Positions 1 to 35,492 of a DNA stretch of 35,492 nucleotides are shown here, one piece after another (positions within the stretch are counted from its first letter, which is position 1; each line of letters opens with the position of its first letter). Origin of the DNA: Candidatus Nanopelagicales bacterium (GTDB taxonomy: Bacteria > Actinomycetota > Actinomycetes > S36-B12 > JBBRLC01). The stretch spans positions 1 through 35,492 of the forward strand of contig JBBRLC010000001.1 of the NCBI GenBank assembly GCA_038231595.1, written 5' to 3'. Both the position numbers and the translations under genes were made by a program. A model generated the notes under the pieces. That model searched no databases. It was not told the DNA's origin and saw only the letters and a list, made by a program, of their open reading frames with translations.

Positions 1-1
1 C

Positions 2-130
2 CAGCCGACCGTGACCGTCGAATCGGGCACATGTTCGGCTGGCTCACTTGGGATGTTCACATACTCTCGGGGCATCACGCCCACCTCCATCAATGGAGAA
101 GCCGCCACCTGGTTGGTTGCGGGGGTTTAG
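2..130 (+). CDS. 3' end of an unknown CDS entering from the left window edge
   Basis: Frame 2 is open from the edge to TAG 128-130. Translation QPTVTVESGTCSAGSLGMFTYSRGITPTSINGEAATWLVAGV looks protein-like with mostly G/C-ending codons. It is absent from the ORF track because it has no start in the window. Confidence 0.25.
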   Translation, partial: QPTVTVESGTCSAGSLGMFTYSRGITPTSINGEAATWLVAGV

Positions 131-210
131 GGGTTGTCGTGGTTCCGGAGCCTGACCAAGGCGGAGCACGAGCTCATCGAGTGGGCCCTTTCAGGGACCG
201 AGGGAGCCGC

Positions 211-576
211 ATGACTCAGCCCGTCCAGAACCTGGCACCTCAAGCGGTCCGCCGATCCGCGTCGACGGGAAAGGCGCTGGGGCTTGTCTTCGCGATTCTC
301 GGGTCAGCCATATCGCTCTTCTTCATTCTGACAGCACTGACTCACGAGCAAAGTAGTTGCGGGAGCGTTCTGTCTCCCAAGAACCAGTCCGGCTGGGGGC
401 TCGACAGCGCCTTGCAGCCGATTCGTTGCTCCGATTCCGTCGAAAACGACAAGGTCTTTGCAGTGTTTGCCGCCTGCGGGCGACTCAACCAAGACGGGGG
501 AAACTTGGGAGTCACACGCAGGGGCAGTTTGTGTTTTGTCGGCGTTGAAAGTGTGCAAATGGAATATGGGCTTTGA
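211..576 (+). CDS. small membrane protein, plus-strand moron-like gene
   Basis: In-frame ATG at 211 is preceded by AGGGAG (track ORF 31..576). One hydrophobic helix, LGLVFAILGSAISLFFILTAL, followed by a Cys-containing C-terminal part. Orientation is opposite to its neighbours and G+C is locally lower. Confidence 0.5.
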   Translation: MTQPVQNLAPQAVRRSASTGKALGLVFAILGSAISLFFILTALTHEQSSCGSVLSPKNQSGWGLDSALQPIRCSDSVENDKVFAVFAACGRLNQDGGNLGVTRRGSLCFVGVESVQMEYGL

Positions 577-608
577 CCTATATCTGCTGAGCGCAAGCCC
601 CTATCTAC

Positions 609-803
609 TTAGGCATCAGGCGTGGGGTCCAACATCCCCGCCTCACTGAGCATGGCAACTTCGGTGCCGAACCCGAGTAACGCCTGTTTCATCATGTCGG
701 CCAACACGTCAGGCGCATACCCCGAAACCCCATTGGCATTCAGGCTCACACGAATGCCGTCATATCTGAGTTGCAAAGTGATCTGGCATTCGCCGTGACT
801 CAT
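609..803 (-). CDS. hypothetical protein (64 aa)
   Basis: Internal ATG of track ORF 609..959 lies 7 nt after the stop of the upstream gene (811). The longer version would overlap that gene. Confidence 0.5.
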   Translation of the reverse strand: MSHGECQITLQLRYDGIRVSLNANGVSGYAPDVLADMMKQALLGFGTEVAMLSEAGMLDPTPDA

Positions 804-810
804 GAACCCA

Positions 811-1851
811 TCACTCCAACCAGATTTTGTAAGTCGCGGCCACGCGGCCCCGGTCGGGGTCGATGAAATGCAGCCGTTGTGACGGGATAGCCGACGCCGC
901 CATGTGAACCCCGGCGTAGCGGTTGTCAGATTCGGTGGAGCCGGTTTGATAGACCGCACCCATGCCGTTAGCCATCGACCACTCCGCGTGCGTGTGGTAA
1001 TGCCCCAGGTACAGGTCGCGGAACTCCCACGGGTACGCCCCGGATCGTTGCCGGTTCGCCCACTGAACCAGCGCGGCGGGTGAGGCGAACCCGTTGCGGC
1101 CCACCTCGTCGCCGTGGATCAGCAGGGCGCGGTAGTTGCCGATCTCGATGCGTTGAATGTCCTCAGGGCAGTCCTGCCACGTCAGACGTTTCTCACTCGC
1201 GAGAAGTTGCTTGGCGAGTTCGTAGCACATGCGGTCGATATTGTCGCTGCGTGGCACGGCGTCACGCTTCGACCCGATGCGCCCGTGATTGCCCCATTCG
1301 GGCACCACAGTCACGCGGTCGTAGATCGTCAGCGCCGCAGACACGACGTCGGTAATCAGCCGCGAAACAGTGACATACTGTTCGAACAGCGTGGAGTCAA
1401 TCTCGTAGGGCTGGGTTGGGAAGTTGAACAGCCCTTCCACCATGTCGCCGCCGAAGGCAACAACGGCGTCGCGCACCGGATGATCGGCGCGTTGAATGTC
1501 GGTGATCTTCGTGGCCTTGTCAACGAATCGCAGGACCCGTTCGCGCATCACATCGGAGTTGTACGACGTGGTGAGTTTCGAGCCTTGCCAGTCGGACAGA
1601 ACCCACAGGGCCGCCTCCCCGCGAGGCTTGCGCCGGTCGCGGGAAGGCGCCGCAATCGTCGTCGCAGGCCAATGCGACAACACCGCTTCATGGCATGACC
1701 TGATCGTTGCATCGGTCAAAGCATCGTTGCGGGTTTTCGCCCGCTTCAACTGTTTCTGCACATTGATCAGAGCTGCGCGCAGTTCGTCACGTTCCGCCTT
1801 GCCCGTTTCGGCGTCGAGTGCTTCGGCGAACGTCACGGTCGGCACTTGCAT
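811..1851 (-). CDS. calcineurin-like metallophosphoesterase
   Basis: 346 aa with the motif series GGDMVEG / WGNHGR / LIHGDE / LGHYHTH. Confidence 0.85.
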   Translation of the reverse strand: MQVPTVTFAEALDAETGKAERDELRAALINVQKQLKRAKTRNDALTDATIRSCHEAVLSHWPATTIAAPSRDRRKPRGEAALWVLSDWQGSKLTTSYNSDVMRERVLRFVDKATKITDIQRADHPVRDAVVAFGGDMVEGLFNFPTQPYEIDSTLFEQYVTVSRLITDVVSAALTIYDRVTVVPEWGNHGRIGSKRDAVPRSDNIDRMCYELAKQLLASEKRLTWQDCPEDIQRIEIGNYRALLIHGDEVGRNGFASPAALVQWANRQRSGAYPWEFRDLYLGHYHTHAEWSMANGMGAVYQTGSTESDNRYAGVHMAASAIPSQRLHFIDPDRGRVAATYKIWLE

Positions 1852-2072
1852 TCGCGGTTACGGTGGCGCCGTACCGCTTCAGATGCGATCTTGTAATTTT
1901 CGGCTTTCAACGCCCTGGCGATTTGCGATGCGGGGATTAGCAGGTCGTCAAGTGCTTCGCACAAGTCGGCTGCCTCGCCTGTGTCCATCGCTGCGATGGT
2001 GATTCCGATTGTGCAGGACGGTCCTTTGAATGCGTTGTCGTGCTCTACCTGTAATGCGTCTGCGAATCCCAT
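1833..2072 (-). CDS. small protein with possible helix-turn-helix
   Basis: Track ORF 1833..2144. The ATG at 2072 is preceded by TGGGGA; alternative starts are 2087 and 2144. The C-terminal IPASQIARALKAENYKIASEAVRRH is HTH-like. Confidence 0.5.
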   Translation of the reverse strand: MGFADALQVEHDNAFKGPSCTIGITIAAMDTGEAADLCEALDDLLIPASQIARALKAENYKIASEAVRRHRNRECKCRP

Positions 2073-2189
2073 CGTGTCCCCAATCATCGGTGGCCTGAGC
2101 CCACGCCCGCAGGAAAGCATCGGTGTGATGGTTATACGGCGCACCGATCGCTTCGAGGAGTCGCTGCCCGTACGTTGTTGAAAAGTAGT

Positions 2190-3176
2190 TCAACGCAGCC
2201 ACGTCACACCCGGCCATGCCGCGAGGTTGGGGTACGGGCCGAGCCCGCCCTTCACAACGACGTTGCTTGTCGAGACCGCCACGTTGTTGGCCCACAGTAG
2301 GTACTTCGCTTGCGCGTTGCCGGTGATCTCAACGTTGCGGAGGATGTACGGCTTGACGGGCGGTGCGCCGGAAATGTCGAACGGGCTGATGAACGTGCCC
2401 TGGTAGCCAGTGGTGCAGGCGAAGCCGTCAACACGTAGCAAGTTCGGCCCGGTCCAGCTCTGCAAACAGTCGGCGTGGTTGGTGGTGTACGACCCGAGCA
2501 GTGGTGCCCCGAAGTCGATGTTCTGCAACGTCACAATCGACGCGCCCGACTTGGTGGAGATGTCGATCCCTTCGGTCAAATCACCCGCGCTAGAGCCGAA
2601 CGTAATGCCGCGCAGATAGACCTCGCCCGTTGTTGCAAGTATGTACGAGGCGCGACGGACAACCCCGTTGCGCGATCCCCGAGGATCACCGCCGCTAACA
2701 ACGTATCCAGCGCCCACATCAACGAAGCAAGGGCCGACGAATACGACGTCGTGGGCGTTTCTGATTTCGAGTCCATGTGCGTTCACCCACACACCGCTAG
2801 AGGGGCAGCGCAGAATGTAGTCGCCGCTACCGAATGACGGGGTGACGCCATTGGTCAGCGTCAGTGTCGTTGGGTTGGTCAGGGTTGGCGGTGCCCACGA
2901 GTTGCCTACGCCGCTAGTCGACGTAGGTGACGGTGTGGGATTAGGCGGTGCCGTCGATGAGGACGTAGTTGTGGGTGTTGTGGTTGGCGTAGGTGACGGG
3001 GTGGGCGTCACAAGCGACGCCGCAAGTGCAGCGAGGTCGTTCTGCGCCGCCACGAGATGCTGCTGCGCGTCGCTGATTAGTTGACTCGACGTGGGCGGCG
3101 CGACACCGTTGGCAACGATCACGGACCCAAACGTCAGGGCCACAACCGCTAACGTAACCGTCCATGCCCGCCTCAT
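2190..3176 (-). CDS. secreted/membrane-anchored protein with Pro/Thr linker and beta-helix-like C-terminal domain (lysis-cassette associated)
   Basis: ATG 3176 overlaps the endolysin stop (ATGA). Signal/anchor MRRAWTVTLAVVALTFGSVIVANG, then a PT-rich linker, then repetitive short beta segments (LEIRNAHDVVF, LQNIDFG, LRNVEITGN). Confidence 0.75.
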   Translation of the reverse strand: MRRAWTVTLAVVALTFGSVIVANGVAPPTSSQLISDAQQHLVAAQNDLAALAASLVTPTPSPTPTTTPTTTSSSTAPPNPTPSPTSTSGVGNSWAPPTLTNPTTLTLTNGVTPSFGSGDYILRCPSSGVWVNAHGLEIRNAHDVVFVGPCFVDVGAGYVVSGGDPRGSRNGVVRRASYILATTGEVYLRGITFGSSAGDLTEGIDISTKSGASIVTLQNIDFGAPLLGSYTTNHADCLQSWTGPNLLRVDGFACTTGYQGTFISPFDISGAPPVKPYILRNVEITGNAQAKYLLWANNVAVSTSNVVVKGGLGPYPNLAAWPGVTWLR

Positions 3177-3973
3177 CTCGTCGCCCCCACAATGGGGGAA
3201 AGTGACTTCCAAGTACGCGCACCGACCGTGCCGCTGCGGTCAAACGCCAACAGGTACGGGTGTCGGCGCTGGAAGGCGGCGACCACGGATGCGAGATCGG
3301 GGCGGTACAACCCGTCAATCGTGTGCAACCCGAACCGCTTGTAAAGGGCAACCACGTCGGGACCCTTAGAACCCAGACGCAATCGAACGCCCCCATAGGG
3401 CAGGGCTGCGGCGGGGTTGACGTTGCGGGTGCCGTCAGAACGAATCCCAAGTTTACGCGCCACAGCCAACGCCTCAGTGCGGTTCACACCTGGCGCGATG
3501 TAGTGGTGCATTTCGTCAATCAGGTGGTTGTACTGCCCGACCGACTGTCCTGGGTTCGCCTTCGATGCAGCCGCTGTCGGCCCACCCCACGCGATGGCGC
3601 CGTTGTAATCGGCGAGTAGATGCCCCACGGCGACGTTTTCGGCGTGGGTCATGTGCTCACGGTTATCGGCCTTGAGGATGTCATAGCGGATATCGATCGC
3701 ATAGCCGTCGTGATCGGACACCGCGCCACCGCCCGCGCGAGCAGGCCGGGCGGCGAATGAGTCCAGTGGCCCGCCCTTGTTCAGCGTCAACCGCCCGCCC
3801 CCGAGCGCGGGATGCAACTGCCAACGTCGGCAGTAGTCAAGGAACAGCGGCAGCGCCCAGTCAACGGCGGTGATGCTGCGACCCAACGGGCGGCGCACAC
3901 AGCGCGTGCCCGGTACGCGACCGGAGATGACCCGCGACGGTGGCGACTGATGCCCCGAGATGGTGACGCCCAC
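3173..3973 (-). CDS. lysA: endolysin (lysin A): M15/VanY-type zinc peptidase plus PG_binding_1-like wall-binding domain
   Basis: GTG start. Carries SDHDGYAIDI (SxHxxGxAxD) and DEMHHY motifs. The C-terminal GSKGPDVVALYKRFGL...FQRRHPYLL...GTVGARTWKSL is a peptidoglycan-binding repeat. The gene sits directly after the holin. Confidence 0.85.
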   Translation of the reverse strand: MGVTISGHQSPPSRVISGRVPGTRCVRRPLGRSITAVDWALPLFLDYCRRWQLHPALGGGRLTLNKGGPLDSFAARPARAGGGAVSDHDGYAIDIRYDILKADNREHMTHAENVAVGHLLADYNGAIAWGGPTAAASKANPGQSVGQYNHLIDEMHHYIAPGVNRTEALAVARKLGIRSDGTRNVNPAAALPYGGVRLRLGSKGPDVVALYKRFGLHTIDGLYRPDLASVVAAFQRRHPYLLAFDRSGTVGARTWKSLSPIVGATR

Positions 3974-3975
3974 GG

Positions 3976-4197
3976 CTAGACGACGCCTGGGTCGGCAGCC
4001 GCCGCGTCGTCAGCCGCGGCGGGTGAGTCGATCGCCTTAGCGTTCGGGATGGCGTAGGTGGCGATGGCGGTGAGGACGGCAAGCAGCGGCGCAACCCACG
4101 TCGGCACGTTCGACGGGTTGAGTGCGACGACGGCGGTCAGGGCTGCGCCGACGAATGCGGCGATGGCCTTAGCGGAGTTCAGGACCTGGTCAAACAT
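3976..4197 (-). CDS. holin (two TM helices)
   Basis: Track ORF 3976..4215. ATG 4197 is preceded by AAGGGGA. Helices AIAAFVGAALTAVVAL and WVAPLLAVLTAIATYAI. The gene ends 2 nt before the endolysin start. Confidence 0.65.
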   Translation of the reverse strand: MFDQVLNSAKAIAAFVGAALTAVVALNPSNVPTWVAPLLAVLTAIATYAIPNAKAIDSPAAADDAAAADPGVV

Positions 4198-4252
4198 GAT
4201 TGTTTTCCCCTTCATATGAGAAACCCGCCACCGATGGGTGACGGGTACGCGG

Positions 4253-4321
4253 TCAACTTCGGACGATGAATACGAGCAGCGCGATCGCTGCGAGGACTAG
4301 CACGATTGTTTGGAGCGTCAT
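4253..4321 (-). CDS. 22-aa hydrophobic peptide (tentative)
   Basis: MTLQTIVLVLAAIALLVFIVRS. Its ATG overlaps the upstream stop (ATGA). It is too short for independent support. Confidence 0.3.
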   Translation of the reverse strand: MTLQTIVLVLAAIALLVFIVRS

Positions 4322-4878
4322 TGGACCGTCCTCGCGGGGAACGGTTCGGTGGTGATGGTGAAAGACGTCGAATACGACACGACAGTCACGGTGCGGATCG
4401 GGTTCGCCTTGTAGGTGGTGACGTTGCGAAGCCGGAACAGGTTTTTCTCCAAACCGGGTCCGGGGCTGATGTAGAAAGGGATCGGTACAGCGATGGTGAA
4501 ATCGTGCAGGCACACGTCGGCGGAGTTGTAGAACAAGATCGCCGGGATCTCGAAGGATGTAGTGATGGACCGCCCGTCAGGGCCGTAACGATCCAACCAA
4601 CGCTCCACCCTCACATCGACGCCGTGGTTGCAGTACCCGGCGTAATGAACTGCGACGGTGCCGCCGCGCGCAACCGTCGTCGGGCCGACGACGGTGCCGG
4701 TCGGGTTGGAATACGACACCAAGTTGTACGGGGCGAGCAGCCAATACGAGCACCCAACGACCAGCAAACCGACACCGATCATCAGTCCAGACATGAACCG
4801 CCACATCGTGCGGAACGTCTTAGACGGTCGCCCGTCGTGGGCGTATTCGACGCGCACGTCCATCGGGTCGTGGCTCAC
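4318..4878 (-). CDS. membrane protein, unknown function
   Basis: GTG start overlaps the upstream stop (GTGA). N-terminal TM helix FMSGLMIGVGLLVVGCSYWLL. Confidence 0.7.
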   Translation of the reverse strand: MSHDPMDVRVEYAHDGRPSKTFRTMWRFMSGLMIGVGLLVVGCSYWLLAPYNLVSYSNPTGTVVGPTTVARGGTVAVHYAGYCNHGVDVRVERWLDRYGPDGRSITTSFEIPAILFYNSADVCLHDFTIAVPIPFYISPGPGLEKNLFRLRNVTTYKANPIRTVTVVSYSTSFTITTEPFPARTVQ

Positions 4879-5210
4879 CGCTGTGCGGCAATGATGATCG
4901 AGGCGGCATAGGCGATGATGAGCGTGGAGATGCTGCCCACGAGGCCATACACGACCTTCTGCAGCATCTCCACCCGCTCCCTCGATGCGGTGGTGGCGAT
5001 GATGCGCTGAATGTCGGAACGGACAGCGGCGGTGTCCTGCTTGATTTCATCCTTCGCCGAGGCGATCAGCGCGACACTGGTCGCATGACCGGACGCAATC
5101 AGCGCAGCGTTCGTGGCGTCACCAGTCTTGATGGCCGTATCCAAACCGTCCATGCGACCATCGATGCGGGTCAGGTGAACCTCAACATCGCGGAACGGGT
5201 CGTCAGTCAC
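4875..5210 (-). CDS. C-terminally anchored membrane protein (XhlA-like layout, weak)
   Basis: GTG start with GGGTGG upstream. Helical N-terminus and C-terminal TM helix VYGLVGSISTLIIAYAASIIIAA. Confidence 0.7.
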   Translation of the reverse strand: MTDDPFRDVEVHLTRIDGRMDGLDTAIKTGDATNAALIASGHATSVALIASAKDEIKQDTAAVRSDIQRIIATTASRERVEMLQKVVYGLVGSISTLIIAYAASIIIAAQR

Positions 5211-5246
5211 GACGCCACCCGGCGGGTGTGGCGTAGTCGGCGCGGA

Positions 5247-5807
5247 TCACTTCGCAACCGCCAACACGCTGAGGAAAGTAGATTCAGAGCCAGCGATCGT
5301 GCTGAGCGCGATGGTGCTCTGTTGATATGCGAACAACTCGACGTAATCGCCCGCCGACATCGAGACGAGGCGCGTGGCGGCGACCATAGTGTCGCCAGAA
5401 GACGTGCCTTGGCCGTGCCCATAAAGCAATCGAGTTCCACTCGCAGCGTTTCCGGCGGCGTTCTTTCTAACCTGTAGACCTCGACCATTAGTCGCTCCGG
5501 CGACGTAGTTCACTGACGCCGCGATAAGAAAGGTGCCGGTGTCGGGTGTGTAGACGCGGGAATTGTTGGTCACGTTGTCGTGCATTGAACCAACGGGGTC
5601 AAAGTCTTCCGAGGCGAGTTGCATGAGCGTCCACGTCGCGTTTGTCAGCGACACTGCCGCACTGTGGTAGGCGTGGCACCGCGGCGGGTTGGTAATCCAG
5701 TTGATCCAGTCGCGAAATGAGTTGAAGTCGGCGGCTGATGGCACCGTGCCAGCGGTGATCGTCGCGGGACCTGACCCATACGGCGCGCTCGGTTTCGTTG
5801 CGGTCAA
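5247..5807 (-). CDS. minor tail protein, small C1q/TNF-like receptor-binding-type domain
   Basis: TTG start preceded by AGGAGA. Beta-rich 186 aa (…GDYVELFAYQQS…). Position is directly after the large minor tail gene. Confidence 0.65.
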   Translation of the reverse strand: MTATKPSAPYGSGPATITAGTVPSAADFNSFRDWINWITNPPRCHAYHSAAVSLTNATWTLMQLASEDFDPVGSMHDNVTNNSRVYTPDTGTFLIAASVNYVAGATNGRGLQVRKNAAGNAASGTRLLYGHGQGTSSGDTMVAATRLVSMSAGDYVELFAYQQSTIALSTIAGSESTFLSVLAVAK

Positions 5808-5816
5808 AGCGGTCTC

Positions 5817-7745
5817 CTAGAGCGCGATCGGATACCCGGCTGTTCCGACGACGCCGTAGGTGGCGTCACCGACGATGAACACCGGGATGAACGGGGACAG
5901 TTGCAGTTCACAGATCGCATCGCCGTCAGCGGTGAGAGTCGGCCACGCAACGGATTCGACGATGAATTGCATGGTCGACGCGGGCGCATTCGACGGCAGC
6001 CCCGACACATCGACTCGATCGCCGGATTCCAGCGTGAGCGCGTACTGCCAAAGTTGCGGCGAGGTCGCCGGTCGCAGGGTGATTCGCCCACAGCGAACGC
6101 GTGAGGTTCCGTAGACGAACGTGTACCAGTTCGCGGCTTGGTAGAGGGCGTCATCACTGTCAACGTTGAACACCATCGGTGATCCGCCGAGGTCGCGTCG
6201 ACGATGTTTTGGGATGGAGACCGGGTTGGTGGCGCGGATGATGCCGCCGCCGTTGCGGGTGGCTTTGAGGTCGTTGATCATGTGCTGACGGTCGAGGCCG
6301 AACTGCAAACCCGACGTATCGACGGGCAGTGTGTCGGTGCCCAACGTGACAACCGGCGTTGAGACATAGCGAACCGTGTGGGATCGCCACTTCGATGTTC
6401 CGTCCGCGGCGAAGAAGAACAGCGACTGCGGATCAGCTGCGGCGGCCTCTTGAATCTCGGTCAGCGCAGACTTCCCTGAACACGATTGCGGACCGAGGAG
6501 CACAGAAGAATAGTCGTAGGTCTGCGATCCGGCAAATCCGACCCAACCCAGCGTCCGCGCAATCCTGGACGGAATATCGTCGCCCAGAAAACCTAACGCA
6601 GCCTGGTAGTGATATGTCGCCAGGGAGGGCGCAGAGTTCGCCCACAGTGCGACGTGACCGATCTGCCCCTTGAAAAAGTAGCGGGCATAGTTCCCGTTGT
6701 AGACCTCTGCGCCGATAGCGACAGGCCCGGTTCGTTGCGCTGCGATCGTGGGTGTTGACGACGAGTCGCTTAGAACCCCGTCGACATAGAGGTAAACATC
6801 CGTGGCAGTGCTACGCGCCGAGATGATGTGCGGGAGGCCATCGGCGACGAATGTCGACCCGCCGATGGAGCTGCGGCCAGCCCCGCCGCCGACCGGGTAG
6901 TAGAGAACGACATAGCCGAAATACACATAGATGGAAATGGCTTTCGTGCCGTAGGCCGATACGTCGTCGGTGTTGGCTTGCGAGAACACGGTTTGAAGGT
7001 GCGTCGCGTCAGTGGTCACGACTGTCGCGCGAGCAGTCCACGTTGTCGTTTCCAGATAGGCGCCAAGTCCGCCATTCCCGAGCTGAAGCCATTGACCCGA
7101 GTCCCACACCCCCGCCGAATCATGTGGGGACAGCGCGAAGTTCGTCGTCGGGTCGGTGCTGGGGAAAAACGGTGTCCCGCCGAACGCGGCCGCTGACACC
7201 AGCGTCGAGTTGAACCCAGTCAGCGGGGCCGAGATTCCGGTGATCAGGTCACCGGCCGCGTTTGACCCGGCATCCTCGCCGAGCGGGAAGTAGTAGTTCG
7301 GGGCTTCCAACGACGACAACATGTTTTCGATGTACGTGGACTGCAGCGTCGTCGCCGACAACGCGTCGGAATAGTCGACGGTCTGAAAGTTGTTCGACGC
7401 ATACCCGAAGCCGTCGCCGTCGATCGTGGTCGGGCACTCCGAGATGGTGTGGTCAAGAATCGTGTAGGTGCTGCCCGGGGTGAGGGCCGCGCGGACGCGG
7501 ATTCGCTTGTCGACATCGACCTTTCCGGTTCCGGCGATCGTCGCGCCAGACGTGTACGTGCCATCCGTGTTGTCGACTCGGATGGTTGAGGTCGTCGGGG
7601 TGACGGTGTCGAGTTCGTAGCTGCGACCACGAGGCCGCACAGCGATCGATTCCACCGGTGGCACCGACAGCCACGACGGGGCTACGTCGGGGTCAGTCGC
7701 CCAGGACGCATCGACTGTGATGGCGACTGAGGGATCGACGGGCAC
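5817..7745 (-). CDS. minor tail protein (Dit-like N-terminus with LamG/concanavalin-like insertion)
   Basis: GTG start 2 nt after the tape-measure stop. N-terminal RPRGRSYELDTVTPTTSTIRVDNTDGTY pattern. Central VYLYVDGVL…FKGQIGHVALW segment. Confidence 0.8.
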   Translation of the reverse strand: MPVDPSVAITVDASWATDPDVAPSWLSVPPVESIAVRPRGRSYELDTVTPTTSTIRVDNTDGTYTSGATIAGTGKVDVDKRIRVRAALTPGSTYTILDHTISECPTTIDGDGFGYASNNFQTVDYSDALSATTLQSTYIENMLSSLEAPNYYFPLGEDAGSNAAGDLITGISAPLTGFNSTLVSAAAFGGTPFFPSTDPTTNFALSPHDSAGVWDSGQWLQLGNGGLGAYLETTTWTARATVVTTDATHLQTVFSQANTDDVSAYGTKAISIYVYFGYVVLYYPVGGGAGRSSIGGSTFVADGLPHIISARSTATDVYLYVDGVLSDSSSTPTIAAQRTGPVAIGAEVYNGNYARYFFKGQIGHVALWANSAPSLATYHYQAALGFLGDDIPSRIARTLGWVGFAGSQTYDYSSVLLGPQSCSGKSALTEIQEAAAADPQSLFFFAADGTSKWRSHTVRYVSTPVVTLGTDTLPVDTSGLQFGLDRQHMINDLKATRNGGGIIRATNPVSIPKHRRRDLGGSPMVFNVDSDDALYQAANWYTFVYGTSRVRCGRITLRPATSPQLWQYALTLESGDRVDVSGLPSNAPASTMQFIVESVAWPTLTADGDAICELQLSPFIPVFIVGDATYGVVGTAGYPIAL

Positions 7746-7746
7746 G

Positions 7747-10341
7747 TCAACGTCTCCCGTTCAATCCGAGCGGCGCTATCGACTGCTTCCGCAGGAAGAA
7801 GTCGTGCAACTCGTGACCGAGCTGAGCCGCGAGAGCGCGAGCGGATTCCGGCGTCATCATCACGACGCCGTTACCGGTCGCGATGTTCACGGTGAGGTTG
7901 AACTCGACCTGACTGCGACTAACACCCGCGGCGCTGACTTGGCGCCCGGTTACAGACTGACCGAACGACAGCACCGTGCCATCGGTATCCGGCACGAACG
8001 TCTCCGGACCGACCTCGCCGACGTGGTAAACCTGACCCGCCCTGACAGGACCACCGCCCGCGCGGCCGGGGACGTTGTAGCCGCCGTTCGACGGGATCTT
8101 CGCGCCAGGGTTGAAGACGCGATTCCACGCATCCGAAGCGGCGAACAGATCCGGCACGAGTTTCTGTAGTTCAGCGCGGACGGTCGGGATGTCAGTCAGA
8201 CCGACTTGGCGCATGTACGCCGCCATCGTCTTCCAGTTCCACGTCCCGTCAGCGACCTTCGCGTTCATCGTGTCAAGGTCGGTCGCCAACCGTGCATGAG
8301 CACCGACCTGCGCCAACAGCGCGGTGCGCACGTCGAGGACGTGGCGGGCCAACTCTGCGGCAGAGGCGCCGGACCTGTTCTGCGCTGTGCGTAGATCCTC
8401 GTGCGCCTTCTTCAGCGTCTGCGCGGAAGCGGCAGCGTCACGGTTGGCCTGCACCTCCGCATCAGCGATGGTACGTCGCGCGGCCGCGATCGTGGCCGCC
8501 GCATCTTGCTCTGCCTTCGCAAGATCGGCGCGGGCCTTCTGGATGTCTTTGGCCGCTTGCTTCTCGGTCTTGACCTCGTCGGCCTTCGCCTGCTTGACCG
8601 CGGCTTGGTCGTCAAGGATCTTCTGCGCGTGCGTCGCGGCGCTGTCAGCCTGATCCTGACGGGCTCGGGTGAGGTTGGTCTCGGCGTCCTCGTAGGCGCG
8701 AGTCGCGTCAACGCCCTTGAGTTTGCCCGAGCCGATGTCCTCTTCGATGCGGCGTAGCGCCTGCTCTGCGTCGGCAACGCGCCGACCGGAATTGTCTGTG
8801 GCCGCGCGGTCTTGGGCTAGACGCTTCTCAGCGTCGATGATCTTCTGCTTCGCGGACAGAATCGACGAGGCTGCCTGCGTCTCAACATCGCGGACGTGGG
8901 CCGCTGCGTCTGCGACCCGTTGCTTCGCGTCGACTTCTGCTTTCGCAAGAGCCACTTTCGCGTCAGAGATGCGCCGAGCGTCATCCAGGGCGGTCCGTTC
9001 GGCCTGGGCCTCCGCATCTCGCAGACGTGTCTTGGCATCGGCGATGGCCTTGCCGCGCTGCTGCGCTGCCTGCGCCTGCTGGGCGTTCCAGTCGGCCGTG
9101 ACTTGCTGCGCGCGCAAGTCAGCCTGAGCAACGCTCAATTGATCCTGGGCGAGATTGAGGACGGCAGCGTTCTCGTCCTTGATGTCTTGCTCTGCCTGCT
9201 TCGCCGCGGCTGCTTGCTTCTCCGCCGCGAGGGTCGCATCGAGGATTGCTTTGCGGTTGAACTCAGCGGCTGTCGCGGACGCCTCATTCGCCTGACCGTA
9301 CGCGAACACCGCGGCGGTACCGACACTCATCCACGACGCAAGCGCTTCGATCGCGCCGGTTACCGTCTTGCTTGACCCGCCGAGACTGTCGAACTTATCA
9401 ACGATACCGGAGAGGCCAACTGAGATACCGGAGAGGCCAACTGACGCATCGGTGAGAACGGGCGTAAGAGTGCCACCGACGTTGATCGACAACTTGTTTA
9501 GCGAGTCAGACAGTTCATTGGCGGCGATCTTGAACGCCCGCGCGTTCTCGATTTCTTGCTGATTAAGCAACGGGTTGGAGTTCTCTGCGGCGCGGTACAG
9601 CTCCTCGATGCCCTGCTTGCCCTGCTTGAGGAACGGCAATAGGACTTGCCAACCGCGGCCGAACGCGGCAGTGCCCAACGCGGCACGATTTGAGGCATCG
9701 TTGCTGTGCGCGAAAGCGTCGGCGACGTTGCCGAGAGTCTTGGTGAAATCAAAGGTGCCATCGGACGAGCGGGCAACTTCCACGCCGAACTTGTCGAGTT
9801 TGCCCGCCTCGACGTTGCGCCCGAGCCGACCAAACGCAACAGATGCGTCGTCGACACTGACACCGACAAGGCCCAGGGCCCCGACAAGGCGCGACGAGTC
9901 CTCTGCTGATGTTTTGGTGACCTCTTGGACGTGTTCAACTTTGTCGGCGTAGGCGATGAAGTTTGCGACGCCCTTCTTCGCGACCTCGGCAATCGCCAAC
10001 ACGCCAATCGCAGCGCCAGCTATCCCGGCACCCGCCGCCATCGACAGCCCGCCGACTCCGGCGAACTTGCCCCCCAGCGAGTCCAAGCCCTTTCCAGCAT
10101 CGGCAGCCGCGACACCGAGACCGCCAGTAAGCCTCGTTTCTAGTGCCTGAACGCCCTTCGCGCCGACGTTGCCCGCAGGACCCATCGCGGCGAGTTGCTG
10201 ACTAAGGGTGCCGATCTTCTTCGCTGACGCCTCAGTCTTGACGCCAGTCGTTTCAGTCGTGGCCGCGAGTCTCGCCAGTACGCCTTCGGCTTGCGCGGCA
10301 TCAGCAACGACAACGATCTGGACACGACGATCAAATGCCAC
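7747..10341 (-). CDS. tape measure protein
   Basis: 864 aa. Gly/Ala-rich hydrophobic N-terminal part and a long Ala/Gln/Asp/Lys coiled-coil region. Lies immediately upstream of the minor tail genes. Confidence 0.9.
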   Translation of the reverse strand: MAFDRRVQIVVVADAAQAEGVLARLAATTETTGVKTEASAKKIGTLSQQLAAMGPAGNVGAKGVQALETRLTGGLGVAAADAGKGLDSLGGKFAGVGGLSMAAGAGIAGAAIGVLAIAEVAKKGVANFIAYADKVEHVQEVTKTSAEDSSRLVGALGLVGVSVDDASVAFGRLGRNVEAGKLDKFGVEVARSSDGTFDFTKTLGNVADAFAHSNDASNRAALGTAAFGRGWQVLLPFLKQGKQGIEELYRAAENSNPLLNQQEIENARAFKIAANELSDSLNKLSINVGGTLTPVLTDASVGLSGISVGLSGIVDKFDSLGGSSKTVTGAIEALASWMSVGTAAVFAYGQANEASATAAEFNRKAILDATLAAEKQAAAAKQAEQDIKDENAAVLNLAQDQLSVAQADLRAQQVTADWNAQQAQAAQQRGKAIADAKTRLRDAEAQAERTALDDARRISDAKVALAKAEVDAKQRVADAAAHVRDVETQAASSILSAKQKIIDAEKRLAQDRAATDNSGRRVADAEQALRRIEEDIGSGKLKGVDATRAYEDAETNLTRARQDQADSAATHAQKILDDQAAVKQAKADEVKTEKQAAKDIQKARADLAKAEQDAAATIAAARRTIADAEVQANRDAAASAQTLKKAHEDLRTAQNRSGASAAELARHVLDVRTALLAQVGAHARLATDLDTMNAKVADGTWNWKTMAAYMRQVGLTDIPTVRAELQKLVPDLFAASDAWNRVFNPGAKIPSNGGYNVPGRAGGGPVRAGQVYHVGEVGPETFVPDTDGTVLSFGQSVTGRQVSAAGVSRSQVEFNLTVNIATGNGVVMMTPESARALAAQLGHELHDFFLRKQSIAPLGLNGRR
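9403..9444. repeat. perfect 21-bp tandem duplication inside the tape measure gene
   Basis: GATACCGGAGAGGCCAACTGA occurs twice back to back. The duplication is in-frame and encodes the repeated 7-aa unit GLSGISV (protein reads SVGLSGISVGLSGIVD). Confidence 0.9.
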
Positions 10342-10359
10342 GACGCGTCCCCAATCTTG

Positions 10360-10962
10360 TCACTGATAGAACACGTTTCGCTGCAACAGTGCTTCGATCG
10401 CGTGGCCGTACTCCGCGATCACCACGTCGTGGGTGTCGCGCACGGCCGGATGTAGGAAGTAGCCGACGCCGTTCTCGGTATCCGGTGCCCACTGATTGCC
10501 GCGCCAGTCCTTGAACTGATTCCAGCCCTTAATTGCGTGCGCGCCGGTGCGGTCCTCTATGTAGCGATTGCCACGCGAATCCTTGACCGTCTTACCGGTC
10601 TTCTTGTCGACGCGGCTGCCCTGATGGGTCTGGATGCGCTTGACGCCGCGGGTGCGTTCGATGTCGTGCTTCGCGCCGAACTCAGCACCTAACGCGAACG
10701 GGTGATCGGCGTCCTCGGTGAGGTTGATGTACGCGGCCTGCGGCGTTGCCGTCGTGCGAAGTGCCTCCGATGCGCCTTGCGCTTGCCGACCAACACCTTC
10801 GGCCAGCAACTTCGCCGCTGACTCGATCGTTTTGGCCGCTTCAAGGTTGACCTTGCGGACCGCTTTGCCCAACTCTGGCGCGGTCTTTTTCAAATCCCGC
10901 GCCAGTTCCGTGAGGCCGGTGACATGGATGGCGCCACCGGCATCACGGATGGTTTCGCCCAT
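10360..10962 (-). CDS. HK97 gp10-family head-tail/tail-completion protein
   Basis: N-terminal VTGLTELARDLKKTAPELGKAV, AEFGAKHD, and GYFLHPAVRD near the C-terminus match the gp10-family pattern. Confidence 0.65.
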   Translation of the reverse strand: MGETIRDAGGAIHVTGLTELARDLKKTAPELGKAVRKVNLEAAKTIESAAKLLAEGVGRQAQGASEALRTTATPQAAYINLTEDADHPFALGAEFGAKHDIERTRGVKRIQTHQGSRVDKKTGKTVKDSRGNRYIEDRTGAHAIKGWNQFKDWRGNQWAPDTENGVGYFLHPAVRDTHDVVIAEYGHAIEALLQRNVFYQ

Positions 10963-10963
10963 C

Positions 10964-12250
10964 TCAGTAAGCGACGTCAGAAGTCACATAAGTGATTTTC
11001 ACCGGCGGGTTGGTTCCGTCATCGAGACCGGTGTATCCGCAGTTCGTGGACAGCACATCAGGCCCACCCACGGTCGGAGTTTCACCGTCGAGCTTGACCC
11101 GAGGCACATCAATCTGCACCGAGTACGGGATGACGGTGCTTGCAATTACGTCGCCAGTGAACTTGAGCTGCAAGGACAGATCGGCGTCGGCGGCGTAAGC
11201 ATCATAGAGTGCGGCGCGAGAAATGAAGTCGGCTTCTAGTGCGCCGGTGACTCCGCGCCAACCGTTACCGATCGGTTCGCTCTTCAACCCAGAGCCGCCG
11301 AGATAGAATCGGTCGACCTTCTGCGGGTTCATATTCTTGACGTTGGCCTTCTTGACCGCCGCAATTGCCGTGCCGTTGAGCAGCAATGTGGCCTGCAAGA
11401 ATGAGAACGCCGAAGCGGTAGCACCATACGTCGGGGTTGCAAGCGCCGGTCCCGGCGCCAACGTCGTACCCGGAGCGTCGGCGCCAGTGTCGGAGTAGTT
11501 GGTGACCGTGACGTTCTTCATCAACGTCTCAGCGCCAGTCGTCTTGCCGTACACGTTGTACGACAAGGCAGCGGCGACTGCGGTCCAGGTGAGGTTGTTC
11601 TTGTTGGTGCCGGTCAGCACCGCGTTGCCGGTGGCGATAACTACCTCAGCGCACGCGCCCGTCTCTCCGGCGGGCAGCACCGCAGACACGCGGTAGTAGT
11701 AACTCGTGGAGCCAGCGGTGCCCGCGGTGGCAACCGCGAGACCCGCAGGCGCGTTGGCGAGAGTCTGTTCGTCTTGGAAATCGAACGTCAACGCCAACTT
11801 GGCCAACTGGTCGGCACCGATGCTGATGTCCCAGTCGATGACCTTGCCGCCGCAGTAGGTGAAGGGGTTGTTCACCGTGTCAATCGACGGCGTCGCTTCC
11901 TGCAACGTCAACGACAGACCGGTCAGGGAGCCGGGGACGTGGACCTGAGTGTAGGCAGCACCGGCGTTCGACGCCGTCGATGAGCCGAGCATGTGCTTGA
12001 ACAGCAACCCCATCCCCGTCGCTGACAGGTCACCCTTCCAGCTGCCCTTGGCGTCGCGGGTGGAAATCTTGCGTCTGTTGGAACGTGGGTACAGTCCACC
12101 GCCACGCAGGCCAGTACCCTGAATGGTTTTTTTGTTCCGCTGGATGGTTTCGCTATCGAACTCAAGCCACCGCGACGGCGTGACAGGCACGCCGTAGGTG
12201 GTCTCTTGACCGAAGCCGATGCTGGCGTCTAAGCCGGTGCCGCTACCCAT
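10964..12250 (-). CDS. major tail (tube) protein with FN3-like insertion
   Basis: Tail-tube-like N-terminus (SIGFGQETTYGVPV…EFDSETI). Inserted YYYRVSAVLPAGETG…LTWTAVAAALSYNVYG segment. Position is upstream of the tape measure. Confidence 0.7.
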   Translation of the reverse strand: MGSGTGLDASIGFGQETTYGVPVTPSRWLEFDSETIQRNKKTIQGTGLRGGGLYPRSNRRKISTRDAKGSWKGDLSATGMGLLFKHMLGSSTASNAGAAYTQVHVPGSLTGLSLTLQEATPSIDTVNNPFTYCGGKVIDWDISIGADQLAKLALTFDFQDEQTLANAPAGLAVATAGTAGSTSYYYRVSAVLPAGETGACAEVVIATGNAVLTGTNKNNLTWTAVAAALSYNVYGKTTGAETLMKNVTVTNYSDTGADAPGTTLAPGPALATPTYGATASAFSFLQATLLLNGTAIAAVKKANVKNMNPQKVDRFYLGGSGLKSEPIGNGWRGVTGALEADFISRAALYDAYAADADLSLQLKFTGDVIASTVIPYSVQIDVPRVKLDGETPTVGGPDVLSTNCGYTGLDDGTNPPVKITYVTSDVAY

Positions 12251-12253
12251 GAC

Positions 12254-12475
12254 TTACTCCTCTTCCTTGGCCGCGGACTGCGGCTCGTCTGACGTGGCGG
12301 GTTCCGGCGTCGCCGGGGGCTTTGCGGTCTTGGGGGCGTCGCACGCCTCCCACTGACCGGATGCGATGAGCTGGACTGCGATGTCGTCACTGGCCTCGAC
12401 GGGCTCCATGCGTTCGGCGACGCCGTCTTCGAACTCGACTTCGGCGTGGATGCCGACGTAGCGGATGGTGGACAT
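12254..12475 (-). CDS. acidic hypothetical protein (73 aa)
   Basis: ATG preceded by GGAGG. Ends 3 nt before the major tail start. Confidence 0.6.
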   Translation of the reverse strand: MSTIRYVGIHAEVEFEDGVAERMEPVEASDDIAVQLIASGQWEACDAPKTAKPPATPEPATSDEPQSAAKEEE

Positions 12476-12550
12476 TGACTGCCTCCGGGCATGGTGAAGA
12501 TCCCCACACGCGGAATGCGTTGGGGCTGTGGGTGTTTCGGGGATTGAGTG

Positions 12551-13066
12551 TTAGACGCGGGTGAAGACGTACAGGCTTGCGTCGAGTCGGGCAGCGGTGC
12601 CCTCAATGGCTCTGATGTCGCGGTCGCCGACGTGTTTCATAACGGCATAGCCGGGAGAGTTGAGGACTCCACCGAGGGTTACGTCGGCGCGGAGTTGACC
12701 TTGAAGTGCCCGGTACATCGCCCAGACCGATTCTGTGGCGACGCGTTGTGCGGCCAGATCGGAGTTGCCGATCAGGTACCAGAACCGGATGCCGATACTG
12801 AAACGCTCATCGCGGGTCTTGCCGGATACGCGGTCGGGGAAGATGTTAGTTTCGTCGTCCATCCCGGTCGACTCCCCGACGAGGATCGCCGAGTTTGGTG
12901 CGCTGGAGCCGGGTGGGTCGCCGTAGTAGACGGCCGGTTTCGTGATCGGGAACGCCGTCCCTGCGACGGTCAGAGAGGCCGGGATGGTGGCCACAGCGGC
13001 AGGAAGGATCGTGTCGAACAAGGCCGCGCGAACGTCAGGAACGGCGGTGTAGAGACCGGTTGTCAC
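12551..13066 (-). CDS. neck/tail-terminator-class structural protein (positional call)
   Basis: GTG 13066 overlaps the upstream stop (GTGA). The track ORF's Arg-rich 47-aa extension lies inside the upstream gene. Confidence 0.6.
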   Translation of the reverse strand: MTTGLYTAVPDVRAALFDTILPAAVATIPASLTVAGTAFPITKPAVYYGDPPGSSAPNSAILVGESTGMDDETNIFPDRVSGKTRDERFSIGIRFWYLIGNSDLAAQRVATESVWAMYRALQGQLRADVTLGGVLNSPGYAVMKHVGDRDIRAIEGTAARLDASLYVFTRV

Positions 13067-13974
13067 GCCACGCCGATCGGGCGTTGGTTCTCGACACCGA
13101 GAAGGAAGTCGATCCGCTTGATCATCGCCTCGGAGACACCGGACGTGGCGGCCGCGGGGAGCTGCGCGTCCTGGTAGGACCCGGTTCCGCCTTTGACCTG
13201 GCGCCACATGTAGCGCACGAGTTCCTTGACCGCGAACTGGACGTTCGCTCGGGTGACGTTCACTCCGACCGTGTAGGACACGAGCACCGAGTCGAACGAT
13301 GCCGGACCTCGACCGGCGGCCATACCGAACGGCAACGCTGATGAGCCTGTACCTCGACGCGTGATCCGCCCGACGCGCGGATCGTCGATCGAGTAGCCAT
13401 AGGAGTCCACCGATGCGCCGACGGGTTGCAGAGTCAGCGTGCGAGTCGTTGTTCCGACGCGTTCGGTGATCGATTGTACCGAAAGGATCGGGGTGAAATC
13501 GGTGAGCAAGATCGGCGAACCCGCGTCATGCGCTTCGGACACGATGGTTCGCGGTGTCAAGATTCCGGCGCGGTTCTCGACAACGGGAATGGCGGAGTCG
13601 ATGAAGATCTGCAGCTCGGAATCGTCAATCGACGGCAGGCCCACCGGCGCCAGTGTCGCGATATGCGTGCGCATCTCTTCGACGGTGAGGATCGGTGTTC
13701 CGCCGGCAACGTCGAAGGCTTGCTCACGCGCGGATGCGTTCGCACCAATCGCGACCCACTTGCCCAGGTAGCGTCCGCTGAGCCCGCTCGCTGCGCTCGT
13801 GGCGTAGGGGTACGAGTATGAGCCCGCAGTGCCCGTGACTGTGAACGGACCTGCAGTGCCGCCGTCCGGTAGGACGATGGTCAGGGTGACGGTCGTCGCG
13901 TTGGCGGGAGTGCCGCTCGAATCGGTGATGAGAACTGCGAATGGGAGCACGTCGCCCACGGTGAAGGAACTCAA
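13063..13974 (-). CDS. head-tail connector (gp6-like) with N-terminal Ig-like segment
   Basis: TTG start overlaps the upstream stop (TTGA). Carries the LTVEEMRTHI…DDSELQIFIDSAIPVVENRAG pattern. Confidence 0.7.
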   Translation of the reverse strand: MSSFTVGDVLPFAVLITDSSGTPANATTVTLTIVLPDGGTAGPFTVTGTAGSYSYPYATSAASGLSGRYLGKWVAIGANASAREQAFDVAGGTPILTVEEMRTHIATLAPVGLPSIDDSELQIFIDSAIPVVENRAGILTPRTIVSEAHDAGSPILLTDFTPILSVQSITERVGTTTRTLTLQPVGASVDSYGYSIDDPRVGRITRRGTGSSALPFGMAAGRGPASFDSVLVSYTVGVNVTRANVQFAVKELVRYMWRQVKGGTGSYQDAQLPAAATSGVSEAMIKRIDFLLGVENQRPIGVA

Positions 13975-14177
13975 CTGTTCACCCCCGTCATCGTTGCGCC
14001 GCTAGAAGTTTTGGGAACCATCGATGCTGACGATTTGGCCGCATCCGTCATGGACGCTGACTGGGCCGATGCGTCGGTCATCACGCCCCGAGTCGTTGCA
14101 GGCCCCCCACCACCTGTGCCGTCGGGGTAGGTGGAGTTGTTGCGGTAGGCGACGGTTTTGCGGTAGGCGACGCTCAC
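13971..14177 (-). CDS. hypothetical protein (68 aa)
   Basis: GTG start overlaps the upstream stop (GTGA), and its stop overlaps the next start. Confidence 0.5.
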   Translation of the reverse strand: MSVAYRKTVAYRNNSTYPDGTGGGGPATTRGVMTDASAQSASMTDAAKSSASMVPKTSSGATMTGVNS

Positions 14178-14569
14178 GGCGCAACGATCGGTGTGTCAAC
14201 AACTACGGCGTCGTCAACAACAACCTGCGCGGCATCGGTTGTTGGCACATCCGATACGACCACCGATATTGCGGCGGCGAAATCTTTGAACTCCGGTGAT
14301 GTGGACGGCGAGGCGAGAAGTTTGTCCAAAGCTTGGGCGAACACGTCGGACGCTTTCGCTGCTCGAGCGGAGTCGACCGCGTCTTGCGTTTCACGGGCGA
14401 CGCCTGCCGCTTGCGCGGCAGCGGCAGCGGCGAGATCCGCCGCAATGGATCGCGTCGAGAGAATCTTCCCCGTTTCGATTTCGGTGACGACTTCAATCTC
14501 TTTCACGTTGTCGGCAACGATCTGGATGTGCCGCCCCTGATCGTCCGTGCTGGTGAGGGTGAGGATCAT
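14174..14569 (-). CDS. hypothetical structural-module protein (131 aa)
   Basis: ATG 14569 overlaps the fibre-gene stop (ATGA). The track's longer N-terminus lies inside the fibre gene. Confidence 0.6.
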   Translation of the reverse strand: MILTLTSTDDQGRHIQIVADNVKEIEVVTEIETGKILSTRSIAADLAAAAAAQAAGVARETQDAVDSARAAKASDVFAQALDKLLASPSTSPEFKDFAAAISVVVSDVPTTDAAQVVVDDAVVVDTPIVAP

Positions 14570-16761
14570 CCCAGGACCTCGACTAGTGTGACACGGACGG
14601 TGGCGGAATCGGTGAGGAAACCCCACGAGTTCGCCGCGAAGATGTTCGCGAAGCCCGGCACCGTCGCGGTGAAGAAGTCGTACGCGGTGCCGAGGAGGCC
14701 GTAAGACAGAGACGCGGCGGGGACTTTGCTGATGGTGAACTTGTGGCCGAAACGCTGAACGATGAGTTCGTCACCGGCTGCGATCGTTGGGCCGGTGCCC
14801 AAGGAGTAATCCACGGAAGAAAAGGAGTCAAGCGTTCGCATCGTGACGACCCCAGCGGAGTCAACTCGGGCGCCGAATCCGTAGATCCCGGCTGAATAGT
14901 TGAACTGCCCGATGTAAAGGAACTTGCCAGCGTCGGGCAGCGTCCCGACGACGCACTTCATTGAGAAGAAAGCCGAAGGTTGACCGTTGCTAGACAAGTC
15001 CTTCGGATATGTATAGTAGCCGAGGGTGCCGCCGGTGGTCGCTTGGAACCCGCCGGAATAGGTAAGCCCTGAGGTGGTGACGTCGCTGTTCGGCGAGGAC
15101 AAGGTTCCGGCCGCGTCGGTTACCGTGACGCGCCAACCAGGCACCACGGCGGCTAGCATCGATTCGGTACGTTGCGCGAGATAGACACGCTTTTTCCAGG
15201 TGCCACGGTTCGTGACCCATGCCCCGGCAACCTTGAAGTAGAGCAGCCCGTCTTCTGCGGTTTGCTGCTGCGAGGTGCCTTGGAGGATGTACCAGTCGCC
15301 GTCCGCGCCGAGCGTCGCTGCCGGGGTACCGGAACCTACGAACACTTTGCCCTGGGCGAGCCCTTGAGTAAATGTCAGCGCCGTGGTACCGAGGGTGATC
15401 ACGTCGTTCGTTTCCAACTTCCAGAAGGAGTTGGAATACGTGGTGCCCTCGGACACGTGGACCGCGACACCGGCTTTCATCTCCGCCGACGTGTCCGAAT
15501 CAGCCGACCGCGTCCACGCGCCACCAGACACCACGTCATAAATGCCATTGTTCGCCGCTGTCGTCTGACCCACGCATAGAACACGGTCACCAGCAACGAC
15601 AGCAACACCATCAATGGTTTGCGTGTTCGACAACGTAATGTTCGCCGTAGCAACGACACGGCAGGCGTCTTTCCAATAGATCGACGCTGCACCGGCGCCG
15701 CCAGCGGCGGCCCACTTCATGCCTGTTGTTTGAGTCGAATCCGCCGTCAACACCTGCGTGTTCGAACCCACAGCCAGGTTCGCGACCGCACCCGAACCGG
15801 TCGCACCAATCAGATCGCCCTTCGCCGTCACCGTGGCAAGTGGCACATCCTTGTTCCCCAACGCCAACGTCGAACCAGTAGACCCCGCCAACAAGGCAGC
15901 CGCCTGCGCCACCGTCAAATCAGCCGGATTCGCTGTTGAACCGGTGTTGTTCCCCTTAAGCGTTGCCGCCGCCATCTGCGCGGACTTCGCGTTCGACACC
16001 GCATTGCTGGCCACAGTCGGGTTCGGCAACGTACCGGCGAGGTCACCGCCAACAGCGGCAGCCTCACGGCCGTGTTTGTGATCAGAACGCGCCAGCGATG
16101 CCGCCGAACCGACCGCGGCGGCGTCACCCAACGCCGACGTGCCAGGCGCGGCCGTGGTCACCGCATCGGCAGCACCAGGGGCATGTGAGGCGGCGTGAGC
16201 ATTCGGGGTGCGCGCATCCGAGAGCCGCGAGTCATTACCGACCGCCGCCGACGTGCCGGTCGATCCGTAGGCCACCGTCAACGTGCGATCAGCGGACAAG
16301 TCGCCACCACCGGTCAAACCGGTACCGGCGGTGATCTGCCGCGTCGTGGGGGCTTTCGCCGCCAAATCTGTCACTAAATTGGTGGTGTCCGACTCGGCGT
16401 GGGTGTGAACTGACGCGGCTTTACCGGCCAGATCGGCGACAAGGTTGGTGGTGTTCGACTCTGTGTGCGTATGCCCCGTTGCGGCCTTACCGGCCAAGTC
16501 AGTGACCAAATTCGACGTGTCGGATTCGGCGTGAGTGTGAACTGACGCGGCTTTACCGGCGACCGTCGTATCCGAGGCGTCGAGTCGGGCCTTCACGGTC
16601 GCGGCCGCGCCCTGCGCGTTCAGCCCAAGGTTCGCCTGAACGGCCTCAACCGCCTGCGCGACACCGGTATGCAACACATCATGCTCGAAGCCAGTTGCGT
16701 CCTCAAGCGTTGCCGCGATCGGCTTCGGCAACGAGTCAAAGGCCGTGGGCCATGAAGACAT
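14566..16761 (-). CDS. fibre-like protein with three 22-aa HxH repeats and a C-terminal lectin-like (LamG-type) domain
   Basis: 731 aa. The unit AGKAASVHTHAESDTSNLVTDL occurs three times, with further HxH/HKH sites, a Gly/Ala/Thr-rich shaft, and a C-terminal beta-rich domain. Confidence 0.8.
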   Translation of the reverse strand: MSSWPTAFDSLPKPIAATLEDATGFEHDVLHTGVAQAVEAVQANLGLNAQGAAATVKARLDASDTTVAGKAASVHTHAESDTSNLVTDLAGKAATGHTHTESNTTNLVADLAGKAASVHTHAESDTTNLVTDLAAKAPTTRQITAGTGLTGGGDLSADRTLTVAYGSTGTSAAVGNDSRLSDARTPNAHAASHAPGAADAVTTAAPGTSALGDAAAVGSAASLARSDHKHGREAAAVGGDLAGTLPNPTVASNAVSNAKSAQMAAATLKGNNTGSTANPADLTVAQAAALLAGSTGSTLALGNKDVPLATVTAKGDLIGATGSGAVANLAVGSNTQVLTADSTQTTGMKWAAAGGAGAASIYWKDACRVVATANITLSNTQTIDGVAVVAGDRVLCVGQTTAANNGIYDVVSGGAWTRSADSDTSAEMKAGVAVHVSEGTTYSNSFWKLETNDVITLGTTALTFTQGLAQGKVFVGSGTPAATLGADGDWYILQGTSQQQTAEDGLLYFKVAGAWVTNRGTWKKRVYLAQRTESMLAAVVPGWRVTVTDAAGTLSSPNSDVTTSGLTYSGGFQATTGGTLGYYTYPKDLSSNGQPSAFFSMKCVVGTLPDAGKFLYIGQFNYSAGIYGFGARVDSAGVVTMRTLDSFSSVDYSLGTGPTIAAGDELIVQRFGHKFTISKVPAASLSYGLLGTAYDFFTATVPGFANIFAANSWGFLTDSATVRVTLVEVLG
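16369..16566. repeat. 3 x 66-bp tandem repeat (coding for the HxH units of the fibre gene)
   Basis: Three successive approximately 66-nt units are readable directly in the sequence. Confidence 0.85.
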
Positions 16762-16764
16762 CGA

Positions 16765-16962
16765 TCAGCGATTCGGCTTAGTACGCACACGCGTCCGCTT
16801 AGGACCGCCAGGAACGGCGGCTTCGAGCGTTTGCGTGTCCGGCGACGCGTCGAAGCGGGCGAGTTCGGCGTCGATTTGAGCGACGCGGGACGTTCGGCCC
16901 ATCGAGGCCAACATGCTTCGCTCCGCACGGAGCGCGCGGATCGTTTCTGCCCGAGTGGACAT
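16765..16962 (-). CDS. hypothetical basic protein (65 aa)
   Basis: Track ORF. Its stop is 3 nt before the fibre start, and its start overlaps the upstream stop by 1 nt. Confidence 0.55.
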   Translation of the reverse strand: MSTRAETIRALRAERSMLASMGRTSRVAQIDAELARFDASPDTQTLEAAVPGGPKRTRVRTKPNR

Positions 16963-17096
16963 CAGTAGTCGGCGTTCCCGTGCAGGTTTGGGTACGGCGA
17001 GTGCAGCTCCGCGGACTCGATCGACTCGTCGACGGCAACCTCGACAGCGTCGGCGATTGGCGTTTCCTCAACTACGTCGACGGTGGGTTCAGACAT
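16962..17096 (-). CDS. acidic 44-aa protein (not in ORF track)
   Basis: Encodes MSEPTVDVVEETPIADAVEVAVDESIESAELHSPYPNLHGNADY. A strong AAGGAG lies 6 nt upstream of the ATG, and the stop overlaps the next start (TGATG). Confidence 0.5.
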   Translation of the reverse strand: MSEPTVDVVEETPIADAVEVAVDESIESAELHSPYPNLHGNADY

Positions 17097-17174
17097 GGGT
17101 ACTCCTTGGTGAGTGGGTGGATCGGGTACTGCCGGGCGGACCGATTGCGCAGTCCGCCCGGCAGTGTGGTTTGG

Positions 17175-18575
17175 CTAGTAACCCGAGGGGCTGATGAGAC
17201 CTGTCGAGGTTGCGCCTGTGCCACCGATGGAAGTGATCGCGACCGGGTATCGGTCGAAGATCGCGGCGACGTAATTGAAGAGCTGCACGCGGACCTGCAA
17301 AGTCCCGCTTAGCACCTCGGCAAGTACGCGGGTACGCACCTGGCCCTCGTACAGGTATAGGTCATCAAACTTCGCGGCGATGATCTGGTCCTGGTTGGTG
17401 TTCAACGTCGACGACACGTTCGCATCGATGTAGACCGGCGTGCCAATGATGTGACCGACTGGCCCCTGCGCTCCACCGTCGGAACCACCGGCGGGGTTGA
17501 ACGCGTTGTCCGTGGACGGGACGACCAAGGGCCGGAGGTTGCCGTCGAGCTGCGCGAGCATCCAGTACCAGCGCTGCGGGGTCATCACGAACCCAGTCGC
17601 AGGAAGGAACCGAGCCTTGGCAACCAGAGACAACGACTGTGCGAGGTTTGGGTACAACTCGGGCAGAGTCGGAGTGGCATCGGTGTAGGTCGACAGGTTG
17701 ATACCTGAGACCGCGTTAATGCCCTTCATCTGACCCGAGGAACCGGTGCCGTACAGCACCTGGACGTCGAGCTTCTGGTTGTAGTCCGCGGCCAGGTCTT
17801 TGAGGACGATCACGTCAAAGTTGACGGGCGACTGGTCGAGGAGCTGCAATGCGATGTCTTGCTGACCAGCGATGGTGCGAACCGGGCCTGTGACGGACGC
17901 GTCAGTGAGATCCGTGGACGACACCGCACCGCCGTCTTGCTGAACAGCCGTCGTGGTACCGGCGAGAACCTTCGGCAAGTTGATCGAGTCCGTGCCCTCA
18001 GGCAAGTCCATGATCGTGCAGAGGTCAGCGGTGACGCGACCCGCGCGTAGGTATGCCGCGTACTGGTCGATGAGCCACACGGGTGGTACGAAATATCCGC
18101 CCTGGCCATCTGTCCGGTTCGGGTTGACGCGCTTTTCAAACGGTGACGTAACACCGCGCTTGGCGCGATCGGGAAGGTCCACGTCAAGTTGACGTGCGTG
18201 CTCGATCAGCCGTGCGCGTGCGTCGTTGTCGCCGCGGTAGTCGGCGCGAGCGAGGTCAAGGAAGTACGACCGGCCCGTACCTTTGCCGTAAGTCGTCGGC
18301 TCACTGATGACCTGCGCGCGACCAGGGGTCACGTCGCCAGTGGGGGCGCCGAGCAACTTGGCAGCGGCCGCGTCAGCGGCACGCGCTACCTCGTTGGCTT
18401 CGAGTTGCTTGATACGGGTGTCGAACGTGGCGCGCTCTTCGAGCTTCGCCTCGATCTCCGCGTTAGCCGCGACTGCGGCGGTGCGATCTTCGGGCACAGG
18501 TACTGCCAAAAGGGTGTCGATGTTGGATTGAAGAGCGTCGCGATTAGTGCGAACCTCTTCGAGAACTGTAGGCAT
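17175..18575 (-). CDS. major capsid protein (HK97-type)
   Basis: ATG 18575 is preceded by GAAAGGG. N-terminal coiled-coil delta-like region followed by a large body. Lies downstream of the prohead protease. Confidence 0.9.
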   Translation of the reverse strand: MPTVLEEVRTNRDALQSNIDTLLAVPVPEDRTAAVAANAEIEAKLEERATFDTRIKQLEANEVARAADAAAAKLLGAPTGDVTPGRAQVISEPTTYGKGTGRSYFLDLARADYRGDNDARARLIEHARQLDVDLPDRAKRGVTSPFEKRVNPNRTDGQGGYFVPPVWLIDQYAAYLRAGRVTADLCTIMDLPEGTDSINLPKVLAGTTTAVQQDGGAVSSTDLTDASVTGPVRTIAGQQDIALQLLDQSPVNFDVIVLKDLAADYNQKLDVQVLYGTGSSGQMKGINAVSGINLSTYTDATPTLPELYPNLAQSLSLVAKARFLPATGFVMTPQRWYWMLAQLDGNLRPLVVPSTDNAFNPAGGSDGGAQGPVGHIIGTPVYIDANVSSTLNTNQDQIIAAKFDDLYLYEGQVRTRVLAEVLSGTLQVRVQLFNYVAAIFDRYPVAITSIGGTGATSTGLISPSGY

Positions 18576-18686
18576 GGTCGCCCTTTCTCTGTAAGGAGTT
18601 TGCGGATGAGTCGCAGGTGGTTCCCTCACAGGTGACCGCCGCTTGCAAGGTGACGGTCGGGCTGTAGGCCCGGACTGCTTGTCGTG

Positions 18687-19616
18687 CTACGCGCGATTGC
18701 GCGCTGCGAGCAGTTGACGCTCGCGGACGAGTTCGGGAAGGTCGCTCGCGGCAACAGATTCCGACTCGCCAGTCTGTGTGTCCGACGCATCGTCGGCGTC
18801 AGGGTTAGGAACACCCATGAGGTCCGCGAGTAGCGGCTGTGCGGCGTCCACGGCGTCGTCGGCCTCAGAAATCAGGCCGAGAACCTCTTGCAGCACGCCC
18901 ATAGTCGCCGCCGAAAGTTTCGCCCCGGCCCGGGTTTCATCAGCAGCGCGCTGCCCGATTAGCGCAGGAATGCGCGTCCGCATCAACGACGCCGCCTGCC
19001 GCTTACGCAACGCCGTCGTCCCCGTCGTCGCCGGGTTCGCGGGCCACGTCACAACCGACGTGTCGCCCCCGTCAATGTCAACGGCGTGGATATCGCGCTG
19101 ATCGTAATCCGGGGACCATGTTTGCTCGGTCACCCAAAACGCGAATGACATCGCATCGAGGTCACCGCGCTCCATCGCTGAACGAACCTGATGCACGTCG
19201 GCACGGGTCGCGTCCAGGTCAGCTTCTACGTGAAGCCCCGTCGAATCCGCACCCAACCGCTGCGAGCCCGACTTGGTGCGCGCCATGGGTGCGCCGTCCC
19301 AAGCGTGGTTGAGGCAGAAGATCACGTCGGGTTTGTTGCCCAACGTCCGGGTGAAGCAGCCGTCACGCATGATCTCGGTGTAGTCGCCAAGCCAGTCAGT
19401 AATGACGTAAGGCACGTCAACGACGCAGGCATACCCGGTGAAGACCAACTCGTCAGTGCTACCGGGCTTGGCGCGTAGTTCGATCTCGCGAAAGGCCATG
19501 TCTAGCGTGTTCACGCCGACTGCTTGACGCAGCATCGGGCGCAACGCGCGAATATCACCGTCTAAAACGCGTTTCTCGAACTCTGGGGTGAGAACCCCGC
19601 CGGAACGGATCTTCAT
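18687..19616 (-). CDS. prohead (capsid maturation) protease, HK97 family
   Basis: FTGYACVVDVPY…DGCF…LNHAWDG pattern. ATGA overlap with the portal stop. Confidence 0.9.
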   Translation of the reverse strand: MKIRSGGVLTPEFEKRVLDGDIRALRPMLRQAVGVNTLDMAFREIELRAKPGSTDELVFTGYACVVDVPYVITDWLGDYTEIMRDGCFTRTLGNKPDVIFCLNHAWDGAPMARTKSGSQRLGADSTGLHVEADLDATRADVHQVRSAMERGDLDAMSFAFWVTEQTWSPDYDQRDIHAVDIDGGDTSVVTWPANPATTGTTALRKRQAASLMRTRIPALIGQRAADETRAGAKLSAATMGVLQEVLGLISEADDAVDAAQPLLADLMGVPNPDADDASDTQTGESESVAASDLPELVRERQLLAARNRA

Positions 19617-20875
19617 ATCGTGCTCCCATCGGTGGCGGTCGGGTCCGCTTGCATCCCGGTGGCCGGGTCAATGGGCGGTGGGACGGCACTGTTGGTGTTG
19701 AAAGGAATGTTGTAGTCAGTTCCATCAGGCCCGCCGATGGCCGGCCAACCTTCATCGGCGCGGATCTCGTCTCGGTTGCGGATGCCGACTAGGCGATGCG
19801 CTTGTGCGATTTGTGCGCGCTCCAGAGCCGATGCGCGCAGTAGCCCGGAGAAGTCGAATTGGGTCCATGTTGATTGCCCGCCGGGGACCATGGCGTTCCA
19901 CACCGTTTCGAGCTGCCATGCGAACGGCAGCAGCGTGTGGGTTGCGTACCCCTGATCAATCGCGTCGAGCCCTTTTCCGCCGCCCTGGGAGGCGTGAGCA
20001 ACGATCGCCATGATCCGTTGCAGTGGCACTCCGAACCATCCGCAAATCTCTTCGCGCAGCAGCGACCGCGTTCCTAGGAACTGGGCGTTCTCCGGTGTGA
20101 CCGACATCTGCTTCCACGAAGCGCCGCCAGATAGCACCGCAACCCGGTGGGCGTTGGCGAGCCCGGAGTTCCCAACCTCCCAACCGTCTTTGAGCGCTCT
20201 GGCTCCTTTGCGATCCAATTCGCCCGGGGCCTCGATCACGCCACTTGGTGAAGTGCCGTTACGGAAGAAGTTCGCGCCGTACTCGTTGACGTCGGCCGCC
20301 AGGCCCCAGTTGATGCGCTGGTAAGTCACTGGATCAACGCCAGCCAAATCCCCTGGCAACATAAGGCCGGTGAAATGCTTGACCTTGTCTCCGCCGTAAT
20401 ACTCGTTATTGATCTTGAATAACTTGGCGCGAGTCGCCGAGTCTCGATACACCGACACTCGGTCGGGGTGCAGGATCTGCAGCTGCAACGGGTTCCCCTG
20501 TGAGTCGGACTGCGTGACAAACGTGAACGCGTTGCCGCGTAGCGTGATCGACGCGACGATTTGCCCGATCCCAGCCTGCAAAGACAAGTCCGGCCCGAAA
20601 GGCTCGGCGACGATCTGCGGTTGACTCGCGAGACGCTGCTTCACTCCGTGGCGGTCACCGGTGTATGCGGCGAAGGGCAAGATGCCCATGTCGTTGTGCA
20701 ACACCTTGACGCAGTTGAGCACCGTCGACACACCCAATGCGGCCGACTCGTTGAGGAAGCCACCGACGCTACCGCCGAAGGATGAGTTCGGCGGTAGCGA
20801 CGAGTCGCCAAACTCGGCTCCCCGAGTTGTCACCGAGTTGCGCGCGTTGCGAACCGCACGACCGAAAAGATCCAC
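19613..20875 (-). CDS. portal protein
   Basis: 420 aa between the terminase and the protease. GTG start. Confidence 0.9.
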   Translation of the reverse strand: MDLFGRAVRNARNSVTTRGAEFGDSSLPPNSSFGGSVGGFLNESAALGVSTVLNCVKVLHNDMGILPFAAYTGDRHGVKQRLASQPQIVAEPFGPDLSLQAGIGQIVASITLRGNAFTFVTQSDSQGNPLQLQILHPDRVSVYRDSATRAKLFKINNEYYGGDKVKHFTGLMLPGDLAGVDPVTYQRINWGLAADVNEYGANFFRNGTSPSGVIEAPGELDRKGARALKDGWEVGNSGLANAHRVAVLSGGASWKQMSVTPENAQFLGTRSLLREEICGWFGVPLQRIMAIVAHASQGGGKGLDAIDQGYATHTLLPFAWQLETVWNAMVPGGQSTWTQFDFSGLLRASALERAQIAQAHRLVGIRNRDEIRADEGWPAIGGPDGTDYNIPFNTNSAVPPPIDPATGMQADPTATDGSTI

Positions 20876-21021
20876 TACCGATCGCCGCGCTCATCAGCGA
20901 ACGCGAAGCCCAACACGGCCAGTGACACGCCAAGCGCCAGAACCGCCCAGCGCAAACCGAACGTCGCGGCGAACCCCACCAGGCACAACAGTGCGGCGAT
21001 CTGACAGATCAGCGTTCGCAT
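20875..21021 (-). CDS. 48-aa two-TM membrane protein between TerL and portal (not in ORF track)
   Basis: Encodes MRTLICQIAALLCLVGFAATFGLRWAVLALGVSLAVLGFAFADERGDR. Its ATG overlaps the TerL stop by 1 nt, and its TAG overlaps the portal GTG by 1 nt. Confidence 0.5.
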   Translation of the reverse strand: MRTLICQIAALLCLVGFAATFGLRWAVLALGVSLAVLGFAFADERGDR

Positions 21022-22607
21022 CAGCCGTCCTCATCGTCGTCGGAATGTTGATGCCCGCAATCAAGGCAAGGAGCACTATCGGCAGGAAATTCGAAGTGAC
21101 ATTCGCAGTCGGAGCAGTTGCCGAGTTGGCCAAAAAAGAATGCCGAAGGCTGCGGCGCCTTGTCGTCGGGTTGTCGCACAGCCCACGCCGCTAACGCGAC
21201 CGCGTACAGCGGCGACAAGTCAACACCTTCGTCAGCATCGAAGATCCACTCCCCTTTGCCAGACGAACGACGCGCCACCTGAACAGAAACACCCAAGTCG
21301 GCGTCACCACGGTGCGCCAACGTCCCCGCGTTCACCGCGTCGAACAGCGCCGCACATGCGCGACGCACCTCGGTCGATGTCATCGCATCGAAACCGGGCA
21401 GATCCTCAAAATCGGTACTCAGCGATCCCGCGGCCATCGAAGATGCCAACACGACACTCGATGCGCCATGGCGCTCTACTCGATCGGTCACCCAAGGAAC
21501 AACCCAGGCGACACCCTCATCGTGGGCGACCAGCTCGACGTGCAGAATCCCGTCACCACGCAGCGATGCAACCGCAACCGATGACCACGCCCGATCCGGC
21601 GTGACATGCACGCCGAACACGATGCGATCCCCAGGCGTTGAGTCCGGGTCGGTCAACTTCCACCACGCGGGCATGTGGAACAGCCCACCAATCGCGGAGG
21701 ATTCCCACCAACCCATGCGCTCGCGGGCGAACTCCGCCGGCGGAAGTGAACGACGCTCGGCCGCGATGTAAGTCTCGGTGATTCGCTTACCCATCGCAGG
21801 GTTCGCTTGCTGCCAAAACTTGCGATTGTCCAGTGAGCATCCGACCGCGTTGCGGTGATGGTCGCAATCCTTCGACGTGCATCCACCTTCGGGGGCGCAC
21901 CACTCGATGTAGACCAGCGACGGGTCTCCGCCTTCACGTCCGCGATCCCTGACGAGCTGCAATACCAGCGAGATCGCGAGACCGGCACTGGATGCGTACA
22001 GAACCATCGGATTCGGACGGGCCGACAGCGTGGGCAGCAACGCGCCCATCATCTCGGCGGTCAGGAACAAAGCCTCATCAAGAATGACAAGGTCGCCGGA
22101 CAGTCCACGGCCCGATGCCTGGGATCGAGCAATGAAGATGATCCGCGAGCCGTTTACAAACTCGAAAGACTCTTCACCGTTGGAGAACGACACCCGTGAA
22201 ATACGTCGGGAAAGTTCCGGGGAAGATCGATACAACTTGAGCATCGCCAGGAACGCCTCATGCGCGGTCTTGTACCGGTGCGCCGACCAAACAACGAGCT
22301 GATCGGGCTTCGATATTGCGACCAGGAGAGCAACCGGCATGAGCACGCCGACGCTCTTGCCGTTCTGCCGGGACTCGATCAGGGCCGCCTCGAGAGCGGC
22401 CCACCGCTCTTCACCGTCAGGACCAGACACAACCGAGAGAATGGCGTCGAGCGCGAGGGCCTGTTCGGCGTCAAGGTCGAGGCCGAACACCTTGACCAGC
22501 GAGACCGCGAGGTCGCCCAGGGAATCCGAGCGCTCAGGAATCCACAAATGCGCCGGGTCGACCCGCTTACGCGCCAGAACGACGCTGCCTGCGCTCAAGG
22601 AGCTCAT
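21021..22607 (-). CDS. terL: terminase large subunit
   Basis: Walker A-like SRQNGKSVG and Walker B LVILDEA, followed by a C-terminal nuclease-like half. 528 aa. Confidence 0.92.
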   Translation of the reverse strand: MSSLSAGSVVLARKRVDPAHLWIPERSDSLGDLAVSLVKVFGLDLDAEQALALDAILSVVSGPDGEERWAALEAALIESRQNGKSVGVLMPVALLVAISKPDQLVVWSAHRYKTAHEAFLAMLKLYRSSPELSRRISRVSFSNGEESFEFVNGSRIIFIARSQASGRGLSGDLVILDEALFLTAEMMGALLPTLSARPNPMVLYASSAGLAISLVLQLVRDRGREGGDPSLVYIEWCAPEGGCTSKDCDHHRNAVGCSLDNRKFWQQANPAMGKRITETYIAAERRSLPPAEFARERMGWWESSAIGGLFHMPAWWKLTDPDSTPGDRIVFGVHVTPDRAWSSVAVASLRGDGILHVELVAHDEGVAWVVPWVTDRVERHGASSVVLASSMAAGSLSTDFEDLPGFDAMTSTEVRRACAALFDAVNAGTLAHRGDADLGVSVQVARRSSGKGEWIFDADEGVDLSPLYAVALAAWAVRQPDDKAPQPSAFFFGQLGNCSDCECHFEFPADSAPCLDCGHQHSDDDEDG

Positions 22608-22959
22608 CGACGTCGTCCTTTGCGCGCGGCTTGGACTTCTCGATCTCTGTCAGCGTCGCCCGATACTCGCGCGCCAAACCGGCCAAGGCGGTTGGCGGCG
22701 TTCGTGGCGAACGCAGCTTGTGCTGCAGCTCGCGGGCGACGTCGGCCAGCGACATCAAGACCTCGCGGTCGCCTGAAATCTCATCCGAGATCGGGGTGAC
22801 TTCAGCGATGACGGGAGCCAGTTCCGGTAGACCCATCTTGCGCGCCCTCGCCGCTAACACTCGACACGAAACCTGGCAGAACCGCGCCCGCGACCCATGC
22901 GTTGGCGGAGTGAAAACCTTGCCGCATCGGGCGCAGAGTCGGGTGCCGCGAACCACCAT
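22567..22959 (-). CDS. terS: terminase small subunit (zinc-ribbon type)
   Basis: 130 aa overlapping the TerL start. CARCGKVF…FCQVSC Cys cluster. RBS AGAGGA. Confidence 0.7.
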   Translation of the reverse strand: MVVRGTRLCARCGKVFTPPTHGSRARFCQVSCRVLAARARKMGLPELAPVIAEVTPISDEISGDREVLMSLADVARELQHKLRSPRTPPTALAGLAREYRATLTEIEKSKPRAKDDVDELLERRQRRSGA

Positions 22960-23137
22960 GCCTACTGTCCTCTGCGAGCCATGCTGACTCCTCTTCGCGG
23001 GGAAAACCGCAGGTCAGAAGGCTCGGGACGTAAACGCTCACGCGCTTAGACGGATAAAGCTAGATGCGGGTCTTGGCGCACGCGGGGAGCGCCGCCAACT
23101 TTTGAGGCACCCCCGGTGCGCGCCAATCCAGTCCAAT

Positions 23138-23422
23138 TCACCACGAGCGCGACGGCGTCGCGGGCTGGGGGGTGAGCCTGTCGCGCTTGGAACTGTTACA
23201 GCCACAGTGGGCGGGCTGGCAGTTGGCGGGGTCGAACTGCGATCCGCCGAGTGCGAGAGGGACGACGTGGTCGACGCTCGGCGCCCAGGTGCTGCGGGGT
23301 CGGGCGTTGAAGTCGAGGGGTTTGTGGCATAGCGCGCAGTGCGTGGCGTTGGCTAAGACCTGTGCGCGCAGCGTGCGCCACCGCTGGGTCTTGGTGGGCT
23401 TAGACGCCGACTGACTTGGCAT
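23138..23422 (-). CDS. HNH endonuclease
   Basis: HCALCHKPL…VDHVVPLALGG…NCQPAHCGCNSSK. Confidence 0.9.
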   Translation of the reverse strand: MPSQSASKPTKTQRWRTLRAQVLANATHCALCHKPLDFNARPRSTWAPSVDHVVPLALGGSQFDPANCQPAHCGCNSSKRDRLTPQPATPSRSW

Positions 23423-23681
23423 CCGTTACCGGAACCTTGATTGATTTGGTCACGGCATCGAGGCCGATCTCGACGAGCTTCGCGTCTGTGAATGTGGCGA
23501 GGTCTGTGCTTTCGCCTTCGGATGTGGTGAGCACACAGGTCCAGCCGTCGTCGGTCTCGCTCCGTTGCCATTCGAATGTGAATGTCATGGCAGTGGTCGG
23601 TGTCTCAAGGACATTGAAGCTCCCCACGGCTAAAGCCGGGGGATTCCCTGTAACCCTCGCGGGTTGAGGTTCCTGTTTCAT
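23400..23681 (-). CDS. hypothetical protein (93 aa)
   Basis: ATG preceded by GAGAGGG. Lies between tnpB and HNH. Confidence 0.6.
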   Translation of the reverse strand: MKQEPQPARVTGNPPALAVGSFNVLETPTTAMTFTFEWQRSETDDGWTCVLTTSEGESTDLATFTDAKLVEIGLDAVTKSIKVPVTDAKSVGV

Positions 23682-23683
23682 AG

Positions 23684-23860
23684 ACTGTCGCCCTCTCGCA
23701 CTAGGTGCGGGAAGGTCTTACACCATCTCCGCAGGCTGAAACCGTCCTCCCGACGGCCAAAATGTTGCGTGCCGCGTTCACGTCCCGGTCGTGAACTGTC
23801 CCGCATTGCGGGCACGTCCATTCCCGAACATTCAACGGCATCTTCCCTTGCAAGTGTCCG
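23684..23860 (-). ncRNA. putative omega-RNA (reRNA) scaffold overlapping the tnpB 3' end
   Basis: Placement follows known TnpB loci. Stem-loops occur at 23776-23796 (7 bp), 23800-23812 (5 bp) and 23742-23756 (5 bp). Boundaries are not determined. Confidence 0.3.
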
Positions 23861-24837
23861 CAGTCCGAACACGTCTTGCTTGACGGATACCAGCGGTCGA
23901 TTGCTATGACTTCCCGCCCGTACCATTCGGCTTTGTATTCCAACTGGCGGCGGAACTCGGCCCATGCCACGTCCGAAATGGCGCGTGAGAGGGAACGATT
24001 CGCCAACATGTTCCGCACCGTTAAGTCTTCGATCATCACCGTTTGGTTCTCGCGGATCAACCGAGTCGTGAGTTTGTGTAACTGGTCGTGCCGTCGGTCT
24101 TTGATTCGTGCGTGAACTCGGGCCACTTTGGTACGGGCCTTCGCCCGGTTCGCTGACCCCTTCTGTTTCCTCGCTAACGCGCGTTGCGCCTTCACAAGCC
24201 GCTGATGGTCTGTTCTGGCGTGCCGCATGTTCGCAACTTTCTCCCCCGTTGACAGGGTGAGAAGGTGCGTGAGGCCAACGTCCACTCCAACTTGAGTAGT
24301 TGTTGGGGGGAGCGGTTCGATCCGGGTTTCGACCAGAATGGATATGTGGTATCGCCCCGCCGAATCTTTTGACACTGTTACTGAACTTGGGGTTGCCCCG
24401 TCTGGGAGTGCGCGCGACCACACAATGTTGAGCGGTTCCGCCATCTTCGCCAGTTTGATCTGCCCGTCGCGGTGGGTGAACCCGAACGAGGTGTACGTCG
24501 CGGACTGCTTCGACTTGTGGCGGGACTTGAACTTGGGGTACTTCGCGCGGTTCCCCCAGAAGTTCACGTAGGCGGTTTGTAGTTGGCGTACCGCTTGCTG
24601 TAGCGGCACGGACGCGACCTCGCTCAACCATTGGGTGTCCGGGTCGTGTCGCCATTGCGCGATCCACCGAGCAGATTCGGCGTAAGTGACTTTCTTGTGG
24701 TCTTGGGTGTAAGCGCGGGAACGTTCCGCTAACGCCCGGTTGTACACGTAACGCACGGAACCGAACGTGCGTGCTAACTGTTGTTCCTGCTCCGGGGTTG
24801 GGTAGAAACGGTACTTGTACGCCCGCTTCACCAACAT
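23701..24837 (-). CDS. tnpB: TnpB (IS200/IS605-family OrfB, RuvC-type RNA-guided nuclease), apparently intact
   Basis: N-terminal AYKYRFYPT. RuvC D (VGVDVGL) and E (VMIEDL), zinc finger CSDCG…CPQCG, and final D (HDRDVNAARNI). Confidence 0.93.
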   Translation of the reverse strand: MLVKRAYKYRFYPTPEQEQQLARTFGSVRYVYNRALAERSRAYTQDHKKVTYAESARWIAQWRHDPDTQWLSEVASVPLQQAVRQLQTAYVNFWGNRAKYPKFKSRHKSKQSATYTSFGFTHRDGQIKLAKMAEPLNIVWSRALPDGATPSSVTVSKDSAGRYHISILVETRIEPLPPTTTQVGVDVGLTHLLTLSTGEKVANMRHARTDHQRLVKAQRALARKQKGSANRAKARTKVARVHARIKDRRHDQLHKLTTRLIRENQTVMIEDLTVRNMLANRSLSRAISDVAWAEFRRQLEYKAEWYGREVIAIDRWYPSSKTCSDCGHLQGKMPLNVREWTCPQCGTVHDRDVNAARNILAVGRTVSACGDGVRPSRT

Positions 24838-24917
24838 GGTTACATACTAGCACTCTAGTAGATCACTTCGCTAACCCCATAGCTAAAGCAAGGGGCTTGC
24901 GCTCAGCATCCAGCCTG

Positions 24918-25018
24918 CATTGATGAGGGACAGGCGCGTTGTTTGGGCGTGTGCCAAAGCCTCATCTAGTGATGGGTTGGCCTTGTCGTTCACTGTCGCC
25001 CTGTCCTCTTCATCAATG
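24918..25018. repeat. about 20-bp imperfect inverted repeat pair enclosing 60 bp, upstream of tnpB
   Basis: CATTGATGAGGGACAGGCG (24918-24936) pairs with CGCCCTGTCCTCTTCATCAATG (24997-25018), giving 19 pairs with 3 bulges. Confidence 0.7.
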
Positions 25019-25020
25019 AC

Positions 25021-25053
25021 GAAACCCGCGCACCTGTGGGGGTGGCGGGTTTC
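25021..25053 (-). terminator. strong GC-rich stem-loop (terminator of the replication operon, or part of the IS left end)
   Basis: GAAACCCGC…GCGGGTTTC forms a 9-bp stem, extendable by CACC/GGTG with one bulge, with a 6-nt loop. No T-tract follows. Confidence 0.35.
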
Positions 25054-25164
25054 GTGTGTGGCACACAGTTCTGCCACTGCGTTTCAGTGTCGCATATGGT
25101 TGGGCATGTTGTCTAGTTAGTGTCGGATTCGTTGTGAAGTTCGTCCAGCAGTTCCCGATGATCT

Positions 25165-25965
25165 TCATGCCTGTTGCCTGCGGTGTTTGGTGCGTGCAGT
25201 GTCGGCGTTGAGTAGGTCGAGTACGTCGCCTACGCGGTACATCTCACGCCCGTCGCGGTCGAGTCCGTGGGCGAGTAGGCGCCCGCGCATGACCCATCGG
25301 CTGATGGTTTGGCGGGTGACGGGTTGTCCCAGGTTTGTGACTGCTTTGGCGATGAGGGATGCGTGGGCTAGGTGGTCGTCGGCTGCGGCGAGTAGCCATG
25401 TGCGGCGTTCGTTGACGCCGTATTCGGTGGCGCAGGTGGTGCAGGTGACGGTTGGGGCGTCGGGTTTGCAGTACAGGTCGCCGCCGTCGTTGGGGCATGG
25501 GCCGGAGAAGAGTAGGTCGGCGGGGCGGTCGATGGCTTTGATGAGTGCGCGGTGGGCGTCATGCAACTCACTGAACGCCTCAGAGGCTTCAGGACGGTAT
25601 GAAAGCCATTGGGTTGCCCCAAGTAGCCAACCCGCCTGATGACCCGTTAGGGACGCTCCTGGGGGCTTTGTGGGGGGGTTGGCGGGGCGGTGTTCCACGA
25701 CATGGGTGACCCAGGCGCCGATTGTGTTGGTGACGATCCATGCGACCTCAGAGGCAGCCGGGTCGTACGGCAGCGGCTTCTCCGCGCTTCGACGCCCCTC
25801 GGAATCGCCGCCCATGCGTGTCTGGCGGGCAATCGCCAACTCGAGGTCGTGCCACAGGGCGGCGATGTCGCCTAGGGCCTGGTCCAGTTTGGTGCGGCAG
25901 GCGTTGCACATGATGGCCGTGTCGGGCAGGGCACGCCCGCATTGGGCGCAATCGTTGGCGCTCAT
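25165..25965 (-). CDS. zinc-ribbon protein with C-terminal MerR/excisionase-like HTH (possible regulator)
   Basis: ATG 25965 overlaps the upstream stop (ATGA). CAQCG…CNAC and CPNDGGDLYC…CTTC Cys clusters. C-terminal VTRQTISRWVMRGRL…YRVGDVLDLL. Confidence 0.75.
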   Translation of the reverse strand: MSANDCAQCGRALPDTAIMCNACRTKLDQALGDIAALWHDLELAIARQTRMGGDSEGRRSAEKPLPYDPAASEVAWIVTNTIGAWVTHVVEHRPANPPTKPPGASLTGHQAGWLLGATQWLSYRPEASEAFSELHDAHRALIKAIDRPADLLFSGPCPNDGGDLYCKPDAPTVTCTTCATEYGVNERRTWLLAAADDHLAHASLIAKAVTNLGQPVTRQTISRWVMRGRLLAHGLDRDGREMYRVGDVLDLLNADTARTKHRRQQA

Positions 25966-26321
25966 CGGTCCTCCGTGGTGGGTGGGCATCGGTGTTCGAG
26001 ATGGACAACGACGGCGGCGCTGGCGAGGTGCTGGGAGTCGCGGCGATACAGCAAAGCGCCGATGAGTTGATACGACGCCAGCCCGGCGATGACGGCAAGG
26101 AGTTCGTCACGGTAGGTAACCGGCTGTGCGTCGGCGATGGCTCCGAGTGCGGCAACGTCGTTGTCGTATCCGACGAGCACATCGGCTCGGCATTGCGGGC
26201 AGCGATGTTCCCTGACGGTGCGTCTCAAGGTTGTCTCAATCTGTGGGGTGGGCCGCAACGTTGAGCACCGGAGGCAGGCAGCGCATTGGTAGGGATCGCC
26301 GGGGTAGTCCTTGTAGAGCAT
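25962..26321 (-). CDS. Cys-rich hypothetical protein; start uncertain
   Basis: Track ORF 25962..26615. The first 98 codons are dominated by A/T-ending codons and are built from the GTTGTTG repeats, so the ATG at 26321 is used here. Confidence 0.5.
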   Translation of the reverse strand: MLYKDYPGDPYQCAACLRCSTLRPTPQIETTLRRTVREHRCPQCRADVLVGYDNDVAALGAIADAQPVTYRDELLAVIAGLASYQLIGALLYRRDSQHLASAAVVVHLEHRCPPTTEDR

Positions 26322-26425
26322 CGGGATGCTCAGCCCGCAGGTGGTGCATCGCAGCTCGCGGTCGATGTGGCTGCCCTGTGGATAACTCGCCGCTGACCGG
26401 ATCGGTTTGCCGCGATTTGTAGGCA

Positions 26426-26600
26426 GGTTGTTGGAAGTTGTTGAAGTTGTTGAACAACAACCCCCTGTACAACTATCCTCACCCGCGAATCCGGCATTTT
26501 TAGTATCTATGCAGGTCAGAGCGTTGTTACCATTTTGTGACCATGTCGAATTTTGTACGGGAGGTTGTTGGTCAACAACTTTCAACAACCTTTTGTTGAT
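26426..26600. promoter_or_regulatory. putative replication origin: GTTGTTG/CAACAAC iteron clusters flanking an AT-rich spacer
   Basis: GTTGTTG occurs at 26427, 26437, 26446 and 26564. CAACAAC occurs at 26455, 26573 and 26583. Variants are at 26523 and 26595. The spacer 26463-26560 is about 46% G+C by my count. Confidence 0.55.
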
Positions 26601-26611
26601 CTTCGAGGGCA

Positions 26612-28966
26612 TCATCTTGGCTTCGATTCGCCCAGTTTGAAACGCCCCTGATCGTTAGTTATCCACAGGAGATCGATAGCGAGTTCAGTGGCGTCACCTT
26701 GGAACTTCCGGCTGCTCTCAGCGGCCCTCGCAAAGCAGCTCTTGGTGCATCCGCCGCCTTTGTCTTCGTGGTATTTGGCGGTGTCGTGGGCTTCGATGAT
26801 GCCCCTGTATCGCAGTGCCACCTTCTTGAGGTGGTCACCTAGTTCGGTGTCGTTGGCGATCTGCCGGCGGGCATCGGAGCGGCCTTTGTTCTCGTTGAGG
26901 TCGCCGCGTTCGGTGGCCCGCATCGCCATGATTCCGTCACGTACCGTGTTCGATGCGTCGATGAGAACGCCGGATAGCTCCCACATGGCGTCGTCGATGT
27001 CGCCTCCACCGTGGAGTAGCGACAGGGCTACGGCTGCCTTCAGGCGGCACATAACGAGGTGGCCGTCTAGGGCGTCGATGGCAAACTTGTTCTGTTTGCG
27101 CTTGTTGTTGCGGACGTAGTCGACGACGTGTTGTGGCATTTGCACCTCAACCATGCGTTCGGTGGTGGTGCCGCCGTGTGCGATGGGTGGGCGCCAGTCG
27201 AGCGGGTCAGGTGTGGGCGGCTCAACGTCGGGCATGTGGGGGTCGATGGTGGGTAGCCATAGGAACCGTTGTGGCGTGCCCGCTGCTGTGGCATCGGCGC
27301 CTAGCAGGGCTTCTGCGCGCCCTGGTTGTACGCCTGCAATGAGCGCGAGTCGGTAGGCGTGTTCGGAGAGGTGTCGGCGACGGCTGGGGTCTGCGTTGTG
27401 GGTGCCGACTGCCGATCCTGACCAGATTGAGCGTAGGAACGGCCCGATCGTGGCGCCTTGCCTAGAGGACAGGGCGGCGAAGGTGTCGATTTCGTCGATG
27501 GTGACGATGGCGCGCCAGCGTGTTTGCACCCATTCGACGTGTCCGTCTTGCTTTTGTGGCTCGATGTAGAGGGCGATGAGTCCTTCGCCTGAGCCGATGC
27601 CGAATGATTCAACTTCGTCGTAGCCGAGTAGTTCGCGTGCGACTGAGGATGTGACGGATTTGCCGGAGCCTGATGGGCCGACGAGGGCGACGTAGGTGTT
27701 GAGGCTGCCTTGTGATCCGACTGTGGACGGCAGGACTAGGGACGGCCCGGTGGCGGCGATGATGCGGGCGAGTGTGGCGCCTAGTAGCGCCCAGGGGCTG
27801 ATGAGTCGTGCGCGGGCGAACGTGGCGACGTGGGTGAGTGTCGGCGTGGCTGCGAAGAAGGCAGTCTCGACGGCCAGGGGTGGCACCCAGGCGGTGCGGG
27901 AGATGAGCGCGGGTGGCGATTGTGCAGATTGTTCAGTATTTGGCTCGTTGACTGACACACGCGAAGGCGCTGCCTGTGCGCCATAGCCGGATGCGGCGAG
28001 CGCCTTTGTGGCCGCCCGCATGTCGCCGTGGTGCTCAAGGCGGGCGTAGACGTAGAACTTGGTGGACGGCTGATCTGCGGGTAGGTCTGTTGATGTGGTG
28101 AAGACGTACATGTGGCGGTCGCGGGTAGTTGCGCTGATGCCGATGTCTTTGCCGGGGCGTCGCCATGCCTCGTTGGGTAGTCCGCCGCGTGTGGCGGTGT
28201 AAACGTGTCGCCACCCGTGGCGGGTGAGCAGTTCGGCCCAGTCGCCGCGTTCGTTGTAGTCGTCCACGGGCGAGTCGGAGCCGTGCAGCATTGATTTGCC
28301 TGTGGGCGTGGGTGTGGATACGGGCGCGACAGATTGGTCGAGGAAGCGCAGCAAGGCGTGCAGGGCGTCGCGTTCGACGTTGGTGAAGTCTGGGGTGTGT
28401 TCGGGCTGAGTGGCGTTGATGAGGACGTAGTTGGCGCCGAGGTCGTGGCCCTTGCGTCCTGTGGTGGGGGCGACGATGACGAATCCGCCTTCGCCACGCG
28501 TCTCGGCGAGCACCTTTTTGGCGGTGTCGTCGTAGGCGAGTTTCGTGTTGCCTAGTGCTGGGCCGTCGCTGACGCGGATGAACATGTGTAGCCCAGCGGT
28601 GGGCGACATTTCGACGCAACCGCCGAGCGCGCGGTCAAGTAGGTCGCCTAGCCCTGAGGCTTCGGCAACGGCTTTGATGTCTGTGATGGCACCGGCCTTG
28701 ACGGCGATGCCTTCAAGCTCCAACATCTCAACGCGCCCGGATGTCGCCCCGGTGAGCACGCCGATGCCGTCGTATTTGCCTGACGCCATCCATTCGATGA
28801 CCTGTTCACGGCTGGGGCGTTGGGTTTGGTAGTCCTTCCATGCGCCGAAGGGGCGTTTGTCGCGGTCGGGGTGGCTCGGTACGACGGCGTAGCCTGCGTC
28901 GAACCATCGCAGGGCTGCCGTTTGTAGCGCGCTGCTCGTTGGTGTGGCAGCGGTGTCCACGCCCAC
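26612..28966 (-). CDS. bifunctional primase-polymerase / helicase (PrimPol N-terminus, D5-like ATPase)
   Basis: GTG start. AGYAVVPSHPDRDKRPFGAWKDYQ…GIGVLTG. Walker A GPSGSGKS and Walker B IVTIDEID. Confidence 0.9.
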   Translation of the reverse strand: MGVDTAATPTSSALQTAALRWFDAGYAVVPSHPDRDKRPFGAWKDYQTQRPSREQVIEWMASGKYDGIGVLTGATSGRVEMLELEGIAVKAGAITDIKAVAEASGLGDLLDRALGGCVEMSPTAGLHMFIRVSDGPALGNTKLAYDDTAKKVLAETRGEGGFVIVAPTTGRKGHDLGANYVLINATQPEHTPDFTNVERDALHALLRFLDQSVAPVSTPTPTGKSMLHGSDSPVDDYNERGDWAELLTRHGWRHVYTATRGGLPNEAWRRPGKDIGISATTRDRHMYVFTTSTDLPADQPSTKFYVYARLEHHGDMRAATKALAASGYGAQAAPSRVSVNEPNTEQSAQSPPALISRTAWVPPLAVETAFFAATPTLTHVATFARARLISPWALLGATLARIIAATGPSLVLPSTVGSQGSLNTYVALVGPSGSGKSVTSSVARELLGYDEVESFGIGSGEGLIALYIEPQKQDGHVEWVQTRWRAIVTIDEIDTFAALSSRQGATIGPFLRSIWSGSAVGTHNADPSRRRHLSEHAYRLALIAGVQPGRAEALLGADATAAGTPQRFLWLPTIDPHMPDVEPPTPDPLDWRPPIAHGGTTTERMVEVQMPQHVVDYVRNNKRKQNKFAIDALDGHLVMCRLKAAVALSLLHGGGDIDDAMWELSGVLIDASNTVRDGIMAMRATERGDLNENKGRSDARRQIANDTELGDHLKKVALRYRGIIEAHDTAKYHEDKGGGCTKSCFARAAESSRKFQGDATELAIDLLWITNDQGRFKLGESKPR

Positions 28967-29047
28967 GCCCTGACCCTTCGTGTTGTAGTTGTTGGCGGTG
29001 TCAACCCGCGCCGCCCTCTGACCCCAGCGAACGACGCGGGCGACGTT

Positions 29048-29581
29048 CTAGAAGGGCGTTTTGCTGCTGTCCACGACCTTCAGCGCAGACAGTCCGGCGA
29101 GTTGTTCCGCCGACAGCCCGAGCGATGACAGGTCAGGTGTTGCAGGGGCGTCGTTGGTGTCGAGCGCCGCTGCGATCCCGGCGCCCTTAGTGATGACGTA
29201 CTCGAACACGCGAGGGTCGCCCGCGCGCCCTGCACCCGAGACGTGGGTGGCCTTGAACGTGTCACCCACGGTTGGTTCTTTCACCCCGGCGAGTTTCGCC
29301 GCGGCTTGCAGGGCGCGCTTCTGCCCCGACCACAGGGTGATGTAAAGCGTTCGCCGCCCGTCGTCATCGTCAAATGACGGATCACGCAGCTCGGTGGAGA
29401 TGGTGATTGCGACAAGCTCCTTTGGCTTCCCGTCATCCCAGAAGTCGGGATCGTTGGTGCCGAATTTGCGTGCTTGAATGATGGCCGTGTCAACGACGAT
29501 GCCTTCGACGCTGCCGCGGCTGTTTTCTTCCCAACTAAACGATGGTCCTGATGGTGCTAGTGCATCTGCGAGTGTTCCCAT
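29048..29581 (-). CDS. hypothetical replication-module protein (possible ssDNA-binding role, unproven)
   Basis: 177 aa with GGAGG upstream. Acidic, and ends …SSKTPF, reminiscent of the SSB C-terminal tip. Confidence 0.7.
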   Translation of the reverse strand: MGTLADALAPSGPSFSWEENSRGSVEGIVVDTAIIQARKFGTNDPDFWDDGKPKELVAITISTELRDPSFDDDDGRRTLYITLWSGQKRALQAAAKLAGVKEPTVGDTFKATHVSGAGRAGDPRVFEYVITKGAGIAAALDTNDAPATPDLSSLGLSAEQLAGLSALKVVDSSKTPF

Positions 29582-29606
29582 TTCTAGTTACCTCCGGTTG
29601 TTGTTG

Positions 29607-30377
29607 TTATGCCCCGATTGCGTGCGAGACGCTTTCGGAAAGTTGTGTGTTTGCCGTGTTCCCTGGGCAGCCGCGCTGGAACGTCTCGTCGCCAGGTGTG
29701 TAGAACGGGCACCATTGACAGTCGGTTGGCGTGGCGGGGATGTGCGCCAACATCGTCGGGTTGTGTAGCAGGTCAAGCACGCCAACGGCGACAGCGACGG
29801 CATCGAGGCGGGCCAGTAGCGCCTCAACCTGGTCAACGTCGTAGGCCGCTGACCAAACGTGCAGCCCGGTGGTGGGGTTGGTGATGAACCCGCTGCGCGG
29901 GTATGCCGCGATGGCAACGTCGTTGACTGTGTGACCCTGTAACGCCAACCCGTGCCCGTACAGCATCACTTGGTTGACGTATTGCTCTTTCGGCCCGCGT
30001 AGTCGCAACTCACGATGTGAGTCGGTGCCGAGGATCTTGTGGTCGATGACGGTGCCGCTCGGGATGTGGAACAGGTCAACGGTGCTCGACTCGATGTAGC
30101 CGGGAATCGTGATCTTGTGCTCGATCAGCCAGTCGGCTGCGCTGTCGCTTGCCCCGAGAGCGTCGGCCAACCATGCGTGTGTTGCGGTGCCCACGATGGC
30201 GCACCAGGGGTCGCCACGATCGGCGCGCTGTGGCAGGCCAACGTGTTTCGCTGCGATGAAACGCGCGCACGGGTGCCCCGCCTCCGATGCGCCGAGGTGC
30301 GCTTGTAGGCTGCGCGGCTTGTTGGCGTCGGCGTGCAACACGATCCCGCGTAGCGTTGCAACGAGGTTGAATCTCAT
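29607..30377 (-). CDS. Cas4/RecB-like PD-(D/E)xK exonuclease with Fe-S cysteines
   Basis: VDLFHIPSGTVIDHK (D…DxK) and QYVNQVMLY (QxxxY). Cys at HPCARF plus CQWCPFYTPG…C. Confidence 0.85.
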   Translation of the reverse strand: MRFNLVATLRGIVLHADANKPRSLQAHLGASEAGHPCARFIAAKHVGLPQRADRGDPWCAIVGTATHAWLADALGASDSAADWLIEHKITIPGYIESSTVDLFHIPSGTVIDHKILGTDSHRELRLRGPKEQYVNQVMLYGHGLALQGHTVNDVAIAAYPRSGFITNPTTGLHVWSAAYDVDQVEALLARLDAVAVAVGVLDLLHNPTMLAHIPATPTDCQWCPFYTPGDETFQRGCPGNTANTQLSESVSHAIGA

Positions 30378-30814
30378 GCGAATTTCCTTTTCCCCTGCTT
30401 CTGATCGTTGAGTCGGTCACACGCCTTGCAGTACCTGTTGCCGTTGCGGCGGATGCCGGTGTTGGCGTCGTTGAAGCTGTGGCCTCGCGGGCAGAACATT
30501 TGACGCGTCATCGACTTGCGCTTGCCCGTCTTGCGTCGCAGCGATTGACGTTCGGCAGGGGTTAGCCCGCCCCACACGCCGTAGTCCTCGTTCATGCCGA
30601 CTTCGAGGCATGCGAGTTGAACGGGGCAATCAGCGCAGATGGATTTGATGTAGGCGACGTTTTCGCGCACGCGTGCGCGTGCGGTGTCGCCGAACATGGT
30701 GTCGTCGTTGAGGCCGAGGCAGTTGGCTCGGCGATGCCAGTCGGGTGAGTTGAAGGCGGGGACGGTGTAGCCCTCGCCGATGACGGGGTTGTCTCCGTGG
30801 CGCCGTTGCGTCAC
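30374..30814 (-). CDS. whiB: WhiB-family regulator fused to a C-terminal zinc-ribbon
   Basis: CLGL…CADCPVQLAC…GVWGG, then CPRGH…GNRYCKAC. GTG 30814 gives a GTGA overlap with the upstream stop (the track start at 30838 is also GTG). Confidence 0.85.
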   Translation of the reverse strand: MTQRRHGDNPVIGEGYTVPAFNSPDWHRRANCLGLNDDTMFGDTARARVRENVAYIKSICADCPVQLACLEVGMNEDYGVWGGLTPAERQSLRRKTGKRKSMTRQMFCPRGHSFNDANTGIRRNGNRYCKACDRLNDQKQGKRKFA

Positions 30815-31146
30815 AACTCCACCGCCCTGAGTAGCCACAGGAATGTGGCGCCGTTCATGACGACGAAGCCGTCAAGCGGTGACGTTTTGCCCCGCGACTT
30901 CGCCCACACGACGCCGTACTCAGCACCATCGTTTTTGCGTTCGATCTCGGCTTCTTTCAACCATCCGGCGATGTCGTAGGTCTTGACGGCTTTCGCTTCA
31001 ATCACCCAGCCGATAACCCCGGCGATGTCGCCGCGGTCCAGTGCGCCGGACAGTGCGCGGCGTTCAGCACCGGGGAAGCCGTTGGCACGCAGGGTGGTCA
31101 CGATGGCGGACTCCCACGACGTGCCCTTGTTCTTGCTACGGTTCAT
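30811..31146 (-). CDS. Hjc-like PD-(D/E)xK nuclease (putative Holliday junction resolvase)
   Basis: KGTSWESAIVTTLRANGF…DRGDIAGV…VIEAK. Confidence 0.7.
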   Translation of the reverse strand: MNRSKNKGTSWESAIVTTLRANGFPGAERRALSGALDRGDIAGVIGWVIEAKAVKTYDIAGWLKEAEIERKNDGAEYGVVWAKSRGKTSPLDGFVVMNGATFLWLLRAVEL

Positions 31147-31262
31147 GCCGCGTCACTGCGGAGGGCTTTGATCGTGTCGCAGGGCCAGACGTAGCCGCAG
31201 CTGTCGCAGTAGTCCACGCCGATGGCGTAATCGCGGCAAGGGACGTGCCTGGTGTCGGTCAT
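31143..31262 (-). CDS. 39-aa Cys-rich protein (not in ORF track)
   Basis: Encodes MTDTRHVPCRDYAIGVDYCDSCGYVWPCDTIKALRSDAA. ATGA overlaps at both ends. Confidence 0.5.
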   Translation of the reverse strand: MTDTRHVPCRDYAIGVDYCDSCGYVWPCDTIKALRSDAA

Positions 31263-31447
31263 GCGCCTCGTTCCACCTTCGGCGGTGGCGTCGGCAACTT
31301 CAACAGCACCAACACGTTCAGCGCCTTCGCTATCTCCGATAAGACGAACAGGTTGCTGTGGGCGAGTGTGCGTTTCTGCAAGGCGTCGAGTTTGCGTATC
31401 GCAGTCTCAGCGCGGACGCGCTGCTCGTGCGCCGCCATCCCGTTCAT
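31259..31447 (-). CDS. hypothetical protein (62 aa)
   Basis: Track ORF. ATGA overlaps at both ends. Confidence 0.6.
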   Translation of the reverse strand: MNGMAAHEQRVRAETAIRKLDALQKRTLAHSNLFVLSEIAKALNVLVLLKLPTPPPKVERGA

Positions 31448-32160
31448 GCCGTTGCCGCCATGAGTAGTGACTGCTCGACGGGGGTGAGGCTATGGCTTTC
31501 GGTGCGCCCCGTGAGCCGGTCGTGTTCGTCTATCAGCCCAGTAAGGAATGCGATCCCGCCAGCGGCGCCCCTACTGGCGTCCTCGGCAGCGGCGGCGGCG
31601 TCGGCGGCGTCGGCAGCGGCGGCAGCGGAGGCGATAGCGAGTTCAGCGGCAGCGGTGGTGACGGAGGCGATAGCGAGTTCAGCGGCAGCGGAGGCGTAGG
31701 CAGCGGCGTAGGTGGCGCCGTCGGAGCGTTTCACGAATTCGGCTTTCGCCGCATCCCTCGCGGCGTAGGCGTTCTCCCTGCTCGGGTTGTCCGCCCACTT
31801 CTCAGCCGCAACAATTGCTGCCTCGCACGCGGTCTTGTCCTCGGGGCGAACCGCCCCGAACACCCGACGCGCCGACCAGACGGCGAGACGAACCGATAGG
31901 ACTTGGCGTTCCTCGGGGGAGCCTGTCTCGGCGGTGCCGAACAGGCGCCCAATCAGCGGCACCAGCAGGTGCCGCTCCCCATCTTCCAGGCGGTCGTTCA
32001 CGTTGCGCGCCACTGTTGCCAGCACCGGATGCGTACACCCAGGGTGGTCTGAAAACTTTTCACCGGCGAGGATGGACACGTATTCCATCAAACAAGCCCC
32101 ATCCTCGGGGCGTTCGTGTGCGCCCTTCGCTAGCACGGGCATGAACTCTGGCGTTGTCAT
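31444..32160 (-). CDS. uncharacterised protein, tandem paralog A (238 aa, Ala-rich variable core)
   Basis: The start MTTPEF… at 32160 has the same GGAAGGTGTAACCAA leader as paralog B. Conserved N-terminal (about 135 aa) and C-terminal (about 45 aa) blocks. Confidence 0.8.
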   Translation of the reverse strand: MTTPEFMPVLAKGAHERPEDGACLMEYVSILAGEKFSDHPGCTHPVLATVARNVNDRLEDGERHLLVPLIGRLFGTAETGSPEERQVLSVRLAVWSARRVFGAVRPEDKTACEAAIVAAEKWADNPSRENAYAARDAAKAEFVKRSDGATYAAAYASAAAELAIASVTTAAAELAIASAAAAADAADAAAAAEDASRGAAGGIAFLTGLIDEHDRLTGRTESHSLTPVEQSLLMAATA

Positions 32161-32177
32161 TTGGTTACACCTTCCGT

Positions 32178-32894
32178 TCATGCCGTTGCCCCCATAAGTA
32201 GTGACTGCTCGACGGGGGTGAGGCTATGGCTCCCGGTGCGTTTCGTGAGCCGGTCGTGTTCGTCTATCAGTCCGGTGAGGAATACGATCCCGCCAGCGGC
32301 GCCCCTACTGGCGGCAGCGGCGGCAGCGGAGGCGATAGCGAGTTCAGCGGCAGCGGAGGCGTCGAACGCGAAGTCCGCGCAGATTGCGGCGTAGACTTCG
32401 GCGGCAGCGGTGGGGGAGGAGGCGCAGATAGCGAAGCCCGCGGCAGAGACGCCGTCCTCGGCAGCGGCGGCAGCGGAGGAGACGGAGGCAGCGGCGGCAG
32501 CGGCGTTCTCCCTGCTCGGGTTGTCCGCCCACTTCTCAGCCGCCACAATGGCTGCCTCGCACACCGCCCTGTCCTTCCGGCGAAGATCCCCGAACACCCG
32601 TCGCACCGACCAGACGGCGAGACGAACCGACAAAACTTGCCGCTCTGCGGGGGTGCCCGCCTCGGCGGTGCCGAACAGGCGCCCAATCAGCGGCACCAGC
32701 AGGTGCCGATCCGCATCGGCCAGGCGGTCGTTCACGTTGCGCGCCACTGTTGCCAGCACCGGATGCGTACACCCAGGCCGGTCTGAAAACTTTTCACCGG
32801 CGAGGATGCTCACGTATTCCATGAGACACGCCCCATCCTCGGGGCGTGCGTGTGCGCCCTTCGCTAGCACGGGCATGAACTCTGGCGTTGTCAT
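32178..32894 (-). CDS. uncharacterised protein, tandem paralog B (238 aa)
   Basis: Near-identical N- and C-terminal blocks to paralog A, with a divergent Ala-rich centre. Confidence 0.8.
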   Translation of the reverse strand: MTTPEFMPVLAKGAHARPEDGACLMEYVSILAGEKFSDRPGCTHPVLATVARNVNDRLADADRHLLVPLIGRLFGTAEAGTPAERQVLSVRLAVWSVRRVFGDLRRKDRAVCEAAIVAAEKWADNPSRENAAAAAASVSSAAAAAEDGVSAAGFAICASSPTAAAEVYAAICADFAFDASAAAELAIASAAAAAASRGAAGGIVFLTGLIDEHDRLTKRTGSHSLTPVEQSLLMGATA

Positions 32895-32992
32895 TTGGTT
32901 ACACCTTCCAGTTGGTAACGGTCAGGAGTCGGTCGAGGAATCTGTTCACGGGGTCACCGCCATCCCGTCGGCGAGGTGCGTCGCGAGGTAGG

Positions 32993-33424
32993 TTAAGACG
33001 GCTGCACCTCCCTGCACGGCGGCGACCAGGGTTCGTCTTCGCTCAAGTACTTGGTGGCAACCCAGCCGCCGCGGACGCCGATGAACCCGCCGTCAGGATG
33101 GACATACACGCGGGCGACAGAGGTGAGAACGGCGCCGAGTTCATCGGCGCACGCTCTGGCGTCGTCCTGCAACATCGTGGAACGGGCGCTGTGCTGCGAC
33201 GGGTCACCAGCGCAGGCGTCGTGAAGTAGTTGATCGGCGCACTTCCACGACTGGTACGTCGCCGCCGCCCTGTCGTGATCAACATTGAGTGCGGCGAAGA
33301 TGATCGCGACACTCTCGACATCCAGCCCGTTGTGATCCACGCACGCCAACAGTTCGCACAGCGTCGCGCCGAGGTCGGTTGTCTCGACGTCGACACCGCT
33401 GATGCCGGGATAGACGCGCATCAC
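32993..33424 (-). CDS. hypothetical protein (143 aa)
   Basis: Track ORF. Its start overlaps the upstream stop (GTGATG). Confidence 0.7.
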   Translation of the reverse strand: MMRVYPGISGVDVETTDLGATLCELLACVDHNGLDVESVAIIFAALNVDHDRAAATYQSWKCADQLLHDACAGDPSQHSARSTMLQDDARACADELGAVLTSVARVYVHPDGGFIGVRGGWVATKYLSEDEPWSPPCREVQPS

Positions 33425-33609
33425 CAGCCCGCCTCAATCGCGCCGACAACGCAGAACAAGGCAATGGCGAAGACGACGAACAGGGCGGCGCCGACGTACC
33501 CGCCGAACGTCGGCGACTTCACCGCCCGTATCACCCGTGATACATCGCTGGCGAGGGTCCGGCTCTTGTGACTGACTGACCCGTAGCCGCGGGCTTCGCC
33601 AACCGTCAT
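33421..33609 (-). CDS. small C-terminally anchored membrane protein (62 aa)
   Basis: ATG 33609 overlaps the upstream stop (ATGA). TM helix GGYVGAALFVVFAIALFCVVGAI. Confidence 0.55.
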   Translation of the reverse strand: MTVGEARGYGSVSHKSRTLASDVSRVIRAVKSPTFGGYVGAALFVVFAIALFCVVGAIEAGW

Positions 33610-33962
33610 GGGTGACAGGGCAACGTCAGGATCGAACGGTACGTTCGCCAACCGACTGTTCCTGCGGTGTCGTGGCGTAGGTCCTGCCAACGTGTGTATG
33701 GGCGCAACAGGTACGGGTGACGTTTCTGAAACGCATACACCGCCGCCCGGTCCGCCGCATTGAACGGGCGCCACAGGGGTGTGACGGGCAACCCGAGATG
33801 TGCGCGAACGGTGTCAACGGTCGGCCCTTGCGCCCCGATATCGATGATGCGGTTGTCGTATCGCACTGACACGCATGTCGTTGTTGCTGCGTCTGCGGTG
33901 ACAGCGGGTGTGGCGGCGAGTAGTGCGGCGGTCGCTAAGACGGCGGCGCCGGTGCGGCGCAT
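33606..33962 (-). CDS. secreted protein consisting of a signal peptide plus a PG_binding_1-like domain
   Basis: Starts MRRTGAAVLATAALLAATPAVTADA. Carries GAQGPTVDTVRAHLGL…FQKRHPYLL…GTVGWRTYRSI, which parallels the endolysin C-terminus. Confidence 0.75.
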   Translation of the reverse strand: MRRTGAAVLATAALLAATPAVTADAATTTCVSVRYDNRIIDIGAQGPTVDTVRAHLGLPVTPLWRPFNAADRAAVYAFQKRHPYLLRPYTRWQDLRHDTAGTVGWRTYRSILTLPCHP

Positions 33963-34132
33963 CACGACGCGTCCTGCCTCATCGTTTCCAGCATGGCGAT
34001 TTCGCGGCGGCGTGCCACGTTGATGCGGTCGCGGTTGGCGCGGGCTTGCCCCATGCACGCACCGACGCAAAAAGCGGCGGTGAACAACAGGGAACCGCAA
34101 ACCCATGCGGCGCCTATCAATAGGACGTTCAT
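33962..34132 (-). CDS. 56-aa N-terminally anchored membrane protein (not in ORF track)
   Basis: Encodes MNVLLIGAAWVCGSLLFTAAFCVGAC… GGAAGG lies 7 nt upstream, and the stop overlaps the next ATG by 1 nt. Confidence 0.5.
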   Translation of the reverse strand: MNVLLIGAAWVCGSLLFTAAFCVGACMGQARANRDRINVARRREIAMLETMRQDAS

Positions 34133-34180
34133 GTCAGACCTTCCAGTTTGTAAGTGTCAACAACCGTTCAATAAATGTGT

Positions 34181-34324
34181 TCACTGTTTTTCCCCTGCGC
34201 TGAATGGGCGCAGAACGTGCGCCAGTTCGTCTGCCAACGCTGTTGCGTCGTCGTGTAACATCGCTGCGCGACTGGAGTGCTGCGATGGGTCGCCTGTGTG
34301 TGCGGCGTGCAGGGTGCGGCTCAT
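34181..34324 (-). CDS. 47-aa protein sharing a motif with the 143-aa protein (not in ORF track)
   Basis: Encodes MSRTLHAAHTGDPSQHSSRAAMLHDDATALADELAHVLRPFSAGEKQ. ATGA overlap with the cro-like stop. Confidence 0.45.
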   Translation of the reverse strand: MSRTLHAAHTGDPSQHSSRAAMLHDDATALADELAHVLRPFSAGEKQ

Positions 34325-34509
34325 GCGGCGACCTGCGCAGTCCAGTTGCGCAGAGTGCGTTCCGTTACGTCAACCTGCCCGCCGCTGGCTTGGGCGATTG
34401 CCTGCCCGATTCGGCGCCACGAGACGCCTTGTGAGCGCTGGGAAACGATGAATGCCTCAACCGGTTGCCCTAGGGCTAGGTCTGCGAGGGCTTGGGCGTG
34501 GGTTCGCAT
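34321..34509 (-). CDS. cro: Cro-like HTH protein (62 aa), first gene of the leftward operon
   Basis: Internal ATG of track ORF 34321..34545. HTH SWRRIGQAIAQASGGQVDVTERTLRNW. Divergent from the repressor. Confidence 0.7.
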   Translation of the reverse strand: MRTHAQALADLALGQPVEAFIVSQRSQGVSWRRIGQAIAQASGGQVDVTERTLRNWTAQVAA

Positions 34510-34512
34510 AAC

Positions 34513-34606
34513 CCGGAACTTATTCCGGGAAACTGGAATAGTCAAGCATTTCCTGGAAACCCTTGCGCCATTCGGGTCCTGCGTCTATCTTCAGGAAACC
34601 GTTTCC
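34513..34606. promoter_or_regulatory. divergent control region with three TTCC/GGAA-type palindromes (candidate operators)
   Basis: CCGGAACTTATTCCGG (34513-34528), TTTCCTGGAAA (34549-34559) and GGAAACCGTTTCC (34594-34606). Confidence 0.5.
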
Positions 34607-34638
34607 GGTTTAGCGGAGACCATCTAGGGAGGAAACCA

Positions 34639-35001
34639 ATGAAAACGACGATGCCGAATTCCCCCGGCACTCGTGGGGAAATCGAAGAGAACGTGCGCCG
34701 AAACATCCTGGGAGAGCTAGGGAAACGGCGCGAACACCTGAACTGGCTAGCTGCCCTAGTCCCGTCGATTTCGCAATCGACGCTTTACTCGCGTTTCAGC
34801 GCCACGCACCCCACAAGGTTCACCCTGAGTGAGATTCTGGAAATCGCGGATGCTCTCGACGTAAGCGTGGAGGCTCTGTGTCTGGACCCTTTTGGGCAGC
34901 GTCGTGATCCCGCGCTGCGGCTCCCGCGTCTGGACTCGAACCAGAAACCTGCCGGTATCTGGTACAAAGCTAGCGCCCACAGGCTCAAGTCAGCAGCCTG
35001 A
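34639..35001 (+). CDS. rep: XRE/CI-type immunity repressor (virion form, 120 aa) ending in -SAA
   Basis: ATG preceded by GGGAGGAAACCA. HTH ISQSTLYSRFSATHPTRFTLSEILEIADALDVSVEAL. The C-terminus reads …HRLKSAA. Confidence 0.8.
   Translation: MKTTMPNSPGTRGEIEENVRRNILGELGKRREHLNWLAALVPSISQSTLYSRFSATHPTRFTLSEILEIADALDVSVEALCLDPFGQRRDPALRLPRLDSNQKPAGIWYKASAHRLKSAA
34918..34957 (-). other. attP common core: 3' part of a tRNA (T-arm plus acceptor strand), not a complete tRNA
   Basis: The minus strand reads …GGCAGGTT TCTGG TTCGAGT CCAGA CGCGGGA G. This is a perfect 5-bp T-stem, a TTCGAGT loop, a 7-nt acceptor 3' strand and a discriminator. No anticodon or D arm can be folded upstream. Confidence 0.6.
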
Positions 35002-35009
35002 CCCAACCG

Positions 35010-35492
35010 ATGCAGTCGATTATGGGGACACAACGGCGGGCAGGGCAGAACGTCCAGATAGTGCGGCACAACCGGCCAAGTTGGTGCGCGGAAATCGCCG
35101 CATACACGTTGCACATGCAGGCAGCCGGGTCATCGGCGCTGACTGTGCTTGTGCGGTGCCACCAACTGGAACGGGCGTTCGCGTGGACAGGCGCCAAGTC
35201 GCCGTGGCAGATAAGCGATGAACAAATCATTGCCTATCTCGCGTCCCACGATTGGGCGCCCGAGACGCGCAAAAGCGTCCGTGCAGCCCTTCGCGGGTTC
35301 TACGCCTGGGCTGAAGATTCGGGCATCATCACAGATAATCCGACCCGCCGCCTACCGCGAAGTTGGCCCATACGCCACCAACGTCCTCAGACAGGATCTG
35401 GATCTGAGGCCCTAGGGGTTGATCATCTTCCGGATCAGTCACACATTGGACGTTACGGCATGGCTGCCCTCGGTGGAAGTTTGACTTTCAAA
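35010..35492 (+). CDS. int: tyrosine integrase, N-terminal part (runs off the right edge)
   Basis: The frame is open from TAG 34971-34973 to the window end, with ATGs at 35010 and 35022. SAM-like core-binding domain pattern: WCAEIAAYTLHMQAAGSSALTV…ETRKSVRAALRGFYAWAEDSGIITDNP. Confidence 0.85.
   Translation, partial: MQSIMGTQRRAGQNVQIVRHNRPSWCAEIAAYTLHMQAAGSSALTVLVRCHQLERAFAWTGAKSPWQISDEQIIAYLASHDWAPETRKSVRAALRGFYAWAEDSGIITDNPTRRLPRSWPIRHQRPQTGSGSEALGVDHLPDQSHIGRYGMAALGGSLTFK

Follow-up and report, generated by a model that had tools for sequence, protein, structure and literature searches.

The window analysed here, a stretch of 35,492 bp that makes up the entire public record, is a tailed-phage genome in which almost all genes are located on the minus strand, and it probably received an insertion sequence (IS) of the IS1341 type containing only tnpB, which inserted into a variable slot of this uncultured actinophage, bordered by the last of the early genes on one side and by the HNH/terminase module on the other. 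The element itself is, on the basis of its sequence, a non-autonomous derivative of the IS200/IS605 family in which tnpB is the sole gene. Comparative evidence supports the view that the intact, stand-alone tnpB carries its own putative omega-RNA region, which overlaps the 3' end of the gene and the right end (RE) of the element.

The element and its insertion slot

On the minus strand, the early genes are arranged in the order WhiB, Cas4-like exonuclease, Prim-Pol primase and a 274-aa HTH-like protein, and they are followed by the TnpB element. After the element come a small ORF, an HNH endonuclease, a 130-aa ORF and the large terminase, and then the late module, which encodes the portal, protease, major head protein, tail proteins, endolysin and exonuclease. 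The initial annotation had placed tnpB between the replication genes and the HNH/terminase module, in the same orientation as the structural genes; the gene order agrees with this placement, and all these genes are indeed on the minus strand. The proteins of the phage share only 30-43% identity with proteins of Gordonia, Mycobacterium, Arthrobacter and Rhodococcus phages. A megablast search of positions 22500-26500 against phages revealed no DNA-level relative of the window in the phage collection, and exact-protein look-ups returned identical pieces solely in the sequencing run SRR19962015, which represents the same phage. The element and its surroundings contain the following features.

25165-25989, minus strand: phage gene upstream of the element (phrog_908, 274 aa, C-terminus MerR/HTH-like), which bounds the variable slot on the left
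25021-25053, minus strand: GC-rich hairpin 3' of the HTH-like gene, in the phage flank and outside the element
24914-24993, minus strand: left-flank ORF fragment that starts at GTG 24993 and runs into the left end (LE); in frame with the downstream ORF after removal of the element
23614-24913, minus strand: whole element of about 1300 bp, IS200/IS605-type, IS1341-like and TnpA-less (left boundary alternatively 24919); similarity to independent IS copies stops at these positions
24838-24913, minus strand: LE, with an imperfect hairpin at 24869-24901 and TGCTAGTAT at 24852-24844
23701-24837, minus strand: tnpB coding sequence, 378 aa, with RuvC residues D186/E270/D352 and zinc finger C323/C326/C342/C345 intact
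23400-23588, minus strand: downstream phage ORF of 62 aa, ATG at 23588, with no homologues anywhere
23138-23422, minus strand: HNH endonuclease, right border of the slot, followed by the 130-aa ORF and the large terminase (21021-22607)

The product of the 378-aa ORF had been described in the initial annotation as a TnpB with a complete RuvC triad and a CxxC...CxxC zinc finger, a description on which Pfam, NCBIfam and an alignment with ISDra2 TnpB concur. Pfam recognised HTH_OrfB_IS605, OrfB_IS605 (RuvC) and Cas12f1-like_TNB (zinc ribbon) with E values of 1e-23 to 1e-30, and the scores of these three TnpB domains (82.7, 106.2 and 103.6 bits) each exceed the respective cut-off. Among the NCBIfam models, NF040570 (guided_TnpB) gave 382.5 bits versus a cut-off of 100, and NF038281 gave 412.9 bits, slightly under its cut-off of 425. 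The alignment with ISDra2 TnpB covers residues 2-365 (E about 9e-77); the triad, located in GVDVG (D186), MIEDL (E270) and HDRDV (D352), corresponds to D191/E278/D361 of ISDra2, and the cysteines C323, C326, C342 and C345 match its four zinc ligands. The TnpB is apparently functional, and RNA-guided, TAM-dependent cleavage is the predicted activity. The report that no Y1 or serine TnpA is encoded nearby also stands: neither class of transposase gave a Pfam match in the neighbouring or other ORFs of the window, and the HUH...YxxxQ motif is absent from all six frames. An element without a transposase could move only with TnpA supplied in trans. An autonomous IS200/IS605 element (of the IS605/IS608/ISDra2 type) was also considered and rejected, because the element contains no Y1 HUH TnpA.

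The relatives used to define the ends of the element came from three sources: IMG/VR, a set with one genome per species, and metagenomes. The closest ones, with 63-75% aa identity, are present in Nocardia, Frankia, Rhodococcus and Parafrankia (Actinomycetota) or on metagenome contigs, and the closest copy of all is L167, on metagenome contig JGI1357J11328_10004068 (75% aa). The element most likely originates from an actinobacterial host. L167 sits in a bacterial contig, downstream of what appears, as read by eye, to be a 5S rRNA gene.

Past the stop codon of tnpB, the 3' flanks of the relatives remain conserved and consist of ...GAA(A/G)CAGGAA..., a variable stem, a GC-rich hairpin and the terminus ...GGGGAGGA(T/A)GTCAA. 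This right terminus, ...GGGGAG(G)A(T/A)GTCAA, is kept across phyla, and beyond it the copies diverge, six copies of Frankia umida included. The right end of the window copy reads CTTCAA rather than (A/T)GTCAA, a variant it has in common only with L167; both end in ...GGGGAGCTTCAA, and the two sequences part directly after it. Because L167 and the other copies diverge immediately past the shared terminus, the right end is placed at 23614, 87 nt downstream of the tnpB stop codon. On the left side, the similarity to L167 begins at CTGAGCGCAAGCCCC (24906), and the 13-nt linker that precedes it, CTGGATGCTGAGC, is similar to those of L167, L105 and L033, which together place the left end near 24913. 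It should be noted that each junction carries TCAATG (24923-24918 on the left, 23617-23612 on the right), so that the boundary is ambiguous by 6 nt. The left boundary is therefore at about 24913, possibly at 24919, and this assignment is based on family homology because neither an exact empty site nor a close phage relative was found. The initial annotation had given the extent of the element as 23684-25018; its right end lies 70 nt beyond the first of these positions, and its left end, at about 24913-24919, lies about 100 nt inside the second.

The termini defined in this way do not contain inverted terminal repeats; instead, the element has subterminal imperfect hairpins that it shares with other copies. 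Both the LE hairpin (24869-24901) and the RE hairpin (23621-23643) are homologous to hairpins of the relatives, the TCAA of the right terminus is shared, and the LE hairpin is conserved together with a GCTAnnnT motif. Positions 24874-24900 of the LE hairpin also gave a weak match of 10 bits to the part of our RNA covariance model R1 (described below) that corresponds to the RE hairpin; the fold energy of the LE DNA is no better than that of shuffled sequences. The LE contains TGCTAGTAT, an extended -10-like motif located 6 nt before the ATG, which may be the promoter of tnpB; a scan for sigma-70 consensus promoters found nothing. In terms of composition, the GC content of the element is 58.0% versus 62.3% for the window, which places it in the lowest 1.3% of equal-sized windows; this signal is mild, because the GC3 of tnpB (0.70) is near the value of the phage genes. 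A covariance-model search detected one copy of the element in the window.

Sequence comparison further indicates that tnpB is an accessory insertion in a variable slot and not a core gene of the phage, because its ends are shared with cellular IS copies and homologous slots are devoid of it. The latter were found in three distant relatives, in which the 274-aa gene has 31-55% aa identity. In L165, the HTH-like gene is followed by a gene of 166 aa, the small terminase and the large terminase; in L166, it is followed by genes of 65 aa, about 170 aa and 94 aa; and in Gordonia phage Lucky10, gp67 is followed by two small genes, an HNH gene and the genome end. None of the three slots contains tnpB. 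These data bear on two points raised by the initial annotation, which had asked whether the ORF is a conserved core gene without element ends, and had proposed an alignment with related phages lacking the insert. With respect to the first, the ends turned out to be those of cellular IS and the distant slots to be free of tnpB. With respect to the second, relatives without the insert do exist, and none of them is close enough to provide an exact empty site; such a site was not encountered in any collection searched (phages, IMG/VR and protein databases). No relative of the 274-aa flank gene is present in IMG/VR, and its best homologue anywhere (55% identity) is on a 2.2-kb contig. A gene in the L166 slot that looked T5orf172/GIY-YIG-like by eye received no Pfam support and was discarded.

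The flanks themselves provide some information on the insertion. When they are joined to form a virtual empty site, an in-frame ORF of 97 aa is obtained under either boundary, an outcome with a chance expectation of one in three, and this hints that the element may have split an ORFan of about 97 aa. The joined ORF has no homologue in phages or in a database of 5.8 billion proteins, its own 93-aa call excepted, nor does it resemble the small ORF of L164. Gene finding yields a 93-aa ORF whose start codon, ATG 23681, lies inside the right end of the IS, at ATGAAACAGGAA, which belongs to the element and is conserved in every relative. As for the phage hairpin at 25021-25053, a similar hairpin, as judged by eye, is present after the homologous gene in L164, and a terminator scan found no T-tract of the kind its rule specifies.

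The omega-RNA region, the predicted guide and the TAM position

The features of the RNA and of the sequences next to the two ends are listed below.

23614-23793, minus strand: omega-RNA (reRNA) scaffold region as modelled, from the covariance model and covariation
23741-23757, minus strand: S1 stem of 6 bp, strongly covarying, inside the coding region
23722-23735 with 23672-23688, minus strand: long-range stem that encloses the stop codon, from RNAalifold covariation
23691-23715, minus strand: S3 stem with the stop codon in its loop, from the combined structure
23647-23669, minus strand: S4 stem, from the combined structure
23621-23643, minus strand: S5, the RE hairpin; the tail ends CTTCAA at 23614
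23598-23613, minus strand: predicted 16-nt guide TGTCCTTGAGACACCG, the flank directly 3' of the right end, by the ISDra2 paradigm
24914-24917, minus strand: expected TAM position from family comparison, which reads CAGG versus the TGAC of the family
25012-25016, minus strand: TTGAT, just after the phage hairpin and some 95 nt beyond the left end

The structure was derived from 42 non-redundant right-end regions that were aligned with MAFFT, which is blind to structure. S1 and the long-range stem were obtained with RNAalifold, and three hairpins from the window's own fold were added to give the combined structure. Paired bases occupy 85.3% of the cells of this structure, versus 69.1% in shuffled alignments, of which none of the 500 reached the observed value, and at most 49.5% when the partners were slid. 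The covariation score behaves likewise (0.389, versus 0.144 after shuffling and at most 0.115 after sliding), and compensatory changes involving both sides were observed in 36 of the 45 pairs. The conserved structured RNA, consisting of the scaffold and the RE hairpin, spans positions 23757 to 23614 approximately. The covariance search for an omega-RNA that had been suggested in the initial annotation was carried out with a model built without the window, and this model detected positions 23614-23793 (minus strand) with 160.1 bits (E = 6e-38) over its full 178 positions; apart from the 10-bit LE hairpin, it has no other notable match in the window. Rfam 15 contains no family that matches the region, whether its gathering thresholds or E <= 1 is applied. 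Support for the RNA comes from comparison between sequences, because the fold energy of the single sequence is unexceptional (z = -0.5, not better than shuffles). As to the stem-loops that had been named as the probable scaffold, the one at 23742-23756 is the covarying stem S1, whereas the one at 23776-23796 gives a weak signal, and most of the scaffold (23735-23614) is located downstream of those that had been listed.

By analogy with ISDra2, whose guide paradigm is summarised in PMC13565253, the guide would correspond to the approximately 16 nt past position 23614, i.e. TGTCCTTGAGACACCG. The 20-mer of the guide region is unique within the window, and a search of IMG/VR with the 16-mer of the guide returned two exact matches, both in unrelated contexts without TGAC.

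A candidate for the TAM of the family emerges from the left flanks. TGAC is present 11-26 nt 5' of the LE hairpin in at least 21 related elements, about 15 of which are independent when the six Frankia umida copies are collapsed, and L003 and L171 likewise, and the background rate of this motif is about two per 400 nt. The two copies closest to that of the window, L167 and L168, both carry it. TGAC has been reported as the TAM of ISAba30 TnpB, and TGAT as that of ISTfu1 (PMC10787141). The window copy departs from this pattern: its 135 nt upstream of tnpB contain no TGAC, and the TAM position reads CAGG or, under the alternative left boundary, TCAA (24923-24920), neither of which matches the family motif. 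The copy in Thermobifida phage P1312 is also without TGAC, having TCAT at that place, and its right end is canonical. Either the left flank of the window copy may have been altered after insertion, or the TAM of its TnpB may differ from that of the family. The initial annotation had drawn attention to a TTGAT on the tnpB strand as a possible TAM. The pentamer is indeed there, at 25016-25012; as a TAM it was rejected on its position, about 95 nt outside the element, and the motif of the family is TGAC. Pairing rules for the guide and cleavage sites of TnpA were also applied to the left-end linker and yielded no consistent rule for the TAM.

A probable selfish passenger and the alternatives

An IS1341-type insertion in the phage would function as follows. 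Transcription may start at the TGCTAGTAT motif, or may reach the element by read-through from the phage operon, and by analogy with ISDra2, processing of the transcript would yield an omega-RNA with ~16 nt of phage flank (TGTCCTTGAGACACCG) at its 3' end. TnpB would then cut DNA paired with the guide beside a TAM, which is TGAC in related elements, and transposition would require TnpA in trans. Phage populations might retain the element passively, or the cutting of insertion-free alleles during co-infection might help to maintain it. The most plausible view of the window copy is that of a selfish passenger, in which a capacity for homing may or may not remain.

A more active role is conceivable, in which the TnpB-omega-RNA complex is a homing or exclusion nuclease that cuts related, insertion-free co-infecting phages at a TAM followed by TGTCCTTGAGACACCG, after which repair templated by the tnpB-carrying genome would copy the element and its neighbours (non-restorative homing, or marker exclusion). 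In favour of such a role, the nuclease and the scaffold are intact and the gene content of the slot varies among relatives. Non-restorative homing has been stated for phages and plasmids, with experimental support for plasmids (review PMC13565253), and for RNA-guided homing between co-infecting phages we found proposals in the literature and no demonstration in phages. The present flanks argue against this role because TGAC is absent at the left junction; the joined flanks, ...GCAGG/TGTCC... or ...CATCAA/TGTCC... (the slash marks the junction), do not offer TGAC beside the guide match. In addition, the searches recovered no relative that lacks the insertion and carries the target, and the window copy is indistinguishable from ordinary IS copies. 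We consider this role unlikely. The suggestion of the initial annotation that the element could bias inheritance of the locus among co-infecting relatives, or could be domesticated, is likewise weakened by the CAGG at the TAM position. The opposite view, that the element is an immobile relic that has lost its TAM, has no transposase and no consequential activity, and retains an intact ORF only through recent acquisition, also seems improbable to us. In its favour are the lack of TnpA, CAGG instead of TGAC at the left junction and the single copy within the window, and decayed relatives without the LE hairpin are known (L081 and L084). Against it stand a full-length protein that aligns end-to-end with ISDra2 TnpB and has kept every catalytic residue and zinc ligand, a scaffold that fits the family model over all 178 positions, and the retention of the LE hairpin and the promoter-like motif.

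TldR proteins are nuclease-dead, TnpB-derived repressors that have lost the RuvC residues and whose guide targets a host promoter. That tnpB would be a core or domesticated gene of the phage, coding for such a regulator or for a Cas12-like effector, and not a transposon remnant, is extremely unlikely, even though it is co-oriented with all the other genes: the ends of an IS are present, and the gene is missing from the homologous slot of the distant relatives examined. The TldR assignment was rejected because the catalytic triad is intact, and the guide region is simply flank; a type V CRISPR effector (Cas12f-like) was rejected because positions 20000-29000 contain no repeat array and the Cas12f models scored far below their cut-offs. 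A last scenario, to which we attach very little probability, combines several of the observations. The copy would have become fixed in the phage, having neither a transposase nor a TAM at its junction; it would split an ORFan whose downstream half can be re-initiated from the right-end ATG; and its TnpB-omega-RNA would exclude, or home against, co-infecting relatives that still carry TGAC and the guide match. If true, such a fixed copy would represent RNA-guided marker exclusion in a virus. The reading that we prefer remains that of an IS1341-type passenger inserted into the variable slot.

Phage-borne tnpB elements and related systems

The window TnpB has the same domain order, D/E/D triad and zinc finger as the TnpB of ISDra2 from Deinococcus radiodurans (PDB 8H1J, 8BF8 and 8EXA), and in both elements a structured RNA extends over the 3' end of tnpB and the right end. 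ISDra2 differs in that it has a TnpA and uses TTGAT as TAM, whereas the window element is devoid of TnpA and belongs to a family with the motif TGAC, in place of which this copy has CAGG. The IS1341-type copies of Actinomycetota (Frankia umida, Nocardia, Rhodococcus and L167) have homologous LE and RE hairpins and a homologous right terminus; they are chromosomal and mostly flanked by TGAC, whereas the window copy is phage-borne and flanked by CAGG. A different kind of parallel is provided by the free-standing homing endonucleases Seg and Mob of phage T4, which, like the window tnpB, are nuclease genes located between conserved genes in a variable slot; theirs is the mode of action that the homing reading proposes for the element (PMC13565253). 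Seg and Mob recognise their target via the protein; the window TnpB would use RNA and a TAM.

Homologues of TnpB are present in 453 of 50,697 phage records. Comparable tnpB-only genes include those of Thermobifida phage P1312 (65% aa identity), whose right-end terminus is the same as that of the family, Gifsy-1 gipA, the "transposase" genes of many mycobacteriophages, and those of Klebsiella phage vB_Kpn_ZCKp20p and cyanophage A-1(L). They occur in different phages and at different insertion sites, and none of these phages is close kin of the window phage. Some Klebsiella phage genes are annotated as RNA-guided TnpB. The copy in cyanophage A-1(L) is reported to be identical to IS copies of its host and to be induced during infection (bioRxiv 10.64898/2026.02.14.705889).

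In summary, the practical gains of this analysis are the corrected boundaries of the element, a covariation-supported omega-RNA model for a clade of actinobacterial TnpBs that has no match in Rfam, and the exposure of a gene-calling artefact, namely an ORF that begins within the right end of the IS. The missing TAM is a useful detail, like the boundaries and the RNA model, and none of these is surprising. Few prokaryotic genes are as common as TnpB-only insertion sequences, whose phage carriers are many and often cultured; the element of this actinophage is an ordinary further example of the phage-borne TnpB elements that are already known in hundreds of phages.

Reading frames at the element's junctions and relatives of its tnpB gene

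The 93-aa ORF 23400-23681 (P0032 in public protein sets) starts at an ATG located within the right end of the IS, the TnpA-less IS200/IS605-type element that carries tnpB, and this ATG is the ATGAAACAGGAA that is conserved in the RNA scaffold, i.e., the omega-RNA region of the element. The phage-derived portion of the ORF starts past 23614, and reading from the ATG at 23588 leaves 62 aa. P0032 is an ORFan for which no homologues were found. When the IS is removed, a left-flank ORF (24914-24993) is in frame with the right-flank ORF (23400-23613), and this holds for both candidate left boundaries of the element. The IS may have split a gene of ~97 aa; no homologue of the joined ORF was found.

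The nearest phage-borne relative of tnpB (65% at the amino acid level) is located on Thermobifida phage P1312 (L250; KT021004.1, 29.3-30.8 kb). The right end of this copy is canonical (...GGGGAGGAAGTCAA), and it has TCAT instead of TGAC 5' of its left end. The annotation of KT021004.1 places a long opposite-strand ORF across tnpB. Among the other relatives, six copies from Okeania and other cyanobacteria (L124, L132, L138, L139, L145 and L146) contain an insertion of ~50 nt (GCGGATGGGAACCCGCGTCGGCG...GGGAACGCCCAC), which lies inside the 3' coding region, directly before the first scaffold stem, and which may add a stem to the RNA or be an insertion in the protein.

A direct repeat and possible genome ends of the phage

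A 45-bp exact direct repeat, CCGCTGCCGCTGAACTCGCTATCGCCTCCGCTGCCGCCGCTGCCG on the minus strand, is present in two copies, 701 bp apart, in adjacent ORFs:

32312-32356, minus strand: repeat copy in ORF 32178-32894
31611-31655, minus strand: second repeat copy, in ORF 31444-32181

The second copy is the start point of a Logan contig of the same phage. At 23065-23090, between the HNH gene and a 130-aa ORF upstream of the terminase gene, two Logan contigs of this phage (run SRR19962015) abut and overlap. The assembly may be interrupted here because the physical genome ends (cos) lie at this point, or because of a variant; no terminal repeat is present in the window.

The 154-aa protein encoded at 30374-30838 matches WhiB-like regulator families, and its last ~50 (C-terminal) residues also weakly match HNH-endonuclease PHROGs.

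A candidate replication origin

Only two copies of the perfect DnaA-box consensus TTATCCACA are present in the window, in inverted orientation, with 0.05 expected by chance:

26377-26385, minus strand: DnaA box, perfect match
26659-26667, plus strand: DnaA box, perfect match

Nested inverted repeats lie between the two boxes (26425-26472 with 26553-26591) and contain GTTGTTGA-type motifs. The encompassing segment, 26362-26682, has a reduced GC content and is located where the Prim-Pol gene meets a 217-aa ORF. It may be the replication origin of the phage.

Follow-up and report, generated by a model that had tools for sequence, protein, structure and literature searches.

The window analysed here, a stretch of 35,492 nucleotides, derives from a complete tailed phage with structural genes, whose hosts are probably Actinobacteria, judging by a WhiB gene and by the relatives described below. 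On its reverse strand, a gene at 26612–28966 encodes a protein of 784 amino acids with a PrimPol domain, an AAA+ helicase and a C-terminal winged-helix-like domain, which is the presumed initiator of replication. Directly 3′ of this gene lies an element of short repeats, and beyond the element follows a gene for a small zinc-type protein (119 amino acids, CPxC...EHRC; 25962–26321, reverse strand) with an alternative, later start codon (TTG) at 26228. The initial annotation had described at least seven exact copies of GTTGTTG/CAACAAC arranged in two clusters with head-to-head pairs, and these are present, together with variants, within 26425–26598 (the exact copies at 26427–26589). The repeat unit is a 10-mer, A(A/G)GTTGTTG(A/G), spaced at 9–10 bp and found as seven exact and two variant units across both clusters, the first of them 12 nt past the helicase stop codon. 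The helicase-proximal cluster (26553–26599) contains two direct units and one inverted unit and reads, in gene orientation, TCAACAAA (degenerate), AGGTTGTTGA, AAGTTGTTGA, CCAACAACCT and CCCGTACAA. The distal cluster (26425–26472) mirrors it with one direct unit and three inverted units (TTGTACAGGG, GGTTGTTGTT, TCAACAACTT, TCAACAACTT and CCAACAACCT in the same orientation). The head-to-head pairs are located at 26446–26461 (GTTGTTGAACAACAAC) and 26564–26579 (GTTGTTGGTCAACAAC), and the centres of the palindromes are 118 bp apart. Each cluster is an inverted copy of the other: arms of 29 nt (26444–26472 and 26553–26581) are 90% complementary, a second pair of 20 nt (26425–26444 and 26572–26591) is 95% complementary, and the inner arms are separated by 80 nt. 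As single-stranded DNA, the 183-nt element is predicted to fold into a large stem-loop (−33.3 kcal/mol, z −5.0), which is a by-product of the mirror-image repeats.

Counting both strands, the window contains 23 exact copies of the 7-mer compared with 5.2 ± 2.3 in dinucleotide-preserving shuffles, none of which (0/100) reached 23; the approximately two chance copies per window initially expected were thus an underestimate. The 16 exact copies elsewhere in the window correspond to about 0.08 per 175 bp, a rate at which seven copies per 175 bp have a Poisson probability below 1e-9 by our own arithmetic. The A/T-richness ascribed to the flanked region was confirmed, with a G+C content of 0.445 over 26400–26599 compared with about 0.62 for the whole window, a background slightly below the 65% originally assumed. 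Between the clusters lies an A/T-rich spacer of 80 bp (26473–26552, G+C approximately 0.42–0.45), the presumed unwinding region. It contains two conserved core motifs, TGCAGGTCAGAG (26510–26521) and CCTCACCCGCGAATCC (26477–26492), which about 10 of 23 relatives also have, at a fixed distance to their distal palindrome.

On both sides, the repeats are flanked by a perfect DnaA box. The 13-mer AGTTATCCACAGG at 26657–26669 (forward strand), within the 3′ end of the helicase gene, includes the box TTATCCACA, and an inverted copy of this 13-mer, again with a perfect box, is located on the far side of the repeats (26375–26387, reverse strand). These two inverted boxes, at 26377–26385 and 26659–26667, are the only exact matches to TTATCCACA in the window.

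Outside the element, a lone consensus unit lies 16–25 nt upstream of the helicase start, and a secondary cluster is found at 14135–14246, with units at 14196 (−), 14216 (−) and 14236 (+), exactly 20 bp apart, and a further one at 14135. This cluster sits in the 3′ end of a gene for 131 amino acids, where 8 of 11 valine codons are GTT or GTA compared with 27% in solid genes (p 0.002). It is possibly a secondary binding site of the same system, its membership being uncertain; in the relatives, no secondary repeat clusters were found within the flanks of ±3–5 kb that were searched. A megablast search of 25900–29000 against 50,697 phage records gave no match, no Rfam family reached its gathering score in the window (sub-threshold chance matches occur near the element), and tRNA genes were not detected in it.

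The PrimPol-helicase and its C-terminal domain

The helicase protein matches the Pfam families Prim-Pol (PF09250; 2.1e-10 over the full profile) and DUF3987 (8.4e-9) as well as DNA polymerase/primase families of PHROG (down to 5e-53), while neither it nor its neighbours matched any NCBIfam family. The full-length AlphaFold2 (AF2) model has a pLDDT of 88. In Foldseek searches with this model, the primase of pRN1 ORF904 (1rni) was recovered with an E value of 1.8e-6 and a target-normalised TM-score of 0.63, and the solved folds nearest to the ATPase part were MCM-type AAA+ helicases (E 6e-6 to 2e-4); no chain described as a SaPI Rep was among the best 50 matches. A profile built from 31 helicases and compared with all PDB sequences retrieved only the ORF904 primase (1rni, E 0.0018) and one P-loop protein.

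In the AF2 models, the C-terminal winged-helix-like domain comprises approximately residues 725–784 (26615–26794, reverse strand). It follows a helix of 70 residues and is predicted, with a pLDDT of 90, to consist of a strand, two helices and a beta-hairpin, with winged-helix topology at residues ~738–776. Foldseek searches with the isolated domain yielded weak matches only (all E at least 0.19), including the winged-helix proteins IdeR/DtxR, SelB WH2-4, Sso10a, an ArsR-type repressor and MORF WH. O-methyltransferases were the most numerous among these weak matches and presumably align through their own N-terminal winged-helix domain. We consider the C-terminal domain the putative reader of the iterons.

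Covariation between loci points in the same direction. Similarity of the repeat half-sites tracks similarity of the helicases (rho about −0.45), a raw correlation of which co-inheritance explains much, since the loci are phylogenetically related. Beyond the helicase core, identity of the winged-helix part still tracks half-site similarity with a partial rho of −0.22 (permutation p 0.018), suggesting a modest covariation of the repeats with this domain.

Open reading frames across the element

As noted in the initial annotation, an open reading frame of 217 amino acids crosses the repeats, and its start (26615) overlaps the helicase stop codon (26612–26614) as ATGA. Its atypical codon use was also borne out: codons 11–64 have a GC3 of 0.35 (G+C at codon positions 1/2/3 of 0.43/0.54/0.35), whereas no stretch of 98 codons in the solid genes of the window has a GC3 below 0.61, and the typical codon-position pattern appears only from about codon 129. 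Residues 1–81 have no match among 1.84 billion representative proteins. The 140 family members of the frame are 78–221 amino acids long, mostly 100–150, and align only from residue 82 or later, mostly from residue 128 or later. A word-indexed search of 5.8 billion proteins returned only the window's own product of 119 amino acids, and there was no match by tblastn against phages or in a single-protein scan of IMG/VR.

The start of the downstream gene was placed at ATG 26321 (119 amino acids; P0001) by the gene caller on the contig of the window itself, and a product of 216 amino acids was called on contig L001; L001 is 100% identical to the window and thus offers no sequence variation to compare. 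No stop codon interrupts the frame of the downstream gene over 112 codons back to the helicase stop, for which we estimate an a priori chance of a few per cent. In locus L002, the frame of the homologous downstream gene is closed over the proximal cluster. Taken together, the sequence data favour ATG 26321, or a later codon, as the most likely true start of the downstream gene. This gene is outside the putative origin and marks its far boundary.

Conservation of the element in related loci

The comparison set of 49 loci, to which the window belongs, was defined by homology in the C-terminal part of the helicase (approximately 30–40% identity). In 32 of them, one locus-specific 7-mer occurs at least five times in the 260 bp that follow the helicase stop, and in 29 the copies occur in both orientations in two sets; among 913 random windows, the corresponding numbers are seven and three. 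Where the helicase part is homologous, the pattern is missing from this position in about one third of the loci. Within the elements, the locus-specific 7-mer reaches a density of 23.5 per kb compared with 0.20 per kb outside. A repeated palindrome pair after the stop codon is present in 25 of the 49 homologous-helicase loci and in 27 of all 210 loci, nearly all of which therefore belong to the homologous set, but in none of 542 control windows.

In about 30 distant relatives, two mirror-image clusters surround a spacer of lower G+C content, starting approximately 0–40 bp from the helicase stop, while the repeat sequence differs from locus to locus (types include GGGGTGGACA and GGGGTGTACA). 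Loci L002 and L003, whose helicases are 39–40% identical to that of the window, illustrate this. Their repeats, GTGTTTGCA and CACCCCTGTACA, respectively, directly follow the helicase stop; L002 has two direct units and one inverted unit and, 119 bp on, a set of one and three, and L003 has two and one followed, 110 bp on, by one and two. The elements show an approximately 22-fold enrichment of exact DnaA boxes (6 in 15 kb compared with 4 in 221 kb). Carriers of the element include the Mycobacterium tuberculosis phage DS6A, Gordonia phages such as Tarzan, and integrated elements of Mycobacterium, Nocardia, Streptomyces and Parafrankia.

The repeat region is apparently non-coding. Over 34 loci, the G+C content of the element by codon phase is 0.57/0.57/0.57, in contrast to 0.70/0.49/0.80 over the 3′-terminal 180 nt of the helicase coding sequences. 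Some open frame crosses the element in 29 of these 34 loci, but in high-G+C DNA this is uninformative, and codon-phase G+C and the end-points of the reading frames were used instead.

The helicase is the only constant neighbour of the element. The gene downstream varies between loci and is convergent in L003, and each of five window neighbours was recovered by tblastn in at most two of 33 loci. Two other proteins were considered as repeat binders and rejected, the CPxC protein because its gene is present downstream in just 4 of 34 loci and a MerR-like protein of 274 amino acids because it is present in just 2 of 33. The distances between palindromes show a phasing peak near 11.5 bp rather than 10.5 bp (R 0.59, n=27), on which we do not rely, as the loci are related.

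Discussion

We propose, with a probability of roughly 0.78, that the region 26375–26669 is the replication origin of the phage, a non-coding, dyad-symmetric iteron element located 3′ of the gene for its PrimPol-helicase initiator. An iteron origin beside this gene had been suggested from the repeats, and the comparison lends support to it: the layout recurs in about 30 relatives, the helicase is its sole constant partner, and both SaPI and pRN1 origins resemble it. Binding, melting, priming and origin activity at the element are what we infer, and we envisage the following sequence of events, in which (i) the C-terminal winged helix of the helicase would read the 10-bp units A(A/G)GTTGTTG(A/G), arranged as two direct and one inverted proximally and in mirror image distally; (ii) each cluster would direct the assembly of one helicase ring; (iii) the 80-bp A/T-rich spacer between the clusters would melt; (iv) the PrimPol domain would lay the primers; and (v) the host replisome would take over, as no DNA polymerase gene was recognised among the open reading frames scanned. 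The two flanking perfect DnaA boxes may bring in host DnaA as a helper. GC skew cannot locate the origin in this window because nearly all genes are on one strand.

It is unlikely, though arguable, that the element is a transcriptional control region in which the repeats are operators of a phage regulator or of an autoregulating helicase. Binding to both clusters would then cause looping and thereby regulate the downstream genes from a promoter located in the A/T-rich spacer. Mirror-image operator sets approximately 110–120 bp apart do resemble loop-forming repressor systems, of which gal and lac are examples, and a control region would also be consistent with the conserved core motif at a fixed distance to the distal cluster, with the lone consensus unit upstream of the helicase start and with several relatives in which the distal cluster is directly followed by the start of a gene that has a good ribosome-binding site. 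However, a scan of 25800–27000 revealed no sigma-70-type promoter and only one terminator-like site, which lies inside the helicase gene and is no more than shuffled sequences yield; the element keeps to the 3′ end of the helicase gene whatever follows, including the convergent gene in L003; no candidate regulator gene co-occurs with it; and the DnaA boxes and the match with SaPI and pRN1 favour replication. A promoter for the downstream genes could nevertheless be located in the spacer, and regulation could accompany origin function instead of replacing it. A different kind of cis-acting site is highly improbable. Packaging sites (pac/cos), partition centromeres and the arm-site clusters of integrases (attP) likewise consist of clustered direct and inverted repeats and are often A/T-rich, but the gene for the large terminase (21021–22607) and the small open reading frame upstream of it (22567–22959) are 3.6–5.6 kb away, no integrase or ParA/ParB family matched any of the open reading frames scanned, there is no tRNA gene, and in the relatives the element follows the helicase gene whatever the surrounding module.

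The repeats might also simply be codon repeats, with the full 217-aa frame translated into a protein with a low-complexity N-terminus, either with or without an embedded origin as in lambda gene O. In keeping with this, the frame is open from the helicase stop into the conserved domain with an ATGA overlap, the 216-aa product was called on the identical contig, and gene 55 of Gordonia phage Tarzan is annotated over its repeats. Moreover, in locus L200 the helicase frame itself continues without a stop across 11 iterons and on into a second winged-helix-like segment, and in 15 of 34 loci no stop codon within the element interrupts the frame overlapping the helicase stop, compared with approximately 7.6 for each other frame. 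Against translation, the N-terminal residues 1–81 are unmatched and the family aligns C-terminally only, codons 11–64 have a GC3 unlike any real gene of the window, the 34 loci lack a codon-phase signal, and the homologous gene's frame in L002 is closed. Furthermore, the overlapping frames end at scattered positions, with only that of the window reaching the downstream gene, and in 5 of 34 loci the downstream gene has a frame that runs through the element without a stop, approximately the number expected by chance in high-G+C DNA (4–7 by our own estimate). Coding through the origin, which the initial annotation had left open, thus retains its open frame but becomes quite improbable in view of these observations and of the start called at 26321.

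The proposed origin shares its position and geometry with SaPI origins. As described in PMC9371898, these consist of 6–12 short iterons that directly follow rep and flank an AT-rich centre, two or more on each side, with the two sides oppositely oriented. According to the same source, SaPI Rep is a self-loading hexameric helicase whose C-terminal winged helix reads the iterons, one hexamer is thought to load per side, PriRep of SaPI5 is a primase fused to a helicase, and the Reps of different SaPIs are mutually unrelated in sequence (PMC9371898). The window corresponds to this scheme in the placement directly 3′ of the helicase gene, the number of iterons, the two opposed sets around an A/T-rich centre and the fusion of primase and helicase. 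In contrast, its initiator could not be related by sequence to any SaPI Rep chain of solved structure, its primase is a PrimPol (AEP) domain, its units are 10 bp long rather than penta- or hexanucleotides, and it belongs to a full phage, probably of Actinobacteria, rather than to a satellite. It also has flanking DnaA boxes, of which the part of PMC9371898 used here makes no mention for SaPIs. The SaPI Rep/ori module was defined experimentally (PMC9371898), whereas the element in the window is a putative origin predicted from sequence and models.

The origin of the Sulfolobus plasmid pRN1 is found in the 166 bp following orf904 and takes the form of a stem-loop of approximately 100 nt, and a similar stem-loop follows the replication gene of the Bordetella phage BIP-1 (PMC4234260). 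The window protein has the same domain order as ORF904, with a homologous N-terminal PrimPol, a hexameric-helicase ATPase and a C-terminal winged helix (predicted in the window), and the element is likewise predicted to fold as a large stem-loop directly after the replication gene. However, the stem in the window is built of repeated units, whereas the pRN1 origin has no iteron structure according to its authors (PMC4234260); the solved folds nearest to the ATPase are MCM proteins rather than an SF3 helicase; and an archaeal plasmid is compared here with a bacterial tailed phage. The alpha protein of the satellite phage P4 combines a primase of the bacterial Toprim type, a helicase and a C-terminal winged helix binding the origin repeats on one polypeptide (PMC4234260). 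The window resembles P4 in this single-polypeptide organisation, its winged helix being predicted, and in short repeats in both orientations, but its primase is of the PrimPol/AEP and not the Toprim (DnaG) type. P4 also has crr, a second cluster of the same units far from the origin. The cluster at 14135–14246 is a candidate counterpart but, unlike crr, is inside a coding region. Iteron plasmids such as RK2, pSC101, F and R6K have repeated units to which the initiator binds, an A/T-rich region for unwinding and boxes for host DnaA; they use a dedicated two-winged-helix Rep and direct repeats of 17–22 bp, and they load the host DnaB helicase. In the window, repeated units presumed to bind the initiator, an A/T-rich spacer and DnaA boxes likewise occur together, whereas the units are 10 bp long and form mirror-image sets, and the presumed binder is the helicase itself; no Rep_3-type gene was matched among the open reading frames scanned (Pfam, PHROG). 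The element differs from a lambda-type origin in that its repeats are apparently not translated, as suggested by GC3, the lack of a homologue and the lack of a codon phase.

To our knowledge, the replication origins of actinobacterial phages are largely unmapped, and our literature search found no actinophage description of this element. The window provides a concrete candidate origin for this phage, and the rule "directly 3′ of the PrimPol-helicase gene" points to candidate origins in dozens of relatives, among them DS6A, Gordonia phages and integrated elements. A more tentative, rather doubtful extension is that these loci represent a large family, as yet undescribed, of origins served by self-loading PrimPol/MCM-like helicases in actinobacterial phages and integrated elements. 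Such origins would have an outer direct unit and an inner palindrome on each side, with palindromes approximately 109, 120 or 133–143 bp apart, and their repeats would diversify rapidly together with the winged helix, giving rise to many mutually exclusive replication specificities. The phage studied here would, in addition, use host DnaA through its two boxes and a P4-crr-like site at 14.2 kb. Conceptually, the surprise is limited, since SaPIs, pRN1 and P4 already exhibit the design as such. If the extension is true, the family would be a bacterial model of how head-to-head MCM-like double rings are positioned on DNA without a loader. The candidate origins offer natural pairs of repeats and putative winged helices for studying DNA recognition and opening by self-loading helicases, and they suggest compact cassettes of origin and initiator for vectors in high-G+C Gram-positive bacteria. 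The comparison also flags probable mis-annotated "hypothetical proteins" over origins, such as gene 55 of Tarzan and residues 1–98 of the frame in the window.

Gene content and the PrimPol-helicase

Nearly all genes of the window lie on the minus strand, among them that of the PrimPol-helicase (784 aa; 26612..28966, minus strand). Because a WhiB-like protein, a Cas4-type exonuclease, a large terminase, a major head protein and tail proteins are encoded in its neighbourhood, the window appears, judged by gene content, to belong to a tailed phage of an actinobacterium. Among the ORFs scanned, DNA polymerase, integrase and partition families gave no match, as would be expected of a phage that starts replication itself and leaves the remainder to the replisome of its host. 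The helicase carries a full-length N-terminal Prim-Pol domain (Pfam, 2e-10) and a DUF3987 ATPase segment (Pfam, 8e-9), and it matches DNA polymerase/primase families of PHROG (best 5e-53). In AlphaFold models (pLDDT 90 for residues 620-784 and 88 for the full-length protein), the C-terminus consists of a 70-residue helix followed by a strand, two helices and a beta-hairpin, a predicted winged-helix topology. Foldseek matches of this C-terminal piece were weak throughout (E ≥ 0.19) and comprise, among others, the winged-helix proteins IdeR/DtxR, SelB WH2-4, Sso10a, an ArsR-type repressor and the MORF WH domain; most numerous were O-methyltransferases, which presumably align via their N-terminal winged-helix domain. 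Among solved structures, the full-length model best matched the pRN1 ORF904 primase (about 2e-6), along with MCM helicases at 6e-6 to 2e-4.

Anatomy of the repeat element

The repeat element at 26425-26598 is located directly 3' of the helicase gene. Read in gene orientation and beginning 12 nt past the stop codon, the helicase-proximal series consists of TCAACAAA (a degenerate unit), AGGTTGTTGA, AAGTTGTTGA, CCAACAACCT and CCCGTACAA, and is separated by an 80-bp spacer (26552 down to 26473) from the distal series TTGTACAGGG, GGTTGTTGTT, TCAACAACTT, TCAACAACTT and CCAACAACCT. The helicase-side set comprises two direct units and one inverted unit, the far side is its mirror image, and the unit-to-unit spacing is 9-10 bp; the whole element is a single large imperfect dyad whose inner palindromes lie 118 bp apart, centre to centre. 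As single-stranded DNA, it is predicted to form a long stem-loop (-33.3 kcal/mol, z -5.0). The initial annotation had described a repeat cluster exceeding chance together with an A/T-rich spacer, and this description holds: GTTGTTG/CAACAAC occurs 23 times in the window versus 5.2 ± 2.3 times in shuffled sequences, with seven of the copies packed into 163 bp, and G+C is 0.445 at 26400-26599 versus about 0.62 window-wide. Its expectation of about two copies and its genome G+C of 65% were slightly off. The innermost dyad arms (26463-26472 and 26553-26561) carry CCCTGTACAA and TTGTACGGG, the repeat unit of the relatives L003, L038 and L198 (L-numbers denote loci with related helicase or PrimPol genes), and may be left over from the family's commonest repeat type or represent a second specificity in common with it.

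The window's only two exact TTATCCACA boxes, whose sequence is that of the high-affinity DnaA box, flank the repeats as an inverted pair (26377-26385 and 26659-26667). Of 34 loci, 4 carry exact boxes in their elements (6 in 15 kb versus 4 in 221 kb elsewhere), and all six share the 13-mer AGTTATCCACAGG, a perfect box with identical flanks, which in the window forms an inverted pair around the repeats at 26375-26387 and 26657-26669. Three relatives, L002 (about 7403-7416), L006 and L169, also have this 13-mer within their equivalent element or next to it; in L169, the pair is oriented differently from that in the window. The A/T-rich spacers also contain a conserved core, cAGGTCA(g/c)A, 12-14 A/T-rich nt, (t)cATC(C)GCG, 5-7 nt and GAGG, at a fixed distance of about 30-38 nt from the distal palindrome. 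It is present in the window (26510-26521 and 26477-26492, with the AGGTCA part inverted) and in L003, L183, L063, L014, L164, L217 and others, and could be a priming site, an unwinding element, a host-factor site or a promoter.

Conservation of the element among relatives

No close relatives of the helicase were found; the best database matches are 39-41% identical, and annotated phages reach 35-43% identity across half the protein. Locus contexts were compared for two of these proteins and for another 240 loci drawn from metagenomes, IMG/VR and GTDB genomes. In L002, two direct and one inverted GTGTTTGCA units directly follow the stop codon, with a 1 + 3 arrangement about 119 bp further on, and L003 carries CACCCCTGTACA units arranged 2 + 1 and, about 110 bp on, 1 + 2, with an A/T-richer centre. 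The core comparison set comprised 49 loci (window included) with a homologous helicase C-terminal part and sufficient downstream sequence, and in most of these the repeat-densest 260 bp of the locus begin at the helicase stop. At least five copies of one 7-mer were present within 260 bp past the stop in 32 of 49 loci versus 7 of 913 random windows, and copies in both orientations and two sets in 29 of 49 versus 3 of 913. The repeats are locus-specific (CCCTGTA, GGTGTAC, GTGGCCA, AGGGGTG, GGGTGGA, GTGGACA, GCAAACA, TCCGACA, GTAGGAC, ACGATTC, GGTTGGA and others), and the density of each locus's own repeat is 23.5 per kb in the element versus 0.20 per kb outside. A strict matching palindrome pair 60-200 bp apart past the stop was detected in 27 of 210 loci and 0 of 542 control windows; since such pairs, in the 85-175-bp range, occur in 25 of the 49 loci with a homologous C-terminus, nearly all cases fall in this group. 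Loci sharing only the PrimPol domain carry at least five repeat copies past the gene in 87 of 161 cases, mostly in other arrangements.

Carriers include the cultured phages DS6A of Mycobacterium (NC_023744, L245), whose 268-bp gap past gp85 (record 55559-55826) holds GTAGGAC repeats in both orientations, and Tarzan of Gordonia, with CGTGGACA repeats, as well as genome contigs of Mycobacterium, Nocardia, Streptomyces, Parafrankia, Nocardioides, Gordonia and Williamsia. The palindrome centre-to-centre distances of the 27 loci fall into classes near 109, 120 and 133-143 bp, and in a Rayleigh test the strongest periodicity was near 11.5 bp (R 0.59; p about 1e-4, uncorrected), which, since the loci are related, is no more than suggestive of helical phasing. 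In L204, L233, L213 and L229, the repeat-densest stretch lies upstream of the computed helicase stop.

The helicase as the constant partner of the element

Which gene lies downstream of the element varies among loci, and in L003 it is a convergent one. Of 34 loci, 4 have the small CPxC gene past the element, and the five window neighbours searched with tblastn were each present in at most 2 of 33; the helicase is the element's sole constant companion. Repeat half-site distance correlates with helicase identity for both the core (Spearman -0.45) and the C-terminal 60 residues (-0.46), raw values that are inflated by shared ancestry. With the core regressed out, the C-terminal domain still correlates (-0.22, permutation p 0.018), whereas the long helix preceding it does not (-0.15, p 0.10). 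This covariation modestly backs the C-terminal domain as the repeat partner.

A candidate replication origin and its alternatives

We propose that the element is the replication origin of the phage, with a probability of just under 0.8. The initial annotation had interpreted the repeats as an iteron origin next to the PrimPol-helicase, and this interpretation gains support from the shared layout past the stop in 29 of 49 loci, the non-coding signal of the region and the DnaA boxes. Origins of SaPIs contain 6-12 penta- or hexanucleotide iterons immediately downstream of rep, at least two per side in opposite directions around an AT-rich centre; their reader is a self-loading helicase, which recognises them through a C-terminal winged helix and of which one hexamer is thought to load per side (PMC9371898). 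SaPI Reps are mutually unrelated in sequence, and SaPI5 has a primase-helicase fusion (PMC9371898). The window element shares every DNA-level feature of these origins, and homology of its helicase to the solved SaPI Reps is undetectable. The pRN1 origin is a stem-loop at most 166 bp downstream of orf904, which encodes PrimPol, SF3 helicase and winged-helix parts; phage BIP-1 has a similar stem-loop 3' of its replication gene, and for P4 alpha, set in contrast by the same authors, the winged helix binds origin repeats (PMC4234260). By analogy with these systems, the window would follow a known design with the origin directly 3' of a self-loading primase-helicase, joining a pRN1-type protein architecture with SaPI-type iterons. 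In the hypothetical mechanism, the winged helix of the helicase would read the 10-bp units, one helicase ring would be assembled per arm, the 80-bp spacer would be opened, the PrimPol domain would prime, and the host polymerase would elongate, possibly aided by DnaA at the two boxes. A limited literature search returned no description of this element for actinobacterial phages. The main value of the finding would be a general rule to locate origins in this large group of actinobacterial phages and mobile elements, along with natural repeat/winged-helix specificity pairs.

The repeats might instead be translated as part of the overlapping 217-aa ORF (25962..26615, minus strand), and the initial annotation had left coding through the origin open. 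As it had noted, the ATG of this ORF overlaps the helicase TGA and codon use is atypical: codons 11-64 have a G+C of 0.43/0.54/0.35 at positions 1/2/3, whereas position 3 of solid window genes averages 0.74 and never falls below 0.61 in 98-codon windows. In-frame start codons occur only at codons 1, 2, 10, 11 and 99. PHROG similarity is confined to residues 133-214; a search of 5.8 billion proteins returned solely the window's own product of 119 aa from ATG 26321; and an exhaustive HMMER search of 1.84 billion representatives yielded 140 relatives (78-221 aa, mostly 100-150) with the conserved core CPxC...D.D...P...E...G..SYDLI...EHRC, none of which aligns N-terminally of residue 82 and nearly all of which are confined to residues ≥ 128. 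In L002, the frame of the small CPxC homologue 3' of the repeats is unable to extend across the proximal cluster. Across 34 loci, G+C in the 180 bp past the helicase stop is flat by codon phase (0.573/0.573/0.565), compared with 0.70/0.49/0.80 in the last 180 nt of the helicase genes. The downstream-gene frame is open up to the helicase stop in the window and in 5 of 34 loci, roughly the chance expectation in high-G+C DNA, and ORFs in the stop-overlapping frame terminate at scattered positions across loci. Given codon G+C, homologue coverage, the L002 frame, flat codon phase and scattered ORF ends, the repeats are very probably not codon repeats, and translation of residues 1-98, which lack coding signal and homologues, is highly improbable. 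The CPxC gene most likely starts at ATG 26321, or possibly at TTG 26228, around which its typical codon-position pattern begins.

The element might also be a purely regulatory operator or promoter region, and such a role need not conflict with origin function. Against this reading, a scan of the region detected no promoter-like site, the element stays with the helicase whatever gene comes downstream, and the DnaA boxes indicate replication. A packaging, partition or attachment site is without any supporting gene context.

In Gordonia phage Tarzan (OQ709200, L244, record 36533-36805), hypothetical gene 55 sits exactly over two CGTGGACA repeat clusters, overlaps primase gene 54 by 4 bp and is probably not a gene. 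In L200 (Nocardia panacis NZ_QZFU01000005, about 4210-4400 of the locus), the helicase frame is open through 11 GGGACAC repeats and then enters a second winged-helix-like segment before its stop. The stretch is either a coding linker that contains a true origin, or the junction of two genes that no stop codon separates.

Further repeat sites and other genes of the window

A second cluster of iteron-like units lies at 14135-14246, 12.3 kb from the putative origin, where a 131-aa gene (14174..14569, minus strand) has its 3' end. Three of the units, at 14196(-), 14216(-) and 14236(+), follow each other at intervals of exactly 20 bp, and a further one is at 14135. GTT or GTA makes up 8 of 11 valine codons there, compared with 27% in solid genes (p 0.002). 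The cluster might serve as a second binding site, like crr of P4, or might reflect a small coding duplication (VVVD twice). One isolated consensus unit (28987-28995; gene-strand sequence CCAACAACT) is located 16-25 nt upstream of the helicase GTG start and adjoins a TTGACA hexamer (28999-29004), and CAACAACAACAACC (29596-29609) lies just upstream of the ribosome-binding site of a 177-aa gene; both may be candidate autoregulatory sites.

Between the replication and packaging modules, the window encodes a complete TnpB/IS605 OrfB-type gene (23701-24837, minus strand; Pfam HTH_OrfB_IS605, OrfB_IS605 and Cas12f1-like TNB; phrog_506, 6e-138) in a stretch of 57-59% G+C (about 23500-25000) versus 62% for the window; the 391-aa ORF overlapping it in another frame (23678..24853) is probably spurious. 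The adjacent genes 31444-32181 and 32178-32894 (minus strand) are paralogues that both match phrog_3416 and phrog_13065, and the WhiB-like protein (30374-30838, minus strand) has a C-terminal stretch matching HNH endonuclease families.

Follow-up and report, generated by a model that had tools for sequence, protein, structure and literature searches.

Tandem early-region phage genes with conserved ends, alanine-rich repeat-built cores and a probable distant kinship to Imm5_like proteins

Why would a phage carry side by side two genes with nearly identical ends and different centres, and what might their products do? The locus lies in what we call the window, the whole stretch of 35,492 nucleotides analysed here (contig JBBRLC010000001.1), and has the following layout:

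32178-32894, minus strand: copy B, the upstream gene, 238 aa plus stop codon (from the ORF list; an identical protein, P0001, is present in a public collection)
31444-32160, minus strand: copy A, the downstream gene, 238 aa plus stop codon (matches P0002)
32161-32177, minus strand: 17-nt spacer between the copies, holding the duplicated ribosome-binding leader and the duplication junction
32895-32909, minus strand: copy B leader with its ribosome-binding site, the same sequence as in front of copy A

The arrangement given in the earlier note, two head-to-tail units of about 734 bp with identical leaders, was confirmed together with its positions, each unit holding a 238-aa reading frame on the minus strand. 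The start of copy A was placed at the ATG at 32160 by homology with copy B and by the identical leader; an alternative ATG at 32181 overlaps the stop codon of copy B. The leader within the spacer consists of GGAAGG, 9 nt and the ATG, and its sequence (CATTTGGTTACACCTTCC on the plus strand) is present at exactly two sites, 32158-32175 and 32892-32909, with no match in 100 shuffles. Direct repeats 734 bp apart cover 300 nt (89% identity) and 188 nt (85%). Scans for promoters and terminators gave nothing above shuffled expectation and no consensus of either between the copies, thus we infer that they are co-transcribed. Long plus-strand ORFs over the genes (e.g. 31492-31899 and 32226-32786) were set aside as antisense frames of the kind that high-GC DNA usually shows, since the minus-strand frame is backed by all homologues. 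The two proteins are 73% identical over their whole length, with about 88% identity in the N-terminal 131 aa (16 differing positions in residues 1-131) and about 91% in the C-terminal 43 aa (4 differing positions in residues 196-238). The near-identical ends and differing centre noticed before were thus upheld, the centre being 64 aa in both copies rather than roughly 60 and not alignable in register.

The flanks of the two copies diverge by 9% at the nucleotide level, with dS of about 0.18 and dN/dS of 0.39 (21.5 synonymous and 25.5 non-synonymous differences; Fisher p = 0.0017), which places both copies under purifying selection; both appear to be functional. The event proposed in the earlier note is indeed a tandem duplication, while the epithet “recent” overstates it at this dS and flank divergence. 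Out of 125 related loci retrieved, none had a second copy within +/-4-6 kb, which argues that the duplication is specific to this lineage. The survey of relatives that had been called for thus returned 125/125 single-copy loci, with cores ranging from 0 to 80 aa; the earlier note had counted single-copy, invariant homologues against its proposal, and single-copy they are, but the core is highly variable in phage relatives. The comparison of dN/dS between core and flanks suggested at the same time gave 1.06 for the core, a value that we discarded: the two cores lack homology at single positions, and the ratio has no meaning there. Selection for diversity in the centre, as implied by the word “diversifying”, therefore had to be given up: the cores cannot be aligned, short family members have none, and AlphaFold confidence collapses in this region.

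No near-identical DNA was found in deposited phage genomes, and neither the tandem junction nor the shared 5' coding sequence had an exact match in metagenome and viral contig collections. A single metagenome-type contig, the lack of a second occurrence in the collections searched and the 125 single-copy relatives would all suit an assembly artefact produced by joining end to end the alleles that two strains have of the same gene. We regard such an artefact as very improbable in view of the junction, where the microhomology is the 2 nt GG only and no long k-mer is common to gene end and gene start, of the intact state of both ORFs, both leaders and the ATGA stop/start overlaps, and of the 9% divergence, which is spread along both flanks and carries a signature of purifying selection rather than of random error.

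The cores and their main repeat are located as follows:

32310-32501, minus strand: variable Ala-rich core of copy B, aa 132-195, Ala 33/64
31576-31767, minus strand: variable Ala-rich core of copy A, aa 132-195, Ala 33/64
31611-31695, minus strand: 36-nt tandem repeat in core A, 2.4 copies, AAAELAIAS unit (Tandem Repeats Finder)

Compared in register (residues 132-195), the cores have a nucleotide identity of only 47%. Tandem Repeats Finder reported arrays with periods of 9, 27 and 36 nt in the cores, the 36-nt repeat of core A being overlapped by arrays with periods of 27, 21 and 3 nt, and a 30-nt unit recurs in the core with the 36-nt period. The 29-nt motif described earlier was recovered exactly at 31627-31655 and 31663-31691 in core A and at 32328-32356 in core B (0 expected by chance), with its 36-nt period; the exact block common to both cores is larger than had been stated, 45 nt at a 33-nt offset. 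The idea of a slippage-prone centre fits these in-frame codon repeats and the differences in core length among relatives, where the core changes more quickly than the flanks: in allele pairs whose flanks are 95% identical, the cores share only 56-71% identity, with 12-19 gap columns. Out of 27 long homologues on viral or metagenomic contigs, 26 contain an Ala-rich core of tandem codon repeats, its Ala fraction mostly 0.44-0.68, and family members of 150-160 aa lack the core entirely. In one relative, P0019, the repeat is read in a shifted frame as poly-Pro/Thr, possibly through a sequencing error.

Simple-sequence length variation in coding repeats of the contingency type occurs in bacterial and phage genes. 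The copies share with such genes the in-frame tandem codon repeats and variants that arise much faster than the flanks change, and differ in encoding a cytoplasmic protein without a surface-antigen role. Repeat units here are multiples of 3 nt and so would vary the protein rather than switch it ON and OFF by phase. With repeat arrays in the window and core indels between close alleles of relatives, the copies can be placed, by their sequence, among coding-repeat variable genes.

Core B contains in addition a short segment of foreign origin:

32359-32390, minus strand: 32-nt patch in core B, encoding AAICADFAFDA, reverse complement of a segment of the tail-fibre-like gene
15968-15999, plus strand: partner of the inverted patch, antisense in the tail-fibre-like gene, whose coding strand reads VSNAKSAQMAAA
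14566-16761, minus strand: tail-fibre-like gene, 731 aa

Patch and partner agree in 24 nt exactly and in 30/32 overall, and two matches were obtained in 0/100 shuffles; judged by this match, the patch is an inverted copy of the tail-fibre-like gene segment. The mRNA-mRNA duplex has a predicted energy of -75.7 kcal/mol, while shuffles give -32.7 +/- 4.3. A patch taken from another part of the genome and a variable region sharply bounded by conserved flanks could call to mind programmed diversification of the core by a diversity-generating retroelement or a cassette-switching system. We give this hardly any credence: no template repeat for the cores was detected in the window, where the 32-nt inverted patch is their sole other match, the window ORFs that were scanned include no recognisable reverse transcriptase or recombinase, and the cores differ by block rearrangements and indels rather than by adenine-specific substitutions.

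The variable core is embedded in a conserved scaffold:

32655-32894, minus strand: N-terminal domain of copy B, aa 1-80 (alignments)
31921-32160, minus strand: N-terminal domain of copy A, aa 1-80, 92.5% identical to that of copy B
32502-32651, minus strand: conserved helices of copy B, putative Imm5_like-type domain, aa 82-131 (LSVRLAVWSxRRVF...CEAAIVAAEKWA; hhalign)
31768-31917, minus strand: conserved helices of copy A, putative Imm5_like-type domain, aa 82-131 (alignment with copy B, hhalign)
32181-32309, minus strand: conserved C-terminal segment of copy B, aa 196-238, with the FLTGLIDEHDRLT motif
31447-31575, minus strand: conserved C-terminal segment of copy A, aa 196-238

Hundreds of proteins form a family marked by the N-terminal Cys/His/Glu domain of about 80 aa and the C-terminal helix (LTGLIDEHDRLT), which are its most strongly conserved parts; members with a named source all come from Actinomycetota, most often from Aeromicrobium. 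Invariant or near-invariant residues of the N-terminal domain include H15, C23, M25, E26, G33, E34, D38, P40, C42, D56 and R63. This domain had no match in Pfam, NCBIfam, PADLOC or PDB, and its profile retrieves 377 proteins, none bearing a functional name.

For the middle region, profile searches and structure prediction, both recommended in the earlier note, led to Pfam Imm5_like, and the statement that no characterised domain is present was too strong. The evidence is indirect, running through intermediate sequences and profile comparison, and places residues ~82-195 in the Imm5_like superfamily. Copies A and B themselves have no match to Pfam Imm5_like or Imm5 even at E <= 10, the gathering score of 25 bits not being reached, and copy A gives only a weak match to DUF6931 (15.7-16.2 bits against a cut-off of 27) in the same region as aa 82-131. 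With 28.7 bits, the full-length homologue P0041 (45% identical) exceeds the Imm5_like cut-off of 25, and 10/64 family members match Imm5_like at E < 0.1. Native middle segments align to the N-terminal end of the model (profile positions 5-7), with four shuffled controls negative. Furthermore, a profile of the middle region retrieves stand-alone proteins of 100-190 aa, 35/62 of which are Pfam Imm5_like at E < 1e-3; hhalign joins the non-repetitive helices to these relatives with 99.4% probability, and a structure search in BFVD matched an “Imm-5-like domain-containing protein” with a probability of 0.98. No matches were returned by NCBIfam and PADLOC searches with the proteins, nor by PDB sequence and structure searches (best Foldseek E-value 1.3); PDB profile matches of one family alignment were rejected as poly-Ala artefacts. 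A literature search found no functional study of Imm5_like, PF21805 or DUF6931.

PF21805 (Imm5_like, related to PF14423, Imm5) shares with the copies an all-alpha fold, a start helix of LAxW/FCAxxVL type, an AIxAAExW helix and subsequent Ala-rich helices. Here, however, the domain sits between a conserved N-terminal domain and a conserved C-terminal helix, stays below threshold, lacks an adjacent toxin gene and has its far helices encoded by unstable codon repeats. By sequence comparison, the combination of N-terminal Cys/His/Glu domain, Imm5_like domain and C-terminal helix appears to be absent from every library searched here.

AlphaFold2 models of both copies are all-alpha, with 10-11 helices and only two single-residue beta-bridges (copy B: pLDDT 83, pTM 0.83; copy A: pLDDT 79, pTM 0.78), and neither contains a signal peptide or membrane segment. 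They are confident everywhere outside the core, where pLDDT falls below 50 at residues 150-164 and 174-177 of copy B and to about 47-60 in copy A. This low confidence, together with the members of 150-160 aa that do without the core, implies that the core may not be a functional surface.

Chromosomal orthologues of about 239 aa in Aeromicrobium have the same N-terminal domain, homologous first helices and a C-terminal LIDxYDxxTGR motif, and are 36-40% identical to the window proteins over the full length. They differ in being single-copy, in a gene order common across species, with a MoxR-DUF58-TgpA operon and a PHP-domain gene as neighbours, and in a conserved middle where the Ala fraction is about 0.2 and real repeat arrays are absent. 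Aeromicrobium and related Nocardioidaceae stand out as likely hosts.

A role of the core in binding has a serious, if on balance less likely, rival in the view that the core is a low-complexity segment drifting neutrally. Under it, the core would be a helical spacer drifting by slippage, function would reside in the N-terminal domain and C-terminal helix, e.g. as a small enzyme, a metal- or redox-binding module or a regulator in the pathway of the chromosomal homologue, and the duplication would be neutral or a dosage effect. The concentration of conservation in these two parts, the coreless forms, the core pLDDT below 60, the stable single-copy chromosomal orthologues and the tolerance of an arbitrary inverted tail-gene fragment in core B and of the shifted reading in P0019 all agree with such a spacer. 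However, a spacer accounts less readily for the retention of a repeat-built core, in frame and predicted helical, in all but one of the long viral and metagenomic-contig homologues, for helices of AAxYAAxAA type in stand-alone Imm5_like relatives as well, for two cores of exactly equal length despite their different content, which hints at a length constraint, and for the maintenance of both duplicates under purifying selection.

The genomic context bears on when the proteins would be made. A divergent gene pair, putatively repressor/cro-like but weakly supported, precedes the copies, and RusA, WhiB, a Cas4-type exonuclease and a primase/polymerase follow downstream of them. Homologues in other actinophage contigs occupy the same kind of position; the assignment to the early region thus holds, and the anti-defence or exclusion role that the earlier note read into the pattern is an inference. 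Among phage protein families, PHROG 3416 gives a weak, distant, near-full-length match (aa 10-197, E = 1.5e-5 and 3.7e-4) and PHROG 13065 a distant match to the N-terminal domain only; neither family has an assigned function. A tblastn search of 50,697 deposited phage genomes yielded only two weak matches to the N-terminal domain. Neither the neighbouring window ORFs nor four homologue contexts yielded a toxin domain, and a search beside the homologues found no conserved partner gene.

Imm5-class immunity proteins are predicted, by comparative genomics only, to bind and neutralise toxin domains, and their genes lie beside a polymorphic toxin (DYW-type deaminase or CdiA-CT) or in polyimmunity loci, for which immunity paralogues following one another on the same strand at short spacing have been described (Zhang et al. 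2012, PMC3482391). The copies lack such a toxin neighbour, and their two-gene tandem loosely resembles a homogeneous polyimmunity locus: the paralogues are on the same strand with a very short spacer and no intervening toxin genes, and probably form one transcript, as in those loci. Unlike them, the array comprises only two genes, lies in a phage early operon and does not recur at the related loci.

The same homology could also indicate proteins expressed from a prophage, protecting the lysogen against polymorphic toxins of competitors (e.g. deaminases delivered by type VII secretion) or against superinfecting phages. Several homologue contigs carry integrases, hence those phages are temperate, and polyimmunity loci without adjacent toxin genes have been described (PMC3482391). 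We nevertheless consider this rather improbable for the present locus, as the genes belong to an early string in the lytic direction, on the same strand as replication and structural genes, with a spacer of 17 nt and no consensus promoter or terminator of their own; moreover, no integrase was found among the window ORFs scanned, and the models contain neither signal peptide nor membrane segment.

Building on the sequence anatomy, domain homology, repeat-driven turnover, single-copy relatives and contrast between phage and chromosomal forms established above, we favour, with a probability of roughly 0.45, an early immunity-like protein binder whose lineage-specific duplicate is kept as two core variants. 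In an uncultured actinobacterial siphophage, a 734-bp unit of an early gene was duplicated in tandem and joined at the GG microhomology. Each copy encodes a protein, predicted to be soluble and all-alpha, in which an N-terminal domain of about 80 aa (Cys, Glu and Asp invariant, His and Arg near-invariant) is followed by an Imm5_like-type helical domain and by a C-terminal helix. GCC/GCT-rich codon repeats, their periods being 9, 27 and 36 nt, encode the distal half of the helical domain. They change by replication slippage or unequal exchange and have at least once captured the foreign 32-nt patch, so that the same scaffold, held by purifying selection, came to carry different 64-aa cores. By analogy with Imm5-class immunity proteins, both products may be present at the same time in early infection and act as one-to-one binders or inhibitors whose target is a protein of the host or of a competitor, with the Ala-rich helices forming or positioning the binding surface and the two copies acting as two variants, like a minimal “polyimmunity” pair.

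A bolder version of this binder proposal, which we think a long shot, is that actinophages took over a conserved host protein, the Aeromicrobium-type orthologue, and swapped its stable middle for a codon-microsatellite “alanine-coil”. The result would be an immunity-like binder or decoy diversifying itself by slippage and patch capture in a recombinable two-cassette array, and the patch, complementary over about 32 nt, would tie the early mRNA of copy B to the late mRNA of the tail fibre.

Different slippage-built cores on a conserved scaffold are consistent with a rapidly changing protein-binding module. If the core is a mere drifting spacer, the locus would represent an ordinary lineage-specific duplication of an early gene. 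If the Ala-rich helices are a binding surface, simple codon-repeat slippage would be enough for phages to vary an immunity-like or counter-defence protein, no dedicated mutagenic machinery being needed, and the stable cellular orthologue would provide a built-in comparison for the repeat-built phage versions.

The window, which coincides with an entire public contig of 35,492 bp, resembles a siphophage genome transcribed almost wholly from the minus strand, with the following features in coordinate order:

7747-10341, tape-measure-like protein
10964-12250, tail tube
14566-16761, minus strand, tail-fibre-like protein
17175-18629, major capsid
19613-20875, portal
21021-22607, large terminase
26612-28966, primase/polymerase
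29607-30377, Cas4-type exonuclease
30374-30838, minus strand, WhiB
30811-31146, RusA
31444-32160, minus strand, copy A of the duplicated gene, ORF of 238 aa, start assigned to 32160
32178-32894, minus strand, copy B, ORF of 238 aa
34321-34545, minus strand, small cro-like ORF, divergent from the putative repressor (pair weakly supported)
34492-35001, plus strand, putative repressor (PHROG 4, E = 0.002; weakly supported)

About 1.4 kb separates the duplicated genes from the putative repressor/cro-like pair upstream of them, and RusA follows immediately downstream, a position that places them in the early region, as the earlier note had proposed. The terminase relatives (<40% identity) belong to phages of Mycobacterium, Arthrobacter, Gordonia and Propionibacterium and, together with the WhiB gene, indicate an actinobacterial host; no close relatives of the window phage were found in the deposited phages or contig collections searched. 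The WhiB gene begins 28 nt before the RusA gene ends, and its product carries the WhiB domain at aa 34-100; beyond this lies a C-terminal extension (aa ~101-152) with matches to HNH-endonuclease PHROGs, probably a Cys-rich zinc-finger segment. Another early-region ORF (33606-34106, minus strand), with no match in Pfam, PHROG, NCBIfam or PADLOC, contains an internal Met and then a signal-peptide-like stretch (MRRTGAAVLATAALLAATPAVTADA); its product may be an early protein that is secreted or carries a lipid anchor.

The two 238-aa head-to-tail genes described previously were recovered as minus-strand ORFs, copy B upstream of copy A, and the 18-nt leader plus ATG that precedes both identically occurs exactly twice in the window. 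Repeat finding yielded two pairs at a spacing of 734 bp, one of 300 nt (89% identity) and one of 188 nt (85%). A second ATG for copy A is present upstream at 32181, overlapping the copy B stop codon, and we took 32160 as the true start because of the homology with copy B and the identical leader. The two proteins share 73% overall identity; they differ at 16 positions in residues 1-131 and 4 in residues 196-238, whereas the intervening core (residues 132-195), compared in register, retains a nucleotide identity of only 47%, in agreement with the conserved ends and differing centre that had been claimed. The sole sequence shared by the unit boundaries is a GG dinucleotide, and the ORFs, leaders and ATGA stop/start overlaps are intact in both copies. 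On these grounds the locus is read as a probable true tandem duplication through illegitimate recombination, and an assembly artefact is very unlikely. The ATGA closing copy A (stop codon 31444-31446) opens a 62-aa ORF (MNGMAAHEQ..., 31259-31447, minus strand) and the one closing copy B (32178-32180) opens an alternative MNGRCNQ- extension of copy A, which shows that the downstream translational-coupling signal was duplicated along with the gene. Of the copy-number and core variation whose survey among relatives had been suggested, only the latter was seen: no second copy was present within +/-4-6 kb of the gene at any of 125 related loci, drawn from viral contigs, metagenome contigs and genomes, so the duplication is specific to the window lineage. 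The flanks have diverged with dS 0.18 and dN 0.069; their dN/dS of 0.39 departs from neutrality (Fisher p = 0.0017) and shows that purifying selection has been preserving both copies for some time. Taken alone, the duplication is nothing unusual.

A homology search retrieved 125 proteins, mostly from metagenomic contigs and none with a functional name, whose alignment shows three constant segments and a single variable one. The N-domain (aa 1-80) carries invariant or near-invariant P8, L10, G13, H15, C23, M25, E26, G33, E34, D38, P40, C42, D56 and R63, and has no match in Pfam, NCBIfam, PADLOC or PDB sequences. It is followed by two conserved helices at aa 82-131 (consensus LSVRLAVWCARxVL...DRxVCxxAIxAAExW), by the variable Ala-rich stretch (0 to 80 aa among family members) and by a C-terminal helix with the consensus L(T/S)GLIDEYDRLTGRT. 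AlphaFold2, with the family alignment as input, gave confident all-alpha models (pLDDT 83 and 79, pTM 0.83 and 0.78), in which the core falls to pLDDT 37-60 with the helical prediction retained. No solved structure is similar to the model, and the best matches among predicted viral structures comprise uncharacterised phage proteins together with a single 'Imm-5-like domain-containing protein'. The domain architecture, matching no family in the searched libraries, is new. A profile of the N-domain alone matched 377 proteins, the few with an organism name being all from Actinomycetota (Aeromicrobium, Frankia, Intrasporangium, Acidimicrobiia, Ilumatobacteraceae). The only family matches in 50,697 deposited phage genomes were two hits restricted to the N-domain (39-47% identity), one on a phage contig from the human gut (MT835534.1, 161-433) and one in Ralstonia phage RS-CA1 (PP316169.1, 19223-19432); the N-domain is therefore not confined to phages of Actinomycetota.

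The earlier statement that no characterised domain is recognisable holds for direct Pfam searches, which matched neither copy, but not for homology of the middle (residues ~82-195). The full-length homologue P0041 (45% identical) scores 28.7 bits against Imm5_like over residues 81-198 (gathering score 25) and falls just short of Imm5; at E < 0.1, 10 of 64 family members match Imm5_like, 7 DUF6931 and 3 Imm5. Middle segments excised from the N-domain match the N-terminal end of the Imm5_like model (profile positions 5-7), and four composition-matched shuffles gave no such match, so the cause is not Ala-richness alone. Furthermore, when 1.84 billion representative proteins were searched with a profile of residues 82-195, there were 783 hits at E <= 0.001, including many 100-190-aa proteins without the N-domain (35/62 are Pfam Imm5_like at E < 1e-3), and hhalign aligned the family middle with the stand-alone alignment at 99.4% probability over 59 non-repetitive columns. 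We conclude from these sequence comparisons that the middle belongs to the Imm5_like superfamily, with the window copies as divergent members, and that the N- and C-terminal elements are additions outside the Pfam model; this assignment is new. The definition of Imm5 comes from comparative genomics, as a mostly alpha-helical immunity protein associated with toxins of the DYW-type deaminase and CdiA-CT classes; Imm5 is found in polyimmunity proteins too (PMC3482391). Our literature search found no experimental work on Imm5_like. The middle-region profile also matched 12 separate stretches of P0259 (2410 aa); this protein, P0255 (548 aa) and P0343 (501 aa) look like multi-domain Imm5_like proteins of 'polyimmunity' type.

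Within the core, the 29-nt motif reported earlier is present at precisely its three positions (chance expectation, none), and Tandem Repeats Finder places the claimed 36-nt period at 31611-31695, with overlapping arrays of 27, 21, 9 and 3 nt. A 45-nt exact block common to both cores is displaced by 33 nt, core A repeats a 30-nt unit at the 36-nt period, and AAAAEDA from its tail segment recurs near the start of core B. These features show that the cores are mosaics built from in-frame duplications, deletions and shuffling rather than by point substitution; diversification by a programmed mechanism is the least probable reading of all. Both cores are exactly 64 aa although their content differs, and their Ala codons are mostly GCC or GCT, with the flanks differing. 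Allele pairs from independent lineages have flanks ~95% identical and cores only 56-71%, with 12-19 gap columns. Of 27 long forms from viral or metagenomic contigs, 26 have tandem codon repeats running across the core, their periods (3-75 nt) being all multiples of 3, and the Ala fraction is 0.42-0.68 in all but two. In the homologue P0019 (locus L126, 3391-3600), compared with P0034 (L127), the 'TPPTPPPPPP' core is a +2-frame reading of the AAY/AAAAAY codon repeat, with the normal frame regained ahead of the C-terminal helix, owing either to paired compensating frameshifts or to contig indel errors; P0050 shows an Arg-rich reading of a similar repeat.

In addition, 32 nt of core B (32359-32390, minus strand), a segment missing from copy A, are the reverse complement of 15968-15999 (plus strand) within the tail-fibre-like gene (24 nt exact, 30/32 overall; 0/100 shuffles gave two matches). 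This inverted patch is new. The tail gene is the probable source from which core B acquired it, since the reading in that gene (VSNAKSAQMAAATLKGN...) coincides in part with a motif that other phages conserve. As both genes are on the minus strand, their mRNAs are predicted to be complementary, with a duplex energy of -75.7 kcal/mol against -32.7 +/- 4.3 for shuffles, and the patch could have been left behind by a capture event or could connect early with late transcripts. Tolerance of this foreign inverted patch and of the frame-shifted P0019 core, the short family forms without a core and the low model confidence there all favour the main rival explanation, in which the core is a low-complexity spacer that drifts and the function lies in the conserved N-domain; we regard it as possible, though on the unlikely side.

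A one-genome-per-species scan revealed 135 relatives, the great majority from Aeromicrobium and other Nocardioidaceae or Propionibacteriales. Many are ~239 aa long (for example L056 5001-5726, with matching positions in L049-L101) and set in a chromosomal neighbourhood conserved among Aeromicrobium species, where their neighbours are a MoxR (AAA_3)-DUF58-TgpA transglutaminase operon, transcribed divergently, and a gene with a PHP/HHH domain. These orthologues keep the N-domain and C-terminal motif, and their conserved, non-repetitive middle, which includes a CRADCG motif, has an Ala fraction of ~0.2. The repeat-built core is thus a feature of the viral and metagenomic-contig homologues, and its contrast with the stable cellular orthologue is new. 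From this contrast and the Imm5-class analogy we propose, at a probability of roughly 0.45, that the genes would encode an early, co-transcribed pair of immunity-like binders with a common scaffold, differing in a slippage-diversified helical module. Lysogenic-conversion or exclusion immunity would fit the domain but not the location within an early lytic gene string, and we consider it improbable. With a credible neutral alternative standing beside it, the locus is a clearly delimited candidate variable phage binder, and a testable one.

Follow-up and report, generated by a model that had tools for sequence, protein, structure and literature searches.

A probable integration-dependent immunity cassette with a truncated integrase in a phage presumably infecting Frankiaceae/Sporichthyaceae-like actinobacteria

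Here, we analysed a 35,492-bp stretch of phage DNA (hereafter: the window), the right-hand end of which carries a repressor gene, rep, that is read through the 3' half of a tRNA gene and is directly followed by an integrase ORF in the same orientation, with a cro-like ORF diverging on the opposite strand (Table 1). The gene rep was found as described in the initial annotation, which had given its coordinates and its C-terminus ...HRLKSAA correctly; it encodes 120 aa, and the start is an ATG preceded by a GGGAGG ribosome-binding site. The integrase ORF begins, when read from ATG 35010, 8 nt past the rep stop codon; depending on the start chosen, the gap measures 8-20 nt, and no terminator was found between the two ORFs.

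Table 1 Features of the rep region (coordinates refer to the window)
Feature	Position	Strand	Remarks
cro-like ORF, divergent from rep	34321..34545	-	74 aa (start TTG 34545) or 62 aa (start ATG 34509)
Candidate operator palindromes	34523..34606	.	TTCCGGGAA(AC) at 34523, TTCCTGGAA(AC) at 34550, GGAAACCGTTTCC at 34594-34606
rep, XRE-type HTH repressor, long (viral) form	34639..35001	+	120 aa; HTH residues 12-81 (34672-34881), then low-confidence C-terminal extension
attP common core = 3' half of tRNA-Asn(GTT)	34920..34956	-	codes on the + strand for Rep residues 95-106 (LPRLDSNQKPAG)
Rep tail, residues 107-120 (IWYKASAHRLKSAA) and stop codon	34957..35001	+	putative ssrA-like degradation tag; predicted to be split off from rep by integration
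Integrase remnant, N-terminal SAM-like/core-binding domain only	35010..35360	+	Pfam PF02899, E 9.5e-5, residues 30-103
Non-integrase sequence entered by the remnant int ORF	35361..35492	+	continues 253 bp beyond the window up to window position 1, with a terminator hairpin in between

PHROG repressor families match Rep weakly, and the HTH matches obtained with Pfam for the single sequence stayed below threshold. A word-seeded search of 5.8 billion proteins with Rep as query returned only the self-match, and phmmer against 1.8 billion representatives provided two distant relatives, which served as seeds for the productive profile search. Residues 1-92 aligned with 30 relatives at a probability of 97.1% (hhalign, E 5e-11), and the profile of the family matches P22 C2, the 434 repressor and further XRE proteins in the PDB. 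The AlphaFold model contains five helices with pLDDT values of 86-98, followed by residues 82-120 at 61-65, and Foldseek related it to SinR, C.BclI and P22 c2 (TM 0.7-0.8). Judged by profiles and structural model, Rep is an XRE/Cro-C1 HTH protein with a predicted five-helix DNA-binding domain. According to the model, its tail is exposed and lacks structure (low pLDDT); ending in -SAA, it is a putative degradation tag, proteolysis being extrapolated from phage BPs (PMC4557955).

The cro-like ORF is the first gene of a long minus-strand lytic operon and was also called as a gene in a second assembly (Logan contig L001, see below). The divergent gene had initially been placed at 34509, and indeed the ORF exists with ATG 34509 as an alternative start, but no HTH family, Pfam or PHROG match was found for it, so that 'cro-like' is a positional label; a cro role is suggested by the location of the ORF. 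In relatives, this position is occupied by genes of the HTH_17, HTH_31, HTH_26 or HTH_3 families. Neither the cro-like ORF nor its neighbours matched the Xis/HTH_17 family in Pfam and PHROGs, for which small ORFs were screened in part. Two copies of TTCCNGGAA are present in the window, both in the cro-rep control region (expected 0.41; two copies were reached in 4 of 100 shuffles), and the only copy of GGAAAC-N-GTTTCC lies there as well (expected 0.02). These palindromes are candidate operator sites. A scan of the control region with the sigma-70 consensus, which suits actinobacterial promoters poorly, gave no promoter.

Within rep, positions 34920-34956 read ACCGGCAGGTTTCTGGTTCGAGTCCAGACGCGGGAGC on the minus strand. 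Of a tRNA, this stretch comprises position 38, the 3' strand of the anticodon stem, the variable loop and T-arm, the 3' strand of the acceptor stem, and the discriminator with the base after it. ARAGORN finds 0 complete tRNA genes in the window and Rfam gives no tRNA match at E<=10 for the tRNA-like stretch, which is thus a fragment; its initial placement at 34918-34957 was right to 1-2 nt. When 185,579 species genomes were scanned with 35 nt of the core, five matches were obtained, all of them tRNA-Asn(GTT) genes followed by tRNA-Met on MAG contigs of Frankiaceae/Sporichthyaceae. The core is identical to the tRNA gene over 37/37 positions in four of these contigs and over 38/38 (34919-34956) in the fifth (L010), which answers the search for attB proposed at the outset and removes the objection foreseen there, namely that no host tRNA would share 25-40 bp with the core. 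By sequence identity, attB is assigned to the tRNA-Asn(GTT) gene of Frankiaceae/Sporichthyaceae-like actinobacteria, and a bacterium of this kind is presumably the host of the phage.

Could the resemblance be a coincidence, or the trace of a phage tRNA gene that has decayed and has no link to integration? The lack of a tRNA call by ARAGORN and Rfam at the core would fit such a reading, which is nevertheless effectively refuted: the match is exact over 37-38 bp and is bounded precisely by the anticodon loop and a position just past the discriminator, and a 23-nt piece of the core occurs only once in the window with 3 mismatches allowed and in 0 of 100 shuffles. Furthermore, the core lies at the same position and in the same frame in dozens of Rep genes of unrelated sequence adjoining integrases; the reading frame is identical in the relatives L023, L002, L175 and L176 and in the lysogens L092-L094, and the junctions in lysogens of relatives fall exactly there.

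All candidate hosts carry CTGTTA 5' of the core, so that the junction built in silico reads GGT|TAA in frame with rep. The predicted attL junction accordingly reads ...CCT GCC GGT|TAA, with the stop codon right after Gly106. Roughly 14-27 codons had initially been expected to be replaced upon integration; the loss of the -SAA tail holds in our prediction, but the cut takes exactly the 14 C-terminal residues, adds nothing and leaves 106 aa closed by the TAA of the host. Natural lysogens of relatives display this arrangement. On metagenome contig L092, a 93-aa Rep ending ...LLPRLDSNQKPAG* overlaps with an entire tRNA-Asn gene of the other strand, at a boundary between phage and host genes, and Rhodococcus olei (L093) and Nocardioides soli (L094) have the same junction. 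For the studied phage itself, the junction-specific pattern (host CTGTTA, core and phage flank) had 0 matches in metagenome contigs, and no lysogen was found.

The 3' half of tRNA-Asn encodes the peptide LPR[LM]DSN[QH][QK]P.. in the Rep family, and the [LM]DSN motif was found in 110/120 Rep relatives. Among the motif-bearing proteins, 26 end exactly 4 residues past LDSNQ, at the junction stop, and 84 are long forms with tails of 4-50 aa (mode 13). The long forms are Ala-terminal in 64 cases and end in -AA in 44, and none of the 26 short forms has an Ala-terminal tail, a distribution arguing for a function of the tail across the family. The rep tails preceding 80 integrase relatives in IMG/VR were also surveyed, a result used only qualitatively, since the underlying longest-ORF heuristic is noisy in high-GC DNA. 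At the sequence level, the XRE-repressor family of at least 110 protein clusters (90% identity) comes in two forms, a putatively tagged one and a tRNA-truncated one.

The same data bear on the idea that Rep is an ordinary repressor acting irrespective of integration, with the core and the Ala-Ala tail as ancestral leftovers and any lysogeny being extrachromosomal. The long form of the BPs repressor, gp33(136), matches the short form in DNA binding (PMC4557955), and a long form could thus in principle repress if stable; likewise, -SAA differs from the canonical -LAA, and the phage has a replication protein of its own. We consider this idea improbable given the distribution of Ala-terminal tails over long and short forms, the predicted exposure and lack of structure of the Rep tail, and the fact that ParA/ParB or other maintenance genes were not seen by Pfam among the 30 largest ORFs.

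The genome was closed by the Logan contig L001, which consists of window positions 32880-35492, 253 bp past the window end and window positions 1-141, with 100% identity throughout, and yields a circle of 35,745 bp. The 253-bp gap contains a terminator hairpin (dG -49 kcal/mol, z -5.5), and for an 87-aa gene that spans the circle junction, IMG/VR contains no relatives. A Prim-Pol/helicase replication protein is encoded by the phage genome. No match was obtained in a DNA search of 50,697 phage records with positions 33500-35492, and the pattern of core and phage flank had 0 matches in IMG/VR. The exonuclease gene (811-1851) has more than 600 relatives in IMG/VR with unrelated flanks, none of them with relatives of Rep, Int or Cro nearby.

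The integrase announced at 35010 indeed has an ORF starting from ATG 35010, but only the N-terminal domain is present, which was hidden from the initial annotation by the end of the window; the true start is likely ATG 35022, which fits the conserved MGxxRRxGQNV start of the relatives better. The remnant shares 51-54% identity with the first ~110 residues of the 260-279-aa integrases P0002-P0004, where the alignment ends at RRLPR; homology ceases at about residue 117 (~35360), and the alignment with P0002-P0005 stops before the catalytic domain. Full-length integrases matched the 35,745-bp circle at 35022-35399 only (tblastn), the catalytic domain (PF00589, R-H-R-Y residues) being absent in any frame, and Pfam found only the N-domain in the int ORF. 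No other integrase, recombinase, serine recombinase, partition protein or ParA/ParB was detected with Pfam in the 30 largest ORFs and with PHROGs in 9 of these and 7 smaller ones, a screen that covers ORFs below ~100 aa in part. Judging from the reconstructed genome, the catalytic domain of the integrase is deleted in the studied phage. The working switch implied initially is therefore not what we found, and no integrase C-terminus exists beyond the window that could bear a tag of its own. The databases searched contain no close relative with an intact integrase, so that the endpoints of the deletion are not definable by comparison.

A fully functional cassette would require that the truncation arose in assembly or represents a minority variant, or that Int is borrowed from a related resident prophage, with Rep being switched from the tagged to the untagged form at tRNA-Asn. 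The perfect match of the 37-38 bp attP core to living tRNA-Asn genes would be in line with this, as would the lack of stops and frameshifts in rep, the Rep tail and the Int N-domain; moreover, the closest Rep relatives, L175 and L176, keep perfect cores without an adjacent integrase, and int may sit elsewhere or act in trans. Yet two assemblies, compared as such and possibly stemming from one sample, agree at 100% identity over the breakpoint, and the Logan contig runs continuously from rep through it to window position 1. Together with the circle lacking any match to the catalytic domain and the negative recombinase screen, this makes an intact cassette unlikely, although a minor population with intact int may be present in the source sample. 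The state of L175 and L176 also suggests that the integrase-less condition could be a recurrent lifestyle rather than a one-off deletion. Such a cassette might be maintained by integrase piracy from resident tRNA-Asn prophages or by a role of the Int N-domain as an attP/rep-binding regulator, which we regard as a quite remote scenario.

Without a catalytic domain and without any other recombinase detected in the genome, the cassette is most likely a decayed copy, and a recent one. We thus favour with reasonable confidence the reading that the region is a cro/rep(attP)/int cassette of the integration-dependent immunity type which decayed by loss of the integrase catalytic domain. The perfect tRNA match of attP and the intact rep fit a very recent loss of int and also continued use, e.g. 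with Int supplied in trans. In an intact cassette, a single operon would provide Rep and Int. In the free phage, the 120-aa Rep with its disordered tail ending in -SAA would presumably be degraded, and Int would join the 37-bp core in rep to its identical counterpart in the host, the 3' half of the tRNA-Asn gene, thereby rebuilding the tRNA. After integration, rep would read ...KPAG followed by TAA, the reverse complement of U35-U36-A37 of the anticodon loop, and the product, an untagged Rep of 106 aa that is presumably active, would uphold immunity. In the studied phage, the tagged viral Rep would still be made, whereas integration would be impossible, leaving lytic growth only unless a related integrase acts in trans.

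The layout proposed in the initial annotation, attP within rep next to an integrase gene, is borne out by the attB found, the truncation seen in lysogens of relatives and the kinship of the integrase with those of Gordonia cluster CW phages. The immunity system as such is already known and its mechanism is left unchanged by our findings; new is the host clade. With our results, phages of Frankiaceae/Sporichthyaceae-like actinobacteria join those with integration-dependent immunity, tRNA-Asn serving as attB, and the donation of the stop codon of short-form Rep by the anticodon loop of tRNA-Asn is evident from public data. They also point to a natural case of a cassette losing its integrase, for which published genetics predict conversion from a temperate to a lytic phage. 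For lifestyle prediction in metagenomics, 'integrase present' would here be a false temperate call. A literature search gave no paper combining integration-dependent immunity with a truncated integrase.

The closest known systems are the integration-dependent immunity mycobacteriophages BPs, Brujita and Charlie (Clusters G, I, N, P; PMC3694055, PMC4557955, PMC9262239), which share with the window a three-gene unit of co-oriented rep and int and a divergent cro-like gene. In both, attP lies in the 3' part of rep with a core of ~35 bp that is identical with the 3'-terminal part of a host tRNA gene, the stop codon is formed right at the junction (for the window phage, by prediction), the viral Rep has a C-terminus of the Ala-Ala type, and the integrase belongs to a small family without arm-binding domain; an excisionase is recognised neither there nor, among the ORFs screened, in the window phage. 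The window phage differs from BPs in its attB (tRNA-Asn versus tRNA-Arg), in the number of residues predicted to be lost on integration (14 versus 33), in its TAA stop donated by the anticodon loop, in the sequence of Rep, which is unrelated except for the XRE fold, and in the inferred Frankiaceae/Sporichthyaceae-like actinobacterial host.

The integrase remnant belongs to a group of small tyrosine integrases, the best named matches of which are Gordonia CW phages (44-50% identity to P0004, the full-length relative of the fragment used as query for this comparison). The phages McGonagall, Jeanie, GMA5 and GRU3 of this cluster use integration-dependent immunity with an attP of 37 bp located in rep (Pope et al. 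2017, PMC5559632), and as in the window, rep is directly upstream of int. The T-arm is read in the same frame in the Rep of McGonagall (...RDSNPEPAD...), which ends in -LVAA (...IRDSNPEPADRLLSLVAA). Outside the tRNA-coded peptide, no similarity between the CW Reps and the window Rep is detectable, and the CW phages differ in their attB (tRNA-Lys), their genomes of 16-18 kb, their intact integrases and their temperate lifestyle. Relatives with the tRNA-Asn core (L023, L002, L092, L093, L094) belong to the same Rep family as the window, at a Rep identity of only ~30-40%. L002 (Logan) and L023 (IMG/VR) show the layout of the window, with a cro-like gene, rep read through the tRNA-Asn core and a 260-aa integrase, their Reps ending in -TVA or -LAA and their integrases in -SVA or -IPA. 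Wherever an integrase adjoins rep in these relatives, it is complete (at least 260 aa, ending in -SVA or -IPA), unlike in the window; in short-form relatives, Rep ends at the anticodon-loop TAA and overlaps a complete tRNA-Asn.

The main difference from the BPs type is the integrase without catalytic domain, through which the dependence on integration that defines this type cannot operate in the window phage. Here, the nearest parallel are integrase-defective mutants of BPs, in which rep and attP are likewise intact, no active Int is made and lysogeny is completely defective (PMC3694055). While those are laboratory point mutants, the window represents a natural loss of the whole catalytic domain; by analogy with their behaviour, the phage should not establish lysogeny unaided and is predicted to grow only lytically.

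The 3' end of the window holds the gene for a predicted phage repressor, rep, flanked by a divergent reading frame and an integrase reading frame (Table). The initial annotation had proposed an integration-dependent immunity cassette here, in which attP lies inside rep and integration trims Rep, and its readings of the sequence proved correct to within 1–2 nt. Single-sequence Pfam and PHROG matches of Rep were weak. Residues 1–92, from which the tRNA-coded peptide is excluded, aligned to a profile of the Rep family with an hhalign probability of 97.1% (E 5e-11), and the PDB matches of that profile are XRE-type HTH proteins including P22 C2 and the 434 repressor. An AlphaFold model based on 48 sequences has five helices in residues 12–81 (pLDDT 86–98), followed by residues 82–120 without regular structure (pLDDT 61–65); its Foldseek matches are SinR, C.BclI and the DNA-binding domains of the P22 c2 and lambda repressors. 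Profile and predicted fold both indicate that Rep is a repressor-type protein. The divergent reading frame has no family match, and 'cro-like' describes its position only. The control region between the two genes contains the palindromes TTCCNGGAA (two copies, TTCCGGGAA and TTCCTGGAA) and GGAAACCGTTTCC, found nowhere else in the window. They share the half-site GGAA(AC) and are candidate operators for Rep. Around residues 40–65, a 166-aa reading frame beside the immunity region is hydrophobic and resembles a signal peptide, and its C-terminal ~70 aa resemble the endolysin C-terminus (39% identity, E 3e-9, motif FQ[KR]RHPYLL); the common module may be a cell-wall-binding domain.

Table. Positions of the cassette and of other genome features in the window.
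Feature	Position	Strand	Description
Exonuclease-like gene	811-1851	-	phrog_284, E 1e-39
Endolysin	3173-3973	-	
Prim-Pol/DUF3987 primase-helicase	26612-28966	-	early region
Cas4-like exonuclease	29607-30377	-	early region, phrog_1674
WhiB-family protein	30374-30838	-	early region
166-aa ORF	33606-34106	-	
Divergent ORF	34321-34545	-	alternative ATG at 34509
cro-rep control region	34523-34606		palindromes
rep ORF	34639-35001	+	120 aa, ATG start, GGGAGG ribosome-binding site upstream, C-terminus ...HRLKSAA (direct reading, ORF listing)
tRNA-Asn core	34920-34956	-	T-arm and 3' acceptor strand
Integrase ORF	from ATG 35010	+	extends past window end

The tRNA-like stretch inside rep consists of a perfect T-arm (TCTGG-TTCGAGT-CCAGA) followed by the 3' acceptor strand. 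ARAGORN found no tRNA gene in the window and Rfam gave no tRNA match, even at E<=10. We scanned one genome from each of 185,579 species of bacteria and archaea for an exact match of 35 nt and obtained hits in five contigs. Each hit corresponds to the 3' half of a tRNA-Asn(GTT) gene, with tRNA-Met next to it on the downstream side. Three are labelled as Frankiaceae or Sporichthyaceae MAGs, one is an unclassified MAG and one was binned as 'Spirochaetaceae bacterium' (L006, JAJAYQ010000057.1). The latter is high-GC, carries the same tRNA-Asn/tRNA-Met pair as the Frankiaceae and Sporichthyaceae MAGs and a tRNA-Asn 3' half of identical sequence; the contig was probably mis-binned and is of actinobacterial origin. 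The identity between window and host tRNA-Asn covers 37 bp (38 bp in contig L010), from anticodon-loop position 38 to one or two bases past the discriminator, and ends abruptly on both sides. With up to three mismatches, a 23-nt piece of the core has a single match in the window and none in 100 shuffles. The stretch is a standard attP/attB common core. The fragment is an attP core rather than a tRNA gene, as originally read, and the initial annotation would have been refuted had no host tRNA shared 25–40 bp with the core, whereas such a partner was found in tRNA-Asn(GTT).

In every candidate host, CTGTTA lies directly 5' of the core on the tRNA strand, and the predicted recombinant junction in the rep frame therefore reads ...AAA CCT GCC GGT/TAA (slash at the junction), the TAA being the reverse complement of anticodon-loop U35-U36-A37. 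Upon integration, Rep would end at Gly106, and the phage core would complete the host 5' half to restore tRNA-Asn. The initial annotation had expected roughly the last 14–27 codons to be replaced; C-terminal loss including -SAA is retained in this in-silico junction, but exactly 14 residues, IWYKASAHRLKSAA, would be lost and none gained.

A word-seeded protein search with the window Rep alone yielded no relatives, and an exhaustive phmmer search found two distant ones (P0006 and P0007). We combined these two with the window Rep and the Rep of IMG/VR record L023 into a family profile, which retrieved 211 proteins, 120 of which were listed. The motif [LM]DSN, nearly always as LPRLDSNQ(Q/K)P, is present in 110 of the 120; the search was seeded on shared words and is biased towards the motif, but the following split is not a product of this bias. 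Twenty-six listed relatives stop exactly four residues past LDSNQ, and 84 run on for 4–50 residues (mode 13); of these 84, 44 end in -AA, 13 in -VA, 10 in -AS and 5 in -SA. We viewed the genomic context of three short forms, on a 103-kb metagenome contig (L092), in Rhodococcus olei (L093) and in Nocardioides soli (L094). In all three, a complete tRNA-Asn(GTT) encoded on the opposite strand overlaps the rep 3' end, and the rep stop is the anticodon-loop TAA. The junction separates phage genes from host genes (e.g. dnaG, trehalose-phosphate synthase). Prophage junctions of just this form are predicted for the window. With attB identified and natural lysogen junctions in relatives, the layout and homology argument of the initial annotation was right.

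The integrase presents a different picture. Pfam detects only the N-terminal SAM-like domain in the window reading frame. The nearest proteins (P0002–P0005; 260–279 aa, all with PF00589) are 39–54% identical over the first ~110 residues, and the alignment stops at ...NPTRRLPR, about residue 117 (window ~35360). An exact look-up of the Rep sequence led to a second assembly, Logan contig L001, which consists of window 32880–35492, then 253 bp (L001 2614–2866), then window 1–141, at 100% identity. L001 joins the window end to its start, so that the window lacks only these 253 bp of a circular genome of 35,745 bp. Past ~35360, the integrase reading frame continues into unrelated sequence, across a strong terminator hairpin and then antisense to an 87-aa minus-strand gene. 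The hairpin with its U-tract on the minus strand of the gap (dG -49 kcal/mol, z -5.5) probably terminates the long minus-strand operon and may also explain why the deposited contig breaks at this point. In tblastn searches with four full-length integrases, only 35022–35399 of the closed circle matched. A domain survey (Pfam on the 30 largest ORFs; PHROG on nine of them and seven smaller ones) recovered portal, protease, capsid, tail tube, terminase, Prim-Pol/helicase, WhiB, two exonucleases and endolysin, and no further integrase, serine recombinase or partition protein. Given the end of the alignment, the tblastn result and the survey, the catalytic half of the integrase is absent from the reconstructed 35,745-bp genome. 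A tyrosine integrase N-terminus does follow rep as annotated, but without the catalytic half the switch probably no longer works.

The early-region genes are typical actinobacteriophage content and fit the host suggested by the attP core. The exonuclease-like gene at the window start has >600 relatives (67–73% protein identity) on 37–42 kb IMG/VR contigs; the flanks of seven had no other nearby gene in common, and none of the 80 loci fetched had a relative of Rep, Int or Cro. The gene appears to belong to the mosaic modules that phages exchange widely.

Most likely, the cassette in the window genome is a decayed copy. The phage would make the 120-aa Rep with its putative tag, without means of converting it to the 106-aa form; unless Int is supplied in trans, a lytic phage is predicted. 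Since the core is perfect and rep intact, the integrase loss seems recent. P0006 and P0015, the closest relatives of Rep (about 35% identity; contigs L175, 835–1248, and L176, 3435–3812), have retained a perfect tRNA-Asn-like core, and their long tails end in -VSA. In L175 the rep stop is overlapped by a 131-aa coiled-coil-like ORF that is not an integrase, and tblastn found no integrase in either contig; it may lie elsewhere or have been lost. These relatives may hint at a recurrent integrase-less lifestyle.

Intact counterparts exist in Logan contig L002 and in L023, both with a divergent HTH gene. In each, the rep reading frame crosses a tRNA-Asn-type core in the frame seen in the window, and the small integrase is complete. 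Their Rep proteins read ...GLPRMDSNHQPPGL...STVA and ...LLPRLDSNQKPAGSGG...VALAA, and their integrases end in -LSVA and -SIPA, respectively. At 80 IMG/VR loci with integrase relatives (L012–L091), the integrase mostly starts within 10–300 bp of a contig end, which fits prophage ends at which integration has parted int from rep; several upstream ORF tails carry other tRNA-derived peptides (GIRTPNL, GIEPPT, GFEPWTSG) and Ala-Ala ends.

In known integration-dependent immunity systems, rep and int form an operon from which cro diverges, and attP lies within rep, its ~35-bp core covering a tRNA gene 3' end. Recombination creates a stop codon at the junction, both Rep and Int bear ssrA-like tags, there is no RDF, and the systems absolutely require an active integrase (PMC3694055, PMC4557955, PMC9262239); BPs with a defective integrase loses lysogeny completely (PMC3694055). 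The best tblastn matches of integrase P0004 among phage records were the Gordonia cluster CW phages McGonagall, Jeanie, GMA5 and GRU3 (44–50%), besides 296 mycobacteriophage records. CW phages use integration-dependent immunity with a 37-bp attP in rep (Pope et al. 2017, PMC5559632), and the McGonagall Rep ends in ...IRDSNPEPADRLLSLVAA. Their attB is tRNA-Lys, whereas the predicted target of the window phage is tRNA-Asn. In gene order, attP position, core and predicted junction stop, the window has the full architecture of the BPs-type system, with a putative tag on Rep, but it departs from that system in the integrase. The system is of a known kind, to which the window makes modest additions: its host clade, tRNA-Asn as a target that donates the stop from its anticodon loop, and the loss of the integrase.
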